Source: Oscillospiraceae bacterium (GTDB lineage: Bacteria > Bacillota > Clostridia > Oscillospirales > CAG-272). From it: a stretch of DNA of 64,000 bases. The notes beneath the pieces were generated by a model. The model had not been told where the DNA came from and ran no database searches. It worked only from the letters and a program-made list of their open reading frames with translations. This document shows positions 1 through 64,000 of this stretch, one piece after another (position 1 is the first letter of the stretch; each line of letters opens with the position of its first letter). The position numbers and the translations under genes were made by a program. Where the stretch lies: assembly GCA_015064505.1 (NCBI GenBank), contig SVSB01000006.1, positions 1,233 to 65,232 on the forward strand, in the 5' to 3' direction.

Positions 1-279
1 AAGGGACTTTATACCGTTTTTGGTTGCCGCAAGAGCAACGCCCTGGGCGTGGTTACCTGCAGAGCAGGCAATAACGCCCTTTGCCTTTTCTTCATCGGAT
101 AGCATAGCTATCTTATATGCAGAGCCGCGCACCTTAAAGGAGCCCGTGATCTGCAGGTTTTCCGGCTTCAGATAAAGCTCGCAATGGGGGGCTATTCCGT
201 AAGCTCTTACCAATTTCGTTTCGCGGATAATGCTTTTAAGAACCGTTTGTGCGTTGAATACCTTGTCAAGTGATAACAT
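1..279 (-). CDS. ilvA: threonine ammonia-lyase (threonine dehydratase), N-terminal 93 codons; gene continues past the left edge
   Basis: Manual translation of the minus strand from ATG at 279 gives MLSLDKVFNAQTVLKSIIRETKLVRAYGIAPHCELYLKPENLQITGSFKVRGSAYKIAMLSDEEKAKGVIACSAGNHAQGVALAA. It has the PLP-lysine motif SFKVRG and the AGNHAQG motif of threonine/serine dehydratases. A purine-rich RBS (AAAGGAAAGG) and a T-box leader lie upstream. It is absent from the ORF track because it runs off the window. Confidence 0.8.
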   Translation of the reverse strand, partial: MLSLDKVFNAQTVLKSIIRETKLVRAYGIAPHCELYLKPENLQITGSFKVRGSAYKIAMLSDEEKAKGVIACSAGNHAQGVALAATKNGIKSL

Positions 280-321
280 TTCTTTTCCTTTCCTTTGTTT
301 TTTCATTGCGCCTTGGAGCGG

Positions 322-600
322 AAAACAAAAAACGCCCCAAAGCTTCTTGCTTTGAGACGGGTGTAATGTTCTTGCACTCGCGGTACCACTCAAATTGCGG
401 ATACGGGATCCGCCACCTCTTCGAAGTCGCAAAACTTCTATGCAATAACGCCGCATTCACGGAAGGCGCCTACCGAGAAAAGCTCATCGGACCTTCGGCT
501 CGGAAGTGATGGGAGCATTTGCGGGATTTTATCGGGATCGCACCGTCCCCGACTCTCTGAAAAACGCCCTGCAAAGTCCGTCTTCGTCACAGCCTTTAGT
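322..600 (-). promoter_or_regulatory. T-box riboswitch leader, probable Ile (AUC) specifier, controlling ilvA
   Basis: The minus-strand RNA contains a GA/K-turn motif (GUGACGA...CGAGCC), an AGAGAG box and a GGUGCGA distal loop. The T-box sequence AAUUUGAGUGGUACCGCG is at + strand 379-396. A terminator hairpin at about 333-363 is followed by a U-run at 322-332. The specifier candidate AUC-A is at 508-510. Confidence 0.8.
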
Positions 601-608
601 TGTTCCGT

Positions 609-637
609 ATTATAGCACCGCTCTTTTCGCATGTCAA
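609..637 (-). promoter_or_regulatory. sigma-A type promoter of the T-box/ilvA transcript
   Basis: Minus strand reads TTGACA (632-637), a 17-nt spacer, then TATAAT (609-614). Both hexamers match the consensus exactly. Confidence 0.7.
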
Positions 638-723
638 GGTTTTTTTGCGATTTTTTGTCTTGTAAATTGCAAATATACGTGTCGCAACTTGTTTTTTCGG
701 TAACTTTTTGATAGAATAATAAT

Positions 724-1569
724 ATGAGAAACGAAATTATTGAATTTTTACAAAAAGAAAATATTGAGCTGTACGGAGTTGTTGATGCGGAGAGCTGTAA
801 CGTGCGCCTTGAGCACGTGCTGAAGCGCGGAGGTTTTTCCGAAAAAGGAGAGGAAAACTACAGAAGGCCGCGATCCATACTGTGCCTTTGCTTTCCGTAT
901 TTTTTCGGCTTTCCCGAAAACTTCTCCGCTTATGCCTCATCCCCCGATTACCATAAATTCTGCGAGGATTTCTTTGCGCGATTCACTTCGTTGCTGACAG
1001 CAACGTATCCGCAGTACCGCTTCTGCGGTTTTGCGGACAAATCCCCCTACGACGAGGTGTACGCCGCATCCCTTGCGGGCCTTGGCAAGAGAGGTGACAA
1101 TATGCTGTTTTTAACGGATAAATATTCCTCCTTCGTCTTTCTCGGGGAGATTGTCTCAGATATGCCTGCAGAAGAATGGGAATGCGAGGCAAGAGCGGCG
1201 GCAGACCCGTGCCTTCACTGCGGAAAATGCAAAAAAGCTTGCCCCGGATATGCGGCAGATGAATTTTTCTGTCTTTCCGCTCTTACTCAGAAAAAGGGTG
1301 AGCTTACCCCCGAAGAGGCAGAGATGATCCGCAAGCACGGAAGCGCTTGGGGCTGTGACATCTGCCAGAAGGTGTGCCCCGTAACGGAAAAAGCTCTTGC
1401 AAGCGGCAGCATCTTCACTCCCATTGATTATTTTAAAACGGGCAGGACCGAACGTCTGACCCGAGAGCTTATTGAAAATATGAGCGACGAGGAATTCAAG
1501 TCGCGCGCATACTCCTGGCGCGGTAAGCAAACGGTATTGCGAAATCTTAAGATACTTGAAGAGGAATAA
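724..1569 (+). CDS. QueG-like epoxyqueuosine reductase family protein (DUF1730 plus two 4Fe-4S motifs)
   Basis: 281-aa ORF with two ferredoxin-type motifs, CLHCGKCKKACP and CDICQKVCP. The upstream region (PDYHKF...LAGLGKRGDNMLFLTDKYSSFVFLGEI) resembles QueG. It is shorter than canonical QueG and has a weak RBS. Confidence 0.55.
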   Translation: MRNEIIEFLQKENIELYGVVDAESCNVRLEHVLKRGGFSEKGEENYRRPRSILCLCFPYFFGFPENFSAYASSPDYHKFCEDFFARFTSLLTATYPQYRFCGFADKSPYDEVYAASLAGLGKRGDNMLFLTDKYSSFVFLGEIVSDMPAEEWECEARAAADPCLHCGKCKKACPGYAADEFFCLSALTQKKGELTPEEAEMIRKHGSAWGCDICQKVCPVTEKALASGSIFTPIDYFKTGRTERLTRELIENMSDEEFKSRAYSWRGKQTVLRNLKILEEE

Positions 1570-1571
1570 AA

Positions 1572-4500
1572 ATGCTTGAACTTTTATGCGGAGAACCCGG
1601 TAGCGGAAAAACCGAATACCTGATCAATAATGCAAAGAAGCTCCTCGAAGCAGATCCCGGCGCAAAGCTTCTCTTTATAGTGCCGGAGCAGGAAACCGTA
1701 AGTGCCGAGAGCCGAATTTTTTCCTGTCTCCCGCCATACGCCCCTCTCACGGTGGAGGTGGACAATTTTTCCCGTCTTGCGGATTCCGTTTTCCGCAAGG
1801 TTGGAGGAGTTGCGCGTGAGCACGTCGGCAAAAACGCAAAAAAGCTGTGCATGTGGAAAACTCTCAAGCTTTTCCCGAAGCAGGGCTGTTCGTACGAAAG
1901 CGTAAACTCCGTCCTTTCCACGGTAAACGAGCTTGCCTCCTGCGGAGCAACGCCCGAAAAGCTTGCGGCTGCCGCAGAAAGACTTGAGGGCGAAGAACGG
2001 CTTTCCGCTCTGCTTAAGGAATATTCGCTTATAAGCTCCGTCTATTCCGCATTCGTAACCGAAATAGGTTACGATGCACAGCGCGACGGTGAACAGCTGA
2101 ACGCCGCATTGATAAAGTATCCGTTATTTGCGGATACGGAGATAATAATAGACGGATTTACAAGCTTTACCGGTATTGAATACGAGATCATATCCCGACT
2201 TACGGAGCAGGCAAAAAAGGTTACCGTCACCTTGGGCGGAGATCCCGATTCCGACGACATATGGCTTGGGGAGATCAAGCAGTGCGCCGCTACCCTTGTG
2301 CAGAACGAGGAGAAAAACGGACGCAGCGTGACCTTCACGAAGCTTGAAGGCAATAAAAGAACCCTCGATCCCGAGCTTCTGAAGCTGTCAACCGAGCTAT
2401 GGAGCCGAAATGCGGAGATCTGTAATGGCGTGCCCCAAAGCATCCGTATCATCAATTGCCGCACGCCTATGGACGAGGCGGATACCCTTGCCTGCGATAT
2501 TGCAAGACTCATCAGGCAAGGTGTTAAATACAACGAGATCGCCGTTGCGGTGCGCAATATGGACGATTGGCGCGGCGTGCTTGATACTGCCCTTGAGGAT
2601 CACGGAATACCCGCGTTCATTTCCGCGGGAGATAAGCTGGAGGATCACTTTGCCGTTCGCTTCATCTGCCGTGCCGCGGCGGCCGTGAGCTTTGATAGGG
2701 ACAGCATTGCCGCAATGCTTAAAACAGGCTGTACCGGGCTTTCCGCAGACGATTGCGACCAGTATCTGAAATATGCAAAAACGTGGAAGATCGGCAAAAA
2801 GGACTACCTGAGCGACGTTGATTTCACCATGGATCCCGAGGGATACGTGGTGCGCGGAGAGCGAGTATCCAAGGGAACGGAATACGTGCTTGCTTCCGTC
2901 AACCGCGTACGCCGCAGGGTAAGAGAGCTTCTCTTCCCCATGTACGAGGCGCTTGCAAAGGACGGATGCACGGTAAAAGACGCATTTACCGAGCTTTACC
3001 GTTTTATTGAACGCGCTGAGCTGTGCCGTCGCCTGAAGAAAATGGCAAAAGAAGCCAAGGGCGAGGAAGCAAACCGTTACGCCCGCGTATGGAACGCTAT
3101 CCTTGCCGCTCTTGATACCGCCGTAAGCTCCGCAGGAGACGAAGCCGTTACAGCCACGGAGCTTTCTGTCCTCGCCCGACTCATTTTTTCGGACACCTCG
3201 CTCTCAGCAATACCCACAAGCACGGACGCGGTTACCGTGGGCAGCGCCGATATGCTGCGCATCTCCGGCGTGAAATACATGTACCTGGTCGGCGCCTGCG
3301 AGGGAGAATTCCCCGCATCCGTCACGGGCAAGGGTTTTCTTTCCCGCAGAGAGCAGCAGCTGCTTGAGAAAGAGGGCATTTCCCTTTCAAGGGACGTGAG
3401 TATGCTTGCAAGCCGCGAGCTTTACGTCTTCCGCCGCGCGCTGAGCTATGCCGGCTGCGGAGTAACGGTTCTCTACCACAGCGCCGATATGCGCGGAGAA
3501 AAATGCGTGCAGAGCTCTGCAGTCTCAAACATAAAAAAACTCTTCTGCAAACTTGGTGAGATCAAATCCGACGATCTTACGTACACGCTTTCCTCCGTGT
3601 GGGACGGCTACGGTGCCGCACGCACCCTTGGAATGACGAAGGACGCGGACCTTGCCGCTGCCATTGAAAAAGCCACGGGAACCACGGTTCCGAACAGATT
3701 CCTCCCCGCATTTACTCTTTCGGGGCAGGTATGCGACCTTCTCTTCGATAAGAGCCTGGATATGAGCCAGACGAGAGTGGAAAATTTTGCAAAATGCCAC
3801 TTTATGTACTTCTGCAGATTTATTCTTGATCTGAAGCCCGAGGCGGCTGCGGAATTTTCGTATTCCTCAAACGGCACTTACATACACGCGATGCTGGAGC
3901 GCCTTGTTCCCGAGATGAGCAAGGAAAAGCTCTCCGCCGAGGAAATAGCAAGCAGGATCGGCAAGTATTCCGAGGAGTACTTTAACTCCCTGATTCCCGA
4001 GCGTGACAGAAGCGACCCCCGACTTGCGGCTCAGTTCAAGCGAATGACAGACGCCGTCCGCCCCATTGCCGAATCCCTTGACGAGGAGCTTCGCTCTGCC
4101 GCCTTCGTTCCCGCAGGAGCGGAAATTGCCATCTCTGCAGACGAAGATGACCTGCCGCGCCCCATCAGCCTCCCCCTTGAAAACGGCAGAGAGCTTCGAC
4201 TTTTCGGAAGCGTGGACAGAGCCGATACCCTTCAAAGCGGTGAAGACACTTACGTGCGAGTTATAGATTATAAGACCAACGACAAGGTTTTCCGCCTGAA
4301 AAACGTGGAGGATGGCATCAACCTCCAGCTGCTTATTTACCTGCTGACTCTGTGCAAGGACACGAGACGCAGTTATCTTGACCGTATGGGCTGCAAGGGC
4401 GAAAGACTGCTGCCCGGCGGAATGCTTTATTGTGTTACAAAGCCGCCGGAGGTTTCCGTAAACACTCCCCCAAGCGAGGAGGAATACGCAAAGATGGTAA

Positions 4501-4799
4501 ACGGTGCCGCAAACACCCTTGGCATTGTTGTGGATACCGAGCCCGTGCTGAAGGCAACGGGCGAAAAACAGCTGCAAGGCTTTAAGCCGATAGAAGGCGA
4601 AAAGGACAGCCCGAGAATACTTCTTACCCCCGAGGAATTTGAGGAGCTTGGCAATAAGACCGAGGCAAAGCTTATAAAGATCGCAAACTCCCTTGCGAGC
4701 GGAAACGTACTGCCGCAGGGAGAAAACGGACCAAGCACCGCCTGCCAGTATTGCGATTACTATACCGTATGCGGAAAAATGAGAGAAAGGAGACGCTGA
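1572..4799 (+). CDS. addB: helicase-exonuclease AddAB, subunit B
   Basis: 1075 aa with an N-terminal Walker A (GEPGSGKT). The C-terminal nuclease/Fe-S domain ends with CQYCDYYTVC. It lies immediately upstream of addA. Confidence 0.9.
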   Translation: MLELLCGEPGSGKTEYLINNAKKLLEADPGAKLLFIVPEQETVSAESRIFSCLPPYAPLTVEVDNFSRLADSVFRKVGGVAREHVGKNAKKLCMWKTLKLFPKQGCSYESVNSVLSTVNELASCGATPEKLAAAAERLEGEERLSALLKEYSLISSVYSAFVTEIGYDAQRDGEQLNAALIKYPLFADTEIIIDGFTSFTGIEYEIISRLTEQAKKVTVTLGGDPDSDDIWLGEIKQCAATLVQNEEKNGRSVTFTKLEGNKRTLDPELLKLSTELWSRNAEICNGVPQSIRIINCRTPMDEADTLACDIARLIRQGVKYNEIAVAVRNMDDWRGVLDTALEDHGIPAFISAGDKLEDHFAVRFICRAAAAVSFDRDSIAAMLKTGCTGLSADDCDQYLKYAKTWKIGKKDYLSDVDFTMDPEGYVVRGERVSKGTEYVLASVNRVRRRVRELLFPMYEALAKDGCTVKDAFTELYRFIERAELCRRLKKMAKEAKGEEANRYARVWNAILAALDTAVSSAGDEAVTATELSVLARLIFSDTSLSAIPTSTDAVTVGSADMLRISGVKYMYLVGACEGEFPASVTGKGFLSRREQQLLEKEGISLSRDVSMLASRELYVFRRALSYAGCGVTVLYHSADMRGEKCVQSSAVSNIKKLFCKLGEIKSDDLTYTLSSVWDGYGAARTLGMTKDADLAAAIEKATGTTVPNRFLPAFTLSGQVCDLLFDKSLDMSQTRVENFAKCHFMYFCRFILDLKPEAAAEFSYSSNGTYIHAMLERLVPEMSKEKLSAEEIASRIGKYSEEYFNSLIPERDRSDPRLAAQFKRMTDAVRPIAESLDEELRSAAFVPAGAEIAISADEDDLPRPISLPLENGRELRLFGSVDRADTLQSGEDTYVRVIDYKTNDKVFRLKNVEDGINLQLLIYLLTLCKDTRRSYLDRMGCKGERLLPGGMLYCVTKPPEVSVNTPPSEEEYAKMVNGAANTLGIVVDTEPVLKATGEKQLQGFKPIEGEKDSPRILLTPEEFEELGNKTEAKLIKIANSLASGNVLPQGENGPSTACQYCDYYTVCGKMRERRR

Positions 4800-4801
4800 A
4801 C

Positions 4802-7800
4802 ATGGGTACACCTTGGACCTCCGAGCAATTAAGAGCAATAGAAAGTCCGGCGCGCAAAATGCTGGTATGCGCGGCGGCGGGATCGGGAAAAACTGCCGTT
4901 CTTACCGAAAAGATAATCCGCTACGTATGCGATAAGGATAACCCGGGCAACGTTTCCCGTATCCTCGTTGTAACCTTCACTCGCGCCTCAGCCGCAGATC
5001 TGCGCAGTAAAATACGCTCGGCTCTTGAGGAAAAGCTGGCAGAGGAGCCCTCCGAGCATCTTGCCCGCGAGGTGCTTGCGGTTTCCGGCGCAAGAATATC
5101 AACCATTCACAGCTTCTGCTACGATCTCATCCGCGCCGAGGGCGCCGCTCTCGGCGTTTCCGGTAACGTGCGCCTTATGGATGAGAATGAAGAAAAACAG
5201 CTTATGCAAGGCGTTATGGAGGATACCATTCGGGAAAGATATACGGTATCCCCCACCTTTGGCAATCTTGTGGAATCGCTCGTTGGATACAGGAACGATT
5301 CCCTGCTCGGCGGCAGCTTGATGGAGCTTTACGACAAGCTCGTCAATCTGCCCAAGGGAATCGAGTTCGTGCGGGAATGTGCAGAAAAAGAAGCGCTTGC
5401 GGCAAAAAACGACTTTTTCCTTTCCGAAAGCGGGGCGGCGGTAGCAAGAGATATTATCAGTACCCTGCTGTTATTTAAAAAGAGATACGACCGAACCCTG
5501 GAGCTCATCCCCCCGGAGCATCATTATTATTCCCCCGTTACGGCCGATCTGAACGGACTCAACGCATTGATAAACGCACTTTCCTCTTCTTATTCCGACT
5601 CAAGAAACGCCTATTTTGATGCAAAAACCTTTATAAAGCTCCCTTCAAACGGAATGAAGGGCTACGATGCCGAAAAGACCGCTTTCAAAACTCTTCGCGC
5701 CCGCTATAAGAACTATCTGTCCTCGCTTGATGCGCTGTTTGCCCAGACGCCCGAGGAGGCGGCTTACTGCCTTGCAAGACATTCGGAGATGCTTTTTGAG
5801 CTTTACGAGACGGAAAAGGCCTTTGAAAGCAGGCTTAACGCGGCAAAAAGAAAGGCAGACGTATGCTCCTTTGCAGATCTTGAGCAGCTTTCCGTTAAGC
5901 TTCTTTATAACGGTGACGGTACCTTCTCCCACGTTGCAAGATCGGTATCCCAGTGCTTTGATATGGTGTTTATAGACGAATATCAGGACGTAAACGAGAC
6001 CCAGAGAATGATATTCGACGCGGTATCCTGTGATTCAAGGTGCTTCCGAGTCGGAGATATCAAGCAGAACATATACGCCTTCCGCGGCTCCGACCCCGCA
6101 ATAATCGACAGACTTCGCCAGGAATACGAAACGGACGGGCTAGCCGAAACCGAGAACGTGTTTATGTCCAGCAACTTCCGCAGCAGTAAAACGGTGCTTG
6201 ATTACGTTAACGAGGTATTCGAGCCGCTGTTCCGCGGAGGCAAATTCAGATACGAGGACAGCGATAAGCTGCATTGCGGCAAAAAGGATAAGGACTTTTC
6301 AAAGGAAGCCAAGGTAACTCTGCTTATGTGCCTGAACGGCAGTAAGAAGGAAGGCACCTACGCCGTTCCCGAGGAGGTTGCGGTTGCCGACGAAATAGAA
6401 AGAATTGTTGGCAAGGTGACGCTTGAAAACGGAAAAACCATAAAATATGGCAACATTGCTCTTCTTTTCCGTAACTATTCCACCCACGCGGCACCGTTTA
6501 TAAAGGAGCTTGAGCGAAGGGGTATACCCGTTTCCGTAAAAGGAAAACGCAGTCTGTTTGCCCAATCCCACGTTTCCCTCGTGCTTAATATTCTGCAGAC
6601 CGCCGATAACCCCATGAAGGACATTCCGCTTTGCGCGGTTCTCTTCTCCCCCGTTTTTCGTATGACTGCAGATATGCTTGCCATAGCAAAAAAGGAAGGA
6701 CGAGGAACCCTTTGGCAGTGCCTTAAAGCCGCAAGCGAAAAACATGGCGGTATTTATACCGTTGCTTATGATAAAATAAGCCAATGGAGAGAGCTTGCAA
6801 GAACCGAAAGCTGTGACGGCTTTTTGAGAAAGCTCTACACCTCCGACGGCATACGCCCACTGCTTATTGCTCAGGCAGAAAAGGACTTTGAAAAGCGCAA
6901 CGTGGACGACGATCTGAATCTTATATACGATATGGCGCGCAGCTTCAGCTCCTCGGGTAATAAGGATCTTTCCGCGTTCGTTGCGGATCTGGAGGAGGCT
7001 TCAAAGAAAAACCTCAAGGTTCCCGGCAACTCCGGCAGCGAGAACAGCGTAACCGTTATGTCCTCCCACGGATCAAAGGGGCTTGAGTTTCCCGTTTGCT
7101 TCGTTTGCAAGGCAAACGCAGGTAAAAGCAGAGGCGACTCCACCAACCGTCTGCAGTTTACCGCAGAGGGCGGTGTTGGTATTCCCCTGACGGATCCCAG
7201 AGGCTTCGTGCTTATAAACACCCCCACAAGAGAGGCACTTCGTCTTTCCGCCATTTCAGCGGAAACCGGCGAGGAGGAAAGAATTCTTTACGTTGCTCTT
7301 ACCCGCGCAATGGAAAGGCTTTACGTTACCGCAGGCTCGGTAAAACCGGATGCGGAATACGAGGCGGAATGCGAGCTTCTCTACGGAGGACTCAATCTGC
7401 CCTGCGGTGATACGAATATCCTCCACGTTACGCTGAGAGCGGCAAAAAATCTTCCCCGCATTACCAATTGCATCACGGTAATGCCAACGGCCGAGGATCC
7501 CGCACTCACAACGGCACCTGCGGCAGAACCGGAGAAAAAGCCGCCCGTTGATGAGAAAAAGGCGCAGGCTATGGCAAAGACGATCGTATCGAGACTTGCG
7601 TTTGAATACCCCGAACCTTACCTTTCCCGCATTCCCGCAAAGATATCGGTTTCCGATCTTTCTCCATCTGTGCTTAACGAGGCTATGCCCTCGCAAAGCG
7701 AAGGAGAGGCTGAGCTTGCCACCATCGGAAAGGCAGATCTCACCGATTTTGCAGATGCTCCCGCGTTTATAAGAAGCGGCTCTGCCGTCAGCGCAACCGA

Positions 7801-8347
7801 GGCAGGAACCGCAACCCACCAATTCCTGCAGTTCTGCGATATAGGAAACGCAAGGCTAAACGGTGTGGAAGCAGAAGCCGACAGGCTTACCGATCTTGGA
7901 TTTATCAGCGAGAGGCAAAGAGGATGCTTGCGCATAGACGAGCTTGTGACATTTATAAACAGTCCCTTCGCAAGCAGGATAGACAAAGCAAACTCCGCGA
8001 AACGCGAATTTCGCTTCAATTGCTTTATGCCCGCACATAAGCTGACGGATTCAGAGAAGCTCAGCGATCTTCTTAAAGGACGTCAGCTTGCGGTGCAAGG
8101 CGTTATAGACGGTTTCTTCCTTGAGGGTGACAAGGTCTATCTCTTTGATTATAAGACCGACAGGGTCCCCAAGGGAAAAAGCAAAGAGGAAGCAAAGGAA
8201 ATTTTTGCCGAACGGTATCGCTGGCAGCTTTCCTGCTATGCCGAGGCACTCAAGAGAATTTTCTCAAGAAAAATCAGCGGAGCACTGATCTATTCAACCG
8301 CTCTCGGTGAAGCTTTTGAAGTTAATGCGGATATGCTTGATGACTAA
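4802..8347 (+). CDS. addA: helicase-exonuclease AddAB, subunit A (UvrD-like helicase plus RecB-type nuclease)
   Basis: Start moved to ATG 4802 (MGTPWTSEQLRAIES) behind an AAAGGAGA RBS. UvrD motifs are AAAGSGKT, FIDEYQD and VALTRA. The C-terminal PD-(D/E)xK region has GVIDGFF...LFDYKTD. Confidence 0.9.
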   Translation: MGTPWTSEQLRAIESPARKMLVCAAAGSGKTAVLTEKIIRYVCDKDNPGNVSRILVVTFTRASAADLRSKIRSALEEKLAEEPSEHLAREVLAVSGARISTIHSFCYDLIRAEGAALGVSGNVRLMDENEEKQLMQGVMEDTIRERYTVSPTFGNLVESLVGYRNDSLLGGSLMELYDKLVNLPKGIEFVRECAEKEALAAKNDFFLSESGAAVARDIISTLLLFKKRYDRTLELIPPEHHYYSPVTADLNGLNALINALSSSYSDSRNAYFDAKTFIKLPSNGMKGYDAEKTAFKTLRARYKNYLSSLDALFAQTPEEAAYCLARHSEMLFELYETEKAFESRLNAAKRKADVCSFADLEQLSVKLLYNGDGTFSHVARSVSQCFDMVFIDEYQDVNETQRMIFDAVSCDSRCFRVGDIKQNIYAFRGSDPAIIDRLRQEYETDGLAETENVFMSSNFRSSKTVLDYVNEVFEPLFRGGKFRYEDSDKLHCGKKDKDFSKEAKVTLLMCLNGSKKEGTYAVPEEVAVADEIERIVGKVTLENGKTIKYGNIALLFRNYSTHAAPFIKELERRGIPVSVKGKRSLFAQSHVSLVLNILQTADNPMKDIPLCAVLFSPVFRMTADMLAIAKKEGRGTLWQCLKAASEKHGGIYTVAYDKISQWRELARTESCDGFLRKLYTSDGIRPLLIAQAEKDFEKRNVDDDLNLIYDMARSFSSSGNKDLSAFVADLEEASKKNLKVPGNSGSENSVTVMSSHGSKGLEFPVCFVCKANAGKSRGDSTNRLQFTAEGGVGIPLTDPRGFVLINTPTREALRLSAISAETGEEERILYVALTRAMERLYVTAGSVKPDAEYEAECELLYGGLNLPCGDTNILHVTLRAAKNLPRITNCITVMPTAEDPALTTAPAAEPEKKPPVDEKKAQAMAKTIVSRLAFEYPEPYLSRIPAKISVSDLSPSVLNEAMPSQSEGEAELATIGKADLTDFADAPAFIRSGSAVSATEAGTATHQFLQFCDIGNARLNGVEAEADRLTDLGFISERQRGCLRIDELVTFINSPFASRIDKANSAKREFRFNCFMPAHKLTDSEKLSDLLKGRQLAVQGVIDGFFLEGDKVYLFDYKTDRVPKGKSKEEAKEIFAERYRWQLSCYAEALKRIFSRKISGALIYSTALGEAFEVNADMLDD

Positions 8348-8454
8348 AACGCCACCAAAAGCGGCAATGTTTACAAATTGTCCATTTTTATTGCTTTTAT
8401 TGGTTGTATAATGTAAAAGGTAAAGTGTGTAAGGGCTCGGCTTGTTTTGCAGGT

Positions 8455-8590
8455 CGAGCCGCTTGCAAGGAAGTAACGAAGTACGATAACCTCTCTCGAA
8501 GAAAAATCTTCGTAGACGAGGTATGACGAAGCAAGCAAGGCGAAGGCTTACTTCCGTAAGCCGAGCCGCTTGCAAGGAAGTAACGAAGTA
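8455..8590. repeat. perfect 29-bp direct repeat pair flanking a hairpin
   Basis: CGAGCCGCTTGCAAGGAAGTAACGAAGTA occurs at 8455-8483 and again at 8562-8590. The hairpin ACCTCTCTCGAAGA-AAAA-TCTTCGTAGACGAGGT lies at 8489-8522 between the copies. Confidence 0.85.
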
Positions 8591-8617
8591 TACGGAGATT
8601 TTTCAAAGAGAGAAGAT

Positions 8618-9505
8618 ATGTTTGGGTATGTTAAAGCATATATCCCGGAGCTTAAAGTCAAGGAATACGAGCTTTACCGCGCGGGCTACTGCGGGGTATG
8701 CCGTGCTATGGGAAAATGCACGGGCTGTTTGTCAAGGCTTACGCTTACGTGGGACTCCGTATTTTTGTTTTTCTTAAGAACGGCACTGACGCGTGACAGC
8801 TTTGATACCGATAAGAAGGCTTGCATTGCCCATCCGCTGAGACGGCGGCCTTATTTGCTCAATTCCCCACAGCTTGATTACTGCGCCTCCGCAACTGCGG
8901 TTATGACCTATTACAAGCTTAAGGACGATATAAGCGACGAGCGGGGATTTCGCAATCTTGCCGCAAGGCTTGCAATGCTTGAGGCGGCACCCGCCAAAAG
9001 AAGAGCGAAGAACGACGAGCTGTGCGCCGCCTGCGAAAGACTACTGCCGGAGCTTGCAAAAGCGGAAAAAGAAAACGTCCCCTCCTTTGATCTTCCTGCG
9101 GATATATCTGCAAGGCTTACTGCAGAGCTGTTTGCCTGCGGATTTGAAAAAGGAAGCAAGGAAGAGATCCTTTCCCGCGAGATCGGATATCACACGGGCA
9201 AGTTCATCTACGCGGCAGACGCCGCAGACGATCTTGCCGCAGATGCCCGAAAAAAACGGTATAACCCCTACCTTGCGATGCTCGGCACGAGCGAGCTTAC
9301 CGAGGAGCATCGCTTAATGATACGCGACTCTCTGCGATGCGAGACGGGAAGAATACTGCAGGCGCTGGATCTGGTGGACTTTGACGGTATTGAAGGCATA
9401 AAAGCCATTCTCTACAACATTGCGATCTTCGGAATGAACCGACGAGCAGAGGAAATACTTAACCCTGAAAGCAAAAAGGACAAAAAGAATGAGCGATCCA
9501 TATAA
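8618..9505 (+). CDS. DUF5685-like protein (function unknown)
   Basis: Start set at ATG 8618 ([37 protein letters not shown]). From memory, this N-terminus with CxxC...CxxC matches DUF5685 proteins of Firmicutes. The 3-prime end overlaps the next gene by 17 nt. Confidence 0.6.
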
Positions 9506-10115
9506 GATACTTGGTGTTTCTCCAACCGCAAGCGATGAGGAAATAAAAAAAGCCTATCGCGAGCTTGCAAAAAAATACCACCCGGATAATTACGCGGGAA
9601 CCCCCACTGCCGATCTTGCAACCGAGAAGATGCAAGAGATCAACGAAGCTTACAGCCGCATACAGTCTGAGCGTGCTTCGGGGGCAAGAGGTACCGGCAG
9701 CGGCTACAGCGGCTACGGCGCAGGCGGAAGCGGCGTGTTTGCCGAGGTTAGAAGGCACATAAACAACGGTAGCTTTGCCGAGGCAAGAGTTATTCTGGAG
9801 GGTGTTTCCTCCGCCCAAAGAAACGCGGAATGGAACTTCCTTATGGGAGTGCTTTATTACCGCCAGGGCTGGTACCACGATGCGGCAAGATATTTTGATA
9901 TTGCCTGCAGCATGGATCCGGGCAACGCGGAATACAGAAGCGCCCGCCAGCGTATGTCGGGCGGCACTTACGACGGAGATTACGGCAGACAGAGAGATAT
10001 TTATTCCTCGGGAAGAAGCATTGAATCCCAATTCTGTACCTGTTGCACGAATCTGATGATACTTGACTGCTGTGGCGAATGCTGCTGTGGATGTGATATT
10101 CTTCCCGGATGCTGA
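9489..10115 (+). CDS. J-domain protein with a TPR-like middle region and a C-terminal cysteine string
   Basis: J domain [31 protein letters not shown] with the HPD tripeptide. A Gly/Ser linker and a TPR-like segment ([35 protein letters not shown]) follow. The tail is [26 protein letters not shown]. Confidence 0.85.
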
Positions 10116-10116
10116 T

Positions 10117-10641
10117 ATGAAAAAGCGCATAAATACGAAGCAATACGCCTTGACCGCAATGCTCTCGGCGCTTTCCGTTGTGCTGATGCTTGCAACGTAT
10201 TTCGCGGAGACCGCTTCCCTTTCCGTTGCGGCAGTTGCAGCCCTTTCCGTTCTTATTCTGCTTTGCGAATACGGTGTTGGAAGCGCGGTGGGATGTTACG
10301 CAATTACGGCGATTCTTTCCTTGCTCTTCTGCCCCGTCAAGGATGCGCCCATAGCTTATATAGCGTTTTTCGGTATATATCCCATGGTTAAGCGTGTAGC
10401 GGAAATGAAAAGCAAGGTACTGAAGTATACAATAAAGGGAGCGGCGCTCGTTATCGCCGTTGTGGCTTATACGGCTTCCACCCTTATATTTTTTCCCGAG
10501 GAGCTTGCGGGCTCTCCCATTTACTATTACTTATTCGTTCCCGTGTGTATTATCGCATTTTTGATGTATGACAAATGCCTTACGCTGTTTATCAGACTGT
10601 ACGCATTAAAGTTGCGACCGAAAATAGCTAAATATCTGTAA
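10117..10641 (+). CDS. integral membrane protein, function unknown
   Basis: Start set at ATG 10117, 1 nt after the J-protein stop (MKKRINTKQYALTAMLSALSVVLML). There are several hydrophobic helices. I recognised no family. Confidence 0.6.
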   Translation: MKKRINTKQYALTAMLSALSVVLMLATYFAETASLSVAAVAALSVLILLCEYGVGSAVGCYAITAILSLLFCPVKDAPIAYIAFFGIYPMVKRVAEMKSKVLKYTIKGAALVIAVVAYTASTLIFFPEELAGSPIYYYLFVPVCIIAFLMYDKCLTLFIRLYALKLRPKIAKYL

Positions 10642-10644
10642 AAA

Positions 10645-10676
10645 AGCTGTGTGCCGAGGCACACAGCTTTTTTATT
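10645..10676. terminator. bidirectional intrinsic terminator
   Basis: AGCTGTGTGCC-GA-GGCACACAGCT hairpin (10645-10668) is flanked by an A-run upstream and a T-run downstream. It sits between convergent genes. Confidence 0.75.
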
Positions 10677-11562
10677 CTTTTCTATGCTCAACGCCTCTTG
10701 ATCTGTTAAGCTCCTTGCGGAATTTTGCGGGGGTGATGCCCTTTATCTTGCTGAAGCAGGAGATGAAATGACTTGCCGAGGAGAAACCCGTTTCCGCGGC
10801 TATTTCGGTTATACTGTCATTACCCGAGGTAAGGAGGCGCTCTGCGGCGTTTACGCGCACGGTGATAATATATTCCGAATAACTCATACCGACGGAGCTG
10901 TGAAAAAGATGTGAAAAATAATTATAGCTGAGCCCGCAATGCTCTGCGGTATCCTGCATGGTGGCAGTGGAGTGATTCTCAACCGTATATATAACGGCTT
11001 TTTTTATTATCTCAGGCATTTCGTGGTGGTCTACGGTAACGCCCTTGCGCTCCCAGATCCGGAATATTATCGATATCAACTTAAGGATATTTGCGCGGAT
11101 CACAAGCTCGTATGCGTAGCTTTCATCCTCCCATTCCTCCATGATCTCAGCAAGAAGCGGCTCAATGGCGGTGCCGCGGGTATCTTCTGCACTTAGTACG
11201 TAATTATCCTCTTCCCCCGATATAAAAGGAAGCACGTATTTAAAATCCCATAGCGACTGCTCGTTATCGTAGAGAATTCCGGGAAGAAACTTTATGCAGT
11301 AAAATACCGCGTCGGTTTCAAGGCACGTAGCGTGTGCCTTTTGTGCGTTGACGATTACGGTACTGCCGGGACGCACCTCCAGCACCTTGTCGTTAATAAG
11401 TACGGAGCCTTCCCCCTCCACAAAATAAAGAAGCTCTATATAATCGTGATAATGATAATATATGCTTTTATTATCCGGAACGCACTTCACCTTGCGCAGG
11501 AGACAATGTGCCCATCTTTGGACGTTGTTTTTTGTATATATTTTCTCACGCTTAATATCCAT
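10672..11562 (-). CDS. AraC family transcriptional regulator (cupin sensor plus HTH)
   Basis: 296 aa. The N-terminal half is cupin-like. The C-terminal half has an AraC-type double HTH (SITEIAAETGFSSASHFISCFSKIKGITPAKFR). It is divergent from the sugar-oxidation cluster. Confidence 0.85.
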   Translation of the reverse strand: MDIKREKIYTKNNVQRWAHCLLRKVKCVPDNKSIYYHYHDYIELLYFVEGEGSVLINDKVLEVRPGSTVIVNAQKAHATCLETDAVFYCIKFLPGILYDNEQSLWDFKYVLPFISGEEDNYVLSAEDTRGTAIEPLLAEIMEEWEDESYAYELVIRANILKLISIIFRIWERKGVTVDHHEMPEIIKKAVIYTVENHSTATMQDTAEHCGLSYNYFSHLFHSSVGMSYSEYIITVRVNAAERLLTSGNDSITEIAAETGFSSASHFISCFSKIKGITPAKFRKELNRSRGVEHRKE

Positions 11563-11665
11563 ACAAGACCAACCGTAAATTTTTGATATTTTTAAGTAAT
11601 CATATTATATCATACTTTTTTTGCATATGCTATAATTTTTACATAAAAAATATCGGAGGTGCGAT

Positions 11666-12739
11666 ATGGATAAAAAGCTAAAAGTTGGTATTATAGGACT
11701 TGGCGGCATCTGCAAAGCCGTGCACATGCCCGCTTATCAGCAAATGAAGAACGTGGAGGTTGCAGCGATCTGCGACATAAATCCCGCAAAGATCGATGCA
11801 TTCAAGGAAAAATTCGAGCTTTCCGCCGATATTCCCGCTTTCACGGACTACAAGGAGCTTCTGTGCGTTGAGGGTCTTGACTTTATTGACATCTGTACCC
11901 CTAACTACCTGCACTCCATCATTGCCGTTGACGCCCTTGAAAAGGGATTGCACGTATTTACGGAAAAGCCCGACGCCGTCTCCCCCGAGGAAGCGGAAAG
12001 AATGATGCACGCGGCAGAAAAAAGCGGCAAGCATCTTATGGCAATGCGCAATAACCGATACCGCGGAAATGCAAAATATCTGAAGAAATATATAAACGAA
12101 GGCAGAATGGGCGAGGTATATTGCGCACGTTGCGGTTGGATACGCAGACGCGGCATCCCCGGCAAGGGAGGCTGGTTTACCACGAAAGAGCAATCCGGCG
12201 GCGGTCCACTCATCGACCTTGGCGTGCATATGATCGACCTTGCCATCTGGCTTATGGGCAATCCCCGCCCCGTTGCGGTATCGGGATGCACTTACCGCAA
12301 ATTCGCTGACAGCGACGTAAGCGACTCCGTCCATTCCCAGTTCGGCGAAAAGAAGGCAGACGGCGTCTTTGACGTTGAGGATCTTGCAATGGGCTTTATC
12401 CGCTTTGATAACGGTGCTTGCCTGCAGATAGAGACCTCCTGGGCTTCCAACATCGAAAAGGAGGAGCTTTTCGTTGAGCTCCGCGGTACGAAGGCAGGCT
12501 GTAAATTCAGCTCACTTACGGGCACTAAAATATTTGCCGAGGACGGCGGTCAGATCGTTGACGTTGCTCCCGTATTCGGCAAGGATCCCTCCATCCACGG
12601 ACAGAATCTTCAGCACTTCGTTGACGTACTTGCCAACGGCGCAGAGCCTGCGTTCCGTCCTATCGAGGGCGTGCACATGATAAAGATCATCTCCGCTATC
12701 TATAAGTCTGCGGAGCTTGGCAGAGAGATTCTGCTTTAA
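11666..12739 (+). CDS. Gfo/Idh/MocA family oxidoreductase
   Basis: 357 aa. N-terminal Rossmann motif [19 protein letters not shown] and the EKP motif (FTEKPDA). RBS is GGAGGTG. Confidence 0.85.
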
Positions 12740-12749
12740 GGAGGAATTT

Positions 12750-13454
12750 ATGAACGTTACGATCTGGAACGAGAATCTCCACGAACAAAAAAGCGAGAAG
12801 GTGCGTGAGCTTCACCCCAAGGGTATCCACGGCACTATTGCCGCGATTCTTGAGGAAGAGGGGCACGTCTGCACCCTTGCCACCCTTGATATGGAAGAGC
12901 ACGGACTTACAGAGGAGGTGCTTGCAAACACCGACGTGCTTCTCTGGTGGGGACATATCGGCCACCGTCTTGTAAGTGACGAGATAGTAGAAAGAGTATA
13001 TAACCGCGTGCAGGAGGGTATGGGACTTATAGTTCTCCACTCGGGTCACCACTCCAAAATATTCAAAAAGCTGATGGGAACCACCTGCAATCTGAAATGG
13101 CGCCACGGCGCAAGAGAGAGAATATGGACGATAAAGCCAAGCCACCCCATTGCCGCAGGAGTTGAGGACGGTTTTCTTCTTGAATGTGAGGAGATGTACG
13201 GCGAGGCCTTTGATATTCCGAACCCCGAGGACGTGATCTTTATGGGATGGTTCAACGGCGGAGAGGTGTTCAGAAGCGGATGCACCTGGACCCGCGGCAA
13301 CGGAAAAATATTCTACTTCCAGCCGGGTCACGAAACCGATAGCGCGTACAAAAATCCCAACGTGCGCCAAATAATCAAGAACACCGTTAAATGGGCGTGT
13401 CCCACCGTACGCGGTGCTATTCCCGTAATGAAATTTGAGCCGCTTGAAAAATAA
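12750..13454 (+). CDS. ThuA-domain protein (trehalose-utilisation-like, GATase1-like fold)
   Basis: Start set at ATG 12750 behind AGGAGGAA. The sequence [13 protein letters not shown]...[15 protein letters not shown]...LLWWGH...LHSGHHSK resembles ThuA family proteins. Confidence 0.7.
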
Positions 13455-13463
13455 GGAGGAAAT

Positions 13464-14429
13464 ATGGAGCTTTCCGTAATGTCGCCCGTGCTTGCAAGCA
13501 TGGAGCTTGAAGCCGCCCTTGAATATCTGCACGGTCTGGGAGTTGACTCCCTTGAGATCGGGGCGGGCGGATACCCGGGCAAGGCACATCTTGACCCCAA
13601 GGACTATCTTGGTTTTCCCGAAAAAATCGAAGGTCTCAAGGCACTTCTGAAGAAGCACGGCATGAAGATATCCGCCGTTGCATGCCACGGAAACCCCGTG
13701 CATCCCAACAAGGAAATAGCAGAACGCTTTCATAAAGAGTTCGTGGACGCTATGAAGATCGCCGCCGCCCTTGAAGTGGATACGGTGGTATGCTTCTCAG
13801 GCTGCCCGGGCGATTGCGAGGAATCAAAGAATCCCAACTGGGTCACCTGCGCGTGGCCGCCTGACTATCTTGAGATCCTTGAATGGCAATGGAACGAGGT
13901 GCTTATTCCCTACTGGAAAAAGACCGCCGCCCTTGCAAAGGAGATCGGCATTAAAAAATTCGCCTTTGAGATGCATCCCGGATTTTGCGTTTACAATCCC
14001 GCAACGCTTCTGCGGCTCAGAGCTGCAGTAGGCGATATCGTAGGTGCAAACGTTGACCCCAGCCATCTTTTCTGGCAGGGTATGGATCCCGTAGAGTCCA
14101 TTCGCGCCCTCAAGGGAGCAATACACCACTTCCACGCAAAGGACACGCGTATTGACGAAGCAAATACCAAAGTAAACGGCGTGCTTGACACGGGCAGCTA
14201 CGGGGATATTCTGAACAGAAGCTGGATATTCCGCACGGTCGGTTACGGCCACAACGAAAGCGTATGGAACGATATAATCAGTATGCTTAAGGCAGTAGGC
14301 TACGACGGGGCCATCAGCATAGAGCACGAGGATGCGCTGATGTCACCCAAGGAAGGTCTTGAAAAAGCGGTTGCGCTGCTTAAAAAGGCCATAATTTACG
14401 AAAAGGCAGGTGATATGTGGTGGGCGTAG
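13464..14429 (+). CDS. sugar phosphate isomerase/epimerase (xylose-isomerase-like TIM barrel)
   Basis: 321 aa. Features are LEIGAGGYPG, FEMHPG, HFHAKD and ISIEHED, typical of AP-endonuclease-2/xylose-isomerase-like TIM barrels. RBS is AAGGAGGAA. Confidence 0.8.
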   Translation: MELSVMSPVLASMELEAALEYLHGLGVDSLEIGAGGYPGKAHLDPKDYLGFPEKIEGLKALLKKHGMKISAVACHGNPVHPNKEIAERFHKEFVDAMKIAAALEVDTVVCFSGCPGDCEESKNPNWVTCAWPPDYLEILEWQWNEVLIPYWKKTAALAKEIGIKKFAFEMHPGFCVYNPATLLRLRAAVGDIVGANVDPSHLFWQGMDPVESIRALKGAIHHFHAKDTRIDEANTKVNGVLDTGSYGDILNRSWIFRTVGYGHNESVWNDIISMLKAVGYDGAISIEHEDALMSPKEGLEKAVALLKKAIIYEKAGDMWWA

Positions 14430-15490
14430 TTCATAAGCTTGGTATCATCGGCTTTGGCGGTATGGCAAGAATACATTACGATAAGCTGCTCCTTCCCCGC
14501 TACAGACGTTTTGAGGTAAAGGGTATATTCGATATAAGTCCCCTCGCTTGCGAGGCGGCAAAAAAACGCGAGCTGTACGTTTATCCCACCCTTGAAGCAT
14601 TGCTTGAAGATAAGGAGATCGACTGCGTGCTTATCGCCACCACCAATGAGGTACACGGATCTATTGCAAAAAAGGCAATGTACGCGGGTAAAAACGTTAT
14701 CTGCGAAAAGCCCGTTACCATGTCAAGCGCCGAGCTTGCGGAGGTAATGGCGGTTGCCGAAGAAACGGGCAAGGTATACACCATCGACCAGAACCGCCGC
14801 ACGAACCGCGATTTCGTACTGATGAAGCGCAAGGTGGAAAGCGGCGTTATCGGCAAGCCTTACGTGATCGAATCCCGAGTAGAAGGATCCAGAGGTATGC
14901 CAAAAGGCTGGAGAACGCTTAAAAGGCTTGGCGGCGGAATGATGCTTGACTGGGGCGTTCACCTGATCGACCAGCTTATGTATATGGTAAATGAGCCCGT
15001 AATCCAGGTATACTGCAAAATGCTTAAGGTTCAGTACCCGGAGGTGGAGGACAACTTCCACCTTACTATGACCTTTGAGAGCGGTCTTACCGCCATTATT
15101 GAGGTAGGTACCAATAATTACGTTACCCATCCCCGCTGGTACGTTATGGGCGAAGACGGTACCCTCCAGATAGACGGCTGGAACTGCAAAGGAAAAATCG
15201 TTCGCCGTATAGAAAAAGAGGACGTGTGGGCAGAAGAAGTATTTTATACAGAAGCAGGTCCCACAAAAACGATGGCTCCAAGAAGCGAAAAATCCACGGA
15301 AACAATTGAGCTATCCCTTCCCGAGGACGTGGTAGACAGCATCTCCGTCGTCTACGACCAGTTCCTTGACGCGGTAGAAGGCAAGGCAGAGCTTACCGTT
15401 ACTCCCGCCCAGGCAATGCGAGTTATGAAGGTTATGGAAGCCGCATTCCTTTCCGCCGAGGAAAAACGCTCGGTGGACGTAAGGATATAA
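14417..15490 (+). CDS. Gfo/Idh/MocA family oxidoreductase (second copy)
   Basis: 357 aa. Motifs KLGIIGFGGMA and CEKP. A GTG start (14417 or 14420) overlaps the preceding stop. Confidence 0.85.
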   Translation: MVGVVHKLGIIGFGGMARIHYDKLLLPRYRRFEVKGIFDISPLACEAAKKRELYVYPTLEALLEDKEIDCVLIATTNEVHGSIAKKAMYAGKNVICEKPVTMSSAELAEVMAVAEETGKVYTIDQNRRTNRDFVLMKRKVESGVIGKPYVIESRVEGSRGMPKGWRTLKRLGGGMMLDWGVHLIDQLMYMVNEPVIQVYCKMLKVQYPEVEDNFHLTMTFESGLTAIIEVGTNNYVTHPRWYVMGEDGTLQIDGWNCKGKIVRRIEKEDVWAEEVFYTEAGPTKTMAPRSEKSTETIELSLPEDVVDSISVVYDQFLDAVEGKAELTVTPAQAMRVMKVMEAAFLSAEEKRSVDVRI

Positions 15491-15510
15491 AAAGTTAGAA
15501 TACAAAGGAG

Positions 15511-15601
15511 TATGCGGGGATAGTTAGTGAACGAATGAGAATGCGGGGATGGTTAGTGAATGAATGAGAATGCGGGGAATTTCTTGAAAGAAATCCCCCG
15601 C
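15511..15601 (+). repeat. about 2.3 tandem copies of a 29-30-nt unit ending in a hairpin
   Basis: The units are ATGCGGGGATAGTTAGTGAACGAATGAGA, then ATGCGGGGATGGTTAGTGAATGAATGAGA, then ATGCGGGGAATTTCTTGAAAGAAATCCCCCGC. The third unit folds as a 13-bp stem with one mismatch. Confidence 0.8.
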
Positions 15602-15654
15602 GCCCCCAAAGAACTTTCAAACCACTCGTTTGCGAAGCAAACATATCGCACTAG

Positions 15655-15678
15655 AAAAGCGCGCCCTTGCGGCGCGCG
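15655..15678 (-). terminator. intrinsic terminator (minus strand), probably ending the tadA-DUF2179 transcript
   Basis: GC-rich hairpin GCGCGCC-loop-GGCGCGC is followed on the minus strand by UUUUCU. Confidence 0.55.
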
Positions 15679-15750
15679 ACCGCGACTGAGAGGGCAAAGT
15701 CACACCGCATCAATATGATAACAGCAAGACCCCCTGTAGCGTGCAATGAC

Positions 15751-15815
15751 ATAATCCCCTTAGAGTAGACACTCGAAAAAACCAAAAGTGTTCGAGACTA
15801 CACTAAGGGGATTAT
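15751..15815. repeat. 65-nt imperfect inverted repeat (long hairpin)
   Basis: The arms are ATAATCCCCTTAGAGTAGACACTCGAA and TTCGAGACTACACTAAGGGGATTAT. The outer 13 nt are perfectly complementary. Confidence 0.8.
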
Positions 15816-15844
15816 ACCATTTTGCCCAAGCGAGGACGTTATCA

Positions 15845-16387
15845 TTATTTTACCATTCCGTAGCCGCCGGCGTATTTGCTTACGTCGGATGCTACGACGA
15901 ACACTTTATTATCACAGATCGCACGGATCTCTTTAAGAACGACGGAAACCTCCTTACGCGGAAGCACGATAAAGATCATATTCATTTTGTCCTTGGAACC
16001 GTGACCGTCAAAGACCGTATAACCCTTTTCCTTATCTTTAAGGTATTCTATTATCAGCTTGGTGCTTGCGTCGTTTGCGATAAGCTGAAGGTTTGAGGTA
16101 CCAAGGGCGATCTTGCTCTCAATGGTAGAGCCGAGAAAAAGGCCGCAAGCGTATCCGCAAACGTAGAAAAGCAAACGCAGGGGATTATCTCCAAGGGTGC
16201 TGATTATCGTGGATATTACAAGGCCCCACACGGTACATTCAAGCATTCCGAGGCCTGCCGCTTTCAGGCGCTGACCTCTTACCATCATACAGGTCTTAAG
16301 GGATTGAATGGTTATTTCAAGTATTTTTGCGCCGAAAACGATAAAGCAAACGGCTATTGGATGTATTGACGATAAAAATTCCGACAT
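15845..16387 (-). CDS. UPF0316/DUF2179 family membrane protein
   Basis: Start set at ATG 16387 (MSEFLSSIHPIAV) behind AAAGGAA. The N-terminal part has TM helices. The C-terminal soluble domain (GYTVFDGHGSKDKMNMIFIVLPRKE) is typical of DUF2179. Confidence 0.7.
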   Translation of the reverse strand: MSEFLSSIHPIAVCFIVFGAKILEITIQSLKTCMMVRGQRLKAAGLGMLECTVWGLVISTIISTLGDNPLRLLFYVCGYACGLFLGSTIESKIALGTSNLQLIANDASTKLIIEYLKDKEKGYTVFDGHGSKDKMNMIFIVLPRKEVSVVLKEIRAICDNKVFVVASDVSKYAGGYGMVK

Positions 16388-16388
16388 A

Positions 16389-16892
16389 TCAGGATTCCTT
16401 TTTCCTCTTTCTTTTGAAATAACTGCGAAGCGCATCTGCGCATTCCTCTTCAAGCACGCCGCCGACGATCTCAGCCTTATGATTAAGGGGCAAGTCGTTT
16501 AATGACATCAAGGTACCGAAAGCTCCCGCGCGCAAGTCCTTTGCTCCGTAGATAACCCTGCCGATACGGGCATTTATAACCGCGCCCGCGCACATAGGGC
16601 AGGGCTCAAGGGTAACGAACATCTCGCATTCGGGAAGGCGCCAACCGCCAAGAGTGCGGCAAGCCTCGTTAATAGCCATTATCTCTGCGTGGCAAAGGGC
16701 GTTTTTTTCCGTTTCTCGGGCGTTAAATCCTCGTCCAACGATCCTTTCGCCCTTATGCACTATAACCGCCCCAACGGGAACTTCGTCCATCTCCGCGGCT
16801 TTATTTGCAAGCAAAATGGCCTCGCGCATAAAGCGCTCTTCCCTTTCAAGAAGCTTTTCTTCCATCATAAGATCATCCTTATAAGATTCCAT
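16389..16892 (-). CDS. tadA: tRNA adenosine(34) deaminase
   Basis: The CDA-fold zinc motifs HAEIMAI and PCPMCAGA are present. The size is about 150-167 aa. Confidence 0.9.
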   Translation of the reverse strand: MESYKDDLMMEEKLLEREERFMREAILLANKAAEMDEVPVGAVIVHKGERIVGRGFNARETEKNALCHAEIMAINEACRTLGGWRLPECEMFVTLEPCPMCAGAVINARIGRVIYGAKDLRAGAFGTLMSLNDLPLNHKAEIVGGVLEEECADALRSYFKRKRKKES

Positions 16893-17767
16893 ACCGCAAC
16901 GGCAACTATGTAGATTATCGGAACGAGTATTGTAAGAGTATTGCGGCGCTCTGCGGGCTCGTCGGTGTTCTTCTCCAGATTTACAAGCTCGTTTTGCTGA
17001 CGGTTGAAATTAAGCAGAGTAAACACCGCAAAAACCACGCCGCCAAGGAATACAACGCTCCAGATAATGGACTCAACCTGAAGGTACATAGGTGCATCGA
17101 GCTTCACCGCAAGATAGGAAAGAAGCAACGCAAGACCGTTCATGGAGCCGTGCAGCAATACGGGAAGGATCAAAGACCCTGTTGCAATTGCGGTACATCC
17201 AAGAACAAGTCCGGTAACGAAGGTGTATATGGAGCCAAAGAGGTTGAAGTGCATCAGCGAGAAGCATAAAGCGGAAATAATAACAGCATAAAGGCCGCCG
17301 CCAAGGGATTGCAAAAGAGCGTACCTGAAGAACAGCTCTTCACATACCGCAGGCAACAGCACGTACATAAACAGCGCAAAAACAAGCCCACCGACTCCGG
17401 GAAGCAGCTCCATACCGCCAACGGAATAGCTTACCCCAAAGCGCGAGAGCAACTCGCAAAGCTTAACGTTTATAAGCAGCGCACCGCACATAACCGCAAG
17501 AGAGATAAAAAACATGGGAAAAGCAGGCATACAATTGATACGCAGCTTTCTCTTTATCGTTGCGGGCGCGCCGCTGTACCGATAAAACACAACGGGAAGA
17601 AGACAGGCAAGGACCTGAAGAATCTTTGAAAGCGTTATCCGAACCACAGGGTCGCTTATGCCGCCAAGCCAGATTCCTTGCAATATTATAAATACAAAAT
17701 GCAGACAGAGCAAGAAGCCAACGGGCATCTCTCTTTCTGTGCGCAGTCCGTTATCGTTAGATCTCAT
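16865..17767 (-). CDS. CPBP family intramembrane glutamic endopeptidase (CAAX protease-like)
   Basis: Multi-TM protein with EELFFRYALLQSL, FSLMHF and HGSMN motifs. Start preferred at ATG 17767 (MRSNDNG) behind a GGAG RBS. The track start at 17797 is also possible. Confidence 0.8.
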   Translation of the reverse strand: MRSNDNGLRTEREMPVGFLLCLHFVFIILQGIWLGGISDPVVRITLSKILQVLACLLPVVFYRYSGAPATIKRKLRINCMPAFPMFFISLAVMCGALLINVKLCELLSRFGVSYSVGGMELLPGVGGLVFALFMYVLLPAVCEELFFRYALLQSLGGGLYAVIISALCFSLMHFNLFGSIYTFVTGLVLGCTAIATGSLILPVLLHGSMNGLALLLSYLAVKLDAPMYLQVESIIWSVVFLGGVVFAVFTLLNFNRQQNELVNLEKNTDEPAERRNTLTILVPIIYIVAVAVWNLIRMIL

Positions 17768-17888
17768 AATAACTCCAAAAGAAAATAAAAGGGGCATTCC
17801 CGGCAGATGGCGCCATGCAGAATGCCCCTGAGTACCGTATTACAGCGGCTAAGCCGCAACAGCACAAGTCAAATGTGAAATATTCAGA

Positions 17889-19001
17889 TTAGTGGCAGAT
17901 GCACTTTTCGGTGTCTTTATCAAAGAAGTGCATTCTGGAAACCTCGATAGCAACCTTGATGCTATCGCCTGCTCTTGCCTGAGAACGAGGAGATACGCGA
18001 GCAACGAGATTCTGCTCCTCGGAAACGAGGTAGAGATAAATCTCTGCACCCATAAGCTCGGTAACTTCAACGTTGGTATCGATAACGGAATCAGGAAGCT
18101 GAGAGAGGTACATAGGCTCGTCGTGGATACACTCGGGACGGATACCGCCGATAAGCTCCTTGCCAACGTACTCCTGAAGCGCGGGCTCATCTGCCTTCTC
18201 CTTGGGAAGCTTGAGGGAGTTGTTGCCGAAGCAGAAGTAGAGATCCTCACCCTTCTTCTCAAGGGTACCGTTGATGAAGTTCATCTGAGGAGTACCGATG
18301 AATCCTGCAACGAAGAGGTTAACGGGAGAATCGTAAAGGTTCTGAGGAGTATCAACCTGCTGAATAAGACCGTCCTTCATAACAACGATACGGGTAGCCA
18401 TGGTCATAGCCTCTACCTGGTCGTGGGTAACGTAAATAAAGGTGGTCTGAACTCTCTGATGGATCTTGGTAAGCTCGGTTCTCATCGCTGCACGGAGCTT
18501 AGCATCCAGGTTGGAGAGAGGCTCGTCGAGAAGGAATACTTTGGGGTAACGTACGATAGCACGTCCGAGAGCAACACGCTGCTTCTGACCACCGGAAAGA
18601 GCCTTGGGCTTACGGTCGAGCAGGTGAGCGATATCAAGAACGCGGGCAGCCTCGTCAACTCTGCGCTTGATCTCCTCCTTGGAGGTCTTGCGGAGCTTAA
18701 GACCGAATGCCATATTCTCGAAAACAGTCATATGAGGATACAGAGCGTAGTTCTGGAACACCATTGCTATATCTCTGTCCTTAGGAGCAACGTCGTTTAC
18801 GAGCTTATCACCAATGAAAAGCTCGCCCTCCGTGATCTCCTCAAGACCGGCGATCATACGAAGAGTGGTGGACTTACCGCAACCGGAAGGGCCTACCAGA
18901 ATAAGGAACTCCTTATCCTTGATTTCCAGACAGAAATCGGAAACTGCAGTAACACCGCCGGGGTACTTCTTGTAAATATGCTTAAGGGACAAGCTTGCCA
19001 T
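17889..19001 (-). CDS. sugar-import ABC transporter ATP-binding protein (MsmK/MalK/UgpC type), orphan
   Basis: Start set at ATG 19001 (MASLSLKHIYKKY) behind AAGGAGGAA. Walker A is GPSGCGKST, the signature is LSGGQKQRVALGRA and Walker B is FLLDEPLSNLD. It has a MalK-like C-terminal regulatory domain. No permease or SBP is adjacent. Confidence 0.9.
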   Translation of the reverse strand: MASLSLKHIYKKYPGGVTAVSDFCLEIKDKEFLILVGPSGCGKSTTLRMIAGLEEITEGELFIGDKLVNDVAPKDRDIAMVFQNYALYPHMTVFENMAFGLKLRKTSKEEIKRRVDEAARVLDIAHLLDRKPKALSGGQKQRVALGRAIVRYPKVFLLDEPLSNLDAKLRAAMRTELTKIHQRVQTTFIYVTHDQVEAMTMATRIVVMKDGLIQQVDTPQNLYDSPVNLFVAGFIGTPQMNFINGTLEKKGEDLYFCFGNNSLKLPKEKADEPALQEYVGKELIGGIRPECIHDEPMYLSQLPDSVIDTNVEVTELMGAEIYLYLVSEEQNLVARVSPRSQARAGDSIKVAIEVSRMHFFDKDTEKCICH

Positions 19002-19221
19002 AGGGTTATTTCCTCCTTGAAACTTGGATAAAGGTTTAGTTAAAAGCCATACCAATACAATTTTTCTTCTAATATTGTAACAGAATATCTCAAAAATTTA
19101 AAGATGCTATTTTCCCGAAATTTCGTGCTTCGGTTTGTACACCTTGTACAAAGAACACCGATTACTGCTTAAAAACCAACGCTGTGTTCATAGTTTATTC
19201 ACAATTTCGTCATTTTTACCA

Positions 19222-19929
19222 TTAGTGATTGCGTAGCAAAGCAAGCTCGTGATCCGCAAGGTACCTCCACTCGCCGGGGGCAAGAGACGGATCAAGCTCG
19301 ATTTCCGCAAACTTCACTCGTTTAAGCCCGGTTATGCGGTTATCCATTGCTCCGAACATTCTCTTTATCTGGTGATATTTCCCTTCCCTGAGGGTTATAC
19401 GACCGCCGCAGCCTTCTTCATCGGCTACGATATCGGCGGGAAGACACTCATACCCGTCACCGAGCACGAGTCCCTCTGCCGCTTTTTCGATCTCTTCCTC
19501 GGTTATTCTGCGAGCGGACTCAAATCGATACACCTTGTCAACGTGCCGCTTTGGTGAAAGCAGACGGTGAGCAAGCTCGCCCTCGTTGGTTATAAGCATC
19601 AGTCCCGTAGTATCTCCGTCAAGTCTGCCGCAAGGAAAGAGCTCCATGCGCTGAAGCCTTTCGGGAAGAAGATCTATTACGGTTTTTTGTCCCCTTGCGT
19701 CCTCCGTGGCGGAGATAACCCCCTGAGGCTTATTCATCATTATCCAGATATACTTTTGATAAACGAGCTCCTCACCGCAGAACACCACCTTATCGGAATT
19801 CTCGTCTATTTTCATATCCGGGGAGCTTGCAACAGTACCGTTTACGGTAACGCCCTTGCGCCTTACGGCCTGTGCCGCCTCCTTACGGGAAGCAACGCCG
19901 CAGGCAACGATATATTTATCCAATCTCAT
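19222..19929 (-). CDS. rsuA: pseudouridine synthase, RsuA/RluB family (S4 domain plus catalytic GRLD motif)
   Basis: 235 aa. The N-terminus is MRLDKYIVACGVASRKEA (S4 domain). The catalytic motif is GRLDGDTTGLMLITNEG. Confidence 0.85.
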   Translation of the reverse strand: MRLDKYIVACGVASRKEAAQAVRRKGVTVNGTVASSPDMKIDENSDKVVFCGEELVYQKYIWIMMNKPQGVISATEDARGQKTVIDLLPERLQRMELFPCGRLDGDTTGLMLITNEGELAHRLLSPKRHVDKVYRFESARRITEEEIEKAAEGLVLGDGYECLPADIVADEEGCGGRITLREGKYHQIKRMFGAMDNRITGLKRVKFAEIELDPSLAPGEWRYLADHELALLRNH

Positions 19930-19938
19930 TTCACACCG

Positions 19939-20040
19939 TCAGCTTAACAGTATTATCAAAAGACATACGAGCGCGGTCACAAGCAAAAAAGCAAGTCCGC
20001 ACAAGAATGCCAACGCAAATGGACTTTCAGGCAATCGCAT
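19939..20040 (-). CDS. candidate 33-aa hydrophobic micro-protein
   Basis: MRLPESPFALAFLCGLAFLLVTALVCLLIILLS, with ATG at 20040 preceded by GGAG and a 5-nt spacer. It fills the gap between the lipid kinase and rsuA genes on the same strand. Confidence 0.3.
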   Translation of the reverse strand: MRLPESPFALAFLCGLAFLLVTALVCLLIILLS

Positions 20041-20093
20041 ACTAACTCCGTACATTACAAAATATAAAGGTAGTATTGGCGATTTCTCCGTTT

Positions 20094-21065
20094 TTATACG
20101 GTCGCAGGATCTGCAGTCATATCCGTAACCACCGTCGAAACGGGGGGATTTTCTATGGGCGCACATCCCTTTGGAACGATAAATTCAAAAGCATCGTGCG
20201 CGACCGATAGATCCAGCTTATCGTGGTACTCAATCTCTCCGTCAATGGCAACGGCGGTAACGGTTCCGAAATCGATGCAAGCCTCCTTGCAGATCCTATA
20301 ATCAAGAATGGGAGCGTTTTTCTCCGTTACGAAGGTGCCGTTCTTATAGCTTGAAACGAGCTTCGCAAAGTCAAGTCTTGACACCATATTGATGGCGTTC
20401 AGCTGCATTTTTCCATCGTTGAGGGCGCTATAGGGCGCGCTCTTGAAGCCGCCGCCGTAATAGGAGCCGTTTGCAACACAGACGAGAACGCTGTATTTGT
20501 CTATTACCTTATTCCCGCCTATGTACACCTTCGGCGAAACGCCGGGCATTTTTACGAGGCATTTGGCTATTCCCGCAATGTAAGCAAGCTTACCCGGCAC
20601 CTTGCGCTTAAGCTCGGAAGCGTACTTTGCCGCATAGCAGTCAAAGCCGGCGTTCAGCGCGTTAACACAGTATCTTTCTCCGTATTTGATAAGGTCGCAT
20701 TTCATTTCAGTTCCGTCAAGCTGTGCCGCAACGTCCCAAAAGTTATCTCTGTTCGTAAAGTTCCTGGAAAAATCGTTGCCCGTGCCCACGGGGATAACTC
20801 CGCAGCTTACTCCATCGATACCGACGGCTCCGTTAACGCCCTCGTTGAAGGTTCCGTCGCCGCCGCAAAGATAGAAGCGCTTGCCGCCGCCTATACCGCC
20901 TGCCGCCGTGCGCCTTACGTATTCCTCCGCATCCTTAGGGGCAACAGTGTGATAGATCTCGAAGTCAACTCCGCGCTCGGTGCAGACCTTTTTTATGCTT
21001 TCCTCAAGAGTGATCTGCTCTTTTCCCTTGCCTGCCGCGGGATTCAACACAAAATAATGCTTCAT
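20094..21065 (-). CDS. diacylglycerol/lipid kinase family protein (YegS/DagK-like)
   Basis: The N-terminus is MKHYFVLNPAAGKGK. It carries the GGDGT motif (CGGDGTFNEGVNG). Confidence 0.85.
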   Translation of the reverse strand: MKHYFVLNPAAGKGKEQITLEESIKKVCTERGVDFEIYHTVAPKDAEEYVRRTAAGGIGGGKRFYLCGGDGTFNEGVNGAVGIDGVSCGVIPVGTGNDFSRNFTNRDNFWDVAAQLDGTEMKCDLIKYGERYCVNALNAGFDCYAAKYASELKRKVPGKLAYIAGIAKCLVKMPGVSPKVYIGGNKVIDKYSVLVCVANGSYYGGGFKSAPYSALNDGKMQLNAINMVSRLDFAKLVSSYKNGTFVTEKNAPILDYRICKEACIDFGTVTAVAIDGEIEYHDKLDLSVAHDAFEFIVPKGCAPIENPPVSTVVTDMTADPATV

Positions 21066-21069
21066 GGCT

Positions 21070-22299
21070 TCACCTCTTTTTTATACTGTCCCAATACGCT
21101 TTGGCGGCGTTTTCCGTTTTGTTATCACCGGGGTGATAATACACCGCGTTCTTCACATCATCGGGCAGGTATTGCTGTTCTACGTAATTACGAGGAAAAT
21201 CGTGAGGGTACTTGTACCCTTCAAACAGAGGACTTTGCAGATGCTTTGGAACGGTTTGTCCCTTTCCCGAGTGAACGTCTGCCGCCGCAGAGGCATACGC
21301 AATATGCGCCGCGTTGGATTTTGGTGCAGTTGCAAGAAGCACCGCCGCGTGGCTCAGCGGCACGTTTGCCTCGGGGAGCCCCAGCTCCTTCGCGCTTTCA
21401 CAGCAAGCACGGGTCACCGCCGCCGCCATGGGATACGCAAGCCCGATATCCTCGCTTGCTATTACCTGCAGTCTGCGGCAAGCGGAGATAAGATCGCCTC
21501 CCTCGAGCAGCTTTGCAAGATAGAACACCGCCGCATCGGGATCCGAACCGCGGATAGATTTTTGCAACGCGGAAAGCAGATCGTAATGCACGTCGTCGGT
21601 GCTGTCGTAATTACCGAGAGAATTTGCGGAAAGCTCCTTTGCCGTTTCGGGCAAAAGCTCGTCGTCCGTCATAAAATAAGCATTTTCAAGCAGACCGATG
21701 GCGCGGCGCACGTCGCCGCCGCCCCGAAGAGCTATCTCACGGAGAGCCTCATCACTTGCGGTCTTTGAAAGCCGCCTGTCGCCGTTAAGAGTATCCCACG
21801 CTCTGCGCAAAACCACCGTTATATCTTCGGGAGATACGGGCTTGAATTCAAAAACGGAGGAACGGGAAAGCACAGCCTTATATACGTAATAATAGGGGTT
21901 ATCGGTGGTGGAAGCGATAAGCACCACTCTGCCGTCCTCTATGTATTCAAGAAGCACCTGCTGTTGCTTGCGGTTAAAGTACTGTATCTCGTCAAGATAG
22001 AGCAGAACGCCGGCAGAGCCGAACAGCCCCGTTGTATCGTTTATTACCTCCTTAACGTCCCCGAGGGATGCGGTGGTGGCGTTGAGTCTGCGAAGAGTGA
22101 GACCCGACATATCGGCAATAATATTTGCCGCCGTTGTCTTGCCCGTACCGGGAGGGCCGTAGAATATCATATTGCCGATCCTGCCGCCCTCAATAAGACG
22201 GCGCAAAGTACCGTTTTTGCCGAACAGATGCTGCTGTCCCACCATCATATCAAGAGAAGTGGGGCGCATTCTGTCCGCAAGAGGTCTGTTTTCTGCCAT
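21070..22299 (-). CDS. rarA: replication-associated recombination protein A (AAA+ ATPase)
   Basis: MRPTSLDMMVGQQHL and Walker A FYGPPGTGKTT. The C-terminal MgsA region has HYDLLSALQKSIRGSDPDAA. Confidence 0.9.
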   Translation of the reverse strand: MAENRPLADRMRPTSLDMMVGQQHLFGKNGTLRRLIEGGRIGNMIFYGPPGTGKTTAANIIADMSGLTLRRLNATTASLGDVKEVINDTTGLFGSAGVLLYLDEIQYFNRKQQQVLLEYIEDGRVVLIASTTDNPYYYVYKAVLSRSSVFEFKPVSPEDITVVLRRAWDTLNGDRRLSKTASDEALREIALRGGGDVRRAIGLLENAYFMTDDELLPETAKELSANSLGNYDSTDDVHYDLLSALQKSIRGSDPDAAVFYLAKLLEGGDLISACRRLQVIASEDIGLAYPMAAAVTRACCESAKELGLPEANVPLSHAAVLLATAPKSNAAHIAYASAAADVHSGKGQTVPKHLQSPLFEGYKYPHDFPRNYVEQQYLPDDVKNAVYYHPGDNKTENAAKAYWDSIKKR

Positions 22300-22307
22300 A
22301 TTCCCTC

Positions 22308-24458
22308 CTAATTAAGCTTTGCGTAATCGGTGTCAACGCTTGAAAGCACCGCCTTGCGCAAGAGGCTGTGTTCTTCCTTTTCAAGGGCGGGGTCAACGCT
22401 CTTCATAAGGCGGGCCTCCTCGTCAGCCTCCGTAAAGGTTTCCGTGTCCTGCCAGGATGCCGCAAGGCGAAGTCCCGTATCGCCGTGCTGGCGAAGCTTC
22501 TGTCCGACTCCCGCAAAGAAGTCACCCGGACCGCGCATCTCAAGATCCGTTTCCGCTATCTCGTAGCCGTCGCAGGTCTTCTTCATTATTGCAAGTCTTT
22601 TTTTGGCGTTCTCGCTCTCGCTGTCCGATACCAGAACGCAATATGATTTACGGGCACCGCGGCCAACGCGTCCTCTGAGCTGATGCAACTGGGAGAGACC
22701 GAAGCGCTCCGCGTTCTCAACTATCATAAGCGATGCGTTGGGTACGTTCACTCCCACCTCGATAACGGTGGTGGAAACGAGTATCTTTATCTCGCCCCTT
22801 GCAAAAGCAAGCATTACGGCGTCCTTTTCCGCGCTTTTCATCCTTCCGTGCAAAAAGGCAAGGGGAATATCGGAAAACACTCCGTTCTTAAGCTCTTCAG
22901 CATACTGCACTGCGGCCTTCAGCGGAGGTTGGCTTTCCTCGGCAAAAAGGATGCCCTCAAGCTCCTTGCCGCCCTCATCCTCAAGCTCCTCTTCCCTTTC
23001 CTCCACGGATGGGCAAACGATATAGACCTGACCGCCCTCCTCCACGTTCTTGCGGATGAAGGCGTTAAGCCTGTCGCGGTAGCTTTCGTTTACGGCGAAG
23101 GTATCCACCTTCTGCCTGCCGGGGGGCATCTCGTCAATTCTGCTGACGTCCAGATCCCCGTAAAGAGCAAGGGAAAGGGTACGCGGAATGGGCGTTGCGC
23201 TCATAACGAGTATATGAGGGCTTTCATCACCTCTGTCCGAGAGCGCCGCACGTTGGGAAACGCCGAAGCGATGCTGCTCGTCGGTTACGATAAGTCCGAG
23301 TCTTTCGCACTTTACCCCATCGGAAATAAGGGCGTGAGTACCTATTACCATATCTATTTTTTCTGCCGGATCGTCGCTTATGAGTCCACGCAGCACCTGC
23401 GCCTTTTCACGGGGCTTCATGGATCCGCAGAGCAGAGCCGTGCGATAGCCGAGCTTTTTCATCATGGGCTCCGTATCAGCAAAATGCTGACGGGCAAGGA
23501 TTTCCGTAGGTGCCATCAGCATACTGCGGTAACCGTTCTTTGCCGCAAGATACATTGCCGCCTGCGCGCACACGGTCTTTCCGCTTCCCACGTCGCCGAC
23601 CACGATGCGGTTCATGGGCGGCACGGTGCCGTTTTTTCCGAGATCGCGGCAGATAGCGTCTATAACGCGCTCCTGCGCCCCCGTAAGCTTAAAGGGCTGG
23701 CAGGAAAGAAACCTCTCGGTATCAAAATCGGAAAAACGTATTCCTCCGTCCCTCGGGCGGCTTCCCGAGCATACCGCAACAGCAAGAAGCCTGAAGAACA
23801 CCTCGTCGAACACGAGGCGCCTTGCGGCACGGCGAAGAGCGTCCTTATCCTTTGGACGGTGGATGTGATTTATTGCGTAAGCAAGGGTGCAAAGCTTCCT
23901 TCTTTCTCTTATCTCCGCAGGCAGCGGATCCGCAAGGGAAGGCAAAAGGGCGTCTATGGCTGTATGCACCGCTTTTTCAAGAGCTTTACGGGTAAGTCCC
24001 TCCGTCATTCTGTACACGGGTACGAGATCGGGCGGAGGTACCTCCCCTCCGAGGGGCTCGTACGCGGGACTTGAAAGCACGTAATTGCTTTTTGCTCTTT
24101 GGAGCTTTCCGTAAAAGCGGTACTCCTCCCCGACCTTAAAAAACGTGGCAAGATAAGGCTGATTGAAGAACACCACCTCCGTGCTCGACTTTTCATCGGC
24201 GGCACGGAACTTCGTCAGCGTCATACGGTTCTTAAGCCTTGCGTTACGGGGCTGAGTTGCCACCGTAAGCACGAAGGAATGAGCATAGCCGTCGCATTGC
24301 TCCATTGCTATCTCTCTCACGTCGCCCCTGTCCTGATAAGCGCGGGGAAAGAACCACAGCAAGTCAGACGCCGTGCGTATTCCCACACGGGCAAGAGCCT
24401 CTGCTCTGGTCTTACCTATTCCGTTTATATCCGTAACGGGGCTTGTAAGTGTAAGCAT
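22308..24458 (-). CDS. recG: ATP-dependent DNA helicase RecG
   Basis: 716 aa with a wedge domain followed by SF2 helicase motifs GDVGSGKT, DEQHRFGV and QLRGRVGRG. Confidence 0.9.
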   Translation of the reverse strand: MLTLTSPVTDINGIGKTRAEALARVGIRTASDLLWFFPRAYQDRGDVREIAMEQCDGYAHSFVLTVATQPRNARLKNRMTLTKFRAADEKSSTEVVFFNQPYLATFFKVGEEYRFYGKLQRAKSNYVLSSPAYEPLGGEVPPPDLVPVYRMTEGLTRKALEKAVHTAIDALLPSLADPLPAEIRERRKLCTLAYAINHIHRPKDKDALRRAARRLVFDEVFFRLLAVAVCSGSRPRDGGIRFSDFDTERFLSCQPFKLTGAQERVIDAICRDLGKNGTVPPMNRIVVGDVGSGKTVCAQAAMYLAAKNGYRSMLMAPTEILARQHFADTEPMMKKLGYRTALLCGSMKPREKAQVLRGLISDDPAEKIDMVIGTHALISDGVKCERLGLIVTDEQHRFGVSQRAALSDRGDESPHILVMSATPIPRTLSLALYGDLDVSRIDEMPPGRQKVDTFAVNESYRDRLNAFIRKNVEEGGQVYIVCPSVEEREEELEDEGGKELEGILFAEESQPPLKAAVQYAEELKNGVFSDIPLAFLHGRMKSAEKDAVMLAFARGEIKILVSTTVIEVGVNVPNASLMIVENAERFGLSQLHQLRGRVGRGARKSYCVLVSDSESENAKKRLAIMKKTCDGYEIAETDLEMRGPGDFFAGVGQKLRQHGDTGLRLAASWQDTETFTEADEEARLMKSVDPALEKEEHSLLRKAVLSSVDTDYAKLN

Positions 24459-24459
24459 A

Positions 24460-25650
24460 TTATTCCTCGGGAAGTCCGAAATTCAGCACGAGATAGGTGT
24501 TTGCATCGGTTAATCCATCCGTGCCGCAAAGCACGAGAAGCTTGTCTGCATTTTCTTCGATTGCAAGCTTATAGACGGATTCGCGATAATATCTGGGGTC
24601 AACGATCAACAGATCGTAATGAAGAGCAAGGAACTGCACCGCGCAGTTTGCGTAGCTGTCCTTTACGATAAGCAGCTTTTCCCTGCCCTCTCCGTTCTTT
24701 TCGGTAACACGCACGAGTCCGAAGTTACCTCCGAGAAAGGCGCTGTACTTATCCTTGGTGTCAAGAAACGCTCGGCTATAAAAGCCGTCAAAAACAACGG
24801 GAGAATTCGCTACTTCGGTAACGTATTCGCCGCCGTTCTTCAAATGGAAAAATTCAACGGTATCGGGAGTAACGAGCGGCGACATAACGGAGGAATGCGA
24901 GGTTCCGTAAAACTCCGTGCTTACGGTTTCTCTCTCAAACGCTTCAAGGGGCAAAGGCTCTTTTCCAAGCTCTCGCATTATCTCGCAGTAAGCAAGATAA
25001 GCGCCGTAGCTCGTCCAGTGGTGGTCTGTTTTATAATAAACATACTCACCCTTATCCACCGCATTTTTCAAAACGGGGGCAAGATCAAGGGCGGGTGCCG
25101 TTTCAAGTATTATATCGCGCACCTTTTCAAGTGGCTCTGCTGTATATGCGGATGGGTAAAATTTTTGCAGAACGTCGCAGGGACGGGGCACCAGAGCAAA
25201 AACGGTTTCCACGCCGTCCTTTTCAAGCGCGGTGCAAAGGGCGTTTATTGCCGCGGCGTTACCGTTAACGAACGCAGTGCTTGCGTTATCCTCGCGGGGG
25301 ATAAGATAGCCGCCCGCGCCGTAAATAACGCCGCCCGTTTCATATCTGACCAGCGCCGCGTCTGCAAGAGCACGGAGCTGAAGCATCCCGTCGCGGAGCG
25401 GGAACTGATGGCGGAAATAATCACCCGCCATATCAAACAGCTCACCCGAAAAGAGCTTATTTACCACGTTCCCCTCAAAAACGTCGGAAAGAGTGGTAAG
25501 CACGGTGTTCTCGTTATCGGAAAACTCCCTGTCGGGCAACGCAACGGTCAGTATTCCGCTAAGGAATATGAAAGCGCAGAATATAATAACTATCGCAAGA
25601 TCAAAGCCGCTTACCTTACGGGAGGCTTTTTTATTCATTTCTTTTTCCAT
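24460..25650 (-). CDS. DHHW family protein (membrane-anchored, SGNH-like; partner of MBOAT)
   Basis: It has an N-terminal TM anchor. The DHHW motif is present (YYKTDHHWTSYGAY). It lies directly downstream of an MBOAT gene. Confidence 0.8.
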   Translation of the reverse strand: MEKEMNKKASRKVSGFDLAIVIIFCAFIFLSGILTVALPDREFSDNENTVLTTLSDVFEGNVVNKLFSGELFDMAGDYFRHQFPLRDGMLQLRALADAALVRYETGGVIYGAGGYLIPREDNASTAFVNGNAAAINALCTALEKDGVETVFALVPRPCDVLQKFYPSAYTAEPLEKVRDIILETAPALDLAPVLKNAVDKGEYVYYKTDHHWTSYGAYLAYCEIMRELGKEPLPLEAFERETVSTEFYGTSHSSVMSPLVTPDTVEFFHLKNGGEYVTEVANSPVVFDGFYSRAFLDTKDKYSAFLGGNFGLVRVTEKNGEGREKLLIVKDSYANCAVQFLALHYDLLIVDPRYYRESVYKLAIEENADKLLVLCGTDGLTDANTYLVLNFGLPEE

Positions 25651-25660
25651 AAACGCCTCC

Positions 25661-27058
25661 TCAGAAATTAGTATAAAGGAACGGGCTGTAATCCGATGCG
25701 GTGATGAAAGCTAGGGACACGACTATACCCAACAGAATAAGCACGAGTTCAAGGCATCTTGCGGCTTTTCCGCCCCTGTCAAGAAGCTTTTTCCAAAGCG
25801 CGGCAGGATAGGGCGTTGCCGCTATGCACATTATCATGATCAGAACGCAATTACGGAGCGCCTCGTATCCGTCAAGAGGTGCAGGGGAGTTAAAGAGGGA
25901 TGCGGCGTATCCCGCAGGGCTTGCGATATTGGGCGATTCAAAGATAAACCAACCGAACAGGATAAGAATGAGGGAGTAAAGGTGCTGAAGTGCCGCGGGC
26001 GCCTTGGCGAGAGCCTTGCCCCATACGTACTTTTCAAGGAGCAGTACGGTACCGTAATAAACTCCCCACAAAATAAAGCACCAATTCGCGCCGTGCCACA
26101 TTCCCGTAAGGAACCAGACGGCAAAGATATTGAATACGTGGCGCAGGGGCTTGCAGCGGTTGCCGCCCAGAGGAATATATACGTAATCTCTGAACCAGGT
26201 GCTGAGCGACATGTGCCAGCGGCGCCAGAAATCCGTTATGCTCTTCGCCATGTAAGGATAATTGAAGTTTTCGCAGAATTCAAATCCGATCATTCTGCCA
26301 AGACCTATCGCCATATCGGAATAAGCGGAAAAATCAAAATAGATCTGGAAGGAAAACATTATGATACCGAGCCAGGCGGTAAGAGCACCGCGTTCCGCAT
26401 CTGGAATTGCAATTATGGACTTCCACACCTCGCCCGCGGTATCCGCAAGTATCGTCTTTTTTGCAAGTCCGCAAACAAAGCGTCTTACGCCGCTTGCAAA
26501 TTTACTTACGGAATGCTCGCGGCTTACGAGCTGATCCGCAACGTCCTTGTAGCGCACGATGGGGCCTGCAATAAGCTGCGGGAACAGAGCAACGTAAGTA
26601 CCGAAGAAGGAGAAGCGCTTGCTGTGCTCCGCATCTCCGCGATACACGTCAATAACGTAGCTCATCGCCTGGAAGGTGTAAAAGGATATTCCGATGGGCA
26701 AAGTAATATCAAGCTCAGCCAGGATATATCTGCCGAAAAGCAGGCTGATATTATCCGCAAAAAAGTTGTAATACTTAAAGAAACCAAGTATCCCCAGATT
26801 GAAAACGCAGGAGATAACGAGCCATAGCTTTGCTTTTTTCTTATCCGTTTCTCTGTATTTCCCGCAGAAATAACCGAATATCCAGTCGCCGATAAGGGTG
26901 ACCAGCATCAGAAAAACGAGCGTGGGCTCGCCCCATCCGTAAAAGACTATGCTTACCGCAAACAGCACGAAATTGCGCCACGCAGGGGGCACCAAAAAAT
27001 ACACCAATAGAGTTATGGGCAGAAAAAATTCCAAAAATTCAAGACTTGAAAATATCAT
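25661..27058 (-). CDS. MBOAT family O-acyltransferase (AlgI/DltB-like)
   Basis: 465-aa polytopic membrane protein with FWRRWHMSLSTWFRDYVYIPLGGNR, which includes the conserved His region. Confidence 0.9.
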   Translation of the reverse strand: MIFSSLEFLEFFLPITLLVYFLVPPAWRNFVLFAVSIVFYGWGEPTLVFLMLVTLIGDWIFGYFCGKYRETDKKKAKLWLVISCVFNLGILGFFKYYNFFADNISLLFGRYILAELDITLPIGISFYTFQAMSYVIDVYRGDAEHSKRFSFFGTYVALFPQLIAGPIVRYKDVADQLVSREHSVSKFASGVRRFVCGLAKKTILADTAGEVWKSIIAIPDAERGALTAWLGIIMFSFQIYFDFSAYSDMAIGLGRMIGFEFCENFNYPYMAKSITDFWRRWHMSLSTWFRDYVYIPLGGNRCKPLRHVFNIFAVWFLTGMWHGANWCFILWGVYYGTVLLLEKYVWGKALAKAPAALQHLYSLILILFGWFIFESPNIASPAGYAASLFNSPAPLDGYEALRNCVLIMIMCIAATPYPAALWKKLLDRGGKAARCLELVLILLGIVVSLAFITASDYSPFLYTNF

Positions 27059-27213
27059 TGCTTCTCCAAAGGAAAGACAAATTTTTACGTAATCTTATTT
27101 ATTATACACCAACAAACCAAATAAATAAAGAGGTAAATGAACTTTTTTCCTTATATTACATACGATACTCCTCCTTTCGCGAGGAAAACTAATAAAAAAC
27201 GAAAGGAACAAAC

Positions 27214-27441
27214 ATGACGGATCTTATTACCGCTTGCGAGCGCACGGGTGAAATAATTCGCAAGCTGAACTTTCCCGTTTACAGAATAGAACTTGCCGCC
27301 GCAGGGCAGATCACCGATCTTTCAAACAACAAGCAGACCTTCTCCTTTTCCTGCAAGAAAAAGATAGGTCTGCTGTGCATCATTGCCGTTATCGTTACCG
27401 TAATGGCTTGCTTCACCGTTAAGCGAATGAAAAAGCGCTGA
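27214..27441 (+). CDS. hypothetical small protein with a C-terminal TM helix
   Basis: 75 aa with a weak RBS (AAAGGAA). The tail is LLCIIAVIVTVMACFTV followed by KRMKKR. I recognised no family. Confidence 0.35.
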   Translation: MTDLITACERTGEIIRKLNFPVYRIELAAAGQITDLSNNKQTFSFSCKKKIGLLCIIAVIVTVMACFTVKRMKKR

Positions 27442-28122
27442 CTAAAGCTCGTACAGCACGCCGTCACGCATTTCGACCACCCTGTCCGCGCTGTCCGCAA
27501 CCGTCATATCGTGGGTGACCACCACGAGAGTCTGACCGAGGAGCTTCTTCGTTTCCGTGAAAAGGCGAAGGACCTCCTCGGAATTCTGTCTGTCCAGATT
27601 TCCCGTGGGCTCGTCGGCAAAAAGAACCTGCGGGCGGTTTATGAGCGCACGGGCAAGAGCAACCCTCTGCTGCTGTCCTCCCGAAAGCTCGGAGGGCAGA
27701 TGGTGCAGACGATCCTTGAGCCCGAGAGAGGAAACCAGCTTTTTCAGATGCTCCTCGTAGGTGTGATCCTCTCTGCCGCACATAACGGTGGGAACGAGTA
27801 TGTTTTCAAGGGCGGTAAGCTGGGGGATCAGATTGTGATTCTGGAACACGATACCGATATTATTGCCGCGGAAGCGGGCGAGGGCATCGGCGTTCAGCTT
27901 ACTGAGGTCGGTGCCGCGGACTATCACCTTGCCGTCGTTTGGGCGCATAAGCCCCGCGCAAATATGCAAAAAAGTGCTTTTACCGGAGCCTGAGGCGCCG
28001 ACTATGGCTACGAACTCCCCGTCCCGCACCTTAAGCTTTGCACGGTTGCAGGCATAGACCACCTGATCGTATTGCTTGTAATGCTTTATTACGTCAACGG
28101 CTTCAAGAATGTATTCAGACAT
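27442..28122 (-). CDS. ABC transporter ATP-binding protein (MacB/LolD/FtsE type)
   Basis: Walker A is GASGSGKST, the signature is LSGGQQQRVALARA and Walker B is VLFADEPTGNLD. Confidence 0.9.
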   Translation of the reverse strand: MSEYILEAVDVIKHYKQYDQVVYACNRAKLKVRDGEFVAIVGASGSGKSTFLHICAGLMRPNDGKVIVRGTDLSKLNADALARFRGNNIGIVFQNHNLIPQLTALENILVPTVMCGREDHTYEEHLKKLVSSLGLKDRLHHLPSELSGGQQQRVALARALINRPQVLFADEPTGNLDRQNSEEVLRLFTETKKLLGQTLVVVTHDMTVADSADRVVEMRDGVLYEL

Positions 28123-28128
28123 AACTGT

Positions 28129-30369
28129 TTACTCCGTATAAAGTTTTTTGTTGCGTTCCGTTTTTTCTTCTCTTACGGCGATAAGGCACATTACGGAACA
28201 CGCCAGAGAGATGCAAAGAAGCGCCGCAACGAATATAATAACGAAGAGCATCGGATCCGCCTTGCTTTGGCTTATTATGGGCATATCGGCAAAGAAGATA
28301 TTGGGAAGCACCCTGTCGCAAAATACCGAAGCGCCCCAAACCGAGGCAAAGCACAATGGCAAGGTAACCGCCGCACACACCCCGAAGAACACGGGAATAT
28401 CCCAAATATGCATTTTTACTATACTTGAATTCGGTGCAAACATTGCCCGAAGCACGGACATCTCCCCCGCCCTTTTGCGGTAGAACAGCGCAAGTGAGTA
28501 AGCAAGAGGCAGAAGCGATATTGCTATCAGAGTAAATCCCGCGCAGATTAGCATCTCCGCCCACCCCTCTGCAGAGTTTTCCGCGTTTTGGGTCTGCTCT
28601 CCCACGTACTCAAGAGTGCCCAGATCCCAGGCGTCGTTAAGAAGGCGGATATTCTGAACGGTATTCAGCTCCTCCGCGTTTTCGGCAAGAGAGATAGAAA
28701 GAGAGTTATGCACGGGTATCTCTCCCGTCACCTGTGAAAACAGCTCGTCGGATACGTACAGAGCAAAGCCCGCATTGGGGGAAGGCGCGTCCTTTACCAC
28801 CGCAACCACGTTAAGCTCCACGGTCTTGTAAATATACTGTTCTGCCATCTGGGATATCTTATATACTCCCGTAGATCCTTCCTCCACCGTACCCCGCGAA
28901 TTGACGTATATCCAAAGTGTAAGCTTATCTCCGGGCCTGAAGCGGAAAGCACGGTCGTTCTCGGCGGTTTCTCCCACTATAACGTCATAACCGCCGCTAA
29001 AGGTCGTTATATCACCTTCAACGGTATAGATGTCCGCAAGGGATGCGGCGGTTGCGGCATCACAGGCGCAAAGACGGAAATAGTCCGTGAGGCTGTGACC
29101 GTCAAGATACGGATTTGCCGCCGCAATACCCACTTTTTTCACCGACGAGCTTTCCATAGAGATCAGATGGGAATAATACCGCGCGTCCTGCTCGGGCACC
29201 GTTTCGCTTACGTGGGCAACTCCCTTTATATCCTTAAGTCCCTTAACGGCTATCTCGTGATCCTCGCCGTTTTCAAGCACGAGAACGTACTCGCTTCCGT
29301 ATTCGCTCATATAATCGCGGCTTTTTTCAAGTGCGCCCGCGCAGGTTACAGCAAAAAAGAAGGCGGCGGCGCAAAGCGCAAAGGAAACGCCTGTGGAAAG
29401 GATGAATTTTCTGAAGCGCCACAGCGATAAAAGCTCGTAATTCTTTGGAAAAGCGTTTCGCACTCCAAGGCTTGAACGGCGTGGGGATGAAGCAAGATCC
29501 GCGCTCTCCTTTGCCGCAAGCAGCTCCGTTGGCTGGACAAGTGACATTGCTCTGGTGCGCAGATATGCCGCACCGAAGGAGGCAAGGCAAACGCAGGGCA
29601 GAACAAGCAGCGCAAGGCGCAGGGCAAGATAGAACGTACCGCCCGCAAGACTTGAGCAGTAATACGCCAGAAGCGCACCGCATACGGCGGCGGGCAGATA
29701 GGTGACGGCAGCACACACTGCAAGCTCAAGTCCCGAGGAAAGGGCAAGTCTGCGCGTATCCGCGCCCCAGGATATGTAAACGCCGAAAACGAATCTTTCC
29801 TGCCTCGTTCTTATGCCGTACAGTATCGCAAGAAACAAAAGGCTGACCCCGAACGCGGCGGCAAATCCGCCCACGGCAACGGGTGCCGTTTCTTTCCATT
29901 TCACGTACAACCTGTATTCGGGGGAATATCTGACGGAAACGTATCCTCCCTGCTCTCCGAAGGCGCCGAGATACCTTTCCGCGTTTGAGGCAAGCACCTC
30001 TCTTGCGTGGATAAGATCTCTTTCCGTAAATCGGAGATAGATATCGTATACCTCCTCGCCGTCCACGGTGCGTTTATCGTAAAAAGCGGTATCGAAAACG
30101 TCCATACCGCCTCTCGGGGGTCTGTATCCCACGAGAAAGCTCTTTTGGGAGGAGTTAAGACCTACGTAGCAGAGATGCCATTCCTTATCCTCCGTTCTGC
30201 CGCCCGAACGGGAAACGAGAGTGCTGTCGTAAGAAAAGGCGACGAGGCACAGAGCCGTCTGAATAATAAAAAGCGCGGCAAAAAAGCACGCGAATTCTCT
30301 TGCACCGCGAAATACTCTGTTTGCCGCAAATGAAATATTCCTTTTTACAGCGGATAGTATTCTCTCCAT
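28129..30369 (-). CDS. FtsX-like ABC permease with duplicated 4-TM modules and large extracytoplasmic domains
   Basis: 746 aa with two clusters of TM helices separated by a long soluble region. It lies immediately upstream of the ATPase gene. Confidence 0.75.
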   Translation of the reverse strand: MERILSAVKRNISFAANRVFRGAREFACFFAALFIIQTALCLVAFSYDSTLVSRSGGRTEDKEWHLCYVGLNSSQKSFLVGYRPPRGGMDVFDTAFYDKRTVDGEEVYDIYLRFTERDLIHAREVLASNAERYLGAFGEQGGYVSVRYSPEYRLYVKWKETAPVAVGGFAAAFGVSLLFLAILYGIRTRQERFVFGVYISWGADTRRLALSSGLELAVCAAVTYLPAAVCGALLAYYCSSLAGGTFYLALRLALLVLPCVCLASFGAAYLRTRAMSLVQPTELLAAKESADLASSPRRSSLGVRNAFPKNYELLSLWRFRKFILSTGVSFALCAAAFFFAVTCAGALEKSRDYMSEYGSEYVLVLENGEDHEIAVKGLKDIKGVAHVSETVPEQDARYYSHLISMESSSVKKVGIAAANPYLDGHSLTDYFRLCACDAATAASLADIYTVEGDITTFSGGYDVIVGETAENDRAFRFRPGDKLTLWIYVNSRGTVEEGSTGVYKISQMAEQYIYKTVELNVVAVVKDAPSPNAGFALYVSDELFSQVTGEIPVHNSLSISLAENAEELNTVQNIRLLNDAWDLGTLEYVGEQTQNAENSAEGWAEMLICAGFTLIAISLLPLAYSLALFYRKRAGEMSVLRAMFAPNSSIVKMHIWDIPVFFGVCAAVTLPLCFASVWGASVFCDRVLPNIFFADMPIISQSKADPMLFVIIFVAALLCISLACSVMCLIAVREEKTERNKKLYTE

Positions 30370-30605
30370 CCGTTCACCGCCCTTTTAATCACTTTACCCA
30401 AGTAAATTCTACAACAATTATATACAGATTTCAACACCCATTTTCGATTATATTTGAACAATGTGTAAATTCCGTGAATTTTTTCAAAAACCACTTGCAT
30501 ATTTGACAAAATCAAGATATAATGGCATACGGAGAAAGTTGGACCAAATTGCAAATAAAGATTGATAAAAAATAAACATTCACATATACAAAAAAAGGAG
30601 AAGCT

Positions 30606-32384
30606 ATGACACAGAACAAGTACATCAACGAGTGGATAGCCGAAATGGCTGCAATGACCACTCCCGACTCCATCGTTTGGATCGACGGCACCGAGGAGCA
30701 GGCAGAAAAGCTCCGCGCAGAGGCTTGCGCTACCGGTGAGATGATCAAGCTCAACGAGGAGCTCCTTCCCAACTGCTACCTCCATCGCACCGCAATAAAC
30801 GACGTTGCGCGCGTTGAGGGCAGAACCTTCATCTGCACCTCCAAGAAGGAGGATGCGGGTAACATCAACAACTGGATGGATCCCAAGGAGTGCTACGAGA
30901 AGCTCTCCAAGCTCTACAAGGGCGCAATGAAGGGACGCACCATGTACGTAATTCCCTACTCCATGGGCGTTGTAGGCTCTGATTTTGCTAGGTACGGCAT
31001 CGAGCTTACCGACTCTATCTACGTTGTTCTTAACATGCTTATCATGACCCGCGTTGGCGTAAACGTTCTCACCGAGCTCGGTGATTCCGCAGACTTCATC
31101 AAGGGTCTTCACGCAAAGGCAGACCTCGACGAGGAGAACCGTTACATCGTTCACTTCCCCGAGGACAACACCATCTGGAGCGTTAACTCCGGCTACGGCG
31201 GAAACGTTCTTCTTGGTAAGAAGTGCTTCGCGCTCCGCATTGCATCCTTCCTTGGCAGAAACGAGGGCTGGATGGCAGAGCACATGCTCATCCTCGGCGT
31301 TGAGTATCCCAACGGAGATATCAAGTACATCACCGCTGCATTCCCCTCTGCTTGCGGTAAGACCAACCTTGCAATGCTCATTCCTCCGGAAATTTACCGC
31401 AAGAAGGGCTACAAGGTATGGTGCGTAGGCGACGATATCGCTTGGCTCCGCGTAGGTAAGGACGGCAGACTCTGGGCAGTTAACCCTGAGAACGGCTTCT
31501 TCGGCGTTGCTCCCGGTACTAACGAGAACTCCAACCCCAATGCACTTCACACCTGTCTCCGCGATACCATCTTTACCAACGTTGTTCACAACCTTGACAA
31601 CAACACCGTTTGGTGGGAAGGTCTTGACAAGAATCCTCCCGCAAACGCTATCGACTGGAAGGGCAACAAGTGGGATTACACCAAGTACAACAAGGCTGAT
31701 AAGTCCACCTGCGGCGCTCATCCCAACTCCCGCTTCACCGCAAGTGCAGCTAACTGCCCCTGCATCTCCTCCGAGTTCAACTCCCTTACCGGTGTTCCCG
31801 TAAGCGCTATCGTATTCGGCGGACGCCGTGCACGTACCGCTCCCCTGGTATACCAGTCCACCTCTTGGCAGAACGGTACCTTCGTTGGTTCCATCATGGC
31901 TTCCGAGACCACCGCAGCCGCTACCGGCGCTGTTGGCGTTGTTCGCCGCGATCCCATGGCTATGCGTCCCTTCGTTGGTTACAATATGGGTGATTACTTC
32001 GCTCACTGGCTCAACATGGGCAAGCGCATCCCCAATCCTCCCAAGATCTTCAACGTTAACTGGTTCCGTACCGACAAGGACGGCAACTTCATCTGGCCCG
32101 GATTCGGCGACAATATGCGCGTTCTTCTCTGGATCCTTGCACGTTGCGAGGGCAAGATCGACGCTGTTGAAACTCCTATCGGTTACGTTCCTCACGCAGA
32201 GGACATCGATATTGAGGGTCTTGACATCACCGTTGACACCGTTCGCGAGCTTCTCTCCGTTGATACCGAGGCATGGCTTGAGGACGTTAAGGGCATCAAG
32301 GAATTCTACGACCTCGTTGGCGAGAGAGTTCCCGCAGAGCTTCACGACGAGCTCAAGGCTCTTGAAGCAAGACTTACCAAGTAA
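30606..32384 (+). CDS. pckG: phosphoenolpyruvate carboxykinase (GTP)
   Basis: 592 aa. The kinase-1a P-loop is FPSACGKTNLAML. WMAEHMLILG and the overall layout are typical of GTP-type PEPCK. The RBS AAAGGAGAA is strong. Confidence 0.9.
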   Translation: MTQNKYINEWIAEMAAMTTPDSIVWIDGTEEQAEKLRAEACATGEMIKLNEELLPNCYLHRTAINDVARVEGRTFICTSKKEDAGNINNWMDPKECYEKLSKLYKGAMKGRTMYVIPYSMGVVGSDFARYGIELTDSIYVVLNMLIMTRVGVNVLTELGDSADFIKGLHAKADLDEENRYIVHFPEDNTIWSVNSGYGGNVLLGKKCFALRIASFLGRNEGWMAEHMLILGVEYPNGDIKYITAAFPSACGKTNLAMLIPPEIYRKKGYKVWCVGDDIAWLRVGKDGRLWAVNPENGFFGVAPGTNENSNPNALHTCLRDTIFTNVVHNLDNNTVWWEGLDKNPPANAIDWKGNKWDYTKYNKADKSTCGAHPNSRFTASAANCPCISSEFNSLTGVPVSAIVFGGRRARTAPLVYQSTSWQNGTFVGSIMASETTAAATGAVGVVRRDPMAMRPFVGYNMGDYFAHWLNMGKRIPNPPKIFNVNWFRTDKDGNFIWPGFGDNMRVLLWILARCEGKIDAVETPIGYVPHAEDIDIEGLDITVDTVRELLSVDTEAWLEDVKGIKEFYDLVGERVPAELHDELKALEARLTK

Positions 32385-32407
32385 TTTTAAAAGATATAGC
32401 ACCGAAA

Positions 32408-32438
32408 ACGGGATGCCGCGCGCGGCATCCCGTTTTTT
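32408..32438 (+). terminator. intrinsic terminator of pckG
   Basis: 13-bp stem ACGGGATGCCGCG/CGCGGCATCCCGT followed by TTTTTT. Confidence 0.85.
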
Positions 32439-32530
32439 GCATAACGCCCCTTGATTACGGCAACTCACCGTAAGAGCCGTTGATTTTTCGGCGTTGTTAT
32501 ATTATGATAAAAGCGCAAGGAGGCGATACC

Positions 32531-32968
32531 GTGAAGATACACATTGAAAAGGACCCGACCTGTAATGAAACGGAAATAATCATCCGTTGCCGCGAGATAG
32601 ATACGGAGCTGCGTGAGCTTATATCGAATATGGGCACGGCGGGAAGGACGGTAGCAGGCGAAAAGGACGGCGAAACGTATTTCATTCCCATATCCGATAT
32701 TTACTATTTTGAAACGGTTGACGGAAAAACGTTCTTTTACACGGAAAACAATACGTACAGATGCGAAACCAAGCTGTACCTGATAGAAGAAAGCCTGAAC
32801 GCCTCATACCTTGCGCGGGTTTCAAAAAGCACTATTGCAAATCTCCGCAAGGTGAGAAGCATAAAGAAGGACAAAAACGCGCGGCTTATCGGAACGTTGA
32901 TAAACGGCGAAAAGATAATCATATCTCGCTTTTACGTTCCCGATATCCGCGAAAAACTGGGGGTGTGA
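32531..32968 (+). CDS. stand-alone LytTR-domain DNA-binding protein
   Basis: Start set at GTG 32531, 7 nt after AAGGAGG. The LytTR pattern is IPISDIYYFETVDGKTFFYTENNTYRCETKLYLIEESL...FARVSKSTIANLRKV. There is no receiver domain. Confidence 0.8.
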   Translation: MKIHIEKDPTCNETEIIIRCREIDTELRELISNMGTAGRTVAGEKDGETYFIPISDIYYFETVDGKTFFYTENNTYRCETKLYLIEESLNASYLARVSKSTIANLRKVRSIKKDKNARLIGTLINGEKIIISRFYVPDIREKLGV

Positions 32969-32970
32969 AT

Positions 32971-33408
32971 ATGCGTAACAAGATACTAAAGTGGATCCAC
33001 GATGCGTTTTTCGCTATGGGAGTGGTTACCTTGCTCACTCTGATACTTTCAAAATTCTACGATAACATCTGCATTCATTTTTTGGAGTGGATGGTGTTGA
33101 CGACGGGTGTCGGCGCGATCATCGAAGGCGTGGTTCACGAATACAGGCTGTTTTCCCAAAAACGTGTTGTTCGCAGCGCAATATTAGGTCTTTTTGTCTC
33201 CGTGTTCTTTCTGCTGACCTTTGATTTTGACCATTATTACCCGGGGATGTCAGATATGAATAACTGGCGGTTGTGGATATCGACCATATTAAGCGTTGTG
33301 CTTGTGGTAGCTACAATCGGAGCCATACAAGACAAGCTGTACGTGAGAAGCCTGAAGAAAATAAACAAAAAGCTTGAGGATATGAACGACTTCAAAGAAG
33401 ATAAATAG
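32971..33408 (+). CDS. small 4-TM membrane protein (DUF3021-like), probable partner of the LytTR protein
   Basis: ATG at 32971 is 2 nt after the LytTR stop. It is 145 aa with four hydrophobic helices. Confidence 0.6.
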   Translation: MRNKILKWIHDAFFAMGVVTLLTLILSKFYDNICIHFLEWMVLTTGVGAIIEGVVHEYRLFSQKRVVRSAILGLFVSVFFLLTFDFDHYYPGMSDMNNWRLWISTILSVVLVVATIGAIQDKLYVRSLKKINKKLEDMNDFKEDK

Positions 33409-33420
33409 ACAAAAGCATCA

Positions 33421-33458
33421 ACCGAAAATCCTTCTCCCGCGGGAGAAGGATTTTCGGT
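33421..33458. terminator. bidirectional terminator
   Basis: Perfect 18-bp stem ACCGAAAATCCTTCTCCC / GGGAGAAGGATTTTCGGT between convergent genes. Confidence 0.8.
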
Positions 33459-33498
33459 TGAAACAAGAATGAAAATGTAATATACCGCGTCTTACGGA

Positions 33499-36400
33499 TT
33501 ATTGGGTCTGCACAGCATCGATCTCATCAATCACACTAAACACTCCGTCACGTTCCACAAGCACCACAATGATTGCCATAGATCGTTTTTCCGCACAGTC
33601 AAATTCAATATAAACGTCCCATACTTTATCCGTGGGAAGTATTCCGAATTCTTCTGATTCAGGCGGATTTTTATACTGAGCCGAAAGCTTTCCCGAATAG
33701 GCATGATCCGCATAGATCTTCAAATTGGAAAACTGTCTTGCGCTCCGTCCGCCTTTTCCGACAACTCGTGTATAGTCACTGTCAGCGCGCAAATGGTGAT
33801 CTATTGCCTGCTCCAACGTTTCGACGGGTATTGGATCAAATCCGAACACGTAGCTGTATTTTCTTATCACAGGTTTGCCTTCAAGGTATATCTTTTCCGT
33901 TAAAAGCCTGTTTTGCTCATCGTAATACTTATAGGGATCAGCAACAAGCTCGCCTTTCTCGTTATAATATTCATACGAGTCCATAAACAAAGCACCTCTG
34001 CTATAATACGACTGTGTACGCTCGTAAACGAGCAAACTGTTTTCGTAATGCTTGGTGATGTGTTCAAAAACGGTAAGCCCGCTCGGACCATACTTGTATT
34101 CGTGGATCTCAACCGCCAGCTCTTCAGCGCCGATAAGCTTACCTATGTTCTCAATGCTTGCGGGCACGATCAAGGTCGTCAGCTTCGTTCCGTAAAACGC
34201 GTTATCGTCGATATACTTAACGCTGTCGGGAAGCGTATATTCGCCCGTTCTTGCAGGCGGGAATGCGACGAGAGTTTCCATATCCTTGGTATAGATCGCG
34301 CCGTCCACGGTAACGTAATTGAGGCTCATATCTTGGAACTCAAACCGTTCCGTTCTGCCGGATATCAAGGTTGGAGAAGCTGCAAAATTAATTTGCTTGT
34401 TCGGAAAAGTGATAACGGTCTGCGGCATATATGAGTGTTCGTTTAAAAACGATTGCAGGTACTCGACGTTTTCTGCGGAAAGCTCCTGCACGTTAACGTA
34501 AAGCTCGCCTTGACCCAATCGGATATTTATTATGTTTCCGGGGGGAGATATCGTTATTACCGTATCATCCCAAGGACTGCCCACGTTTACCGAACGCAAG
34601 ATACCGTCAAGCGTCTCAGGGGAAATACCGATATCCGCATTGAACATCATATACACGTAATAACCGTTATTAAAAACAGCATAACAGTGTACGTGCTCCG
34701 TAACACCCCAATCAGGATAATCGGGAGCCTCTGCGTAAACGTAGTATGCATACGGGTCGCTTTCGGTTCCCTTTTTTTCCGAAACTGCGTTAAGAAGCCC
34801 TCCTCTGTAAGTACGCAACAAATCAAGATTGATTCCGCTTGCTGCGGGAGACATCGTTGTTGCGACTGCAAAATGGATTATTTGACTTCTGGCTGCCGTT
34901 GCGCCGGAAACTGTCCAGGTATTGGGCAGGGAAAGCTTCACCCTGCACTTCACCGTACTGTCCGTGGAGTCCGTCAGATTCATTTCCGTTTGGGTCATTG
35001 CGTTGCTTATCGGTGCACTCTCAAGCTTTTCTGCATTTGTGAATCTTCTATACTGTACCGAGTCCTCCTCAAAATACAAATGGCTCCTGCCTGCGAAGCT
35101 TACGTAACTTAAAGTCACCTTATCACAGGGCTCCCAATCAAGGGAAGCGGGAAGAGAAAACGTGTAATACCAACCGTTCGAATAAATGCGGTATTCTCTT
35201 GCGCTCTTATCCTCGCTGAGATCACCTTTTTTGATGATCACTCCGGTAACTGTGGACGTTTTCACGTCAACCTCGTCAATGGCACGGTATATTCCGGATC
35301 TATCCTTAACGACCACTATGGGAACGGACACGTTACCTTCCCAGCCGCCCCAGAAATCAGCCTTCACAACCGTAACGGAGCTACCGGGTTCAAAACCCAA
35401 TCTCTCCGCAACCGCAGCGTCTTCGTACATCCTGCTTATCTCTTCCGCATCCTCAAACTCGTAATTGATAACAAGATCTCTGTACGTCTTTGGATTTGAT
35501 CCGCCTTTGGCAGGTGTTGTCCACATACTGGTATTTCCAAGCCAATGCTTTACTGCATCCTCAACAGTGTAGATAAGAGACGGAGTCACACCGTCGTGAT
35601 ATACGTACTCCCGTTGTACAGGCTTTCCGTTTTCAAAGTACGTTTCACTTACAACTCTGCCGCTGCCGTCATATTTCTTGGAGGTATACTCCCCTTCCGT
35701 TCCGTCCGCATTATAGTATTGCATATATTCGGAGCTGATACGGTCGTAAGAGCTTGTGTATGCAGTTCGTCTGTAGAAATACTGCAGCACGCCGTCAATG
35801 TAAAAGTACGTTTCGTCAATAGGAACTATCTCGCGGTAATACGTGTATACGTGCTTATGGCATTTTTCATCTACGATTGCCGTAACGGTTTTCTTCACCA
35901 ATTCGCCCAAAACGTTATATTCTTCGATCTCGCTTTTTGCAAGCTTGACTTCAACCCCGTCTGCGCCGTTCAATGCACCAAGGCGCTCGATGCTTGCAGG
36001 CAGGATCAAGGTTGTCAGCTTCGTTCCGTAAAATGCGTTATCGTCGATATACTTAACGCCGTCGGGAAGCGTATATTCCCCTGTTCTTGCAGGTGGGAAT
36101 GCAACGAGAGTTTCCATATCCTTGGTATAGATCGCACCGTCCGACACCGTATATAATATGCAATCGTCAGATACGGCGTACGCCTCGGTTCTGGACGAAA
36201 TAAAGTTGGGAGAATGCATAATGTAGAGGTATTTACTATATAGCGCCAACGTCGGCGGATAAGCAGATTGCACTCCCCAAAAAGAGGAATCGTTAAGGAT
36301 TCCGGCACAAGCGCTTACGTCCTTTTCGTCAAGGGTTATGACGGTAAGGGCAAACTCGTCACTGTTCGACCTGGCACCTATGCTATCACGCGTATGATCC

Positions 36401-39198
36401 GCCTCGATCGATCGCAGTATACTTTCAACCACGGAAAACGGAACATCTGCATAATCCAGGAAAGTTACGGTTACATACCAGCCGTTGCTTTCCACAACGT
36501 ACCGATGAGCATCGTAAGTTGTATACGGAGCGTATTTTTCAGGACTTCGAGTGTGTACATAATATACGAAGGAATCCTCAGCAGTTCCGTATTTTTCTTC
36601 AACTACGGTTACTTCGTATCCGTCACCGACTTTAAACCGTTCGGGTGATATTCCGGCAGTAAAGGGTCTAACGTCGTTTACCTCAAATAGCTTGATATCG
36701 TTTCTTTCCGCAACGCTTCCGGAGAAGGACCAATTTGAAGGAAGCTTAAGAGAGATAGGAAAGTTGGATACAGAGATATACTCACGGATATTGACGTTGC
36801 ACTGATGCTCGGCCATTGTATCCGCCTCGGCACCGCTCTCGTGACTAACCACGTTTACCGTGATATTCTCATCGTCCCAACCGAAGATCGGGTTGCCCTT
36901 AAACGTTACGGTTACGAGATCTCCAACGGAAAGCTTCGTTTCAACGGGAGAATAAAAGCGGTAATACAGCAATCCCGACTTAAGCAGATAATAGCGATAT
37001 CTGCCGTCCTCCGAAAGCTCGCAAATATCAGCGACCGCACCCTGCTTTTCAACGTTTGGATAATCGATCTCAACGTTCACCCCCGAAATCCGTCCCACTA
37101 TCTTTGAAGAATCGGGAACTATCAGCTTCGTCAGCTTGCTGTTATAAAATGCATTCTCGGCTATTTGCTCTACCGACTCCGGAAGAACAAACTCACCCGT
37201 TCTTGCAGGCGGGAAAGCAACGAGAGTTTTCATATCCTTTGTGTAAAGCACGCCGTCTACAGCGGCATACTTTATACAATCCTCCGTCACGGAGAAACCG
37301 AGAACGTCCTCGGATATTTTTGCGGGCGCACCGGATATAACAAGATACTTGTTATTGAAGTTGACGTAATTGATTGTAAATTCGTAATACGCTCCGCTTC
37401 TTATGCGATTCAGATATTCCACAACGTCATCATTCAAATTTATAACGTCGACATTGTAGGTGAAATTATTTGATTGCAATGCCGCCATATCACTGATACC
37501 GTTTTCATTTCCGTTGAACACTCGCACCGACTTAAGCACGCAGTCAAACTCAGTGATATCAACAACGGTATCGGTATAAAAGCAAACACTTAAGTTATAC
37601 CCTTGGCAAGTAACAACAAAGCTGTATTTGTGTCCGTTTTTATTTTTTGAATGACACAAAAATGCAAAGCTGTCGTTTTCGCCGCCCGTTTTCTCCTCAA
37701 CCTTTATTTCTGCAGGCTCAAAGGTCTTTTCGAACTCGCTTGTGTCTATACCAAGCACCAAAGGCCATGCTCGTATGAAGGAAAACACCGTTTTGCCGTT
37801 CAGGGTTGCAACGTCCCCATCAAAAGACCATTCTTCGGGAACCGTGATGCCTATCTTCATTTCAGTTGAAGTATAATCCTTCAGCTTGTTTTCAAAGCAT
37901 CTTTCTATCATTCCGTCAACCGCAGGCGGCTCATCCGTATCGGCGGGAACCGTAGTCTCAACGGGCTCCGTTGTATCGGGTGCGTCTGTGATATCGGGGG
38001 CATCCGTATCGGTGCCGTCCGTGGTATCGGCAACGTCAGTTGTGCCTGCAGGCTCGGGCGGGGTCTGTCTTGCATTGGTAAGCAGGCAAACTGATGCGGT
38101 GATGATCACGGCAACGGCAATCACGCAGGCAAGGGCAGTTGGCTTCTTCATACGGAGCACGCCCTTGATGCGGCTCTTTATGCTACTTTCTCCAAAGGAG
38201 AGCATACCGTGGAAGGGCACCTTACTGCCGCCCACGGACATATTGAGCAGAGTGCGCGCGTACTCCTTGCGCACCTCAAGATCGTAGGTATCTATGGCCC
38301 TTTCGTCGCAGGAAAGCTCCATATCAACGGTCATCAGCTTAAATGCAAGCCACGCAAAGGGATTGAACCAATGCACGCAAAGAATAAGAGATGCTATGGC
38401 CTTTATAATATGATCTCCGCGCTTTACGTGAGTTCTTTCGTGGGCAACCACGTAAGCAAATTCCTTATCTTCAAGGCCGAATGGCAGATATATCTTCGGC
38501 TTTATATAGCCGAAAACGAAGGGCACGTCGATCTGACCGTTTGAATAAAGTCCATCGCCGATCTTATAGGAAAATTGAACCGCGCTTTTGGTTGCCGCAT
38601 AGGAATATGAAAGGTAGCAAAGCATACCTATCACACCCGTTGCCCAGATAGCGCAGGCGGCACGCCATAGAGTGACCGCCCTGCTTGTTTCCGCCAGAAC
38701 GGGGTCTTCGGTTTTCCCCGCTTCGTCAGTATCCGAGGGGACGTCGGTATCATCGGGCAAGTCGGTTATTACGGGGGCAACGACGGGGTCCGTTATCGGC
38801 TGAGTCATTATTTCGGCGGTATATACGGAGCCCGTGTATTGAGGCATCCCTTCCCCCGTGAGGTAGCCGTCGGGAACGCTATCAAAATACCCGTCAAAAT
38901 CCGTTACGGGCTCGGTTACGGGATCCGTAAAGATATCTTCGGTAATTACGGGAGCTTCAGTCGTATCCGCAGGGGTAACCACCGCCGCGTGCTGCTCGGG
39001 CAGATGAATAAAGTTAAAAACGCTGACGGGTGCTTCCACCGCAAAGGGCAAGAGCAATCTTATTGCGGGAATTATCCACAGAACGTACGAGTATTTACGG
39101 GGCAGTCTTTTCATAAAAAGCCTGATGATCGCAACGAAGGCGATTATCACCGCGCCCGTTATGCTCATATTGAGGATAGTTTCGAAGATCTTGAGCAT
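33499..39198 (-). CDS. M56 (BlaR1/MecR1-type) membrane metalloprotease fused to a ~1,500-aa repetitive LRR-containing ectodomain
   Basis: 1,899 aa. N-terminal TM helices are followed by the zinc motif HERTH (nt 38428-38442) in the context FAYVVAHERTHVKRGDH, then a TM helix at about aa 355-380. After that come a Pro/Thr/Asp linker and three tandem super-modules with BspA-type LRR segments. The start is 1 nt after the blaI-like stop. Confidence 0.8.
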   Translation of the reverse strand: MLKIFETILNMSITGAVIIAFVAIIRLFMKRLPRKYSYVLWIIPAIRLLLPFAVEAPVSVFNFIHLPEQHAAVVTPADTTEAPVITEDIFTDPVTEPVTDFDGYFDSVPDGYLTGEGMPQYTGSVYTAEIMTQPITDPVVAPVITDLPDDTDVPSDTDEAGKTEDPVLAETSRAVTLWRAACAIWATGVIGMLCYLSYSYAATKSAVQFSYKIGDGLYSNGQIDVPFVFGYIKPKIYLPFGLEDKEFAYVVAHERTHVKRGDHIIKAIASLILCVHWFNPFAWLAFKLMTVDMELSCDERAIDTYDLEVRKEYARTLLNMSVGGSKVPFHGMLSFGESSIKSRIKGVLRMKKPTALACVIAVAVIITASVCLLTNARQTPPEPAGTTDVADTTDGTDTDAPDITDAPDTTEPVETTVPADTDEPPAVDGMIERCFENKLKDYTSTEMKIGITVPEEWSFDGDVATLNGKTVFSFIRAWPLVLGIDTSEFEKTFEPAEIKVEEKTGGENDSFAFLCHSKNKNGHKYSFVVTCQGYNLSVCFYTDTVVDITEFDCVLKSVRVFNGNENGISDMAALQSNNFTYNVDVINLNDDVVEYLNRIRSGAYYEFTINYVNFNNKYLVISGAPAKISEDVLGFSVTEDCIKYAAVDGVLYTKDMKTLVAFPPARTGEFVLPESVEQIAENAFYNSKLTKLIVPDSSKIVGRISGVNVEIDYPNVEKQGAVADICELSEDGRYRYYLLKSGLLYYRFYSPVETKLSVGDLVTVTFKGNPIFGWDDENITVNVVSHESGAEADTMAEHQCNVNIREYISVSNFPISLKLPSNWSFSGSVAERNDIKLFEVNDVRPFTAGISPERFKVGDGYEVTVVEEKYGTAEDSFVYYVHTRSPEKYAPYTTYDAHRYVVESNGWYVTVTFLDYADVPFSVVESILRSIEADHTRDSIGARSNSDEFALTVITLDEKDVSACAGILNDSSFWGVQSAYPPTLALYSKYLYIMHSPNFISSRTEAYAVSDDCILYTVSDGAIYTKDMETLVAFPPARTGEYTLPDGVKYIDDNAFYGTKLTTLILPASIERLGALNGADGVEVKLAKSEIEEYNVLGELVKKTVTAIVDEKCHKHVYTYYREIVPIDETYFYIDGVLQYFYRRTAYTSSYDRISSEYMQYYNADGTEGEYTSKKYDGSGRVVSETYFENGKPVQREYVYHDGVTPSLIYTVEDAVKHWLGNTSMWTTPAKGGSNPKTYRDLVINYEFEDAEEISRMYEDAAVAERLGFEPGSSVTVVKADFWGGWEGNVSVPIVVVKDRSGIYRAIDEVDVKTSTVTGVIIKKGDLSEDKSAREYRIYSNGWYYTFSLPASLDWEPCDKVTLSYVSFAGRSHLYFEEDSVQYRRFTNAEKLESAPISNAMTQTEMNLTDSTDSTVKCRVKLSLPNTWTVSGATAARSQIIHFAVATTMSPAASGINLDLLRTYRGGLLNAVSEKKGTESDPYAYYVYAEAPDYPDWGVTEHVHCYAVFNNGYYVYMMFNADIGISPETLDGILRSVNVGSPWDDTVITISPPGNIINIRLGQGELYVNVQELSAENVEYLQSFLNEHSYMPQTVITFPNKQINFAASPTLISGRTERFEFQDMSLNYVTVDGAIYTKDMETLVAFPPARTGEYTLPDSVKYIDDNAFYGTKLTTLIVPASIENIGKLIGAEELAVEIHEYKYGPSGLTVFEHITKHYENSLLVYERTQSYYSRGALFMDSYEYYNEKGELVADPYKYYDEQNRLLTEKIYLEGKPVIRKYSYVFGFDPIPVETLEQAIDHHLRADSDYTRVVGKGGRSARQFSNLKIYADHAYSGKLSAQYKNPPESEEFGILPTDKVWDVYIEFDCAEKRSMAIIVVLVERDGVFSVIDEIDAVQTQ
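34168..34306 (-). repeat. intragenic repeat copy A (LRR segment of super-module 3)
   Basis: This 139-bp segment differs from 36004-36142 at 8 positions in my manual alignment (about 94 percent identity). Confidence 0.8.
36004..36142 (-). repeat. intragenic repeat copy B (LRR segment of super-module 2)
   Basis: It matches 34168-34306. Both encode DGAIYTKDMETLVAFPPARTGEYTLPD.VKYIDDNAFYGTKLTTLI. A more diverged third copy lies near 37140-37270. Confidence 0.8.
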
Positions 39199-39199
39199 A

Positions 39200-39556
39200 T
39201 TATTTATCCTCCGTGTATTCGTCTATCAGCCGCTTAAGCTCCTCCGCCTCCGTTTTTGATATCTTCTCCTTTGAGAGAAACGCAGTCAAAAACATGGGCA
39301 GCGAGCCGCCGAAGCCTCGGTTGATAAGGGTTTCCGATCTTTCGTTAAGAACGTCGTCGTGGCGGTACAATGCGCTTATAACGCTGTCCTCGTTTTTTAT
39401 TATATTCTTGTCAACAAGATGCTTTACCACCGTATACACGGTGGATTTTTTCCACCCAAGCTTTTCGCCCGCAAGAGTGACGAGCCTGCCCGATCGCAGG
39501 GGCTCGTTTTCCCATATTATATCGAGCAGCTCAAGCTCGCTGTTTGATACTTTCAT
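39200..39556 (-). CDS. BlaI/MecI/CopY family transcriptional repressor
   Basis: 118 aa. The winged-helix N-terminus is ELELLDIIWENEPLRSGRLVTLAGEKLGWKKSTVYTVVKHLVDKNII. The C-terminal part is a dimerisation helix. RBS is AAAGGAGG. Confidence 0.85.
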   Translation of the reverse strand: MKVSNSELELLDIIWENEPLRSGRLVTLAGEKLGWKKSTVYTVVKHLVDKNIIKNEDSVISALYRHDDVLNERSETLINRGFGGSLPMFLTAFLSKEKISKTEAEELKRLIDEYTEDK

Positions 39557-39570
39557 AATGGCCTCCTTTC

Positions 39571-39627
39571 GGTCTATACGTGTAGACCTCCCGTGTTTAG
39601 TCTATCATAATAGACCAAATTTGTCAA
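39571..39627 (-). promoter_or_regulatory. promoter of the blaI-like operon with two operator-like dyads
   Basis: Minus strand reads TTGACA (39622-39627), a 17-nt spacer, then TAGACT (39599-39604). Dyad 2, GTCTAT-N4-ATAGAC (39600-39615), lies between the -35 and -10 elements. Dyad 1, GGTCTA-N6-TAGACC (39571-39588), lies between the promoter and the RBS. Confidence 0.6.
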
Positions 39628-39812
39628 CAGTTTCAAATTACAGAAAATATTAGATTTTCAGGAATTCAAGTTTAATTTTATATAATATTGTTGACTTATC
39701 CTCCCCTATTTGTTATAAGATACATAACTCAAAAAAAGGATGGTTTGCACAGGGCAAATACATCCGCCTTTTCGGAAAGACAACTGGCGCGTGACACGCC
39801 CCGGAGGAAGTT

Positions 39813-42080
39813 ATGGAAGAAACTAAAGTACAGTTTCAGACAAACGTTGAGCTGCCGCAGGAGGTTATTACCCGTATAACCGATGCCGCAAAAGGAGAAA
39901 AGGTGCTGTTCGCCGTCGCCGCTGACCTTACTATGGAAGCGCGATTCGGCAAGGCATTTCTCTCCGCCACAGACAAGGCGATCTACTCGTTTACCGACGG
40001 GGATGCCGAGCCTATGCGCTTGGAATACTCGGAATTTGAGAAGTGCTTTGTCAAGAGATGCTACGGAAATGCGTTACTGAGGATCCGCAGGACGGAGGAT
40101 GCCGAGCCCGAGAACGTTATCCGCTTCTCGCTGAAGGTCGCATCCCTTTTCGATGCCGTTGCCATTTTCTGCGAGAGAATGCACGAAGGCGCCGACCCCA
40201 CCGAGGTGGTACCGATAGTGGAGGATGCGTTCATAAAGCAGAAATCCGTTTGCCCCAAGTGCGGAAGAACTCTTCTCCGCCCCGGCGCGGATTGCATCTA
40301 CTGCTCCTCCAAGGGCAGGTTCTTCAAGACCATCGTAAAGTACGTAATGCCCCATAAGTGGACGTTGCTGTTCTGCATGTTCCTTTCGGCGTTTACTACC
40401 GCACTTTCCCTTATCTCCCCCTATATGAACAAGACCCTTGTGGACGAGGTATTCCCCAACAAGGATCATAAGCTTCTGCTCACCGTTGTTATCACGCTGC
40501 TCGTAGCGCATATTCTGCAGCACGCCGTGGGTATTCTTCGTTCTTACAATTTGAGAATATGCGGCGATAAGATAGTAAAGAGCTTCAGAAGCGATATATA
40601 TAAAAAGGCGCAGTATCTTCCCATGCGCTTCTACGACCGCACCTCCACCGGTAGCGTTATCAACCGTATAAGCGGTGATACCTCCACCATTCAGGCGTTT
40701 ATGCTCCGCATAACCCAGGAGGTAATAGTTCAGCTCTTCCTGCTCGTGGGCATTGTCATCATAATGCTTTCAATGAACTGGAAGCTGACCCTTCTCTCTC
40801 TTATTCCCGTTCCCTTCGTGGTTATGGGTGCAAGAATATTTGGAAGAAAGATACGCCCCTTCTACGTTAAGATCTGGCGCCGTTGGTCTGCCGTTACCTC
40901 CATACTGACGGACACCCTGCCCGGTATCCGAGTTATCAAGGCGTTCACCAATGAAAAAAAGACCATCGGCAACTTTGATTACTACAACGAGGAATGGCTC
41001 AAGACCGATATCAAGAGCGCACGTATCACCATTACCTTCCCCCATATCACCTCGTTCCTTATCAGCTGCGGCTCGCTTCTTATATGGCTTATCGGCGGTG
41101 CTCAGGTAATCGAGGGATCCGGCGAGATCACCGCAGGTCTGCTTATTTCATTTATCTCCTACACGGGCACCTTCTACGGACCCGTAAACTTCTTTGCAAA
41201 TCTTAACGATTCCTTCCAGCACACCCTTGCGGCAGCGGAAAGGATCATGGATATACTTGACGCAGAACCCGAGCACGATTTCTCGGGCGGCGATCATCCC
41301 AAGAACATCAAGGGTAAGATCGAGTTCCGCAACGTCAACTTTTCCTTTGACCGTTCAAAGAAGACCCTTTCCAATATCAACTTCGTAATCGAGCCCGGCG
41401 AGACCGTTGGTATCGTGGGTACCACGGGATCGGGCAAATCAACGCTTATCAACCTGCTGATGCGCTATTACGACGGCTACGACGGCGAGATACTGATGGA
41501 TGACATTGACATCCGCAATATCGATATGACCTTCTACCGCTCCAAGATCGGCTACGTACAGCAGGAACCCATGATGTTCCACGACACCATATTCAATAAC
41601 ATTGCGTACGGCGCCGACGATCCCAGCCCCGAGCAGGTAATTCACGCGGCAGACGTAGCAAACGCACACGAGTTCATTGCCCGTATGCCCGATGCGTACG
41701 ATACGGTACTCGGAGAGCGCGGAACGGGTATATCCGGCGGTGAAAAGCAGCGTCTTTCCATTGCCCGCGCGGTGCTGAAGAACCCCAGCGTCCTGTTCTT
41801 TGACGAGGCTACCGCATCCGTTGACTCGGAGACCGAGAGCCTTATTCAGGCGGCTATTGACCGCCTTATCAGCGGCAGAACCACCATCATGATAGCTCAC
41901 CGTCTTTCCACCCTGCGCAGGGCAACGAAGATAATCGTTGTTGACAAGGGCGAGATACTTGAGATGGGTTCTCCCGAAGAGCTTATGGCACTTAAGGGCA
42001 AGTACTACAAGCTGGTACAGATCCAGACCATGAGCGAGGAAGCCGAAAAGAACCGCAAAGAAGAGCGATTTGAGGGTTAA
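39813..42080 (+). CDS. ABC exporter (fused TMD-NBD) with an extra ~170-aa N-terminal cytoplasmic domain and a zinc-ribbon
   Basis: 755 aa. The N-terminal domain ends with CPKCGRTLLRPGADCIYC. A six-helix exporter TMD follows. The NBD has GTTGSGKST, ISGGEKQRLSIARA and VLFFDEATASVD. Confidence 0.85.
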   Translation: MEETKVQFQTNVELPQEVITRITDAAKGEKVLFAVAADLTMEARFGKAFLSATDKAIYSFTDGDAEPMRLEYSEFEKCFVKRCYGNALLRIRRTEDAEPENVIRFSLKVASLFDAVAIFCERMHEGADPTEVVPIVEDAFIKQKSVCPKCGRTLLRPGADCIYCSSKGRFFKTIVKYVMPHKWTLLFCMFLSAFTTALSLISPYMNKTLVDEVFPNKDHKLLLTVVITLLVAHILQHAVGILRSYNLRICGDKIVKSFRSDIYKKAQYLPMRFYDRTSTGSVINRISGDTSTIQAFMLRITQEVIVQLFLLVGIVIIMLSMNWKLTLLSLIPVPFVVMGARIFGRKIRPFYVKIWRRWSAVTSILTDTLPGIRVIKAFTNEKKTIGNFDYYNEEWLKTDIKSARITITFPHITSFLISCGSLLIWLIGGAQVIEGSGEITAGLLISFISYTGTFYGPVNFFANLNDSFQHTLAAAERIMDILDAEPEHDFSGGDHPKNIKGKIEFRNVNFSFDRSKKTLSNINFVIEPGETVGIVGTTGSGKSTLINLLMRYYDGYDGEILMDDIDIRNIDMTFYRSKIGYVQQEPMMFHDTIFNNIAYGADDPSPEQVIHAADVANAHEFIARMPDAYDTVLGERGTGISGGEKQRLSIARAVLKNPSVLFFDEATASVDSETESLIQAAIDRLISGRTTIMIAHRLSTLRRATKIIVVDKGEILEMGSPEELMALKGKYYKLVQIQTMSEEAEKNRKEERFEG

Positions 42081-42090
42081 GGAGGCTATT

Positions 42091-42579
42091 ATGAACAGAC
42101 TTTACGTTGACAGTAACAACGCAAAATTCAAAAGACGCAGTCTTACCACGGTGGATATGGAGCTTTTCGACGGCACGGTAATAGAAAACCTTGAGCCACG
42201 CCGCCTGTTCCCCATCAGCGGACAGACCAGATATATCTCCCTGCTTGACAGCGATCTTAACGAAAAAGGGCTTATAAGAAATCTTGACGAGCTTATCCCC
42301 GCAGACAAAAAGCTTATCCTTGAATGCCTTGCGGAATATTATCTGATCCCGGTTATTACAAGGATAAACAATATTGACGACCAACGCAGCAAGATAATCT
42401 TCGACGTGGAGACCGACAGAGGACACAGAATACTTGAAATAACCCATCTCGTGCATCAGGTCAAGCTGCTTCACGACAAGCGCGTTCTTTTCAGAGATGC
42501 AAACGACAACCGCTTTGAGATCCCCGACATAAACGCACTTGATAAGCGCAGCCGCACAGCCCTTGACTTTTACCTGTAA
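42091..42579 (+). CDS. DUF1854 family protein
   Basis: Start set at ATG 42091 behind AAGGAGG. As far as I remember the family, MNRLYVDSNNAKFKRRSLTTVDMELFDGTVIENLEPRRLFPIS matches DUF1854. Those proteins are typically encoded next to this type of ABC exporter. Confidence 0.6.
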   Translation: MNRLYVDSNNAKFKRRSLTTVDMELFDGTVIENLEPRRLFPISGQTRYISLLDSDLNEKGLIRNLDELIPADKKLILECLAEYYLIPVITRINNIDDQRSKIIFDVETDRGHRILEITHLVHQVKLLHDKRVLFRDANDNRFEIPDINALDKRSRTALDFYL

Positions 42580-42606
42580 AACAAATCCAATCTTATAGGA
42601 GGAAAT

Positions 42607-42933
42607 ATGAAGCTCGTACTTGCTATTGTAAACAATGATGACAGCACCGTTGCCGCTTCCGCTCTTACAAGCGCCGGATTCTTCGTTACCCGTCTTTCCA
42701 CCACCGGCGGTTTTCTGATGGTCGGCAACACAACTCTGCTTATAGGAACAGAGGATGAATCCGTCAGCGAGGTTATGGAGATTCTGCACAAGCACTGCGT
42801 AACGAGGACGCAGAAGTCCACCCCCAACGCATCCTTCGGGCAAGGTCTTAACCACGGCAGTCTGCCCCGTGAGGTAAAGGTGGGCGGCGCAACCGTATTC
42901 GTTCTCAACGTTGAGGACGTAAAAAAGCTTTAA
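42607..42933 (+). CDS. darA: cyclic-di-AMP receptor, PII-like (DarA/PstA, YaaQ family)
   Basis: 108 aa. MKLVLAIVNNDDS...FFVTRLSTTGGFLMVGNTTLLIGTED...VKVGGATVFVLNVE closely parallels B. subtilis YaaQ/DarA as I recall it. Confidence 0.8.
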   Translation: MKLVLAIVNNDDSTVAASALTSAGFFVTRLSTTGGFLMVGNTTLLIGTEDESVSEVMEILHKHCVTRTQKSTPNASFGQGLNHGSLPREVKVGGATVFVLNVEDVKKL

Positions 42934-42948
42934 GCACTATATGATAAA

Positions 42949-42983
42949 GGGGGTGTAAAGAAACTGTGTTTCTTTACACCCCC
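42949..42983 (+). terminator. hairpin downstream of darA (weak U-tract)
   Basis: GGGGGTGTAAAGAAAC-TGTG-TTTCTTTACACCCCC followed by TTAAACA. Confidence 0.5.
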
Positions 42984-43145
42984 TTAAACAGCCAAGGGGA
43001 TAGGAAAAAATGGCTGGAACGGGCAAATATCCACACGATAGGCGTATATTATACGTCGAGTGTGGATTTTGTTTGTAGAAAAAAAGAGAATTTTACAGAA
43101 AAACTCATTTTTGAGTTTTTCTTACCTTTGACAAAACGCTTTTAG

Positions 43146-43180
43146 AACATTGAAACCCTTGTGTTTTCAATGTTTTTTTC
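43146..43180 (+). terminator. plus-strand terminator-like hairpin with a long T-run and no obvious upstream gene
   Basis: AACATTGAAA-loop-TTTCAATGTT followed by TTTTTCTCTTTTTTT. Confidence 0.45.
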
Positions 43181-43220
43181 TCTTTTTTTCGGTCCGGACT
43201 TTTTTTCCAGCCCCTTTTTG

Positions 43221-44549
43221 TCATTTTGCATATCGCAAGATAGTCACAAGATCTGCATTGTCAACCTTGCCGTCACCGTTAACGTCAACGGAAACGGTCT
43301 TTTTATCCCACAGAGCCCCCGTTTTTGCAAGATGCGAGCAAAGCAGCTCCGCATCCTTTGCATCAACTATGCCGTTTCTGTCTATATCACAGAGCACCTC
43401 TCTTTCATCTCCCGACATACCCGAATATACGGGGATAAGGAACGTAAAAGCTCCGTACTTTATCCCTGCCGCAGAATAAGCCGCAGAAACGGAGCCGCTT
43501 TCCGTATACGCACCCATAACGTTTTGCATATACTGACCCCAGAAGTTACGGCGGGAGCGGGGATCAACGTTGAATTTTTGCAGATATAAGGTATTCTGAT
43601 AATCGTCTATATACTTATTTTTCAGGCAAAGAGCGCCTCCGTATATACCCTTCCAATCCGTGTTCCAGGATGCGCCGCCCCATTCGCCCGCTTTTTCCGC
43701 CGTTCCCTGCCTTGCAGTATTCATTCCCCCAAGGTAAATATTAAAAAGCCCCGTACCGCTTGCGCCGATATTAAAAAAGTTGTATAGTCCGTCGTAGCTC
43801 TTAAGCTCCGATTCGGTGTATCCCGACGAGGGAGCGGCAACAAGCCCGCGCTCGTCTCTCTGTACTCCGTTTTTATAGTACTGTGCAAGCACGGTACCGC
43901 AGCTGCCACCCGATAAGGGCGAGCCGCCAACCCCCTGCTCAAGCCTTATTCTTGCCGCAAGAAAGGGCGCGGATATACCAAGCTCCGCTCCTATTTCCGC
44001 AAGATAACGGGCAACGGTCTTGCCGTTTGAAAGCGTAAGCTTTTCCATAAAAGTTCCCTTGAGTATGGAAGCGCATATCTGCTCCGCCTCCGTGATTTGC
44101 ATAGCCGCGGAAATATCCTCGAACATAAATATACGCTCGCCATCAAGAAAATTGCGCGGGTCAAGAAAATAACGCACCGCTTCGTCGCTTGCGCTGTACC
44201 AGCCGCCGTCGTATATAGCGCCAAGAGAATTATCCCTGTACTTGCTGTATGCGGCAGAAGGAGAAACGAGATTCGTTTCGGGATCTTCCGTTTCCTTTGT
44301 TAAAACGTATGTAAAGGTATAGCCTGAAGACATCGCCGAAATATTAAGAGGAACGAAGCGCCAGGCGGGATAATCATTACGAAGCGCGGAGAGCTTATGG
44401 GCATAGGATGGCGGAAAACCTGCCTCCAAAAGCTCGCCAAAGCTGTCTGCGGCCGTAACCGCACGTGCCGATGTAAAGAAAATGCCAAATGAAAGCACCG
44501 CCGCAAAGGCTGACCTTACGGCAGTGCGAAGAAGTGATCCTGCGTTCAT
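43221..44549 (-). CDS. secreted GH73-like N-acetylglucosaminidase (peptidoglycan hydrolase) with a C-terminal type-I dockerin
   Basis: It has a signal peptide. The GH73-like core has FLAARIRLEQG, YNFFNIGA and LYLQKFN. The C-terminal duplicated calcium-binding segments are DIDRNGIVDAKDAELL and DVNGDGKVDNADLVTILRYA. Confidence 0.7.
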   Translation of the reverse strand: MNAGSLLRTAVRSAFAAVLSFGIFFTSARAVTAADSFGELLEAGFPPSYAHKLSALRNDYPAWRFVPLNISAMSSGYTFTYVLTKETEDPETNLVSPSAAYSKYRDNSLGAIYDGGWYSASDEAVRYFLDPRNFLDGERIFMFEDISAAMQITEAEQICASILKGTFMEKLTLSNGKTVARYLAEIGAELGISAPFLAARIRLEQGVGGSPLSGGSCGTVLAQYYKNGVQRDERGLVAAPSSGYTESELKSYDGLYNFFNIGASGTGLFNIYLGGMNTARQGTAEKAGEWGGASWNTDWKGIYGGALCLKNKYIDDYQNTLYLQKFNVDPRSRRNFWGQYMQNVMGAYTESGSVSAAYSAAGIKYGAFTFLIPVYSGMSGDEREVLCDIDRNGIVDAKDAELLCSHLAKTGALWDKKTVSVDVNGDGKVDNADLVTILRYAK

Positions 44550-44645
44550 AAATACCGTCCTTTCTGTGGCATCATTCTACCACGGCAAGGGGTGGTTTTC
44601 AACGCACAAAATTTGGTAACGGAAAGGGCAACGGGTAATTAGCTA

Positions 44646-44674
44646 TTGACAAAAATAGCTTTCAATGATAAAAT
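44646..44674 (+). promoter_or_regulatory. rnpB promoter
   Basis: TTGACA (44646-44651), a 17-nt spacer, then TAAAAT (44669-44674), with an extended -10 TG at 44666-44667. Confidence 0.65.
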
Positions 44675-44679
44675 TTAAT

Positions 44680-45058
44680 GACCGAATGGCGCGATCGCGT
44701 GGCATGTTGCCGAAAGGTATTGCCATGAGGAAAGTCCGGGCTTCACAGGGCGGGATAACGGATAACGTCCGCCGGAGGCGACTCCCGGGAAAGTGCAACA
44801 GAGATATACCGCCTGCCTTTGGCAGGTAAGGGTGGAAAGGCGAGGTAAGAGCTCACCGATCCCTATGGTAACACAGGGATCCTGTAAACCCTATCCGAAG
44901 CAACACCGTATGCGGAATCGGCTTTGCCGAGTGGCGGCCCGTCACGTTTCCGCGGGTGGCAGAAGCTTTTAGCTTTGAGGGCTGCGGTAACGCAGCTCAC
45001 AGACAGATGATCGCGGTTTCGCTTTGCGATCCACAGAACCCGGCTTACAAGTTCGGTC
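44680..45058 (+). ncRNA. rnpB: RNase P RNA, bacterial type A
   Basis: It has the universal motifs GAGGAAAGTCCGGGC and ACAGAACCCGGCTTA. The internal run AGGTAAGGGTGGAAAGGCGAGGTAAGAGCTCACCG parallels E. coli M1 RNA. P1 pairs GACCGAA (44680-44686) with TTCGGTC (45052-45058). Confidence 0.92.
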
Positions 45059-45094
45059 AAAAAAACAGCGGCTCGCGCCGCTGTTTTTTTATTT
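45059..45094. terminator. bidirectional intrinsic terminator (rnpB and the convergent SGNH gene)
   Basis: A-run, then ACAGCGGC-TCGC-GCCGCTGT (45065-45084), then a T-run. Confidence 0.85.
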
Positions 45095-45098
45095 TGTA

Positions 45099-47171
45099 TT
45101 ACTTTACCGTCTTGTTTGTAAAATCGCCCTGAAGCTTATCTGCGTAAGCGCTTGCGACGGTTACGTTGATGCTGCCGCTTACTGCGTTAGTATTATCTAC
45201 TGCCGCAATGATCTTGCCGCTTATCTCGCCGCCGTTGACGGTTACGTTTACGGTACCGGTCATCTCAGCTTTATCTGTAGTCGTGGTAGTTCCCGCTCTG
45301 CCGACGCAAAGCACGTTACCGTTTATGGTGCCGCCGTTGATAATAAGATTACACTCGCCGTGATTGGAGTTCATTCCCACGGCAGAAGTATGTAATGTAG
45401 AGCCGGCGTTAAGGAAAGTACCGCCGTTTATGGTCACGGTCAGCTTGCCGTTCTTAGTAATACCGCCAAAGGGTTGAGCAGGCAGGCTTCTGCGATTGCC
45501 GCAACGGATATATACCCAGGTACCGCCGTTTACTTCAATATTGCATTCTCCGTCCAAAGAAATAGCTTCGAGGGGAGTGCCGCCCACAGCAACGTTCATT
45601 CCCACAAGCAGGAGAGGATAAGTCTTGAATCCGCTTCCAAGGGTAATATTAACGCCCTTTCCGATGGTAACGTCATTATAATTGCAGATGAGCATCAGGC
45701 TGTTGGCCTCAACTACCATCTCCACGTCGTCGATAACGAAATCTCCGTGCAGGGAGAAGGAATGTGCCATATGGATGATCGCGCCGTTAGTTTTGCGGTA
45801 ATCAACTCCGTTGTAAACGGAAGTAAGAGTAATAGTCTTGAAATTCTCGGGCATGAACTCGTTATAGGTGGTCTTATATTCACCGCAGATAACGATAGTG
45901 CCTCCGCTCTCACGCAGAAGTCCCACTGCCTTTGAAATGGTGTTTACGGCGCTTTCGGGAGTTTCGCCCTTGCCTTTTTCGTTGCCGCCCGTCTTTACGT
46001 ACACCACTCCGCTATCGGACTTTTCGGGAACCGCAACGTCAGCCTCTGTACCGCGAAGTCCCGCTTCAACTATCTTTGCCATCTCCGAGTAGCCCTCGGC
46101 GCGAGGATGGAGTCTGTCACCCGTGTAATGCATATAAACGTTTATATAGGGCTTGGATATCTTCCACATATCGATAAAGCCGCAGCCTGCCTCATCGGCG
46201 GCTTCCTTAACGAGCTGTGCCATAAAACCGTTTGAAAGCTGCACCGCCGTGCTGGATGTGGGAACGAATATATTGCTCATAAGGTATATTTTTTTAACGG
46301 TGGGAAGCGCCTCATAATCCTTAACGAGGGCAACGAGAGCCTTCTTAAATTCCACCGTGGCATCAACGCAGGACATACTGCTCATATCGTTGGTGCCAAG
46401 CATAATGACTACAACGTTCGGCTCAAACGCAATACTATCCTTATAGTGCTGAGTGTTTTTGTAGGAAAGCTCCGGTCTATCCTTTTTTGCATTATACTTG
46501 TGATCTGCGGCAAGCGCATAAGACCCGCCCTTTCCAAAATTGCCGACAAGATACTTATCGCCAAGAAGTCTCTGCAGATATGCGGGATAGCTGTCACGCG
46601 CAAAATCCTGAACACCTGTACCCTGAGTAATACTGTCGCCTATACAAGCGATTTTAAGCACTTCCCCGTTTTCTATGAGCTTTTCAAGCTCGTCAAGCTC
46701 GATCACCGGAGGAACGACAGGTTCCGTTACGGGCTCTGTAACCGGCTCTGTAACCGGCTCTGTAACCGGCTCGGTTACCGGCGGTTCCGTTACGGGAGGC
46801 TCGGTTACGGGAGGCTCAGTTACGGGAGGCTCAGTTACGGGAGGCTCAGTTACGGGAGGCTCGGTTACGGGGGGTTCGGTTACGGGAGGCTCCGTTACGG
46901 GAGGCTCGGTTACGGGAGGCTCGGTTACGGGAGGCTCTGTTACGGGGGGTTCGGTTACGGGAGGCTCCGTTACAGGAGGCTCCGTTACGGGAGGCTCTGT
47001 TACGGGGGGTTCGGTTACGGGAGGCTCTGTTGCAGGGGGTTCCGTTGTGGGAGTAGCGGTTACCGGATCGGTATCTGGTGCAGTGGTTACTTCCCCGCCG
47101 CCCGTGCCGCAAGCACATAAAGCACCGAAGCAAAGCACAGAAGCCAGAAGAATGCAGAATAATCTTCTCAT
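45099..47171 (-). CDS. secreted or lipid-anchored SGNH/GDSL hydrolase with a (TEPPV)n linker and a C-terminal ~300-aa module of unknown function
   Basis: The signal/lipobox-like N-terminus is MRRLFCILLASVLCFGALCACG. The Pro/Thr repeat covers about aa 40-160. SGNH blocks are IACIGDSITQGTG, GKGG, VVIMLGTNDM and DRLHP. The C-terminal module (nt 45102-46010) has TSVYNGVDYR and repeated NGGT turns. Confidence 0.8.
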   Translation of the reverse strand: MRRLFCILLASVLCFGALCACGTGGGEVTTAPDTDPVTATPTTEPPATEPPVTEPPVTEPPVTEPPVTEPPVTEPPVTEPPVTEPPVTEPPVTEPPVTEPPVTEPPVTEPPVTEPPVTEPPVTEPPVTEPPVTEPVTEPVTEPVTEPVTEPVVPPVIELDELEKLIENGEVLKIACIGDSITQGTGVQDFARDSYPAYLQRLLGDKYLVGNFGKGGSYALAADHKYNAKKDRPELSYKNTQHYKDSIAFEPNVVVIMLGTNDMSSMSCVDATVEFKKALVALVKDYEALPTVKKIYLMSNIFVPTSSTAVQLSNGFMAQLVKEAADEAGCGFIDMWKISKPYINVYMHYTGDRLHPRAEGYSEMAKIVEAGLRGTEADVAVPEKSDSGVVYVKTGGNEKGKGETPESAVNTISKAVGLLRESGGTIVICGEYKTTYNEFMPENFKTITLTSVYNGVDYRKTNGAIIHMAHSFSLHGDFVIDDVEMVVEANSLMLICNYNDVTIGKGVNITLGSGFKTYPLLLVGMNVAVGGTPLEAISLDGECNIEVNGGTWVYIRCGNRRSLPAQPFGGITKNGKLTVTINGGTFLNAGSTLHTSAVGMNSNHGECNLIINGGTINGNVLCVGRAGTTTTTDKAEMTGTVNVTVNGGEISGKIIAAVDNTNAVSGSINVTVASAYADKLQGDFTNKTVK
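46730..47045 (-). repeat. in-frame tandem repeat: about 4 x 12 bp (TEPV) then roughly 17-18 x 15 bp (TEPPV)
   Basis: The plus strand reads GGCTCTGTAACC x4, then GGTTACGGGAGGCTC-like units with synonymous wobble variation. The copy number is from a by-eye count. Confidence 0.9.
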
Positions 47172-47187
47172 ATTTTATTCCTTTCGT

Positions 47188-47218
47188 AAAAAAGGGAGGA
47201 CGGCACGCGCCGTCCTCC
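47188..47218 (-). terminator. intrinsic terminator after the small ORF
   Basis: Minus strand has GGAGGACGGC-GCGT-GCCGTCCTCC followed by CUUUUUU. Confidence 0.8.
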
Positions 47219-47233
47219 TTAAATAAACGGCAA

Positions 47234-47377
47234 TCAGCTTAAAAGCCAATCAAGTGTCTTGCTCTCTATGTTGAAAGCGCTTAATCCGTTATCGGTAAGG
47301 ATCTCGGAGGGTTGAAGCTTTACGATCTCTACCTCGGGGCGGAGGTACTTCTGCTTTTGCATATTCGTGTTTTTCAT
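47234..47377 (-). CDS. unannotated 47-codon ORF, function unknown
   Basis: Manual translation gives MKNTNMQKQKYLRPEVEIVKLQPSEILTDNGLSAFNIESKTLDWLLS. GGAGG (47385-47389) lies 7 nt upstream of ATG 47377. The ORF starts 13 nt after the GLUG gene stop and is followed by a terminator. It is below the ORF-track length cut-off. Confidence 0.5.
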   Translation of the reverse strand: MKNTNMQKQKYLRPEVEIVKLQPSEILTDNGLSAFNIESKTLDWLLS

Positions 47378-47389
47378 TATATAACCTCC

Positions 47390-49984
47390 TTACTCTGCAG
47401 CCGCCGCAACAGCGGAGCAGCCGTAATTATAGAGAGCGCGAGCAAGCTTTGCAGCACTGCTCAGCTCCTCACCGTCCATATCGTTCTGCATCTCGTAGAT
47501 AAAGGATGCAACGCTGTAGGTAACGGTCTGAACAACGGTATCGCCCGCCTTGAGAACGGCAACCACGTTATCGTTATAGTCCGTGGCGGAAATATCGTCG
47601 CTGTATACGATGTAAGAGCTGCCGTAGGGGGTGATCTCCGCCTCGTTGCCGTTCACCAAAACGGTAATACCGTCAGCGGAAGGAGCGGTGAAGGTGAAGA
47701 ACACTCTGTTCGTATAATCAAAGCGCACGCCAACGCTGTTGAACTTAACGCCGTCAACTGCCGTACCTGCAACGGAGCTTGCCGCGTATACGGAATTATC
47801 AAGCTCTTCAAAATCGGATATACCGCTGATATCCACGTTTGCAAGGCTGTCAAGATTAAAGCTTCTGTATTCCTGTGCGGCGGCACCGTATGCAAGAATA
47901 TCCTTTGCAAGCTGCTTTACCGCCTCGGATGTAGACTCAGCATCTATAAGATTCTCGCAGTATCCGCGCACGGACTGTCTTGCGGAATCGACGAGAACGT
48001 CATCAACGTAAAGGTCAACCGTTATAAGCTCGGTCATTGACTGGGGAGCGATCGCCTTGAGGGTGTATTTATACATAAGACCGTTCTCAACTGCCTCTGC
48101 CTCGTAGGTCTCGTCTGCATAGGTAAATACCACCTTGGTGCTTGCAGGGTCAACGCCTTCTGCAAGAGTTGCAATGGCATTGAAGGAAAGGTCCGTGCCA
48201 ACGGAAAGGCTGATACCGTAGATTCCCGTCTCAACCTTTGCCTCTGCGGTGTTTTTCAGCGCAGTAAGCTCGGGGTAAGTGGTTCCCTGCTCCCACGCAC
48301 CGGAAGAAGGCTCGCCGTTCAGCATGGGAGTAACTACTCCTGCGGCGATAAAGCCGGATGTCATAGAATTATATCCGGCTGCATCGGTGGTAACGGATCC
48401 GGCAGTGGCGTGACCCACGGCGTTCTGAACCGTGCTTCCCTGCTTTGCCGATCCTGCAAGGTAATAGCAATCGGATGCGGTGAGGGGGAAGCTTGCGTGA
48501 GGGTATCCTATTATACTACCGATAAGCTTAGTGGGTCCGTAAATGGTTCCTGCATTAAAGGAATTGCCAAGAGTTATTTTCCACTTTGTACTTGCAGTGG
48601 CTCTCTGTGCAAATCCGATGATTCCGCCAACGGCACGGTCTGCCGTAACGTTGCCGTAATTTGCGCAATTGCTGACGGTGTGTACGCCGTCCTGAAGAGT
48701 TCCCACCACGCCGCCAACGTAATAGCCCGTACCGCTGACAGCGCCGTAGTTTGCGGAATTCGATACCTCAAGGGTAAGTCCTGCCGCACCGCTTACAAGG
48801 CTTGCATAACCGAGAATACCGCCTGCAAAGCTGTTGCTTGACGTTTTTGTAGCGACTACGTTTCCGCTGTTTTTGCAAGCCGTTATGGTAACGTCGCCGC
48901 CTTCTATCCATCCTACGATTCCGCTGTCATATCCGCCTGCGGTGGTAGACATAGTACCGGTGTTGGTGCAGCCTACAACGTTAAGCTCGTAACTTGCGGA
49001 GTCGCTAATAGAAGCAACGCCAACGATTCCGCCAAGTCCCGCCCTTGCATTCAGATCAACGGTATTGGAGCAGGAAACGATATTTATAGCACCGTTGTTT
49101 TCAACGACCTTGATGCTTGCGTTACCGCTGGAGATCCAACCGACGATGCCACCGACTCTTCCCTTATCCGCACCGTCTGCGGAAGCGGAAAGAACCTTTG
49201 CGGAGTTGGTGCAATCAACCACGTTGATTACGAAATCATCGGAATTGAAGTAAGATATCTGTCCGATAAGTCCGCCGCTCTGAGCGTAATAGTTGCCGGT
49301 AGCGGAAACGTAATTCACTGTACCGGAAGCGGAGCATCCGATAACGTTCACAGTTCCGTCGGTTACGGGGTTAGTCGTATTAGTTTCTCTGCCTGCGGTC
49401 AGAATACCGATAAGTCCGCCAACGCCAAAGGTGCCCTTCGCGGTTCCGTCGGAATGGCAGTTAACGATATTTACGGTTCCCGTTGAATAGGGGAACACGT
49501 AGCCTGCGAGACCGCCGACTGCCTGCGCGCCGGAGGTTACGGAAACGGAGGCGGTGACGTTTTCGATGAGAGTGTTGCCGCTGACAACGCCCACAACGCC
49601 GCCGTTACCTCTGCTGGAGGTGGTGGAGGCGGTAACGGTGCCGCTTACGGAGAAGTTCTTGATCTCGGCGTTATGTACCCAGCCGAAAAGTCCCTGGTGC
49701 TTCTCACCGGAGAGGTTAAGTCCCGTAATGCTGTGACCCATACCGTCAAAATACCCGGTAAAGTGCTCTTCTGCACTACCTATGGGGCTTTGGGTCTTGC
49801 CCGTAAGGTCAATATCAGCTGTGAGATAATAAGCACCGCTCCACATTTCGGGGGTGCTCATCAGCTCAACGAGCTGATCGGCGCTTGATATGGGCTTTAC
49901 TGCTGTTGCAGAAGCGGTCACGGGAATCACCGCAAGAGCAGTTACCAATGCAAGCACCATTGCAAGTAGTTTCTTGGCTTTCAT
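47390..49984 (-). CDS. secreted GLUG-motif repeat protein (paralogue 1)
   Basis: Start set at ATG 49984 (MKAKKLLAMVLALVTALAVIPVTASA) behind AAGGAGAA. More than 9 GLUG-like turns are present (GGLAGY, GGLIGIL, GGLIGQI, GGIVGWI, GGIVGVA, GGILGYA, GGVVGTL, GGIIGFA). There is no C-terminal anchor. Confidence 0.75.
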   Translation of the reverse strand: MKAKKLLAMVLALVTALAVIPVTASATAVKPISSADQLVELMSTPEMWSGAYYLTADIDLTGKTQSPIGSAEEHFTGYFDGMGHSITGLNLSGEKHQGLFGWVHNAEIKNFSVSGTVTASTTSSRGNGGVVGVVSGNTLIENVTASVSVTSGAQAVGGLAGYVFPYSTGTVNIVNCHSDGTAKGTFGVGGLIGILTAGRETNTTNPVTDGTVNVIGCSASGTVNYVSATGNYYAQSGGLIGQISYFNSDDFVINVVDCTNSAKVLSASADGADKGRVGGIVGWISSGNASIKVVENNGAINIVSCSNTVDLNARAGLGGIVGVASISDSASYELNVVGCTNTGTMSTTAGGYDSGIVGWIEGGDVTITACKNSGNVVATKTSSNSFAGGILGYASLVSGAAGLTLEVSNSANYGAVSGTGYYVGGVVGTLQDGVHTVSNCANYGNVTADRAVGGIIGFAQRATASTKWKITLGNSFNAGTIYGPTKLIGSIIGYPHASFPLTASDCYYLAGSAKQGSTVQNAVGHATAGSVTTDAAGYNSMTSGFIAAGVVTPMLNGEPSSGAWEQGTTYPELTALKNTAEAKVETGIYGISLSVGTDLSFNAIATLAEGVDPASTKVVFTYADETYEAEAVENGLMYKYTLKAIAPQSMTELITVDLYVDDVLVDSARQSVRGYCENLIDAESTSEAVKQLAKDILAYGAAAQEYRSFNLDSLANVDISGISDFEELDNSVYAASSVAGTAVDGVKFNSVGVRFDYTNRVFFTFTAPSADGITVLVNGNEAEITPYGSSYIVYSDDISATDYNDNVVAVLKAGDTVVQTVTYSVASFIYEMQNDMDGEELSSAAKLARALYNYGCSAVAAAAE

Positions 49985-50063
49985 GGTTTTCTCCTTTATT
50001 TTTTTATTTTTTCCATTTTTGGTTTCAAGATTTATGAAACGCACGATGCGTCCGGTAACGGCG

Positions 50064-50099
50064 AAAAGCTGAAAGGGGTTTTACCCGTTTTCAGCTTTT
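50064..50099. terminator. terminator ending the GRE-to-SDR operon
   Basis: AAAAGCTGAAA-GGGGTTTTACCCG-TTTCAGCTTTT extended hairpin, 5 nt after the SDR stop. Confidence 0.8.
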
Positions 50100-50104
50100 G
50101 CCTT

Positions 50105-50842
50105 TCAGCAGTTAAGTCCGCCGTTTATATAAATAGGTTGTCCCGCAATGCGGTTGCTCTTATCGGAAGCAAGAAACACTGCAAGCTCCGCTATCTCCTC
50201 GGGATACGCCATTCTGCCGAAGGCGCTGGGGAAATCCGCAGGCTTTCCTTCGGTCCAGTTCATCATCTCCGTGGTAACGGGACCGGGAGCTATATTCTGC
50301 ACCACTATGCCGCGCTTAAAGAACGCCTTTGCGTATCCCTGGCACATTCCCATAACGCTCCATTTGGAGATACCGTAGGGATGCACGCAGGGCTGATGAC
50401 CCGTTTCCGAGCTTATGACGATTATCTTGCCCTTAACTTCCCTGTCCGCGTTCTTTTCCTCAAAGAATTTGCAGGCGGTCTGCATACAGAAGAAAGCGCC
50501 CTTTACGTTGATGTTAAAAATGGTATCCCATTCCTCTTCGTCAACGTCGTAAAGTCTTTTTCTTCCGATAACGCCCGCGTTGTTTATCACAACGTCGATG
50601 CCGCCCATAAGAGAGCTTGCCTCAGCAAACACCGCAGGGCCTTTTTTTACGTCCGAAACGTCCCAGACGATACAGTGGGCAACACCGCCGCTTTTCACGA
50701 TGGAGTCTTTCACGGGTTCAAGGGTCTCTGCCCTTCTGCCCGTTATTACTATTTGCGCGCCCTCGTAAGCACACTTACGGGCAATAGCCTCTCCGATTCC
50801 ACGGCTTGCTCCCACGATCAGGATCTTTTTACCTTTAAGCAT
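50105..50842 (-). CDS. SDR family oxidoreductase
   Basis: 245 aa. The cofactor motif is GASRGIGEAIA, with NNAG also present. The catalytic Tyr-x3-Lys region is PYGISK. The start overlaps the GLUG-2 gene end by 8 nt. Confidence 0.85.
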   Translation of the reverse strand: MLKGKKILIVGASRGIGEAIARKCAYEGAQIVITGRRAETLEPVKDSIVKSGGVAHCIVWDVSDVKKGPAVFAEASSLMGGIDVVINNAGVIGRKRLYDVDEEEWDTIFNINVKGAFFCMQTACKFFEEKNADREVKGKIIVISSETGHQPCVHPYGISKWSVMGMCQGYAKAFFKRGIVVQNIAPGPVTTEMMNWTEGKPADFPSAFGRMAYPEEIAELAVFLASDKSNRIAGQPIYINGGLNC

Positions 50843-52625
50843 CTTGATCTCTTACTTTCTTCTTAAGGATCACCGCCGCAAACGTAGCCGCCATAGCCGC
50901 AAATACCAGAATGATAAGAGTAGCATCACCCGTATCTGCCGCAGTGGTAGACTGGGAAGCATCTGTAGTCGTTGGAGCGTCAGTAGTTGTTACCGCATCG
51001 GTAGTGGGAGCCTCGGTGGTGGTAGGAGCCTCGGTTACTGCATTGCCGGTGGTAACGGGTGTGTCGTCGCCCGTGCCCTTTGCAACGGTGCGAAGGGTAG
51101 GAACGGAATTTTCAATCACCCACACGTTTGCAAAATCAAAATTTTTGAAGGTTTCTGCCTTTGCGGCATCTGCAGAGGAGACTGCAGTTGCAAGCAGATC
51201 CATCTCGGAATCCAAAAAGTAACAATCGTTTACGGTATTAAGACCGTTGGGTGCGGCGGAAAATCCGCACTTAACGCCAACAAAGTCCGTAACAACGAGC
51301 TTGCCGCCGTTGAAGCAACGGTTTGCAACAACGTCGCTGTCAGAGAAAGCAAATATGCCCGCAGCACCCGCAAAGGCGGTAACGGTGCCGTAGTTTGCAC
51401 AATCGTTAAAGGTGAAGTTCATACCGGCGGTGGAGCTTGCCTTGATAGCGTGGCCCATAATACCGCCCGCGTGCTGACCCGTTGCCTCAACGGAGCCCAG
51501 ATTCGCGCACTGCTCGAAGAGGTAAACGCCGCCCTTGGTTCCGCCAAGGATACCGCCTACGTAATCTGCGCCGCCCGAAACGATGCCCTCGTTTACGCAT
51601 CCCTTGATATTGACCGCAAAATCGCTGCGATACTGGAAGGTTACGTATCCGATTATACCGCCCACGTAGGAGGAACCAACGATCTCCGCGGTGTTCTTGC
51701 AGTTGATTATATTTACGGTACCGCCCGCGGGATTATCTAAGGAGGTCTTTACGTTGCTGTCCATCCAGCCGACAACGCCGCCAACGCGGGTCTTGGGTGC
51801 AACGCCCGTAAGAGAAGCGTTATTCACGCAATCGGAAACGGTTACTTCGAAGCCGTGGGCAACGTAGGTAAAGATATTACCTATAAATCCGCCCGCCTGA
51901 CCTGCCGCAGAGCCGGAATAGTAGATGACCTCTCCGTTTCCGCTGCAGCCTTCAACGGTTATCTTCGTATTAGCGAGGGGAGTTTTCGTTTCTTCCACGC
52001 CGCCGGCGGAAAGAATTCCGATAAGACTGCCAACGCCTCTGCCCGCCTCGATTTTTCCATAGGCGTGGCAGTTTTTGATGGTAAGAACGTCGTTATCGGC
52101 AATACAGCCTGCCTTACCCGCAAGACCGCCTACCGCCTGTGCGCTTGCAACGCCGAGAGCGGAAACGTTAACGTATGAGGTTACGTTCTCAAGGGTGCTA
52201 GTGCCGCGAAGAGAACCGACGATACCTGCGGCGTATACCTCCGTTCCGCTCGTGGAGGTCTCCTCAACCTCACCCTTTACGGTGAGGTTCTTGATTGTAA
52301 CGTTTTCAGCCTTGCCGAAAAGTGCCTGATACTTGCTTCCGGAAAGATCAAGTCCGGAAATGGTCTTGCCGTTGCCGTCGAAAACGCCCGTAAAGGGGGT
52401 TTCCGCGTTTCCGATAGGTGCCTGACCGCTTCTGCCTGTAAGGTCTATATCTGCGGCAAGATAGTAAGTGCCGCTCCATTTGGAGCTGTCACTCATAAGA
52501 GAAATGAGCTCACCGGCATCGGAAATTGCAGTGCCTTCCGCCGCACTTACCCCAAAGGGTACTGCAAAAAGAGCAAGCATGGCCGCCAGAAGTATTGCCG
52601 TGATCTTTCTTGTTTTCATAGCCAT
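50835..52625 (-). CDS. GLUG-motif repeat surface protein with Thr/Pro-rich stalk and C-terminal TM anchor (paralogue 2)
   Basis: It has a signal peptide, and an alternative start at 52619 gives better RBS spacing. The N-terminal ~100 aa are colinear with paralogue 1. GLUG turns and a TTEAPTT stalk follow. The tail is LIILVFAAMAATFAAVILKKK. Confidence 0.75.
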   Translation of the reverse strand: MAMKTRKITAILLAAMLALFAVPFGVSAAEGTAISDAGELISLMSDSSKWSGTYYLAADIDLTGRSGQAPIGNAETPFTGVFDGNGKTISGLDLSGSKYQALFGKAENVTIKNLTVKGEVEETSTSGTEVYAAGIVGSLRGTSTLENVTSYVNVSALGVASAQAVGGLAGKAGCIADNDVLTIKNCHAYGKIEAGRGVGSLIGILSAGGVEETKTPLANTKITVEGCSGNGEVIYYSGSAAGQAGGFIGNIFTYVAHGFEVTVSDCVNNASLTGVAPKTRVGGVVGWMDSNVKTSLDNPAGGTVNIINCKNTAEIVGSSYVGGIIGYVTFQYRSDFAVNIKGCVNEGIVSGGADYVGGILGGTKGGVYLFEQCANLGSVEATGQHAGGIMGHAIKASSTAGMNFTFNDCANYGTVTAFAGAAGIFAFSDSDVVANRCFNGGKLVVTDFVGVKCGFSAAPNGLNTVNDCYFLDSEMDLLATAVSSADAAKAETFKNFDFANVWVIENSVPTLRTVAKGTGDDTPVTTGNAVTEAPTTTEAPTTDAVTTTDAPTTTDASQSTTAADTGDATLIILVFAAMAATFAAVILKKKVRDQDA

Positions 52626-52655
52626 TCTCCTTTATTTTTCATTTTTCGGATCCGC

Positions 52656-54164
52656 TCAGTCTGCCCAACTGTCTATTACCTTACGGTATCCGTTGTTTAC
52701 TGCTTTGATCTGCTGCTCAGCAATGGTGGAGTTTGCCGCATAGATGCTTGCAAAATTGCTTTCCTTTGCGCGGAACATATTAAGAAGCAAGGAGTTCATA
52801 TTGCCGATACGGTGAAGCTGACCGATATCGTAAATGAAGCTGTCGTAAATAATATCAAGCATTGCAATGCTCTCTTCATCGCGGAAGTAAGTGCCCTTGA
52901 TGGTCTTCTCATATACCGCTGGTCTTACTATAGTGCGTCCGTAGTACGCAAGCGCTTCTGTTACGATGGAGGTGAAATCCATATCCTCCTGAACGGAGGG
53001 CAGGCAAAGGAACTGGGAGTTATAGGTGGGGATGGTGCTGTAGTAACGGGTCTGCTCAGAGTTAAGCATGGGGAACGGAAGAATACCGAAGTCGGAATCC
53101 ATCTCTCTCATGCTTGAAGTATTAAAGGTGGAAGTTGCCCAGAAGAGAGCCTGGTCGTTTGTCCACTTCTCGCGCACGTTACCGTTATTGCTGTAGCGCT
53201 GATACTGAATAGCGTAATCAGTATTGTAAGCAACGTTACCGAACTTTTCAATTACGGAAAGCACCTTATCGTTGTAGATGGTAAGCTCGAACTCACCGTC
53301 CGCATTGATGGAGGCAACCTTCTGTCCTGCGGCACTGATCATACCGAGGATGGAATCGTCCCAGGCGTAAAGACCGTAGCGATCTTCCATATCCATGGTT
53401 CCGTTACCGTCAAGATCCTCGGAAACCGCAAGGCAAAGCTCTGCAAACTTATCAAGGGTCCACTTTTTATCAAGCACCAGCTTATAGGGATCCTCGCCGT
53501 TAAGCTCTTCTCTGCCAAGTGCCTTATTATAGAATATTACGTAAGTACAGTCGGACTTTGCGGCAGTTATGTCGCCCTGGGTAAAGAATATATTACCCAT
53601 TACCTGCAGATCGGTATTTGCGTTCTGATCCCACCAGGATTTTTCCAGATCCATATACTTTGCCTCGGCGAGAGGAACCAGATACGAGCTGTACGCAAGG
53701 GTGGAAACGTCCATACCGCCGATAAGACCGATATGATAATCCGCATCGTTTGCGTCAACGGCACGGGAAACGCGCTTGTAGCCTGAGCCGTTACCTACGC
53801 CGGACTTATTTTCGTCTATGACTATGTTAATAACGACCCCGAGAAGATCCTCTACCGTGGTCTTGCGCATATATTGCGCCTGATCAAGCACCTCCGTGCC
53901 CGCATCGGTAAAGCTGAAATCGTCGTAAGCTACCTGACCTGCGGAAATAACTACGAACTCCGCATCGTCAAACTTCCCCTCGGGGATCTCAAGCTTTTCT
54001 TCGGGCGCCGAAGTAACGGAGCTGTCGGTGGTATCGGAGGGGGATATTGCGGGAGCATCGGTCACCGTGGGCTCCGTGGTGGTAACGGTGGTGCCGCCGC
54101 CTCCGCAAGCAACCACGGAAAGGGCGGTGATCATAACCAAAATCAATGCGATTATCTTTTTCAT
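52656..54164 (-). CDS. extracellular solute-binding lipoprotein (large family-1 sugar SBP), orphan
   Basis: The lipobox is ALSVVACGG. It is 502 aa with a composition typical of carbohydrate ABC SBPs. No permease or ATPase genes are adjacent. Confidence 0.7.
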   Translation of the reverse strand: MKKIIALILVMITALSVVACGGGGTTVTTTEPTVTDAPAISPSDTTDSSVTSAPEEKLEIPEGKFDDAEFVVISAGQVAYDDFSFTDAGTEVLDQAQYMRKTTVEDLLGVVINIVIDENKSGVGNGSGYKRVSRAVDANDADYHIGLIGGMDVSTLAYSSYLVPLAEAKYMDLEKSWWDQNANTDLQVMGNIFFTQGDITAAKSDCTYVIFYNKALGREELNGEDPYKLVLDKKWTLDKFAELCLAVSEDLDGNGTMDMEDRYGLYAWDDSILGMISAAGQKVASINADGEFELTIYNDKVLSVIEKFGNVAYNTDYAIQYQRYSNNGNVREKWTNDQALFWATSTFNTSSMREMDSDFGILPFPMLNSEQTRYYSTIPTYNSQFLCLPSVQEDMDFTSIVTEALAYYGRTIVRPAVYEKTIKGTYFRDEESIAMLDIIYDSFIYDIGQLHRIGNMNSLLLNMFRAKESNFASIYAANSTIAEQQIKAVNNGYRKVIDSWAD

Positions 54165-54187
54165 AGCGTTTACCTTTCTTTTTTCGC

Positions 54188-55075
54188 TTATCTTAATGCG
54201 CAGGAAAGCACGGACTGCACGGCGGCAAGCTCTTCTTTTGAAGGTACCGCCGTTTCCGGCATGGGATAATCCATACCAAGTGCCTCGTACTTCGTGCGCG
54301 CAAGATCGTGATATGCAAGTGCCTTAACGGCTCTTACGTTCTTAAGACCGGAAATAAATTCCGCGATCTTCTCCGCTTCCCCGTCGTTTTTGCCGGGAAC
54401 GTACGGATATCTTATCTCCATCGGCATTCCGACAGAGTCAAGATAAAGGATATTTGAGATGATTTGCTCGTTTCCCATACCTGTGAGCTTTCTGTGCAGA
54501 TCGCTGTTCATTGCCTTGATATCGCAAAGGAACGTATCCGCATACCTTGCGGCACGTTCAACGTTTCTTCTGTCGACGGCAAGAGAGGTATCCACCGCCG
54601 TATGTATTCCCTCTTTTTTTAGCAGGGAAAGGAGCTCACAAAGGAAATCGATCTGCAACAGAGGCTCTCCGCCCGAAACGGTAACTCCGCCGCCCGTCTT
54701 TTCGTAAAACTTACGGTCCAGAAGCAGCTCGGGAAGGATATCGGCGGCGCTTATCGCCTCGCCGAATATCTTATTTGCCTTTTCCGCACACACGGCTTCG
54801 CATTTTCCGCAGACCTTGCAGTTTTCTCTGACGAAATAATGCTTCCCGTCAATAATTATCTGTGCTCCGTTCGGACATACGGCAACGCAAGCGCCGCAGC
54901 TTACGCATTTGTGAGAGTAATGAGCAAGCTGTGGGGGTGCGAACAACCCCTCGGGGTTATGGCACCAGAGGCACCTCAGCGGGCACCCCTTTAAAAACAG
55001 CGTCGTGCGTACTCCGGGTCCGTCGTGTATCTCAAGGCGCTTTATCGCAAAATATACGCCCCTTGGATCACTCAT
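54188..55075 (-). CDS. glycyl-radical enzyme activating protein (radical SAM)
   Basis: The radical SAM motif is GCPLRCLWCHNPE. Two ferredoxin-type clusters are CVSCGACVAVCP and CKVCGKCEAVC. The start overlaps the GRE stop by 8 nt. Confidence 0.9.
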   Translation of the reverse strand: MSDPRGVYFAIKRLEIHDGPGVRTTLFLKGCPLRCLWCHNPEGLFAPPQLAHYSHKCVSCGACVAVCPNGAQIIIDGKHYFVRENCKVCGKCEAVCAEKANKIFGEAISAADILPELLLDRKFYEKTGGGVTVSGGEPLLQIDFLCELLSLLKKEGIHTAVDTSLAVDRRNVERAARYADTFLCDIKAMNSDLHRKLTGMGNEQIISNILYLDSVGMPMEIRYPYVPGKNDGEAEKIAEFISGLKNVRAVKALAYHDLARTKYEALGMDYPMPETAVPSKEELAAVQSVLSCALR

Positions 55076-57272
55076 ATTTTCCTCCCGAAGCTCGCTTCAA
55101 AAAGTCTGACTGAACTGCAGGATGCATATTGACGAAATACTCGTTCCAGCCGCAAACGCGCACCTGGAGATCGGGATAATTCTGCGGATTCTGCTTTGCA
55201 TCAAGAAGCGTTTCTATATCGATAACGTTGCCCTGAATGCAAAAGCCCTTATTCTCGAAGAATATTTTTATTACGGAGCACATAAAGTCAAGTCCCGCTT
55301 CGCCCTCCACTGCCGTGGGGTGCATCATAAAGTCGCAGGGTGCACCGTCCGCCGCATCCGTAAAGTCGATGGCGGCAAAGGAAGCAAGAAGACCGGAAAG
55401 TCCGCGATGCTCACAGCCGTTGACGGGGCGGATGTTTTTGGAAAGAGGCGCTCTTGCTCCGCGTCCGTCGGGACTTGCGCCCGTGTTTCTGCCGTAGCGC
55501 TCCGCAAAATTCACGGAATCGCCGCCCATTCTGTAAACGCCGCCGTTTGCGGTGGGCTTACCAACTATCTGCTTTGCCATAAAGGCGTATATCTCGGCGG
55601 CAAGATTATCAGCCTCGGGCTCGCCGTTGCCCCATTTGATCTTATCGCTCTTTATCTCAGCACGGAGAAGCTCCGCGCCGCGCCAGTTGTTCTTAAGTAT
55701 CGTGTGCAGCTCCGCAAGAGTGACTCGCTTCTGTTCGTATACGAACTTTTTAACTGCAAGAAGCGAATCCACCGTGGTTCCCAAAGCCATTATCTTAACG
55801 CTTTCGTTTGCAAGGGGAAGTCCACAGTCAAATACGTCGCGTCCGCGCTCAACGCAGCTTGAAAAGGTGGTTGAAAGAAGCGGAGCGGGATTTGTTTCGT
55901 AGGAATAGGGAGCCTGCTTATTTATGTTGTCTATGGTAAATTCCGCAAACTTGCGCAGGTAATCGTAAAACGTTTCAAGGAATTCTTCCCAGGTCTTCGG
56001 CTCCTCGCTTCTTCCGAAGAAATAGATCTTCAGAAGCAGGTCCTCACCGCCCGTAACGGCATATTCAACAGCCTTTTCCATATTGATCCAGGAGGAGCAG
56101 ATATGCATCTCCTCCACGTTGGGAATAAAGGTCTCGTTACAGCCGATGGGCAGATAATTCTTCGATACCTCTCTGCCGATGCCGATCTTTTCATAAGCCT
56201 CAAACACCACCTCGTCGTTATAGAGGATAATGGAGGAGGCACCCGCACGAGTCATTTCCATCAGCTTGCGGAGTATGACCTCGGGCATATTTTTGCTGCA
56301 TCTTACGTGGAGCTTGGGGTTATGGATCTTCAGCTGCTGATAGATATCAAGAAAATCAAGTATCATTCTGCAGTTTACGGAATCCTCGCTCCAATCGGTG
56401 CCGATGCAGAGAGGCTGATCCGCATAGCGCTCCTCTGCCGCTATCTTTAGCAGGAAATAACCGAACATGGTCTTGATTTCCTCGCGGCTCATTCTTCCGG
56501 AGCTTATGTCCGCCTCGTAAAAGGGCGCCCAAAGCTGATCCACGGAACCAAGAGAACGAATTCTCTCCCTTGCAACCTCTCCCGCCGTCAGCATAACGTG
56601 CTGAAGGCAAAGCACCTCGTAAAGAGTTTCCGGTCTGCGTTCCGTAAGGGCGGCGTATATATCCGCCTGCTCATCCATTCCCTTTTCCCTGCAAGCAGAG
56701 GAAAGGCGGTTTAAATAAATCCGAACCGCGTCAAGGGCGATCTCGGCACTCTGATAAAAAACTCTTTGTCTGTCGGTAAGCTCACCCGAGGCTTCCTTTG
56801 CAGCTTTAGCATCCTCAAGACGGGATACAAGACCCACGAAGCCCGTTTCCACTACGGGACGCCAGTCAAACACCGCGTGCCATACGTCAAGATCGGGGAT
56901 GCCCATTCCCGTAAGAGCGCACAGCTCGCGCATTCTGCGCACACCGGGAATGCGCTTATCAAGGACTGCGCGGTAGTGCTCGGTGGAAAGCTTTTCAAGT
57001 ATTCCCGCGTGAGCGACTTTATCTATAACAACGCCGTTGCATATTTTATCGGGAAACGGGGAACGGGTATTTATGTCAAGCATACCGTTTTCAAAAAGGT
57101 ACCTGAAAACTTCAGCGAATACAACGGGGTAAGGACGGCTTACGTTATCTTCAAAATGCTTGCGCATTTCCGCCATCATCACATCAGGGCTTTTGCCGCT
57201 GTTTTCATCCCATTTCGCATTGATGTACTCGTGCCTGTTAATTGCTTTGTCTTCAAACAGTCTGTCAAACAC
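55068..57272 (-). CDS. glycyl-radical enzyme, divergent, substrate unknown
   Basis: 734 aa. A GTG start lies 6 nt after GGAGGG. The C-terminal glycine-radical loop is LQVRVCGWNEYF. ASPDGRGARAPLS is also present. The thiyl loop candidate is PIGCNET (Cys-x-Glu spacing). Confidence 0.8.
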   Translation of the reverse strand: MFDRLFEDKAINRHEYINAKWDENSGKSPDVMMAEMRKHFEDNVSRPYPVVFAEVFRYLFENGMLDINTRSPFPDKICNGVVIDKVAHAGILEKLSTEHYRAVLDKRIPGVRRMRELCALTGMGIPDLDVWHAVFDWRPVVETGFVGLVSRLEDAKAAKEASGELTDRQRVFYQSAEIALDAVRIYLNRLSSACREKGMDEQADIYAALTERRPETLYEVLCLQHVMLTAGEVARERIRSLGSVDQLWAPFYEADISSGRMSREEIKTMFGYFLLKIAAEERYADQPLCIGTDWSEDSVNCRMILDFLDIYQQLKIHNPKLHVRCSKNMPEVILRKLMEMTRAGASSIILYNDEVVFEAYEKIGIGREVSKNYLPIGCNETFIPNVEEMHICSSWINMEKAVEYAVTGGEDLLLKIYFFGRSEEPKTWEEFLETFYDYLRKFAEFTIDNINKQAPYSYETNPAPLLSTTFSSCVERGRDVFDCGLPLANESVKIMALGTTVDSLLAVKKFVYEQKRVTLAELHTILKNNWRGAELLRAEIKSDKIKWGNGEPEADNLAAEIYAFMAKQIVGKPTANGGVYRMGGDSVNFAERYGRNTGASPDGRGARAPLSKNIRPVNGCEHRGLSGLLASFAAIDFTDAADGAPCDFMMHPTAVEGEAGLDFMCSVIKIFFENKGFCIQGNVIDIETLLDAKQNPQNYPDLQVRVCGWNEYFVNMHPAVQSDFLKRASGGKYE

Positions 57273-57305
57273 GGAAATCCCTCCGAATTTTTATATTTCT
57301 GATTT

Positions 57306-57334
57306 ATTATAGCAACGCCTCTCAGAAAAATAAA
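57306..57334 (-). promoter_or_regulatory. candidate promoter of the GRE operon
   Basis: Minus strand has an extended -10 TGCTATAAT (TATAAT at 57306-57311). The -35 TTTATT, 17 nt upstream, is weak. Confidence 0.4.
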
Positions 57335-57386
57335 TGCATAATAGCGCACATTTGTAGTTTTCCGTAGTGTAATTACGCAAAAAACA

Positions 57387-57432
57387 TTGACAATATTTTC
57401 CCCTTAGTTTACAATCTATACAGTATATTGTA
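57387..57432 (+). promoter_or_regulatory. AraC-gene promoter overlapped by an inverted repeat
   Basis: TTGACA (57387-57392), a 17-nt spacer, then TACAAT (57410-57415). The dyad TTACAAT-CT-ATAC/GTAT-ATTGTAA spans 57409-57433. Confidence 0.55.
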
Positions 57433-57465
57433 AGCAAGAACGCAAAAACGAAACGGAGTTTTTAT

Positions 57466-58245
57466 ATGGTGTTTTTCGAAAATGTACAAATTTCCCGCAC
57501 AAGATGGTGCTCAAAGCTCTATCTGAACGCTTTGCACCTCACCCGCTTCAAGCCGAGAAAAAGCCATGCTTTTGTGGTTTTCCTTACCGGATGCGTGAAA
57601 TATACTTATCCGAACAATAACGTGATAATCGCAGAGCCAAACTCCTTTCTTTATCTTCCTCAAGGCGTTGAATTTGATTTTCAACCGATTCAGCCGTCAA
57701 CCTGCCTCGTAGTCAACTTCCACACTTCGGGAAAAACGGATTTTGAAGCCTTTGGCGCAAATTACAGAAACATCACGAAGATACGCGATTGTATGCTTGC
57801 GGCAGTAAACGCATATAAAAACCAAAATATCGGCTATAAAGCAGAGATATTTTCGGAGATATACAAAATAATCTCCCTGGTGCAGAAAAACGAGATAAAC
57901 GACTATGTTTCCCCCGAGCAACGCAAAAAGCTGCAGCCCGCAATAGAGCATATCGAAAAGCACTTTCTTGACAGCGATATAAAGATCTCCGAGCTTGTGA
58001 AGCTTTGCGGAATAAGTGAAAAATACTTCACCACCCTTTTCTCTCACTATTATCAATCGGGAGCAAAGCAATATATAATACACAAGAAGCTTGAATACGC
58101 CCGCGCCCTGCTGGAATCCACCGCATCTTCGGTAACCGAAATATCGGAGGCCTGCGGCTTTTCATCGGTATACTATTTCTCCAAGCTATTCAAGCAACGC
58201 ACGGGAATGACTCCGACGGACTACAGACGCATCAATATTTACTGA
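57466..58245 (+). CDS. AraC family transcriptional regulator
   Basis: 259 aa with a cupin-like N-terminus. The C-terminal HTH is VTEISEACGFSSVYYFSKLFKQRTGMTPTDYRR. It is divergent from the GRE operon. Confidence 0.85.
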   Translation: MVFFENVQISRTRWCSKLYLNALHLTRFKPRKSHAFVVFLTGCVKYTYPNNNVIIAEPNSFLYLPQGVEFDFQPIQPSTCLVVNFHTSGKTDFEAFGANYRNITKIRDCMLAAVNAYKNQNIGYKAEIFSEIYKIISLVQKNEINDYVSPEQRKKLQPAIEHIEKHFLDSDIKISELVKLCGISEKYFTTLFSHYYQSGAKQYIIHKKLEYARALLESTASSVTEISEACGFSSVYYFSKLFKQRTGMTPTDYRRINIY

Positions 58246-58252
58246 AAAATGA

Positions 58253-58290
58253 ATCAGGCGCACTCTTCGGAGTGCGCCTGATCTTTTTAT
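58253..58290. terminator. bidirectional terminator
   Basis: ATCAGGCGCACTC-TTCG-GAGTGCGCCTGAT followed by CTTTTTATTTT. It sits between convergent genes. Confidence 0.8.
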
Positions 58291-61200
58291 TTTGCTTTGC
58301 GTTTTTTCACGATCACGAAAACGGCAACTGCAACAACGACAATCACCGCCGCAGCCGCACATATTATAACCGTCGCATTCCCGTCGGAAGCATCTCCGGG
58401 AATAACGGGATCGACCGCAACAGGTGCGTTCTCATCAACGGTCAGCGTAAACGTGCCGCCAAGACCGTTAAAGGCGTAATTGCCGGAAAGGGTAGCCTTT
58501 ACGGTGTAAGTTCCGTCCTCGGTGGGAAGTCCGTCCGTGAAGTCGGTGCCGTTTGCGGAATAGCTGTAAGCTATATCACCGTAGCTTTCATCATAGCTCT
58601 TACCGCCGTAAACCTTGATATCAAGCTTTCCTTCTTCCGCTTTTCTGACGGTATAACCCTCGTCAACTCCAAGGAAGTTGCCGTCCCAGTTATCAAATCC
58701 GCCTATCTTCTTAAAGAGGGGCGTGCCGTTGAGCATTACCTCAAAGGCGGTGCTGAGGGGTGAAGGAGAATAATTCTGACCCACGTGGAAGCCGTCGGAA
58801 TCAACGGTGTAAGGCTCCATAAAGCAGTAACGGTATCCCGAGGTATCGGGGCCGAAGTACGCGTGGTACAGAAGGTAATCCGTCTTTCCGTCCGGGGAGG
58901 TCATAAGGTTAGGACCGCCAACGCCGCAAAGCTCACTGTTCTTCTTGAATATGGACTCCGGCTTCTTCTCCCAATTATTGATATCGAAAAGATCTCCGCC
59001 CTTAAAGGTCATCTGACCCAGGTTATATCCCGGAGTCCAGTATCCGCTTGAAGCATAAACCACGAACAGCTCGTTGTTTTCACTGACGATGGGCGTAAGT
59101 CCCTCTATAACCGCAGGGTACCATATTCCCTGCGCGGAGCTGTAGCCGTAGCCCTCGCGCTCTCGGGGGAGCTCGGGAATTATAAGATCAAGGATGGGTC
59201 CCGTAAGAGTCCAAGGATTCTTCATTTCCGCAAGGCGCGCGATCTGCATAAAGCCGTCCGTGCCTCTGCCCCTCTGCTCAACCCAAAGGGAATAGACCTT
59301 TCCGTTGTAGCGGAATACGGACTGACCCGCCGTCCATTCGGCAAAGTTAACGTCCTTATCCGTCTCGTGCACGAGTCTGACGGGGATGTTTTCCTCGCCC
59401 GTTTCGGGGTTTACCCAAACTCCCTGAAGATCGTTTGTTTTGCTCTTCATCAGATAACTGCGTCTGTTCTCTCCGTCCACGTATCCGCTGTCGCTTACAG
59501 AGGGCTTATAGGTCGAGAAGAGATGGTAATACCCCTCGTATTCGGGTCCGAAATCATCTGCGGAGAAATACTGCAGCTCCGTTGGCCAGATGTTCTCATC
59601 TCTTCCCTCAAGCGCCGCGGAAACGGCGGGGTCCTTTGCGTTCCACACTCTCTCGGGTGCGGAATAACCAAGATCGGGAAGATTTGCCGCCTTATAGACC
59701 GCAAGGGCGGAGCCCGTGGTATATACGTAATAATACATACCGTCAACCAGTATGGCTCTGGGGTCTGCCGCTCTGTCTATGGGGTTCGTATAGGTTATGG
59801 TACCCTTCAGTTCAGATGAGATATCAATATTCTCACCAACGGTAATTTTGGATTCCGCGTTACCGCCGAAGAGCTCGTCGCCGTCTATATCCGTGAGGTG
59901 ACCGTAATCACCGCCGTTGACCGCAACGTTGAATTTTCCGTTCACAACGCAGGTACGTGCTGTTGCAACGGCAACCTTGCAGTAGAAGGTACCGCCGTTC
60001 AGAGTGATATTTATCGTACCGCTGAAGCTCTCTCCCTCCGCAGATGCGGATGAACCGAACGCACCTGCATAAAGCGTACCGCCGTTTACGGTAAGGCTGG
60101 CGCTTCCCTGCTGTTCTCCGCGTCCTGCGGCAATTACCTGTCCGTAGAATTCACCGCCGCTTATCACGGTCTCAAACTTTACTCCGTTATGCTTGGTGCG
60201 CAGAGAGTTTCCGCCCATCACCGTATTCCACTTGCCGCTGTTTACGGCAAGAGAGGAGCCGTAGGCATCAGAGCCCTCGGAGCCCGCCAAAAGATTGGGG
60301 TAGAGGCTGACCGAAGCAAGGCAGGAGGACTGAATTCCCTCTCCGATCACCGCATCGTATCCGTTAAAGATGAAATAAACGCTGTCTGCCGCGGCTTCTA
60401 TAGCCAAATTTTCAAGCTTTACGTCACAGTTGAAGGAAAGGTCTGCACCGAGGGAGAGCTTTGCCGCGCCCACGTTTACGTAATTCACACCGTCATAAAC
60501 GGAGGTCACGGTGATAACTCCCTTGGATTTTGGTAAATGGGTGTCGTCTGCAACCGTAACGTTACCAACAATCACCACTGTTCCGCCGCCGTCGCCCAAA
60601 AGGGCAAACGCATCGGAAAGGGAGCCCACAGCCATTGCAGCAGAGCTTCCGTTGCCCGTTGCGCCGTCCTTTACGAATACAACGCGCTCCACCTCTCCGC
60701 CGCCGAATACACCGCGGAGCTTTTCTACGGTCTTTTCGTCCGTATTTTCGGGATCGTATTTAAAGTGCTTTTCTCCGTTTATGCCGTTAAGAACGGTTTC
60801 CCCTATATTACCGCCGCTGTATCGCAGAACCACTGCACCTGAAACACGGGCGTATTCTATGGCGTTTACCGTACCACCGGAAACGTCTATGCTTGCAGAG
60901 CCTGCAGAGCCGCCCTTTCCTGCGGTTATTATCTTGTTAACGGTACCGCCGCTTACGGCAACGGTCACGCTCTCCGTAACGCCCTTGCCGCTTGTTGAGC
61001 CGTACACGGTCTTTACGTTACCGCCCGAAACGGAAATGCTTGCGCTCTTGTAGGTAACGCCGTTATCTCCGCCACCGATGCCGCAGACCTCGTTAAAGGA
61101 TCCGCTTTCGATGATTATCTCGCCGGTCGCACCCGCCTTGATGGCACCGGAGCGCTTTCCGCCGTAAGCATTGAAGCTGCCCTTCGTATCAAAGCCCTTG

Positions 61201-63602
61201 CCAAAGGTAAGCCTGTTGCCGTTTGCGTAAAAATCGCCCGCGCCCTTCAGGGTAAGCTTTTCAAAGCCCGTGTTGCCCGCAAGCTCGTACGCACCGTTCA
61301 GGGTAAGGGTGCTTCCGTCAACGCCCTTGATAAGGATCGCGCCGCTATGCTTCGGCTCCTTGAAATCGCTTATTCCGTAGTCGCCCATCAGCACCACGTT
61401 TCCGCCGCCGTCGGCAATTATATTCATTGCCTTTTCAAGATCTCCCGTGGGACTTTCCTCGGTCTTACCGTCACCGCTTGCGCCCTGCTTTACGAATACG
61501 GTACCGAAGGTGGTCACGTCCGTGAAGAAGTAGAAACGGGATACCCAATCCGCATTGTAGTATACGGAGTTATATGCAAGCTTTATCTTACTTCCCGCCG
61601 CAAGCTGCTTTATTGCGTCGCTTCCGTAGGTATTGGTTATATTTATTACCTTTGCGGTATTAAGAGTGAGGGTAGTATCTCCCAAGGTGTTATTGAGAAT
61701 AACCGCCGAGATCGTACCGCCGTTAAGGATCAGATCCGCATCACCGTCAAGACGGCGGGTCTGGTCGCCTGCGGCGTAAAGCTCACCTATCTGACCGCCG
61801 TTTATTTCAATAACGGTACTGCCGGAATAGTGATTATAATTTGAAGCACCGTAAAGCTGCTCGATCTGACCGCCGTTTACGGTTATGTAGGAAGTACCCG
61901 TAAAGGTATAGGTTGTAATTCCCTTAACGTGAGTAAAGCCTATTACTTTTTTGAAGCTTCCTCCGTCTATGGTTACGTGGGAATCGAGATCTGCCGCGTA
62001 CGCGTTTGTCTCAGGAGCAAAATAACCGCCGATGGCGTAAAGAAATCTCGTTGTGCCCTTCGTGTGCTTTGCGCTGAAGCCCGCACCGAACTTAACTTCA
62101 TTAAAGCACGCCGCAAGATAAACGTCAGTTACGTCCGAGGTAATGACCACGTTATCAAAGGTGGTGTCACCGCCAAGGCAATAGGTGCTCTTCTTCGGAA
62201 AGTGAAGAGCGGCGCCGATAGTACGGTAATCCTTGCCGCCGTATACGGAGGTGATAACTATGGGTTTAAAGGTGGTGGGAGCCGTGTATCTGGGTATACC
62301 GTCAACGTCAACCATGCCCTCGCCCATTACGTATCTATCCATAACGACAACGTTACCGCCCGAATATTTCAGATACTCAACTGCCTTCGTAAGCGTCTTG
62401 AAGGGTGCACTTTCCGTACCTTCGTTCGTGTCCTTGCCTCTGCTTGCGCTAAGGAAAACGGTCTGTGGCTCAACCTCTTCCTCCGTGATCTCTATTTTGG
62501 AAAGATCCGCAAAGAATACGAGATCGGAAACCTTAAGGCTCTTATAATCCTTGTAGCTCTCCGTTTCCTTTGCGCCGTTAAAGCTCTTTGCAAAGCTCTC
62601 GGTAAAGGTCTCGGAATTATAGAACACTTTTTTAATACTGAATTGAGAGAGATACGTTATTTCTTCATTTGCGTAGGTAACGGAGCATTTGCCCGTTATC
62701 TTACCGCCGTCAAGAACTATTGCGGCATTACCCACCACGTTGTTTACGTTGAGGGTGCCGATATTTCCGCCGCCCATAAATATGAGGGCAGAGCCGTTAA
62801 GCCTGCGGGTGGAATCTCCGCCTGCGTAAAGCTCGCCGATACTTCCGCCCGTCATAATAAATTCAAGACTGCCGCTGTAATGATTTACAGCCGAGGCACC
62901 GTAAACGCGGTCGATATCTCCTCCGTTCACGGTAATATGAGCAGTACCCGAGAACGTGTACGTTCCTTTACCCGTATACAGGGAAAAGCCGATAACGCGC
63001 TTAAAGCTACCGCTGTTTACCGTTACACGGGGATCAAGCTTTGCATCCATATTCATATTCTGCGGTGCAAAGTAACCGCCGACGGCGTAAAGGAATTTAT
63101 CCGTACTCTTTGCGCCCACGGAAACGAATCCGCTTGCAAAGGTCAGCTCGTTGAAATTAGCAACGATATAGACCTCTTCTCCGGTGCTTGAAAGAGTAAG
63201 CTTGTCAAAGACCGTATCTCCACCGAGGGAGAATGCGGTTTTTTGGCTAAACGCAAGCTCTGCTCCGTCTTGGCGCCAGTCCTTACCGCCGTATACGGAA
63301 GTAAAGGTCACCTTGCCGTTATATTTCGGCGCGGTATAAACGGGCACCTCGGAAACGAGCACCGTTTTATCGGCAAACTCGTATCTGTCAGTGATAACGA
63401 CGGTACCCCCGTCCTTAAGTGCCTCAAGTGCCTTCGTGACGGTCTTAAACGGAGCGCTTTCCGTTCCGCTTGCGCTGTCGCTTCCCTTTGAGGCGCTGAC
63501 GAACACCACCTCTTCATCTGCCGATACGGCAAAAGAAAGAGCGGCAAGGGCAAGCACCAATATAAAAAGCAACGCAAAAATTCTGTTTTTCTTCAACAGC
63601 AT
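58287..63602 (-). CDS. 1,771-aa membrane-anchored surface protein: four copies of an unnamed ~270-350-aa module, a GH43-like beta-propeller region, an Ig-like region and a C-terminal TM anchor
   Basis: It has a signal peptide. The modules lie at nt 62463-63509, 61503-62462, 60687-61502 and 59838-60686. The GH43-like signature NPIDRAADPRAILVDGMYYYVYTT starts near nt 59795. The tail is VIICAAAAVIVVVAVAVFVIVKKRKAK. Confidence 0.8.
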   Translation of the reverse strand: MLLKKNRIFALLFILVLALAALSFAVSADEEVVFVSASKGSDSASGTESAPFKTVTKALEALKDGGTVVITDRYEFADKTVLVSEVPVYTAPKYNGKVTFTSVYGGKDWRQDGAELAFSQKTAFSLGGDTVFDKLTLSSTGEEVYIVANFNELTFASGFVSVGAKSTDKFLYAVGGYFAPQNMNMDAKLDPRVTVNSGSFKRVIGFSLYTGKGTYTFSGTAHITVNGGDIDRVYGASAVNHYSGSLEFIMTGGSIGELYAGGDSTRRLNGSALIFMGGGNIGTLNVNNVVGNAAIVLDGGKITGKCSVTYANEEITYLSQFSIKKVFYNSETFTESFAKSFNGAKETESYKDYKSLKVSDLVFFADLSKIEITEEEVEPQTVFLSASRGKDTNEGTESAPFKTLTKAVEYLKYSGGNVVVMDRYVMGEGMVDVDGIPRYTAPTTFKPIVITSVYGGKDYRTIGAALHFPKKSTYCLGGDTTFDNVVITSDVTDVYLAACFNEVKFGAGFSAKHTKGTTRFLYAIGGYFAPETNAYAADLDSHVTIDGGSFKKVIGFTHVKGITTYTFTGTSYITVNGGQIEQLYGASNYNHYSGSTVIEINGGQIGELYAAGDQTRRLDGDADLILNGGTISAVILNNTLGDTTLTLNTAKVINITNTYGSDAIKQLAAGSKIKLAYNSVYYNADWVSRFYFFTDVTTFGTVFVKQGASGDGKTEESPTGDLEKAMNIIADGGGNVVLMGDYGISDFKEPKHSGAILIKGVDGSTLTLNGAYELAGNTGFEKLTLKGAGDFYANGNRLTFGKGFDTKGSFNAYGGKRSGAIKAGATGEIIIESGSFNEVCGIGGGDNGVTYKSASISVSGGNVKTVYGSTSGKGVTESVTVAVSGGTVNKIITAGKGGSAGSASIDVSGGTVNAIEYARVSGAVVLRYSGGNIGETVLNGINGEKHFKYDPENTDEKTVEKLRGVFGGGEVERVVFVKDGATGNGSSAAMAVGSLSDAFALLGDGGGTVVIVGNVTVADDTHLPKSKGVITVTSVYDGVNYVNVGAAKLSLGADLSFNCDVKLENLAIEAAADSVYFIFNGYDAVIGEGIQSSCLASVSLYPNLLAGSEGSDAYGSSLAVNSGKWNTVMGGNSLRTKHNGVKFETVISGGEFYGQVIAAGRGEQQGSASLTVNGGTLYAGAFGSSASAEGESFSGTINITLNGGTFYCKVAVATARTCVVNGKFNVAVNGGDYGHLTDIDGDELFGGNAESKITVGENIDISSELKGTITYTNPIDRAADPRAILVDGMYYYVYTTGSALAVYKAANLPDLGYSAPERVWNAKDPAVSAALEGRDENIWPTELQYFSADDFGPEYEGYYHLFSTYKPSVSDSGYVDGENRRSYLMKSKTNDLQGVWVNPETGEENIPVRLVHETDKDVNFAEWTAGQSVFRYNGKVYSLWVEQRGRGTDGFMQIARLAEMKNPWTLTGPILDLIIPELPREREGYGYSSAQGIWYPAVIEGLTPIVSENNELFVVYASSGYWTPGYNLGQMTFKGGDLFDINNWEKKPESIFKKNSELCGVGGPNLMTSPDGKTDYLLYHAYFGPDTSGYRYCFMEPYTVDSDGFHVGQNYSPSPLSTAFEVMLNGTPLFKKIGGFDNWDGNFLGVDEGYTVRKAEEGKLDIKVYGGKSYDESYGDIAYSYSANGTDFTDGLPTEDGTYTVKATLSGNYAFNGLGGTFTLTVDENAPVAVDPVIPGDASDGNATVIICAAAAVIVVVAVAVFVIVKKRKAK

Positions 63603-63626
63603 TTAAAGATCCTTTCTGCAGTAAAG

Positions 63627-64000
63627 CTATACCTTCAGCTTTACGGGCTTGGACGTGTTTTTCGCCACAAGGCTGACGTATCGTTCCGAGTCTTCTCTTG
63701 ACGGAACGGGGAATTCGGTAGCGTCAAGCCCCACCTTGGGATATTTGGGATTACCCGCTCTGTGATAGGGCAGTATCTCCACGGAGCAGACGGCAGAATT
63801 CTCATCTGCAATTCTGCCAACGGCGGCAAAATGCTCTTCTCTGTCATTTACCGTGGGAATAACGGGAACGCGCAGTATAACACGCGCCCCCACGGCGGAA
63901 AGCAAAGAAAGATTCTTAAGTATCAGGCTGTTATCGGCGCCCGTAAACTCTCTGTGCCTTTCTCCGTCCGTTTCCTTGATATCGTAAAGGAAAAAATCCG
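63627..64000 (-). CDS. second glycyl-radical enzyme activating protein, C-terminal part (5-prime end outside the window)
   Basis: The reading frame stays open to the window edge. Manual translation gives DFFLYDIKETDGERHREFTGADNSLILKNLSLLSAVGARVILRVPVIPTVND...ILPYHRAGNPKY. This is colinear with the C-terminal half of the activase at 54188-55075. Confidence 0.75.
   Translation of the reverse strand, partial: DFFLYDIKETDGERHREFTGADNSLILKNLSLLSAVGARVILRVPVIPTVNDREEHFAAVGRIADENSAVCSVEILPYHRAGNPKYPKVGLDATEFPVPSREDSERYVSLVAKNTSKPVKLKV

Follow-up and report, generated by a model that had tools for sequence, protein, structure and literature searches.

Organization of the blaI-M56 Operon

Two adjacent minus-strand open reading frames, at 39200-39556 (118 aa) and 33499-39198 (1,899 aa), form a blaI-M56 pair within the window (the whole 64-kb stretch of DNA that was analysed). 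The first (39200..39556, minus strand) encodes a BlaI/MecI/CopY-family repressor that matches Penicillinase_R (PF03965) over its full length (E=3.8e-21, 76 bits against a cut-off of 22.6, residues 4-113 on profile positions 2-115 of 115), aligns with the MecI and BlaI crystal structures 1sd6, 1okr, and 1sd4, and is 88-92% identical among orthologues. The second (33499..39198, minus strand) encodes an M56 (BlaR1-family) membrane metalloprotease of 1,899 residues plus stop that carries a giant ectodomain. The junction reads GAT AAA TAA T ATG, placing the repressor stop one nucleotide from the downstream ATG, exactly as the original prediction had it, and a GGAGGA ribosome-binding site lies upstream. 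The 118-aa winged-helix repressor and the four-TM M56 zinc protease are translationally coupled.

A consensus scan identified a candidate promoter at 39599..39627 (minus strand), with TTGACA, a 17-nt spacer, and TAGACT extended by a TG that precedes the -10 (10 of 12 consensus matches); both hexamers are unchanged across the orthologous loci L001-L003. Two predicted operator dyads of the form GGTCTA-N6-TAGAC cover the -10 hexamer and the leader, each an exact match to GTCTA-N6-TAGAC. Dyad 1 (GGTCTATTATGATAGACT; 39599..39616, minus strand) overlaps the -10 hexamer, and its half-sites are unchanged in four loci, with one spacer position differing. Dyad 2 (GGTCTACACGTATAGACC; 39571..39588, minus strand) sits between the promoter and the ribosome-binding site; its half-sites are likewise unchanged among orthologues, while its 6-nt spacer differs, and in L002 and L003 dyad 2 contains TACAAATGTA. 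These two sites at the blaI-M56 promoter are the only exact GTCTA-N6-TAGAC dyads in the 64-kb window. A strong intrinsic terminator (33418..33461, minus strand; 20-bp stem, 4-nt loop, and T-rich tail) follows ~38 nt past the M56 stop, and the genes beyond it are convergent, so the operon is bicistronic. With dyads on its own promoter and a terminator at its end, blaI-M56 reads as a self-regulated bicistronic switch. An Rfam search of the intergenic region gave no match.

The neighbours within ~10 kb encode ABC transporters, a DUF1854 protein, a c-di-AMP receptor, a LytTR protein, a dockerin protein, and unknowns, with no beta-lactamase or low-affinity PBP target gene among them. The synteny of the ABC exporter, DUF1854, and CdAMP_rec genes is present among close orthologues only and is missing around more distant giant M56 genes, and a conserved regulon drawn from these neighbours was rejected for that reason. 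The dyads adjoin blaI and lie ~200 bp from the exporter start. Because the dyad occurs only at the operon's own promoter within 64 kb, and the neighbours are not conserved around more distant giant M56 genes, no output beyond autoregulation is visible.

A BlaR1-Like Protease Unit

Residues 1-428 comprise the protease unit and its linker. Peptidase_M56 (PF05569) matches the protein with E=3.3e-49 (168 bits against a cut-off of 31), while the NCBIfam model blaR1_generic reaches 84.7 bits against a cut-off of 400, over residues 219-374 only. An AF2 model of the N-terminal part places TM helices at residues 2-28, 34-49, 173-207, and 355-373, with positive charges on the predicted cytoplasmic turns, and Foldseek matched this model to BlaR1 structures only (prob 1.0; TM-score 0.58 to the cryo-EM structure 8exr_A). 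Hydropathy, charge distribution, and AF2 helices 2-28 and 34-49 (pLDDT>90) assign TM1, a short basic cytoplasmic turn (MKRLPRK), and TM2 to residues 1-60 (39019..39198, minus strand). Alignment with BlaR1 assigns TM3, a gluzincin protease core, and TM4 to residues 173-376 (38071..38682, minus strand). In this alignment HERTH (residues 253-257) pairs with HEYAH of S. aureus BlaR1, and DMELSCDE with DNEVEAD. Across 28 homologues, the core residues H253, E254, H257, and E294 and the SFGES-IK-RIK loop are conserved to at least 90%, with the four catalytic positions and F335/R343/K345 invariant. Conservation throughout the clade covers the loop that aligns with the BlaR1 autocleavage loop as well as the catalytic residues. 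Profile, alignment, and four-TM model all agree with the original prediction of a BlaR1/MecR1-like protease, with its HERTH motif and closing TM helix, in the first ~380 residues.

Two segments of biased composition flank the core. The extracellular TM2-TM3 loop (residues 61-172; 38683..39018, minus strand) is acidic, Pro/Thr/Asp-rich, and predicted to be disordered (D+E 21%, P+T 27%, net charge -23, pLDDT <50), and is only 48-54% identical among orthologues vs 82-89% for the core. It had been described as an unusual insertion of ~130 aa; the acidity holds, but the length is ~112 aa and the feature is not unique, being a variable expanded loop that homologues carry too. A second Pro/Thr/Asp-rich segment (residues 377-428; 37915..38070, minus strand; 25% T, 21% D, 17% P; pLDDT <50) links TM4 to the ectodomain and probably spans the cell wall.

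The protein carries no sign of a penicillin-binding sensor. Transpeptidase and beta-lactamase Pfam families have no match in the 1,899 residues even at E<=1, no PBP or beta-lactamase appears among the 50 best Foldseek matches listed for a model containing all four ectodomain domain types (described below), and a PDB sequence search with the ectodomain returned LRR proteins only. The by-eye impression that a PBP-like domain is missing is therefore upheld by both the Pfam and the Foldseek searches; no transpeptidase fold was found, the M56 profile matches, and the frame is intact. What finds no support is the idea that a beta-lactam sensor has been exceptionally "replaced", since only ~6% of ~15,000 M56 proteins have a transpeptidase domain, and the commonest architecture among them is M56 plus a C-terminal region without a recognised domain (Kurtz et al. 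2026, PMC13492132). A missing penicillin sensor is normal for the M56 family, and the size and domain make-up alone are unusual. The new elements here are the ectodomain size, the module shuffling, and domain A.

Four Domain Types in Three Super-Modules

The ectodomain (~1,470 aa) consists of three super-modules built from four domain types, in the order A-B-C / A-B-D-C / A-B-D, where A is PsbP-like, B a short BspA-type LRR, C an OB-like barrel, and D a YD-like sheet plus tail. Super-module 1 (residues 429-792; 36823..37914, minus strand) contains A at ~443-564, B (LRR_5) at ~583-708, and C at ~713-790, defined by internal similarity, an A-profile match, and LRR_5, with folds assigned by homology to the modelled module 2. 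Super-module 2 (residues 793-1419; 34942..36822, minus strand) contains A at ~811-937, B at ~940-1095, D at ~1101-1311 (a YD-like beta-hairpin sheet with a helical/beta tail), and C at ~1312-1400. Its AF2 model, which covers all four domain types at a mean pLDDT of 83.8, matched PsbP proteins, the BspA-type LRR proteins PcpA and 4h09, OB folds, and, weakly, Rhs in Foldseek. Super-module 3 (residues 1420-1899; 33502..34941, minus strand) contains A at ~1415-1544, B at ~1557-1702, and D at ~1706-1899, based on internal similarity and an A-profile match. The similarity between modules was found by tiled searches, whole-protein self-BLAST giving the identity match only, and amounts to 25-35% identity for most segments, rising to 52-77% for the LRR core. 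The proposed triplication thus stands, although the three units are uneven, and internal similarity confirms that the YD-like segment occurs in modules 2 and 3 only.

LRR_5 (PF13306) matches three stretches (E=3.1e-16, 59.9 bits against a cut-off of 27.7), and the fold of the B domain matches 4cp6 and 4h09 with Foldseek prob 1.0. By profile and fold, therefore, the B modules resemble BspA-type LRR proteins such as PcpA (4cp6) and EUBVEN_01088 (4h09). Unlike those proteins, they are short (each ~150 aa, with about one canonical LRR_5 unit), are always preceded by a PsbP-like domain, and are fused to a signalling protease. The BspA-type LRRs that had been proposed are present in all three modules, but at ~150 aa per module they do not justify calling the whole an LRR ectodomain. 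Across all copies the LRR core is the best-conserved part of the ectodomain. B2 and B3 differ at 11 nucleotides and only two amino acids over 52 codons, 9 of the 11 differences being synonymous; on that ground purifying selection was preferred to recent gene conversion as the explanation of this DNA repeat. A core that is conserved and varies mostly synonymously would indicate a maintained binding function.

Domain A, which had been noted only as a motif, is the most widely shared element of the ectodomain. Foldseek aligned it with 1v2b, 4rth, 2xb3, and 9grx_0 at prob 1.0 and a target TM-score of ~0.45-0.5, the PsbP matches being given to domain A from aligned length and secondary-structure order, as the Foldseek output carried no query ranges. 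By sequence, one of 31 members touches PsbP_2 (E=0.026). The model thus suggests a PsbP/Mog1-like alpha/beta sandwich in the sense of fold resemblance, not family membership, and domain A is a new PsbP-like family. The relationship of domain D to Rhs/YD repeats (PF05593) is fainter: the model shows a long beta-hairpin run, and Foldseek aligned it to Rhs shells with prob of only 0.16-0.41. RHS_repeat has no match in the 1,899-aa protein at E<=1, and one faint match in an orthologue (P0002). A module-2 homologue search returned almost nothing beyond close relatives and generic LRR proteins, which indicates that domains C and D are rare, in a search that missed the orthologues P0001 and P0002 and hence is not exhaustive. 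The ectodomain showed neither a CBM nor any other recognised carbohydrate-binding domain.

Module Shuffling among Orthologues

Among orthologues at this locus the modules are shuffled, with sets that differ in number and order and give proteins of 1,094 to 2,036 aa. BlaI and the protease core are 82-92% identical among them, and the extracellular parts diverge faster; one 95%-identical allele carries a swapped terminal module, and orthologue P0003 has about half the modules. Every orthologue nevertheless retains at least one A domain, and all except P0005 have at least one A-B pair. The repressor gene lies directly upstream of the M56 gene in the orthologues too, and among the 80 closest relatives from species-representative genomes it is immediately upstream in 75. 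Across the family, BlaI occurs within 5 genes of ~96% of M56 proteins (PMC13492132).

Giant size cannot be claimed for the whole clade. All 120 best matches of a first homologue search exceeded 1,000 aa, in a search that preselects by shared words, which biases it towards long proteins. When species-representative genomes were scanned independently, the median length was 678 aa; of 71 complete genes, one reached 1,000 aa and none 1,500 aa, and a giants-only M56 clade was rejected on these figures.

Domain A on Anti-Sigma-Like Proteins

Domain A is scarce: 1.84 billion representative proteins include only 71 clusters with it. Single-pass proteins whose genes directly follow those of ECF sigma factors carry it as well. 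The genes for these ECF anti-sigma-like proteins adjoin GH9, GH26, and GH5 genes, and a glycoside hydrolase gene was nearby in all three loci examined. A domain common to two transmembrane signalling scaffolds is what would be expected of a sensor module, and domain A is therefore a concrete candidate for one. Our literature search found nothing specific on M56 proteins with LRRs or on PsbP-like domains with anti-sigma factors.

Relation to Known BlaI-M56 Systems

Like S. aureus BlaI/BlaR1 and MecI/MecR1 (PDB 8exp-8ext, 1sd4, 1okr), the present locus combines a repressor and an M56 sensor-protease in one operon, with palindromic (here predicted) operators over its own promoter. The protease shares with BlaR1 and MecR1 the four TMs and a gluzincin core between TM3 and TM4 with HExxH plus Glu, and has a conserved loop where the BlaR1 autocleavage loop sits. 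Unlike BlaR1 and MecR1, it has no C-terminal penicillin-binding sensor and no linked beta-lactamase or PBP2a gene, its TM2-TM3 loop is expanded to ~112 acidic disordered residues, and its ectodomain spans ~1,470 aa as against ~250 aa. The gene order, repressor then protease, also differs from that of the S. aureus systems.

Further parallels are C. difficile CenIR (PMC13492132), mycobacterial BlaIR, and P. aeruginosa PvmSR (bioRxiv 10.64898/2026.08.03.742534), each of which pairs an M56 protein without a transpeptidase domain with a BlaI-like repressor and, as here, has no link to beta-lactam resistance. Their C-terminal tails are short and mostly unstructured, or absent, whereas the one described here is large, folded, multi-domain, and modular. 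BlaIR-type switches are newly recognised as a broad signalling family that is not beta-lactam-specific and whose non-canonical members have no known signal. Within that family, the present locus and its orthologues offer a large, well-folded, and hence experimentally tractable ectodomain, naturally occurring module swaps at a single locus, and an operator clear enough to build reporters on. A ligand for domain A, if found, would be among the first defined inputs for a non-beta-lactam BlaIR system.

Proposed Function and Alternatives

We consider it probable that the locus is a self-contained, autoregulated regulated-proteolysis switch of the BlaI/BlaR family, with the ectodomain as its sensor, in an uncultured, fibre-degrading bacterium of the Clostridia (Oscillospiraceae-like). 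In the resting state a repressor dimer would occupy both dyads and keep its own operon off, together with any unlinked gene that has this dyad. The modules would be lifted through the cell wall by the acidic PT-rich loop and the linker, and an extracellular ligand, probably macromolecular (protein or glycan), would bind the A-B modules and activate the membrane protease; the activated protease would then cleave the repressor and derepress the regulon. The sensing of a macromolecular or cell-surface ligand is plausible.

Several observations count against parts of this model. The scissile bond of S. aureus BlaI and MecI, Asn-Phe N101-F102 in the dimerisation helix, aligns with Ala-Phe in the present repressor (FLTA|FLSKE vs LVLN|FVEKE), which retains the Phe but not the Asn. 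Adhesins just as typically carry LRR, YD-like, and OB-like modules. The fast divergence of the ectodomain, too, need not mean changing ligand specificity, as relaxed constraint, or pressure from immunity or phages, could account for it.

A more specific extension of the sensor model, which we offer only tentatively and which as a whole is more doubtful than likely, is that the giant ectodomain is a recombining, strain-specific receptor array, that domain A is a hitherto unrecognised extracytoplasmic sensor module, used in fibre-degrading Clostridia on both BlaR-type proteases and ECF anti-sigma factors, and that the switch reports contact with an extracellular polymer or surface (plant cell walls, a cell nearby, or a phage, for example). 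In cellulolytic clostridia, RsgI-SigI is a membrane signal transducer with interchangeable extracellular binding modules. The likeness is an analogy only, consisting of interchangeable extracellular modules on a membrane transducer in fibre-degrading Clostridia; unlike RsgI-SigI, the output here would be repressor proteolysis by M56 and not sigma-factor release. If the receptor-array proposal is true, the present system would be a BlaIR counterpart of the RsgI-SigI biomass-sensing systems.

The strongest challenge to the sensor model reverses the direction of control, making the protein primarily a membrane-anchored surface adhesin or array whose own dosage is all that BlaI and M56 tune, through autoregulation, so that the ectodomain is output and not input. 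The resemblance of the BspA-type LRR, YD-like, and OB-like modules to surface proteins such as PcpA fits this reading, as does an ectodomain that is strain-variable and recombining in the manner of surface antigens, and a bicistronic operon with its own terminator whose dyads, within the window, stand at its own promoter only. However, the invariant catalytic residues and regulatory loop of the protease and its near-constant linkage to BlaI argue that the proteolytic switch is in use, and the anti-sigma-like proteins that share domain A are signalling proteins, not adhesins. We therefore regard a primarily adhesive role as unlikely.

Less likely still is a switch that senses an envelope or membrane cue through the TM/protease unit or the acidic loop, to which the ectodomain would be an accessory (e.g., a wall or polymer tether) without a gating role. 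Envelope or membrane cues have been proposed for short-tailed BlaR-like proteins, and many M56 proteins function with short or unstructured C-terminal tails (PMC13492132); module content is not conserved at the present locus, where P0003 makes do with about half. A dispensable tether is hard to reconcile with an LRR core that is the best-conserved part of the ectodomain and differs mostly synonymously between B2 and B3, or with the retention of domain A in every orthologue and of an A-B pair in all except P0005.

That the long frame is an assembly artefact, or conceals a cryptic beta-lactam-binding domain, is a suspicion that any metagenomic sequence with internal repeats invites, the more so as its only identical second contig is not independent, but it is highly improbable given a frame of 5,700 nt without an internal stop, the well-modelled domains without a PBP or beta-lactamase among their 50 best listed matches, and module orders that recur elsewhere. 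The sole DNA-level repeat is ~157-183 nt long at 88-93% identity, short and diverged enough to make repeat collapse unlikely. The second contig (L086) was rejected as support, its DNA being 100% identical to the window over 11 kb. The order A-B-D-C-A-B recurs in P0001, and C2-A3-B3 in P0121, a partial protein that is 95% identical, each from another assembly.

Operon Architecture and Regulation

The giant BlaI/M56 locus is a real feature, and the original prediction described it correctly. Both ORFs lie exactly where they were claimed, on the minus strand: a 118-aa BlaI-type repressor (39200–39556), whose identity is confirmed by a full-length match to the Pfam profile Penicillinase_R (E = 3.8e-21), and a 1,899-aa M56 protein without an internal stop (33499–39198). 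The junction between them reads GAT AAA TAA T ATG, which places the repressor stop 1 nt from the M56 ATG as predicted and, with a GGAGGA ribosome-binding site upstream, indicates translational coupling. The promoter is of the extended TG type (TTGACA-17-TAGACT), and the dyad GGTCTATTATGATAGACT overlaps it. A second dyad, GGTCTACACGTATAGACC, lies between promoter and ribosome-binding site; the 64-kb window holds no further match to the dyad. Three orthologous loci keep the half-sites unchanged and differ in the spacers; in two of these loci, L002 and L003, the second dyad contains TACAAATGTA, the classical BlaI/CopY core. A terminator with a 20-bp stem follows the M56 stop and the next genes are convergent, so that, together with the promoter dyads, blaI-M56 is a bicistronic and presumably autorepressed operon. 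No output gene beyond this operon is visible in the 64-kb window.

By analogy with BlaI/BlaR1, the repressor would sit on the dyads, ligand binding outside the cell would activate the M56 protease, and the active protease would cleave the repressor, derepressing the operon and any other genes bearing the dyad. One weak point of this mechanism, besides the absence of a visible output gene, is that the Asn of the Asn-Phe cleavage site in the Staphylococcus aureus repressor is Ala in this BlaI.

Membrane and Protease Unit

Alignment and modeling agree with the predicted BlaR1-like metalloprotease, including its TM helices, HERTH zinc motif and closing TM helix. The protein matches Peptidase_M56 well above threshold (Pfam, E = 3.3e-49; 168 bits vs. 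a cut-off of 31). When its sequence is aligned with S. aureus BlaR1 (8exp/8exs), HERTH falls opposite HEYAH and DMELSCDE opposite DNEVEAD. H253, E254, H257, E294 and the HWFNP motif do not vary across 28 aligned homologues, nor do F335, R343 and K345, three residues of an SFGES-IK-RIK segment that aligns to the BlaR1 loop holding F284, the residue mutated in structure 8exs. An AlphaFold2 model of aa 1–425 (mean pLDDT 74.8, >90 in the core) contains helices at aa 2–28, 34–49, 173–207, and 355–373, of which the last two flank the protease core; the turns predicted to face the cytoplasm, MKRLPRK and RMKKP, are basic. A Foldseek search of the PDB with this model gives BlaR1 entries alone at probability 1.0; the TM-score to 8exr_A, a TM/protease structure, is 0.58. 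The loop at aa 61–172 should be extracellular, as it carries a net charge of −23, is P/T/D-rich and is disordered in the model. The original prediction called this acidic insertion unusual; the stretch is there, at ∼112 aa and not ∼130 aa as proposed, but it is not unique, since homologues have a variable loop here too, of which this is an expanded form.

Absence of a Penicillin Sensor

The absence of a PBP-like domain, first judged by eye, stands. Pfam finds no transpeptidase or beta-lactamase family in the M56 protein even at E ≤ 1, the NCBIfam BlaR1 model covers only aa 219–374 (84.7 bits vs. a cut-off of 400), and no PBP or beta-lactamase fold occurs among the best 50 PDB matches listed by Foldseek for a model of module 2. 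Because modules 1 and 3 are built of the same domain types as module 2, no penicillin-binding fold is needed to explain any part of the ectodomain. The further claim that a beta-lactam sensor was replaced and the switch rewired is not upheld: only ∼6% of ∼15,000 M56 proteins analyzed have a transpeptidase domain (Kurtz et al., 2026; PMC13492132), and another sensor-less BlaIR-type pair has been described in Pseudomonas aeruginosa (2026 preprint, bioRxiv 10.64898/2026.08.03.742534), so a missing penicillin sensor is the rule and not a rewiring event. Kurtz et al. (2026) also distinguished 254 M56 domain architectures, the commonest being M56 with an unannotated C-terminal region, placed ∼96% of M56 proteins at most five genes from a BlaI-like gene, and concluded that BlaIR systems are general signal transducers. 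We found no published account of an M56 protein whose ectodomain has LRR or PsbP-like domains.

The protein lies at the extreme of its family's size range, since its 80 best relatives in species-representative genomes have a median length of 678 aa and none of the 71 complete genes among them reaches 1,500 aa. BlaI is upstream in 75 of the 80, and the closest of these relatives, from an uncultured Eubacteriales MAG, shares 69% identity.

A Modular Ectodomain

Tiled self-comparison resolves the ectodomain into four recurring domain types, PsbP-like (A), BspA-type LRR (B), OB-like barrel (C) and YD-like sheet with tail (D), in the order A-B-C/A-B-D-C/A-B-D. This order and three LRR_5 stretches (Pfam, E = 3.1e-16) bear out the three LRR-bearing super-modules originally proposed, with the YD-like segment in modules 2 and 3 only. 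A model of module 2 (aa 790–1419; 36-row alignment, mean pLDDT 83.8) matched PsbP and PsbP-like proteins (target TM-score ∼0.5), the BspA-type LRR proteins PcpA and 4h09, and OB-fold proteins, each at probability 1.0, and Rhs shells weakly (0.16–0.41); the Foldseek output lacked query ranges, and matches were assigned to A–D by aligned length and secondary-structure order.

Domain A defines a small family not described before. Only 71 of 1.84 billion representative proteins matched its profile at E ≤ 1e-3 in an exhaustive search, and no Pfam family covers the domain (1 of 31 members touches PsbP_2, E = 0.026). An M56 N-terminus is present in 33 of the 71 and about 10 resemble small lipoproteins, while seven start with MNKHEFKSAY and have a single TM helix near aa 60–85. 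Each of the three genes of this last type that were looked up overlaps the preceding ECF sigma-factor gene (encoding 162 aa) by 4 nt and has a glycoside hydrolase gene nearby (GH9+CBM3, GH26, and GH5). The sigma factor and the single-pass A-domain protein (1,000–1,200 aa) occupy 4516–8681 in L005, 2516–6249 in L091 and 2516–6048 in L092, and these A-domain proteins are candidate polysaccharide-sensing anti-sigma factors. One of the three also carries an SBP_bac_8 domain.

The occurrence of domain A on two different transmembrane signaling scaffolds is as expected of an extracytoplasmic sensor domain, and is the best, if indirect, argument that the giant ectodomain is an input device. That the M56 protein is instead an adhesin tuning its own dosage seems to us improbable, and an envelope-stress switch to which the ectodomain is accessory more improbable still.

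Module Shuffling Between Strains

Against the window protein (A-B-C-A-B-D-C-A-B-D), its orthologues read D-C-A-B-D-C-A-B-C-A-B (P0001, 2,036 aa), ?-D-C-D-C-A-B-C-A (P0002, 1,906 aa) and A-B-C-A-B (P0003, 1,094 aa). Identity among orthologous loci is 88–92% for BlaI and 82–89% for the M56 core, and only 48–54% for the extracellular loop. One partial protein, encoded in a different MAG, follows aa 1290–1697 of the window protein at 95% identity and then has C in place of the D of module 3, which points to recent exchange of modules. Conservation over all copies and orthologues peaks in the LRR core, DGAIYTKDMETLVAFPPARTGEYTLP..VKYIDDNAFYGTKLT; between the copies in modules 2 and 3, 11 nucleotide differences (nine synonymous) produce two amino acid differences in 52 codons, a pattern that indicates purifying selection. 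The core of B3 and B2 is encoded by the only long internal DNA repeat (34150–34306 and 35986–36142; 157 nt, 93% identity), a plausible substrate for the recombination seen between strains. Mis-assembly of the long ORF is unlikely, because its internal repeats have diverged too far to be collapsed and other assemblies show the same module junctions.

The protein's size, its four-domain architecture reshuffled between strains and a new PsbP-like domain that anti-sigma-like proteins also carry make the locus worth recording, and offer a tractable route to the first ligand known for a BlaIR system of the non-canonical kind.

Genomic Neighborhood

Orthologous loci share one setting. On one side is a conserved three-gene cluster (39813–42933, plus strand) encoding a fused ABC exporter (755 aa), DUF1854 and a PstA/DarA-type cyclic-di-AMP receptor, which could be a c-di-AMP-linked export system; in close orthologues it is always divergent to blaI-M56. 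Its 5′ leader (39690–39812, plus strand) hardly varies from one orthologous locus to the next. No Rfam family matches this leader, which may represent a cis-regulatory RNA not yet described. Two hairpins are predicted in it just 5′ of the ribosome-binding site (z = −2.1).

Among the minus-strand genes at 43221–50044 and 58287–63602 are those for a 442-aa dockerin protein, a 690-aa GDSL esterase whose Pro-rich region resembles extensin, a protein of 884 aa that matches nothing in Pfam, and a GH43/DUF1565 protein of 1,771 aa. This set is typical of a fiber degrader, and its dockerin, GH43 and GDSL genes point to a fiber-degrading Clostridia host. An ABC ATPase, a 746-aa FtsX-type permease and an adjoining 707-aa protein with no Pfam match are encoded at 27442–32468 (minus strand).

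BlaI is upstream in two of three more distant giant M56 loci examined, which have no other neighbors in common. In one distant locus, L088, two BlaI-M56 pairs (763 and 1,581 aa) stand in tandem directly after a resolvase gene (2113–10746), which suggests that pairs of this kind can be duplicated or mobilized as cassettes.

On the other side of the orthologous loci, downstream of M56 and convergent to it, are a LytTR-domain gene and a 145-aa gene of unknown function (32480–33408, plus strand), conserved in L002, L003 and L086, the last a contig identical in DNA to the window over 11 kb. The LytTR-domain protein is 154 aa as called in L086, and the window ORF is 162 aa from a TTG start.

Follow-up and report, generated by a model that had tools for sequence, protein, structure and literature searches.

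A glycyl-radical enzyme operon of an uncultured gut or rumen member of the Clostridia, probably part of a wider locus for carbohydrate catabolism

Within the 64-kb stretch of Oscillospiraceae DNA analysed here (the window), five co-directional, tightly packed minus-strand ORFs encode a glycyl-radical enzyme (GRE1), its activase (AE1), a lipoprotein (LIPO), a GLUG protein (GLUG1) and an SDR oxidoreductase (Table 1). The GRE1 and AE1 genes overlap by 8 nt, gaps of 23 and 30 nt separate activase from lipoprotein and lipoprotein from GLUG1, and the GLUG1 and SDR genes again overlap by 8 nt; all ORFs and gaps agree with the order and spacings of the original prediction, which had described the five genes as one operon. 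GLUG1 more likely starts at a second ATG at 52619, 8–9 nt past AAGGAG, so that the third gap would be 36 nt. A check for internal terminators within the string returned only weak 5–7-bp stems, 16 observed versus 13.4 expected by chance. The genes and their spacing are thus real, but the unit was drawn too small, omitting BIG, a 1771-aa surface protein, and AE2, a second GRE activase.

Table 1. Features of the locus, in window coordinates
Feature	Position	Strand	Basis or description
GLUG2, 864-aa GLUG1 paralog with its own ribosome-binding site	47390-49984	-	ORF, comparison
Hairpin after SDR, probable terminator/attenuator	50064-50099	-	Folding, conservation
Classical SDR oxidoreductase	50105-50842	-	GASRGIG (Rossmann motif), YGISK (catalytic motif); adh_short 155 bits
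GLUG1 surface protein	50835-52625	-	Signal peptide, beta-solenoid, Thr/Pro-rich linker, C-terminal TM anchor
LIPO lipoprotein, lipobox Cys20	52656-54164	-	Fold model, homologs
AE1 radical-SAM GRE activase, CX3CX2C and two ferredoxin-like Cys clusters	54188-55075	-	TIGR02494
GRE1, 734 aa, GTG start, GGAGGG ribosome-binding site	55068-57272	-	Pfam/NCBIfam scans
Divergent control region between GRE1 and AraC genes	57273-57465	.	Motif scan, conservation
Extended -10 TGCTATAAT	57306-57314	-	Conserved in four relatives
TTGACA-17-TACAAT promoter site for AraC gene	57387-57415	+	Sequence scan
AraC-family regulator, divergent	57466-58245	+	HTH_AraC and HTH_18 Pfam matches
Bidirectional terminator, strong hairpin with a stem of 13-14 bp	58252-58283	.	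Between convergent AraC and BIG
BIG, 1771-aa surface protein	58287-63602	-	Signal peptide, beta-helix modules, GH43, TM anchor
AE2, 3' end of second GRE activase	63627-64000	-	Stops 24 nt before BIG start codon

The divergent AraC gene and the extended -10 element proposed upstream of GRE1 are both present, and conserved blocks in the control region between the two genes may be AraC operators. The regulator co-evolves with GRE1, AraC identity being 86–88% in loci L010 and L014 and 36–57% in remoter clade members. At the other end of the string, the hairpin downstream of SDR (-23.8 kcal/mol, z = -4.15) is kept in two relatives. It had been called a strong terminator; a consensus terminator scan did not call it because its U-tract is short, and a plausible intrinsic terminator or attenuator is the more apt description. 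In the window BIG is transcribed separately from the GRE1 operon, the bidirectional terminator and the AraC gene lying between the two, a point against the reading as one larger locus.

GRE1 matches the PFL-like (PF02901, 254 bits) and Gly_radical (PF01228, 69 bits) Pfam families. Its glycyl-radical residue, Gly708, lies within RVCGWNEY, of which RVCGW is invariant in the family, and its cysteine loop reads G-Cys378-Asn-Glu380 (family consensus GCYEP, with Cys and Glu invariant). Cys378 aligns to Cys433 of the Clostridium butyricum glycerol dehydratase (1r8w), and His132 is the counterpart of its His164 in the PDB alignment; Gly708, Cys378, Glu380 and His132, which align with 1r8w catalytic residues, are invariant among 22 aligned family members spanning 31–100% identity. 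AE1 scores 305.7 bits against TIGR02494 (cut-off 174). Given the published roles of GRE catalytic residues and the published criterion for 1,2-eliminases/isomerases of the CXE type (PMC13450708), these motifs predict that GRE1 and AE1 form a complete glycyl-radical system of that type.

GRE1 falls outside all characterised clades, with NCBIfam equivalog scores 4–6 times below the respective cut-offs. The models for HypD (232 bits, cut-off 1100), CutC (176, 1050), HpfG/HpsG (237 and 196, each 1000), PflD-type enzymes (NF007437; 205, 1109), arylacetate decarboxylases (134, 1100, and 122, 1150) and PFL (86, 994) were not reached, nor was the TIGR01774 glycerol/propanediol dehydratase model (287.7, 678.2). 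Its own family, made up of short (~730 aa) CXE-type GREs, is large and uncharacterised. Clustered at 50% identity, it has more than 150 representatives that score >430 bits, most of them ~680–790 aa long and a minority fragments or long fusions, and a scan of GTDB genomes found 523 relatives.

Across family loci, in which ORF calling was crude, a divergent AraC gene lies directly upstream of the GRE gene in 61 of 86 cases and an activase directly downstream in 60 of 87, making AraC-GRE-AE the only near-universal unit. Neighbour content beyond this triad follows the GRE tree, with separate clades carrying GH43/LIPO, KDG-pathway (Eda, PfkB, SGL, UxuA), GH2 or apiosidase-like genes; glycoside hydrolases, sugar kinases, aldolases, GFO/IDH/MocA enzymes and sugar ABC systems, including importers, recur as neighbours. 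In L006, a 64% relative, genes for an SBP, a pair of ABC permeases and a DUF624 protein come after GRE-AE, and three different GRE lineages adjoin BIG-type GH43 proteins. Genes for proline or amino-acid metabolism were absent from the loci examined. As in the GRM1-6 and GRMguf loci, GRE and activase constitute the signature enzyme of a catabolic locus; unlike in those, shell-protein, aldehyde dehydrogenase and phosphotransacylase genes are lacking in the window and the related loci examined. BMC domains were likewise not found among the scanned window proteins or annotated related loci. The 2026 GRE review contains no comparable locus, in line with the view that no GRE operon of such make-up has been described.

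The window's own clade shows what surrounds the triad here. Among relatives whose GRE is at least 62% identical, the conserved set comprises GRE1/AE1, an unrelated GRE2/AE2 pair, SDR and the giant GH43 protein BIG, together with AraC and LIPO, each of which is absent from one clade member. AE2 follows GRE2 in relatives; GRE2 is CXE-type and only ~25% identical to GRE1, and in the window genome it would fall past the window end. The order of the set differs among L011, L090, L092, L014 and L010 (the L010 and L090 contigs stop short of the SDR position), and L031 has three GRE/AE pairs, SDR and a cytoplasmic GH43. The five-gene string is therefore not a set unit: an AraC gene sits between activase and lipoprotein in L013; L011 has the order GRE-AE-SDR-LIPO and no orthologous AraC beside GRE1; and in L092 SDR adjoins GRE2, with a 482-aa module-type surface protein in LIPO's place. 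Co-occurrence of the five genes elsewhere, the check originally proposed, extends to LIPO and SDR, which stay with the GRE clade, but not to GLUG1, which is confined to the nearest relatives.

Of the 25 clade loci, 22 hold LIPO or BIG, compared with 8 of 70 outside the clade (Fisher p=4.7e-12); because the MAGs behind these loci are related, common ancestry accounts for some of this co-occurrence. Linkage of LIPO and BIG to the GRE survives the orders GRE-AE-LIPO-BIG, BIG-LIPO-GRE-AE and GRE-BIG. Across species, co-conservation of the SBP-like lipoprotein with the GRE1 clade is real. SDR, which reached no specific NCBIfam equivalog model, has orthologs (at least 56% identity) in six loci from four to five distinct lineages. 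All lie in a GRE cluster, three of them directly beside a GRE or activase gene, which supports the suggestion that SDR is the redox partner of the GRE.

LIPO itself falls short of the SBP_bac_1 profile (PF01547; 15.2 bits, E=0.021, cut-off 26), and many of its homologs (37–60% identity) carry that domain. Its AlphaFold model (pLDDT 86.5) matches AbnE, MalE, GltA, GL-BP and others with a Foldseek probability of 1.00; AbnE ranks first (E 7e-14), by a small margin over other sugar SBPs. The model thus predicts a MalE-type carbohydrate solute-binding fold. We found no ABC permease among the scanned ORFs of at least 200 aa in the window, and no permease (BPD_transp_1) genes beside LIPO orthologs in the loci examined; an orphan MalK-type ATPase is encoded in the window. 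For the orphan SBP first described, the modelled fold is that of a sugar SBP and the absence of a permease stands, with the window protein itself below the Pfam threshold.

BIG is the best-conserved surface neighbour of the GRE1 clade, kept more widely than LIPO, GLUG1 or SDR. Three DUF1565-like beta-helix modules precede a GH43 domain (residues ~1270–1605; PF04616 39.2 bits, cut-off 32.2) and a C-terminal transmembrane anchor, and most BIG homologs carry PF04616. The domain matches 3akf, 5m8e and 3k1u in the PDB and is closest to GH43 exo-arabinofuranosidases. Across 45 family members the ADP (base) and VxEG (acid) motifs are kept; the pKa-modulating Asp of GH43 aligns to a conserved Gly, in a local alignment that is uncertain. 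Because Gly apparently replaces this Asp, BIG may be non-canonical or non-hydrolytic.

Together, these results define a larger conserved gene set of uncultured gut bacteria in which two uncharacterised, oxygen-sensitive radical enzymes and a reductase accompany plant-sugar-harvesting surface proteins. The five genes probably make up one branch of a wider locus for carbohydrate catabolism in this uncultured gut or rumen bacterium, and the set suggests a radical chemistry of carbohydrates that has not been described. More tentatively, and with somewhat less than even confidence, we propose that GRE1, GRE2 and SDR form an undescribed radical pathway by which strictly anaerobic gut Clostridia degrade an unphosphorylated plant-cell-wall sugar, polyol or oligosaccharide, released by GH43 and captured by the orphan SBP.

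For the locus as a whole, we infer chemistry and flux from motifs and neighbours. At the cell surface, BIG would act on a plant glycan, at best guess one that contains arabinose, and free a sugar or oligosaccharide. LIPO would bind the freed product and hand it to ABC permeases encoded elsewhere; import is an assumption, because neither the locus nor the window holds a permease. AraC would sense the imported compound and switch the operon on. In the cytoplasm, the Cys378 thiyl radical would abstract hydrogen from a hydroxyl-bearing carbon of the GRE substrate (at best guess the sugar released by GH43), Glu380 would deprotonate the hydroxyl and His132 would aid departure of the adjacent C-O group, so that dehydration or ring/ether C-O cleavage would yield a deoxy-carbonyl product. 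SDR would reduce or interconvert that product, and GRE2 would carry out a second radical step or take a stereoisomer. If GRE1, GRE2 and SDR do form the radical pathway proposed above, the wider ~730-aa GRE family would consist of radical carbohydrate-active enzymes whose subfamilies are paired with different glycoside hydrolases (GH43, GH2 or apiosidase-like) or with a sugar-acid pathway.

The extracellular GH43 and lipoprotein sugar SBP resemble the arabinan system of Geobacillus stearothermophilus, which comprises the SBP AbnE, the permeases AbnF/AbnJ and GH43 arabinanases, with AbnE (6rjy) the best match of LIPO. Unlike AbnE, LIPO is ~100 residues longer, only 14% identical and without adjoining permease genes, and the downstream enzymes here are GREs and SDR rather than AraA/AraB/AraD. 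The only characterised sugar-acting GREs are YbiW and PflD of E. coli, isomerases of 1,5-anhydroglucitol-6-phosphate and 1,5-anhydromannitol-6-phosphate; they are CXE-type, cleave C-O bonds and form a paralog pair for two stereoisomers (PMC13450708), and thus show that two GREs such as GRE1 and GRE2 can serve a single pathway. GRE1 nevertheless resembles YbiW and PflD only distantly (PDB-search scores of 183 and 148 bits), and their substrates are sugar phosphates, whereas GRE1 loci combine AraC and SDR with an extracellular GH43 and a lipoprotein SBP.

The foremost alternative, which we regard as unlikely, is that unrelated units are juxtaposed: AraC-GRE1-AE1 would be a self-contained small-molecule cassette beside abundant surface-protein genes, its spacing a product of genome compaction. 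It fits the near-universality of the triad alone, the AraC gene that splits activase from LIPO in L013, the confinement of GLUG1 to close relatives and the recurrence of BIG's beta-helix modules in many surface proteins of the lineage; LIPO and GH43 pairs also occur without any GRE, so the surface pair can work independently. Such an arrangement sits poorly, however, with the strong enrichment of LIPO and BIG in one GRE clade, with adjacency, common strand and short gaps that outlast several rearrangements, and with three GRE lineages beside BIG-type GH43 proteins. Neighbours of other GRE clades differ yet are equally carbohydrate-related, and SDR orthologs never leave the GRE cluster.

Much less probably, the substrate of the GREs is not a sugar but a moiety set free along with arabinosides from plant hydroxyproline-rich glycoproteins (extensins, arabinogalactan proteins), for instance an isomer or derivative of hydroxyproline. 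The fold search with LIPO also finds the beta-L-arabinobiose-binding protein 6lcf, a component of the bifidobacterial extensin-arabinoside system, and two or three GREs cluster together here. Known hydroxyproline GREs likewise form paralog sets per stereoisomer: HypD, HplG, HpyG and HpzG are CXE enzymes common in gut Clostridia, with paralogs for isomers (PMC13450708). HypD is the second-best PDB and third-best NCBIfam match of GRE1, but its model scores no better than those of unrelated eliminases, and the LIPO fold is of sugar rather than peptide SBP type. Unlike HypD, HplG, HpyG and HpzG, GRE1 has sugar-related neighbours and no proline or other amino-acid genes nearby in the loci examined.

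GRE1 shares with glycerol dehydratase and propanediol dehydratase (5i2a) the GRE fold, glycyl-radical motif, CXE loop, His164 equivalent and an adjoining activase with ferredoxin-like clusters, and probably also hydrogen abstraction beside a hydroxyl followed by loss of the neighbouring C-O group. The match is nonetheless remote: compared with 1r8w, GRE1 is ~50 residues shorter N-terminally, the HMMER alignment begins only at GRE1 residue 130, and unlike the loci of both enzymes its own is set among glycan-harvesting genes. We give least credence to GRE1 as a divergent glycerol/1,2-propanediol dehydratase for short diols from fermentation of the harvested sugars, with SDR as alcohol dehydrogenase: the B12-independent glycerol dehydratase is its best PDB match (E 7.5e-61), the His, Cys, Glu and Gly are conserved and a reductase lies within the operon, but the TIGR01774 score is 288 bits against 678, the glycerol-binding residues of 1r8w are replaced (Ser282 by Ile238, Asp447 by Cys392, Tyr640 by Asp585) as is Gln636 by an invariant Arg581 (pairwise HMMER alignment, local shifts possible), the locus has no microcompartment, aldehyde dehydrogenase or 1,3-propanediol dehydrogenase genes, and the existence of many paralogs, which each have a different glycoside hydrolase as partner, favours diverse, larger substrates.

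The GLUG proteins stand apart from the conserved set. The GLUG profile (PF07581) gave no match for GLUG1 and 8.3 bits (E 4.6, cut-off 20.5) for GLUG2; GLUG1 has 7 GG[LIV]xG repeats, and its beta-solenoid spans residues ~30–460. The core of its model (pLDDT ~85–95, from an alignment of only two sequences) best matches 3n6z, 7uvk and 6xja, GLUG-domain IgA1-protease-type proteins (E 1.7e-4 to 2e-3, probability 1.00), and thereby predicts a true GLUG-type beta-helix. GLUG1 occurs only in L004, L005, L013 and L014, all with a GRE identity of 73% or more, a pattern that suggests gain within one lineage; the surface partner best conserved with the GRE is BIG, which the original prediction left out. 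Both GLUG proteins are probably lineage-specific surface accessories for adhesion or glycan binding, and GLUG2 comes after SDR in L004 and L014 as well.

The window contains a complete AraC-associated glycyl radical enzyme (GRE) system of the CXE type, set within a conserved carbohydrate locus. The original prediction described a five-gene minus-strand string, and all five ORFs — the enzyme GRE1, its activase AE1, the lipoprotein LIPO, the repeat protein GLUG1 and the reductase SDR — lie exactly where it placed them and with the same spacing (8-nt overlap, 23-nt gap, 30-nt gap and 8-nt overlap); a second, better placed ATG of GLUG1 at 52619 would widen the third of these to 36 nt. Profile searches assigned PFL-like and Gly_radical domains to GRE1, AE1 passed the curated model TIGR02494 (305.7 bits against a cut-off of 174), and SDR and the divergent AraC regulator gave clear Pfam matches. 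A specific assignment for SDR was rejected, its PDB and NCBIfam matches being generic only (FabG-, glucose-dehydrogenase- or acetoin-reductase-like).

The extended -10 element proposed upstream, TGCTATAAT, is present and is kept in four relatives. The proposed terminator corresponds to a hairpin that is likewise conserved, 3′ of the SDR gene in two relatives, but its U-tract is short and a consensus terminator scan therefore passed it over. When we searched the string for internal sites that might split it, promoter- and terminator-like sites were weak and did not exceed their frequency in shuffled sequence (promoter-like sites: 11 observed, 11.4 expected by chance), and a candidate promoter within LIPO at 53251-53223 was rejected because such counts equal chance. 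An Rfam scan of 43-64 kb revealed no leader RNA hinting at a ligand; its sole match was RNase P RNA.

Coordinates of features in the window and of two LIPO-homolog sites in other genomes
Feature	Position	Strand	Remarks
SDR reductase ORF	50105-50842	-
GLUG1 ORF	50835-52625	-
LIPO ORF	52656-54164	-
AE1 activase ORF	54188-55075	-
GRE1	55068-57272	-	734 aa
AraC regulator	57466-58245	+	divergent
BIG	58287-63602	-	1771 aa; signal peptide, three DUF1565-like beta-helix modules, GH43 domain, C-terminal membrane anchor
AE2, 3′ end	63627-63998 (to window end, 64000)	-	ends 24 nt upstream of BIG start codon
Hairpin	50064-50099		fold energy -23.8 kcal/mol, z = -4.15
Extended -10 element	57306-57314
Bidirectional terminator, predicted	58252-58283		strong
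MalK/MsmK-type ATPase	17889-19055	-	ABC_tran + OB_MalK; no adjacent permease or SBP
LIPO homolog + GH43, L088	8001-11711
LIPO homolog + GH43, L089	2827-6750
Second AraC-regulated sugar-type cluster	10672-15490		cupin-domain AraC, two GFO/IDH/MocA oxidoreductases, xylose-isomerase-like TIM-barrel protein
MBOAT acyltransferase beside DHHW/AlgX-like SGNH protein	24460-27058	-
1899-aa protein	33499-39198	-	BlaR1-type M56 peptidase/sensor domain, BspA-type leucine-rich repeats
GDSL esterase and adjoining dockerin-bearing protein	43221-47171 region	-	690 aa with Pro-rich linker; 442 aa
RNase P class A RNA, bacterial	44679-45063	+	254 bits; between GDSL esterase and dockerin-bearing protein genes

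Gene neighbours were compared across 87 related loci, taken from MAGs of shared ancestry with simple ORF calling; the comparison combined tblastn searches, clustering of ORFs and a neighbour-joining GRE tree. The core present at nearly all of them is a GRE with its activase and a divergently transcribed AraC gene: AraC lies directly upstream at 61 of 86 GRE genes and the activase directly downstream at 60 of 87, both undercounted by the crude ORF calling. Outside this core, neighbour content tracks the GRE tree. One clade adjoins a KDPG aldolase, a PfkB kinase, an SMP-30/lactonase-like protein, an SDR and UxuA, one a GH2 enzyme, and one two apiosidase-like (PF13204) proteins; in L006, a 64% relative, an SBP, two ABC permeases and DUF624 come right after the GRE and activase. 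The window clade is marked by homologs of LIPO and of BIG, a GH43 surface protein. One or the other lies within 8 kb of the GRE at 22 of 25 window-clade loci, compared with 8 of 70 outside the clade (Fisher p=4.7e-12), in orders that vary by genome (GRE-AE-LIPO-BIG, BIG-LIPO-GRE-AE or GRE-BIG). A GRE cassette might simply have come to rest beside unrelated surface-protein genes, but the enrichment is clade-specific and the adjacency survives rearrangements, and we regard such chance juxtaposition as unlikely. In a separate GRE clade (L022, L084 and L085), a 266-aa type I dehydroquinase-like protein (L022 14796-15596) is encoded directly upstream of BIG-type GH43 genes, and a BNR/sialidase-like surface protein is also present.

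The unusual and conserved GRE context of the original prediction thus holds, but its five-gene boundary was drawn too small: the conserved set has two GRE systems and a GH43 giant, BIG, the clade marker that had been left out. BIG's GH43 domain passes the Pfam cut-off, and the PDB entries that it matches best, 3akf and 5m8e, are exo-arabinofuranosidases. It retains both the base (ADP) and the acid (VxEG) of the catalytic site; the domain may be non-canonical because a family-wide Gly aligns at the pKa-modulating Asp, a position where the alignment is uncertain. Just upstream of BIG is the 3′ end of AE2, the activase of a second, unrelated pair. AE2 comes after GRE2 (about 715-730 aa) in relatives, and by analogy this genome's GRE2 would be expected immediately past position 64000. 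GRE2 carries the motifs GCAE and RVGGFSAY, is about 25% identical to GRE1 and has no NCBIfam assignment. Between BIG and the GRE1 operon lie the AraC gene and a predicted terminator, and the two are probably separate transcripts in the window, judging from sequence.

Gene orders at L031 and at loci whose GRE1 is 62% identical or more
Locus	GRE1 identity	Gene order
L010	90%	matches window order up to contig end
L014	88%	order as window
L090	70%	GRE2-AE2-BIG, AraC (opposite strand), GRE1-AE1-LIPO
L011	69%	GRE2-AE2-BIG-GRE1-AE1-SDR-LIPO
L092	62%	AE2-GRE2-SDR-BIG-AraC-(module protein)-GRE1-AE1
L031	43%	small cytoplasmic GH43, GRE3-AE, SDR (56%), GRE2 (51%)-AE, AraC (opposite strand), GRE1-AE

SDR orthologs (at least 56% identity) occur at six loci from four to five distinct lineages, always in a GRE cluster and at three of the six directly beside a GRE or activase gene. 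GLUG1 orthologs are restricted to L004, L005, L013 and L014; the GLUG proteins were added recently, and GLUG1, proposed as a component of the operon, is peripheral. From the shared content of the clade orders, the placement of SDR orthologs and the restriction of GLUG1, we define the conserved functional set as GRE1/AE1, GRE2/AE2, SDR and a surface enzyme of the GH43 type, which AraC and LIPO usually accompany; L092 lacks LIPO, and L011 lacks an adjacent AraC. The cytoplasmic GH43 of L031 has no detectable relationship to the BIG domain, and the GH43 paired with the LIPO homolog of L088 shows just remote similarity to that domain (23% identity, E 6e-6), so the recurring link is to GH43 in general rather than to one subfamily. 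The L031 cluster (980-13050), from a human-gut Ruminococcaceae MAG, holds three tandem GRE/activase pairs and also a zinc-type alcohol dehydrogenase.

Because Pfam scores were weak or absent and fold matches clear, the labels first given to LIPO and GLUG1 rest on structure rather than profiles, and on predicted structures both stand. PDB sequence searches with either protein returned no matches, leaving structure prediction and Foldseek as the informative approaches. LIPO alone falls under the Pfam threshold for SBP_bac_1 (E=0.021), PF01547 is present in many homologs, and its lipobox Cys20 is invariant across them. Its AlphaFold model (39 homologs, pLDDT 86.5) matches carbohydrate-binding ABC SBPs, with the arabino-oligosaccharide binder AbnE ranked first (E 7e-14) by a small margin over MalE-type proteins. 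GLUG1, with seven GG[LIV]xG repeats and no significant Pfam match, was modelled from an alignment of two sequences as a beta-solenoid, after which come a disordered linker rich in Thr and Pro and, at the C-terminus, a transmembrane helix; the PDB entries that the model matches best all have GLUG domains (3n6z, and 7uvk and 6xja, which are IgA1 proteases).

That the SBP lacks a permease was borne out: no ABC permease occurs among the window ORFs scanned, and none was found beside LIPO orthologs in related loci. Two LIPO homologs (42-44% identity) in other genomes directly adjoin a 733-769-aa GH43 at sites with neither permease nor GRE, and the pairing of an orphan sugar SBP with a surface GH43 therefore recurs as a module by itself. 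The window also encodes a solitary MalK/MsmK-type ATPase, which would be compatible with permeases encoded elsewhere and might energise several sugar importers in common.

The top PDB match of GRE1 is B12-independent glycerol dehydratase (1r8w, E 7.5e-61). Gly708 (RVCGWNEY), Cys378 and Glu380 (GCNE) and His132 align with its Gly763, Cys433, Glu435 and His164, and are invariant in a 22-member family alignment reaching down to 31% identity. GREs of the 1,2-eliminase and isomerase classes are defined by a CXE motif (PMC13450708), and by these residues GRE1 is a CXE-type enzyme. NCBIfam equivalog models and PDB sequence searches placed it outside all characterised clades. Membership of a known clade was rejected because every model scored far under its cut-off: TIGR01774 gave 288 bits against 678, and the HypD, CutC, HpfG/HpsG, PflD-type, decarboxylase and PFL models were four to eleven times under theirs. 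A hydroxyproline-type substrate from plant glycoproteins is improbable. That GRE1 is a divergent glycerol or propanediol dehydratase is also improbable; against it stand these scores and a pocket in which the 1r8w glycerol-binding positions differ (Ile238, Cys392, Asp585 and the invariant Arg581). The locus is a new functional variant inside the GRE superfamily, not a new kind of system.

A profile search recovered more than 150 cluster representatives of the GRE1 family (50% identity) above 430 bits, mostly about 680-790 residues long, with a minority of fragments or long fusions. Five members (P0369, P0392, P0399, P0393 and P0395; 1025-1563 aa in total) bear N-terminal extensions of 300-830 residues. 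Among GTDB species representatives we found at least 523 relatives, several genomes holding two or three copies; the best 80 of the 523 are MAGs of uncultured gut or rumen bacteria labelled Clostridia, Oscillospiraceae or Christensenellaceae, except for single MAGs labelled Bacilli and Bacteroidaceae. No description of the family was found in the literature on GREs with glycoside hydrolases, arabinan, pectin, pentoses or anhydro-sugars.

We propose that, on the cell surface, the GH43 protein would free a sugar or oligosaccharide, that LIPO would bind the product for import, and that AraC would detect it once imported. GRE1 would then pull hydrogen off a carbinol carbon and, with Glu380 and His132, eliminate or cleave the neighbouring C-O bond, giving a deoxy-carbonyl compound that SDR would reduce or epimerise. 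GRE2 might perform a second radical step or handle a stereoisomer, for which the YbiW/PflD paralogs, a pair acting on two epimers (PMC13450708), may be a precedent. Three features favour arabinose-containing glycans: a GH43 domain that resembles arabinofuranosidases, an SBP that resembles AbnE, and the presence of GH43 and GH51 genes neighbouring L008. As a whole, this general model of sugar release and radical cleavage seems to us fairly likely; arabinose specifically is clearly less so. To our knowledge, the substrates of characterised GREs are mostly small fermentation intermediates, and action on sugars is known only for two anhydrohexitol-phosphate isomerases of E. coli. A large family of GREs tied to loci for glycan harvesting, each member with its own AraC regulator and in clusters of two or three GREs plus a reductase, would carry radical enzymology into mainstream dietary-fibre breakdown in abundant, uncultured gut and rumen Clostridia. 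The loci supply defined sets of genes and classes of candidate substrate that biochemistry can take up, making the family a good enzymology target, and bring to light the recurrent pairing of orphan sugar SBP and surface GH43.

Several further features of the window stand apart from this locus, among them a second AraC-regulated sugar-type cluster, a large sensor-like leucine-rich repeat protein and an MBOAT/SGNH pair that looks like a cell-envelope O-acylation system. The GDSL esterase has a C-terminal module in common with BIG (tblastn cross-hits), and this beta-helix module is repeated on many surface proteins of the lineage, such as those of clusters c30, c62 and c37.

Follow-up and report, generated by a model that had tools for sequence, protein, structure and literature searches.

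The locus and its genes

The window under study, a stretch of 64,000 nucleotides, carries on its minus strand a gene for a glycyl radical enzyme (GRE) of 734 aa (P0001, positions 55068 to 57272), which was assigned from the ORF translation, from profile matches and from an AlphaFold2 model. The frame is intact from a GTG start to a TAA stop, and a GGAGG ribosome-binding site (57280 to 57284, minus strand) lies 7 nt 5' of the GTG. A candidate extended -10 element of the GRE operon promoter, TGcTATAAT, was read at positions 57306 to 57314 of the same strand; it was missing from the consensus promoter scan because its -35 element is poor.

The GRE stop is overlapped by 8 nt by the start of a gene for a GRE-activating radical-SAM enzyme of 295 aa (54188 to 55075, minus strand; TIGR02494, 306 bits against a cut-off of 174), which contains a CX3CX2C motif and two ferredoxin-like Cys clusters. 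On the other side, a divergent gene on the plus strand (57466 to 58245) encodes an AraC-family regulator of 259 aa, identified by profile match. Such a regulator adjoins the GRE in 61 of the 85 loci compared, and regulator, GRE and activase form the conserved core triad of the clade described below. Four further minus-strand genes belong to the GRE unit: one for an SBP-like protein of 502 aa (52656 to 54164; weak SBP_bac_1 match, E 0.021), which, as cluster 4, is a repeated companion of the GRE in the closest clade (8 loci), one for a protein of 596 aa without a Pfam family (50835 to 52625), one for an SDR oxidoreductase of 245 aa (50105 to 50842; adh_short_C2, E 1e-47) and, as the last long gene, one for a protein of 884 aa, also without a Pfam family (47390 to 50044). 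No strong terminator was found between the GRE and position 47218; going 3' along the minus strand, the first strong intrinsic one, with a 10-bp stem containing 8 GC pairs, is at 47195 to 47218.

Gut metatranscriptome contigs with 95-99% identity were found over positions 47300-57208, all from one study in which DNA carry-over is possible, and one of these contigs runs from the SBP-like gene through the activase into the 3' end of the GRE gene. Contigs from RNA run X20 and from parts of the DNA runs, which matched at only 90-95% identity and had unlike flanks, were considered to come from relatives and were not used as evidence.

Superfamily membership and catalytic loops

The GRE matches PF02901, the PFL-like domain with its ten-stranded barrel, with 254 bits (cut-off 24, E 3.9e-75) and PF01228, the C-terminal Gly_radical domain, with 69 bits (cut-off 22, E 5.4e-19). 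Its AlphaFold2 model has a pLDDT of 91.6; Foldseek gave TM scores of 0.83-0.86 to propanediol dehydratase (PD), glycerol dehydratase (GD), HypD, HpzG, PflD and CutC, and VIA superposition on GRE structures gave Z scores of 35-41 over about 700 residues. The protein is a full-length member of the glycyl radical enzyme superfamily, in its PFL-like division. It had been described, in a reading of the sequence only, as shorter, at 734 aa, than most PFL-fold GREs; for its own clade, however, this length is not unusual but is the median (n=44 database members). Since the superposition of approximately 700 residues runs through structures of 773-837 aa from one end to the other, the shortness reflects trimmed loops and a shorter N-terminal region, and no domain has been lost.

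Translation and alignments placed both catalytic loops where the sequence-only reading had located them. The Cys loop, PIGCNET, comprises residues P375-T381 (56130 to 56150, minus strand), with the thiyl Cys378 at the canonical aligned position and Glu380 of the C-x-E motif. The Gly loop, QVRVCGWNEYF, comprises Q703-F713 (55134 to 55166, minus strand); the previously noted QVRVCGWNE is residues 703-711, and the codon of the radical Gly708 is at 55149-55151. In HMMER alignments, C378/E380 fall on the C-x-E, and G708 on the radical Gly, of five solved GREs, namely HypD, PflD, A. fulgidus PFL2 and the glycerol and propanediol dehydratases, so that radical Gly and catalytic Cys are neither elsewhere nor missing. 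C378 is kept in all 166 analysed sequences that aligned at this position. Among the 131 members of the clade that have Trp after the radical Gly, which we call the G-W clade, the radical Gly and the catalytic Cys are invariant and E380 is kept in 130. His132 (56877 to 56879, minus strand) aligns with the general acid His164 of glycerol dehydratase and, through the family alignment, corresponds to the His of the eliminase GxGH motif (HypD His160); it is present in 131/131 clade members and in 32 of 35 other GREs.

These findings make it extremely improbable that the protein is an inactive or decaying paralogue. Redundancy is conceivable, because the source genome (2.46 Mb) holds seven GREs, three of them of the G-W type; against decay stand the intact frame with its ribosome-binding site, the invariance of all catalytic residues across homologues at 31 to 87% identity, the gene's own activase and regulator, and its appearance in metatranscriptome contigs.

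The radical loop had been called atypical, and it is so in that it matches neither of two published signatures, the first taken in the form given below. The PROSITE entry PS00850 (GLY_RADICAL_1) is a pattern of 9 positions, which we take to read [STIV]-x-R-[IVT]-[CSA]-G-Y-x-[GACV]. In this form, the GRE mismatches it at Q703, W709 and E711, and the pattern matches 0/131 clade members as against 11/35 other GREs. The fingerprint used in the field, RVxG[FWY]x6-8[FL]x4Qx2[IV]x2R (review PMC13450708), in its strict form likewise matches none of the 131 clade members, compared with 21 of the 35 others; in the GRE it fails through two conservative deviations, M716 for [FL] and F724 for [IV]. As the HMM and fold criteria both place the protein in the superfamily, we treated this mismatch as a sign that the pattern is too narrow and not as an exclusion. 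No single deviation of the loop is without precedent, which qualifies the word atypical: Trp after the radical Gly is permitted by the [FWY] of the review and present in PDB 2f3o, and HypD, like the GRE, has an acid at Gly+3 (GYSD and GWNE, respectively). Within the clade, Q703, W709 and N710 are invariant and C707 is found in 95% of the members. E711 co-varies with R282, R581 and D585, which reflects one phylogenetic split and not independent events.

For the Cys loop, a C-x-E spacing with Asn in place of the usual Val had been proposed. Both features are present, but Asn379 is confined to a sub-clade of 15 tips, and the wider clade has Tyr. Asn between Cys and Glu is also found in a few other GREs.

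The G-W clade and its characterised relatives

The tree grouped 131/131 Trp-bearing sequences in one monophyletic clade with a support of 1.0. The GRE falls within the 15-tip GCNET sub-clade (support 0.998), to which GCNET is restricted; the sister group has GCYES. Eighteen positions are clade-specific, and the signature residues are Q703, C707, W709, N710, F724 and R239. At least 586 stretches among 185,579 species genomes carry the clade signature, and the hosts, hundreds of species, are mostly animal-gut bacteria, from the guts of ruminants, birds, rabbits and humans. The exact RVCGWNE pattern was found in the DNA of only 1 of 400 other genomes sampled from the same order; the clade is therefore patchy rather than lineage-wide. 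A literature search returned no paper mentioning RVCGW.

Alignment to curated families, which had been suggested as a check, gave 86-237 bits for all NCBIfam equivalogs against cut-offs of 994 to 1150. The scores were 232 for HypD (NF043068, cut-off 1100), 176 for CutC (TIGR04394), 237 and 196 for HpfG/HpsG (NF048009/NF048011), 86 for PFL (TIGR01255), 205 for the PflD type (NF007437, cut-off 1109), 134 for IAD (NF033718) and 122 for HPAD (NF033715). With equivalog scores far below cut-off, an identity of 22-24% to the best PDB sequence match (glycerol dehydratase) in structure-based alignments and a separate, fully supported clade, the suggestion of an uncharacterised GRE subfamily held: by these comparisons the GRE is a member of a separate, uncharacterised monophyletic clade, and in the tree, the NCBIfam scores and the PDB identities it does not cluster tightly with any characterised GRE.

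The closest solved structure is that of A. fulgidus PFL2 (2f3o), with a VIA Z of 40.6, about 3.6 above the next structural match, and an rmsd of 2.7 A over 700 residues. This protein resembles the GRE in its Trp after the radical Gly (RVAGWSAYF), its C-V-E Cys loop and its compact size (776 aa), and differs in being archaeal, in an identity of 22% and in having Ile at R239, Ser at N710 and Leu at Q703. The function of A. fulgidus PFL2 is debated and none has been assigned, so no function can be transferred from it.

Two strands of the predicted pocket were located by alignment, and all statements on the pocket refer to alignment with solved structures: beta1, E236-R237-I238-R239 (56556 to 56567, minus strand), and beta8, R581-V587 or RMGGDSV (55512 to 55532, minus strand). 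R239 is invariant in the G-W clade only, and R237 is nearly invariant. The best sequence matches are glycerol dehydratase of C. butyricum (1r8w/1r9d; E 7.5e-61 for 1r8w) and propanediol dehydratase of R. inulinivorans (5i2a), with identities of 22-24%. They share with the GRE the radical Gly, the Cys-x-Glu, the general-acid His, the type of activase and probably the logic of radical 1,2-elimination. The GRE might be a compact B12-independent glycerol/1,2-diol dehydratase whose aldehyde product is reduced by the downstream SDR, and the rank of both enzymes among the best sequence and fold matches, the kept Cys, Glu and His and the SDR within the operon would fit. We nevertheless consider this highly unlikely. 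The score on the PFL2/GD subfamily model TIGR01774 is 288 bits against a cut-off of 678; the substrate contacts of glycerol dehydratase are replaced (His281 by R237, Ser282 by I238, Asp447 by C392 and Tyr640 by D585); and the tree sets the G-W clade apart from PD-like sequences. Gene context differs as well, in that genes for a microcompartment, an aldehyde dehydrogenase or a 1,3-propanediol dehydrogenase were not found nearby and an SDR gene is present in only 7 of 85 loci.

HypD, the trans-4-hydroxy-L-proline dehydratase (6vxc), is a comparable match (E 7.8e-58, Z 36.9) and has, besides the acid at Gly+3, an Arg aligned with R581. Its essential Asp278, however, aligns with R237, and its Ser334, Thr645 (V587 here) and Tyr450 are not kept. 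Genes of a proline pathway were not found near the GRE.

The YbiW/PflD isomerases (8id7, 8id0) are the only characterised sugar-acting GREs; the Glu of their C-x-E acts on a sugar hydroxyl, and conceptually they set a precedent for radical chemistry in carbohydrate catabolism. A sugar-phosphate ring-opening isomerase like those of 'anhydroglycolysis' would agree with the C-x-E motif, the sugar-related context and the structural matches (Z 34-36), yet this identity is unlikely given the NF007437 score and the beta1 strand, which is S-S-L in PflD and R-x-R in the clade. Moreover, YbiW/PflD act on phosphorylated substrates and are adjoined by PTS or aldolase genes, whereas PTS, kinase and aldolase genes are not among the recurrent neighbours of the clade.

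Candidate substrates and reaction

Neighbourhoods were compared in the 85 related loci, with ORFs called crudely as greedy longest frames. The recurring neighbours are GH43 giants, which are surface proteins (12 loci), SBP-like proteins (8), SDR (7), Gfo/Idh/MocA (7), GH2 (6), lactonase (5), GDSL (5-6) and GH140 (4), and they also include esterases. No conserved catabolic partner of the triad (kinase, aldolase, isomerase or transporter) was found in the clade loci, and genomic context therefore does not fix the substrate. Because the neighbours are glycan-degrading genes, a carbohydrate-derived substrate is likely; these neighbours, together with residues peculiar to the clade (polar, charged and aromatic ones on the Gly and Cys loops, beta1 and beta8), point to a plant-glycan sugar, sugar acid or polyol as the most likely class. 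Our main reading, to which we give a probability of roughly 0.7, is that the GRE would be a functional, oxygen-sensitive cytoplasmic enzyme of the C-x-E type, belonging to the G-W clade and likely acting on such a substrate.

A radical dehydratase of aldonate- or uronate-type sugar acids, with the beta1 Arg residues binding the carboxylate, would be a rival identity. R239 and R237, the latter at the position of HypD Asp278 and GD His281, suit it, and so do an SMP-30 lactonase that shares an operon with G-W GREs in two loci (L070, L071), an SDR-lactonase pair that recurs in three (L021, L028, L029) and carboxylate transporters near the two other G-W paralogues of the genome (of the LctP family beside the C23 paralogue, and CitMHS in the C22 locus). 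We regard it as unlikely all the same. These transporters do not recur in other loci, lactonases are limited to 5 of 85 loci and missing from the GRE operon, and the idea loses weight in that the lactonase-SDR loci already encode a UxuA-type dehydratase. In addition, the beta1 Arg residues may pair with the clade-specific D129, E236 or D647; more generally, the charged residues specific to the clade may be engaged in internal salt bridges instead of binding substrate.

An arabinose lead was dropped. Searches of the source genome (88.7% complete) gave no AraA, no FucI and no ribulokinase above cut-off, and AraA is missing in every one of the 10 closest-clade genomes. Of 150 genomes from the same order, however, only 18 have it, and in the same family 0/8; as its absence is the norm in order and family, it is uninformative on the GRE.

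The C-x-E class comprises 1,2-eliminases and isomerases, and the roles of C-x-E and His are known from the literature. For the GRE the class of reaction, cleavage of a C-O, C-N or C-S bond beside a hydroxyl-bearing carbon, is inferred, as C-x-E is also found outside the eliminases. In the proposed mechanism, the AraC-type regulator would probably turn on transcription when the substrate is present, and the adjacent activase would take the pro-S hydrogen of Gly708 to leave a stable radical, which would move to Cys378. The thiyl radical would then abstract hydrogen at a substrate carbon that bears a hydroxyl, and Glu380 would deprotonate this hydroxyl, giving a ketyl radical; the neighbouring C-O leaving group (a hydroxyl, a ring oxygen or an ether oxygen) would depart with His132 as acid, and Cys378 would return the hydrogen to yield a carbonyl product.

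More tentatively, it is possible that the clade performs an undescribed radical transformation of a plant-cell-wall sugar or sugar acid. It might be a ketyl-radical dehydration, the opening of a ring, or a reaction in which a rare sugar of pectic or arabinan type loses an ether or glycosidic substituent; among the papers listed in a literature search, none ties GREs to pectic sugars.

GREs perform hard anaerobic chemistry with effects in the gut, including the formation of TMA, H2S, p-cresol and skatole and the use of hydroxyproline. Its occurrence in hundreds of gut species beside glycan-degrading genes makes the G-W clade a tractable target in the search for a new reaction of anaerobic fibre degradation, and its AraC partner, as a ready-made biosensor, could help to identify the substrate. 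If the reading of an undescribed plant-sugar transformation is true, the clade would provide a second GRE-dependent anaerobic carbohydrate route beside 'anhydroglycolysis', and the expansion of G-W paralogues would mirror a family of related sugar substrates. In other genomes, up to three G-W copies were found per 20 kb.

The gene, its fold and its catalytic residues

The ORF at 55068-57272 on the minus strand encodes a 734-aa glycyl radical enzyme (GRE) and starts with GTG, with GGAGG 7 nt upstream and a candidate extended -10 element (TGcTATAAT) at 57314-57306 on the same strand. Its Pfam scores are 254 bits for the PFL-like barrel and 69 bits for the glycine radical domain. This ORF and the two motifs picked out in the sequence-only reading were recovered, QVRVCGWNE at residues 703-711 and PIGCNET at residues 375-381. 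Since the N-terminus agrees with the family consensus from residue 1 onward, the length is genuine.

The protein was aligned by HMMER to glycerol dehydratase (GD, 1r8w), HypD (6vxc), propanediol dehydratase (PD, 5i2a), PflD (8yjo) and A. fulgidus PFL2 (2f3o). In all five alignments the radical Gly was matched by G708 and the C-x-E motif of the Cys loop by C378/E380, and H132 aligned to the general-acid His164 of GD; the roles of these residues are taken from the 2026 GRE review (PMC13450708) and the HypD paper. From an alignment of 24 family sequences AlphaFold2 gave a confident model (pLDDT 91.6, pTM 0.90), and Foldseek matched it to essentially all C-x-E GREs at TM 0.83-0.86 and 18-23% identity. 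VIA-align superposed the protein along its whole length on GRE structures, covering about 700 of 734 residues, and ranked 2f3o first (Z 40.6), roughly 3.6 Z ahead of BSS, HypD, CutC, PD, PflD and GD. From this superposition and the aligned catalytic residues we concluded that the protein is a complete GRE. It is short, as had been remarked, because its loops are trimmed and its N-terminal region is shorter; the possibility of a pseudo-enzyme, raised earlier, fails, as Gly708, C378/E380 and H132 all occupy the expected positions.

The G-W clade among glycyl radical enzymes

Judged by profile scores, the GRE at 55068-57272 does not belong to a CHARACTERISED family. All NCBIfam equivalogs, with cut-offs of 994-1150, scored far too low (HpfG 237 bits, HypD 232, PflD-type 205, HpsG 196, CutC 176, IAD 134, HPAD 122 and PFL 86), and the broad PFL2/GD subfamily model TIGR01774 reached only 288 bits against a cut-off of 678. 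It matches none of the characterised GREs, every one of which is listed in the June 2026 review (PMC13450708), and the literature search gave no paper with the string RVCGW.

In a large protein database, about 46 clusters of 720-772 aa slide smoothly from 100% to 31% identity, below which scores fall sharply to generic GREs (about 27% identity, less than 190 bits). A scan of 185,579 species genomes for the motif Q[VI]RVCGWN yielded at least 598 stretches, with at least 586 confirmed relatives; among the matches listed, the hosts were mostly gut and rumen Clostridia MAGs (Oscillospiraceae, Christensenellaceae, Acutalibacteraceae), with a few Lentisphaeria, Armatimonadia and Bacilli. A tree was built of 166 GREs, comprising 79 loci, database hits and the paralogues of the same genome. 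The 131 sequences in which Trp follows the radical Gly (G-W) all fell into a single clade (support 1.0) that contained no other sequence, a monophyly that holds within this sample because the outgroup is what the searches returned. The clade divides into a WNE sub-clade of 95 tips, a WN[V/A] sub-clade of 32 and a small WNV/WNW group of 4. The Asn of PIGCNET, also singled out before, is present with C-x-E kept, but G-C-N-E-T defines only the 15-tip sub-clade (support 0.998) that holds this GRE; its sister is a single related locus (L001), and next out is a 19-tip G-C-Y-E-S group including the genome's own paralogue on contig C22. The equivalog scores, the separate clade and the lack of a match in the review support the earlier suggestion of an uncharacterised subfamily. 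It is new, well delimited and biochemically unstudied, lies inside the known superfamily, and nothing here contradicts known GRE logic.

The radical loop had been called atypical. The PROSITE pattern PS00850 (GLY_RADICAL_1), in what we presume to be its form, fits none of the 131 clade members versus 11 of 35 other GREs. The strict field fingerprint, RVxG[FWY]x6-8[FL]x4Qx2[IV]x2R (PMC13450708), likewise fits 0 of 131 versus 21 of 35, the deviating residues being M716 and F724. The individual substitutions are less exceptional: the fingerprint permits Trp after Gly, 2f3o has it (RVAGWSAYF), and HypD carries an acid at Gly +3 (GYSD). None of the seven PFL-like GREs in this 2.46-Mb genome (contigs C22, C23, C31, C35, C63 and C71) has Tyr after the radical Gly; the residue is W in three, F in three and V in one. 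The C31 copy reads RLWGVSAHF, and its Cys loop is C-Q-D, without Glu.

Eighteen residues mark the clade, each conserved in 90% or more of its members and rare in other GREs; D129, R239, N613, D647, Q703, C707, W709, N710 and F724 are among them. The WNE sub-clade adds E236, R237, R282, R581, D585 and E711, where WN[V/A] has V282, K581 and F585, a co-variation that represents a single phylogenetic split and not independent evidence. By alignment, R237 takes the beta1 position of HypD Asp278 and GD His281, and on beta8 D585 takes that of GD Tyr640 and V587 that of HypD Thr645. Because GRE active sites are formed by barrel strands and the Gly and Cys loops (PMC13450708), we read the signature residues as a putative remodelled, strongly polar and aromatic pocket; alternatively, they could form internal salt bridges.

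Probable operon, hints of expression and predicted function

There is an 8-nt overlap between the GRE stop and the activase gene (54188-55075), whose product scores above the TIGR02494 cut-off and carries CX3CX2C and two ferredoxin-type clusters. What recurs over 85 loci is the GRE accompanied by a divergently oriented AraC-type regulator in 61 and by the activase in 58. As no strong minus-strand terminator occurs in the window from the GRE down to 47218-47195, the GRE probably heads a unit of about 10 kb with the activase, an SBP-like gene, a 596-aa protein, an SDR and an 884-aa protein. A bidirectional terminator hairpin of 13-14 bp lies at 58252-58283, between the end of the AraC gene and the stop of a 1,771-aa gene. 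The operon of one related locus (L070, 458-9648) contains two G-W GREs and a single activase, which the two GREs therefore appear to share; its remaining genes encode a SASA acetylesterase, an SMP-30 lactonase, a GDSL esterase and an EamA transporter.

Animal gut and faecal metagenomes from 13 studies contain the GRE gene, and a 16-kb contig from a bovine-gut run is about 98% identical. One gut metatranscriptome yielded contigs of 95-99% identity across 47300-57208, none over the regulator; a 1,526-nt contig among them runs from the SBP-like gene through the activase into the 3' end of the GRE. These contigs of a single study are a weak hint that the unit is expressed.

We predict, with a probability of about 0.8, an active GRE of the ketyl-radical elimination or isomerisation class, the mechanism common to C-x-E GREs. 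It would act on a hydroxylated, probably carbohydrate-derived substrate under AraC-type induction; for the carbohydrate origin itself we see about even odds. Activity as a diol dehydratase, a sugar-phosphate isomerase or a sugar-acid dehydratase is in each case improbable. AraA absence failed as a lead to the function, as did carboxylate transporters; of 150 genomes sampled from the order only 18 had the L-arabinose isomerase N-domain, and in the family none of 8 did. The existence of such a clade would not surprise a specialist. It is a clean target with a fairly wide distribution, and through its substrate a new anaerobic step in fibre degradation could come to light.

Glycan-related neighbours

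Further neighbours across the 85 loci are variable and mostly glycan-related: giant surface proteins of more than 1,300 aa with a GH43 domain (12 loci), an SBP-like protein of about 500 aa (8), SDR (7), Gfo/Idh/MocA (7), GH2 (6), GDSL esterases (5-6), SMP-30 lactonase (5), GH140 apiosidase-like genes (4) and a SASA esterase. Of these, only the GH43 giants and the SBP-like gene recur in the 35-tip clade to which this GRE belongs. A lactonase, SDR and UxuA-like dehydratase trio recurs near G-W GREs (L021, 16555-19242; L028 and L029, 12199-21757), and in the latter two loci two GH140 apiosidase-like genes come after the GRE.

In the same genome, the operon of the G-W paralogue on contig C23 (locus L088, 4276-9071) consists of GRE, activase and an L-lactate-permease-family gene, and the locus on contig C22 (L087, 3094-14228) carries a second SBP-like gene alongside a CitMHS transporter and two genes, one Alpha-L-AF_C-like and one (alpha/alpha)6 GH-like. 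A second GRE, of another clade (728 aa, RVGGFSAYF, Cys loop GCAEV), lies with its activase at 63627-64000 and beyond (65754-67940 of contig C71, outside the window), directly upstream of the 1,771-aa GH43-bearing surface protein (58287-63602), whereas in relatives such a giant comes after the G-W GRE instead. A 442-aa protein (43221-44549) ends in a type I dockerin, suggestive of a cellulosome-like surface system in the organism.
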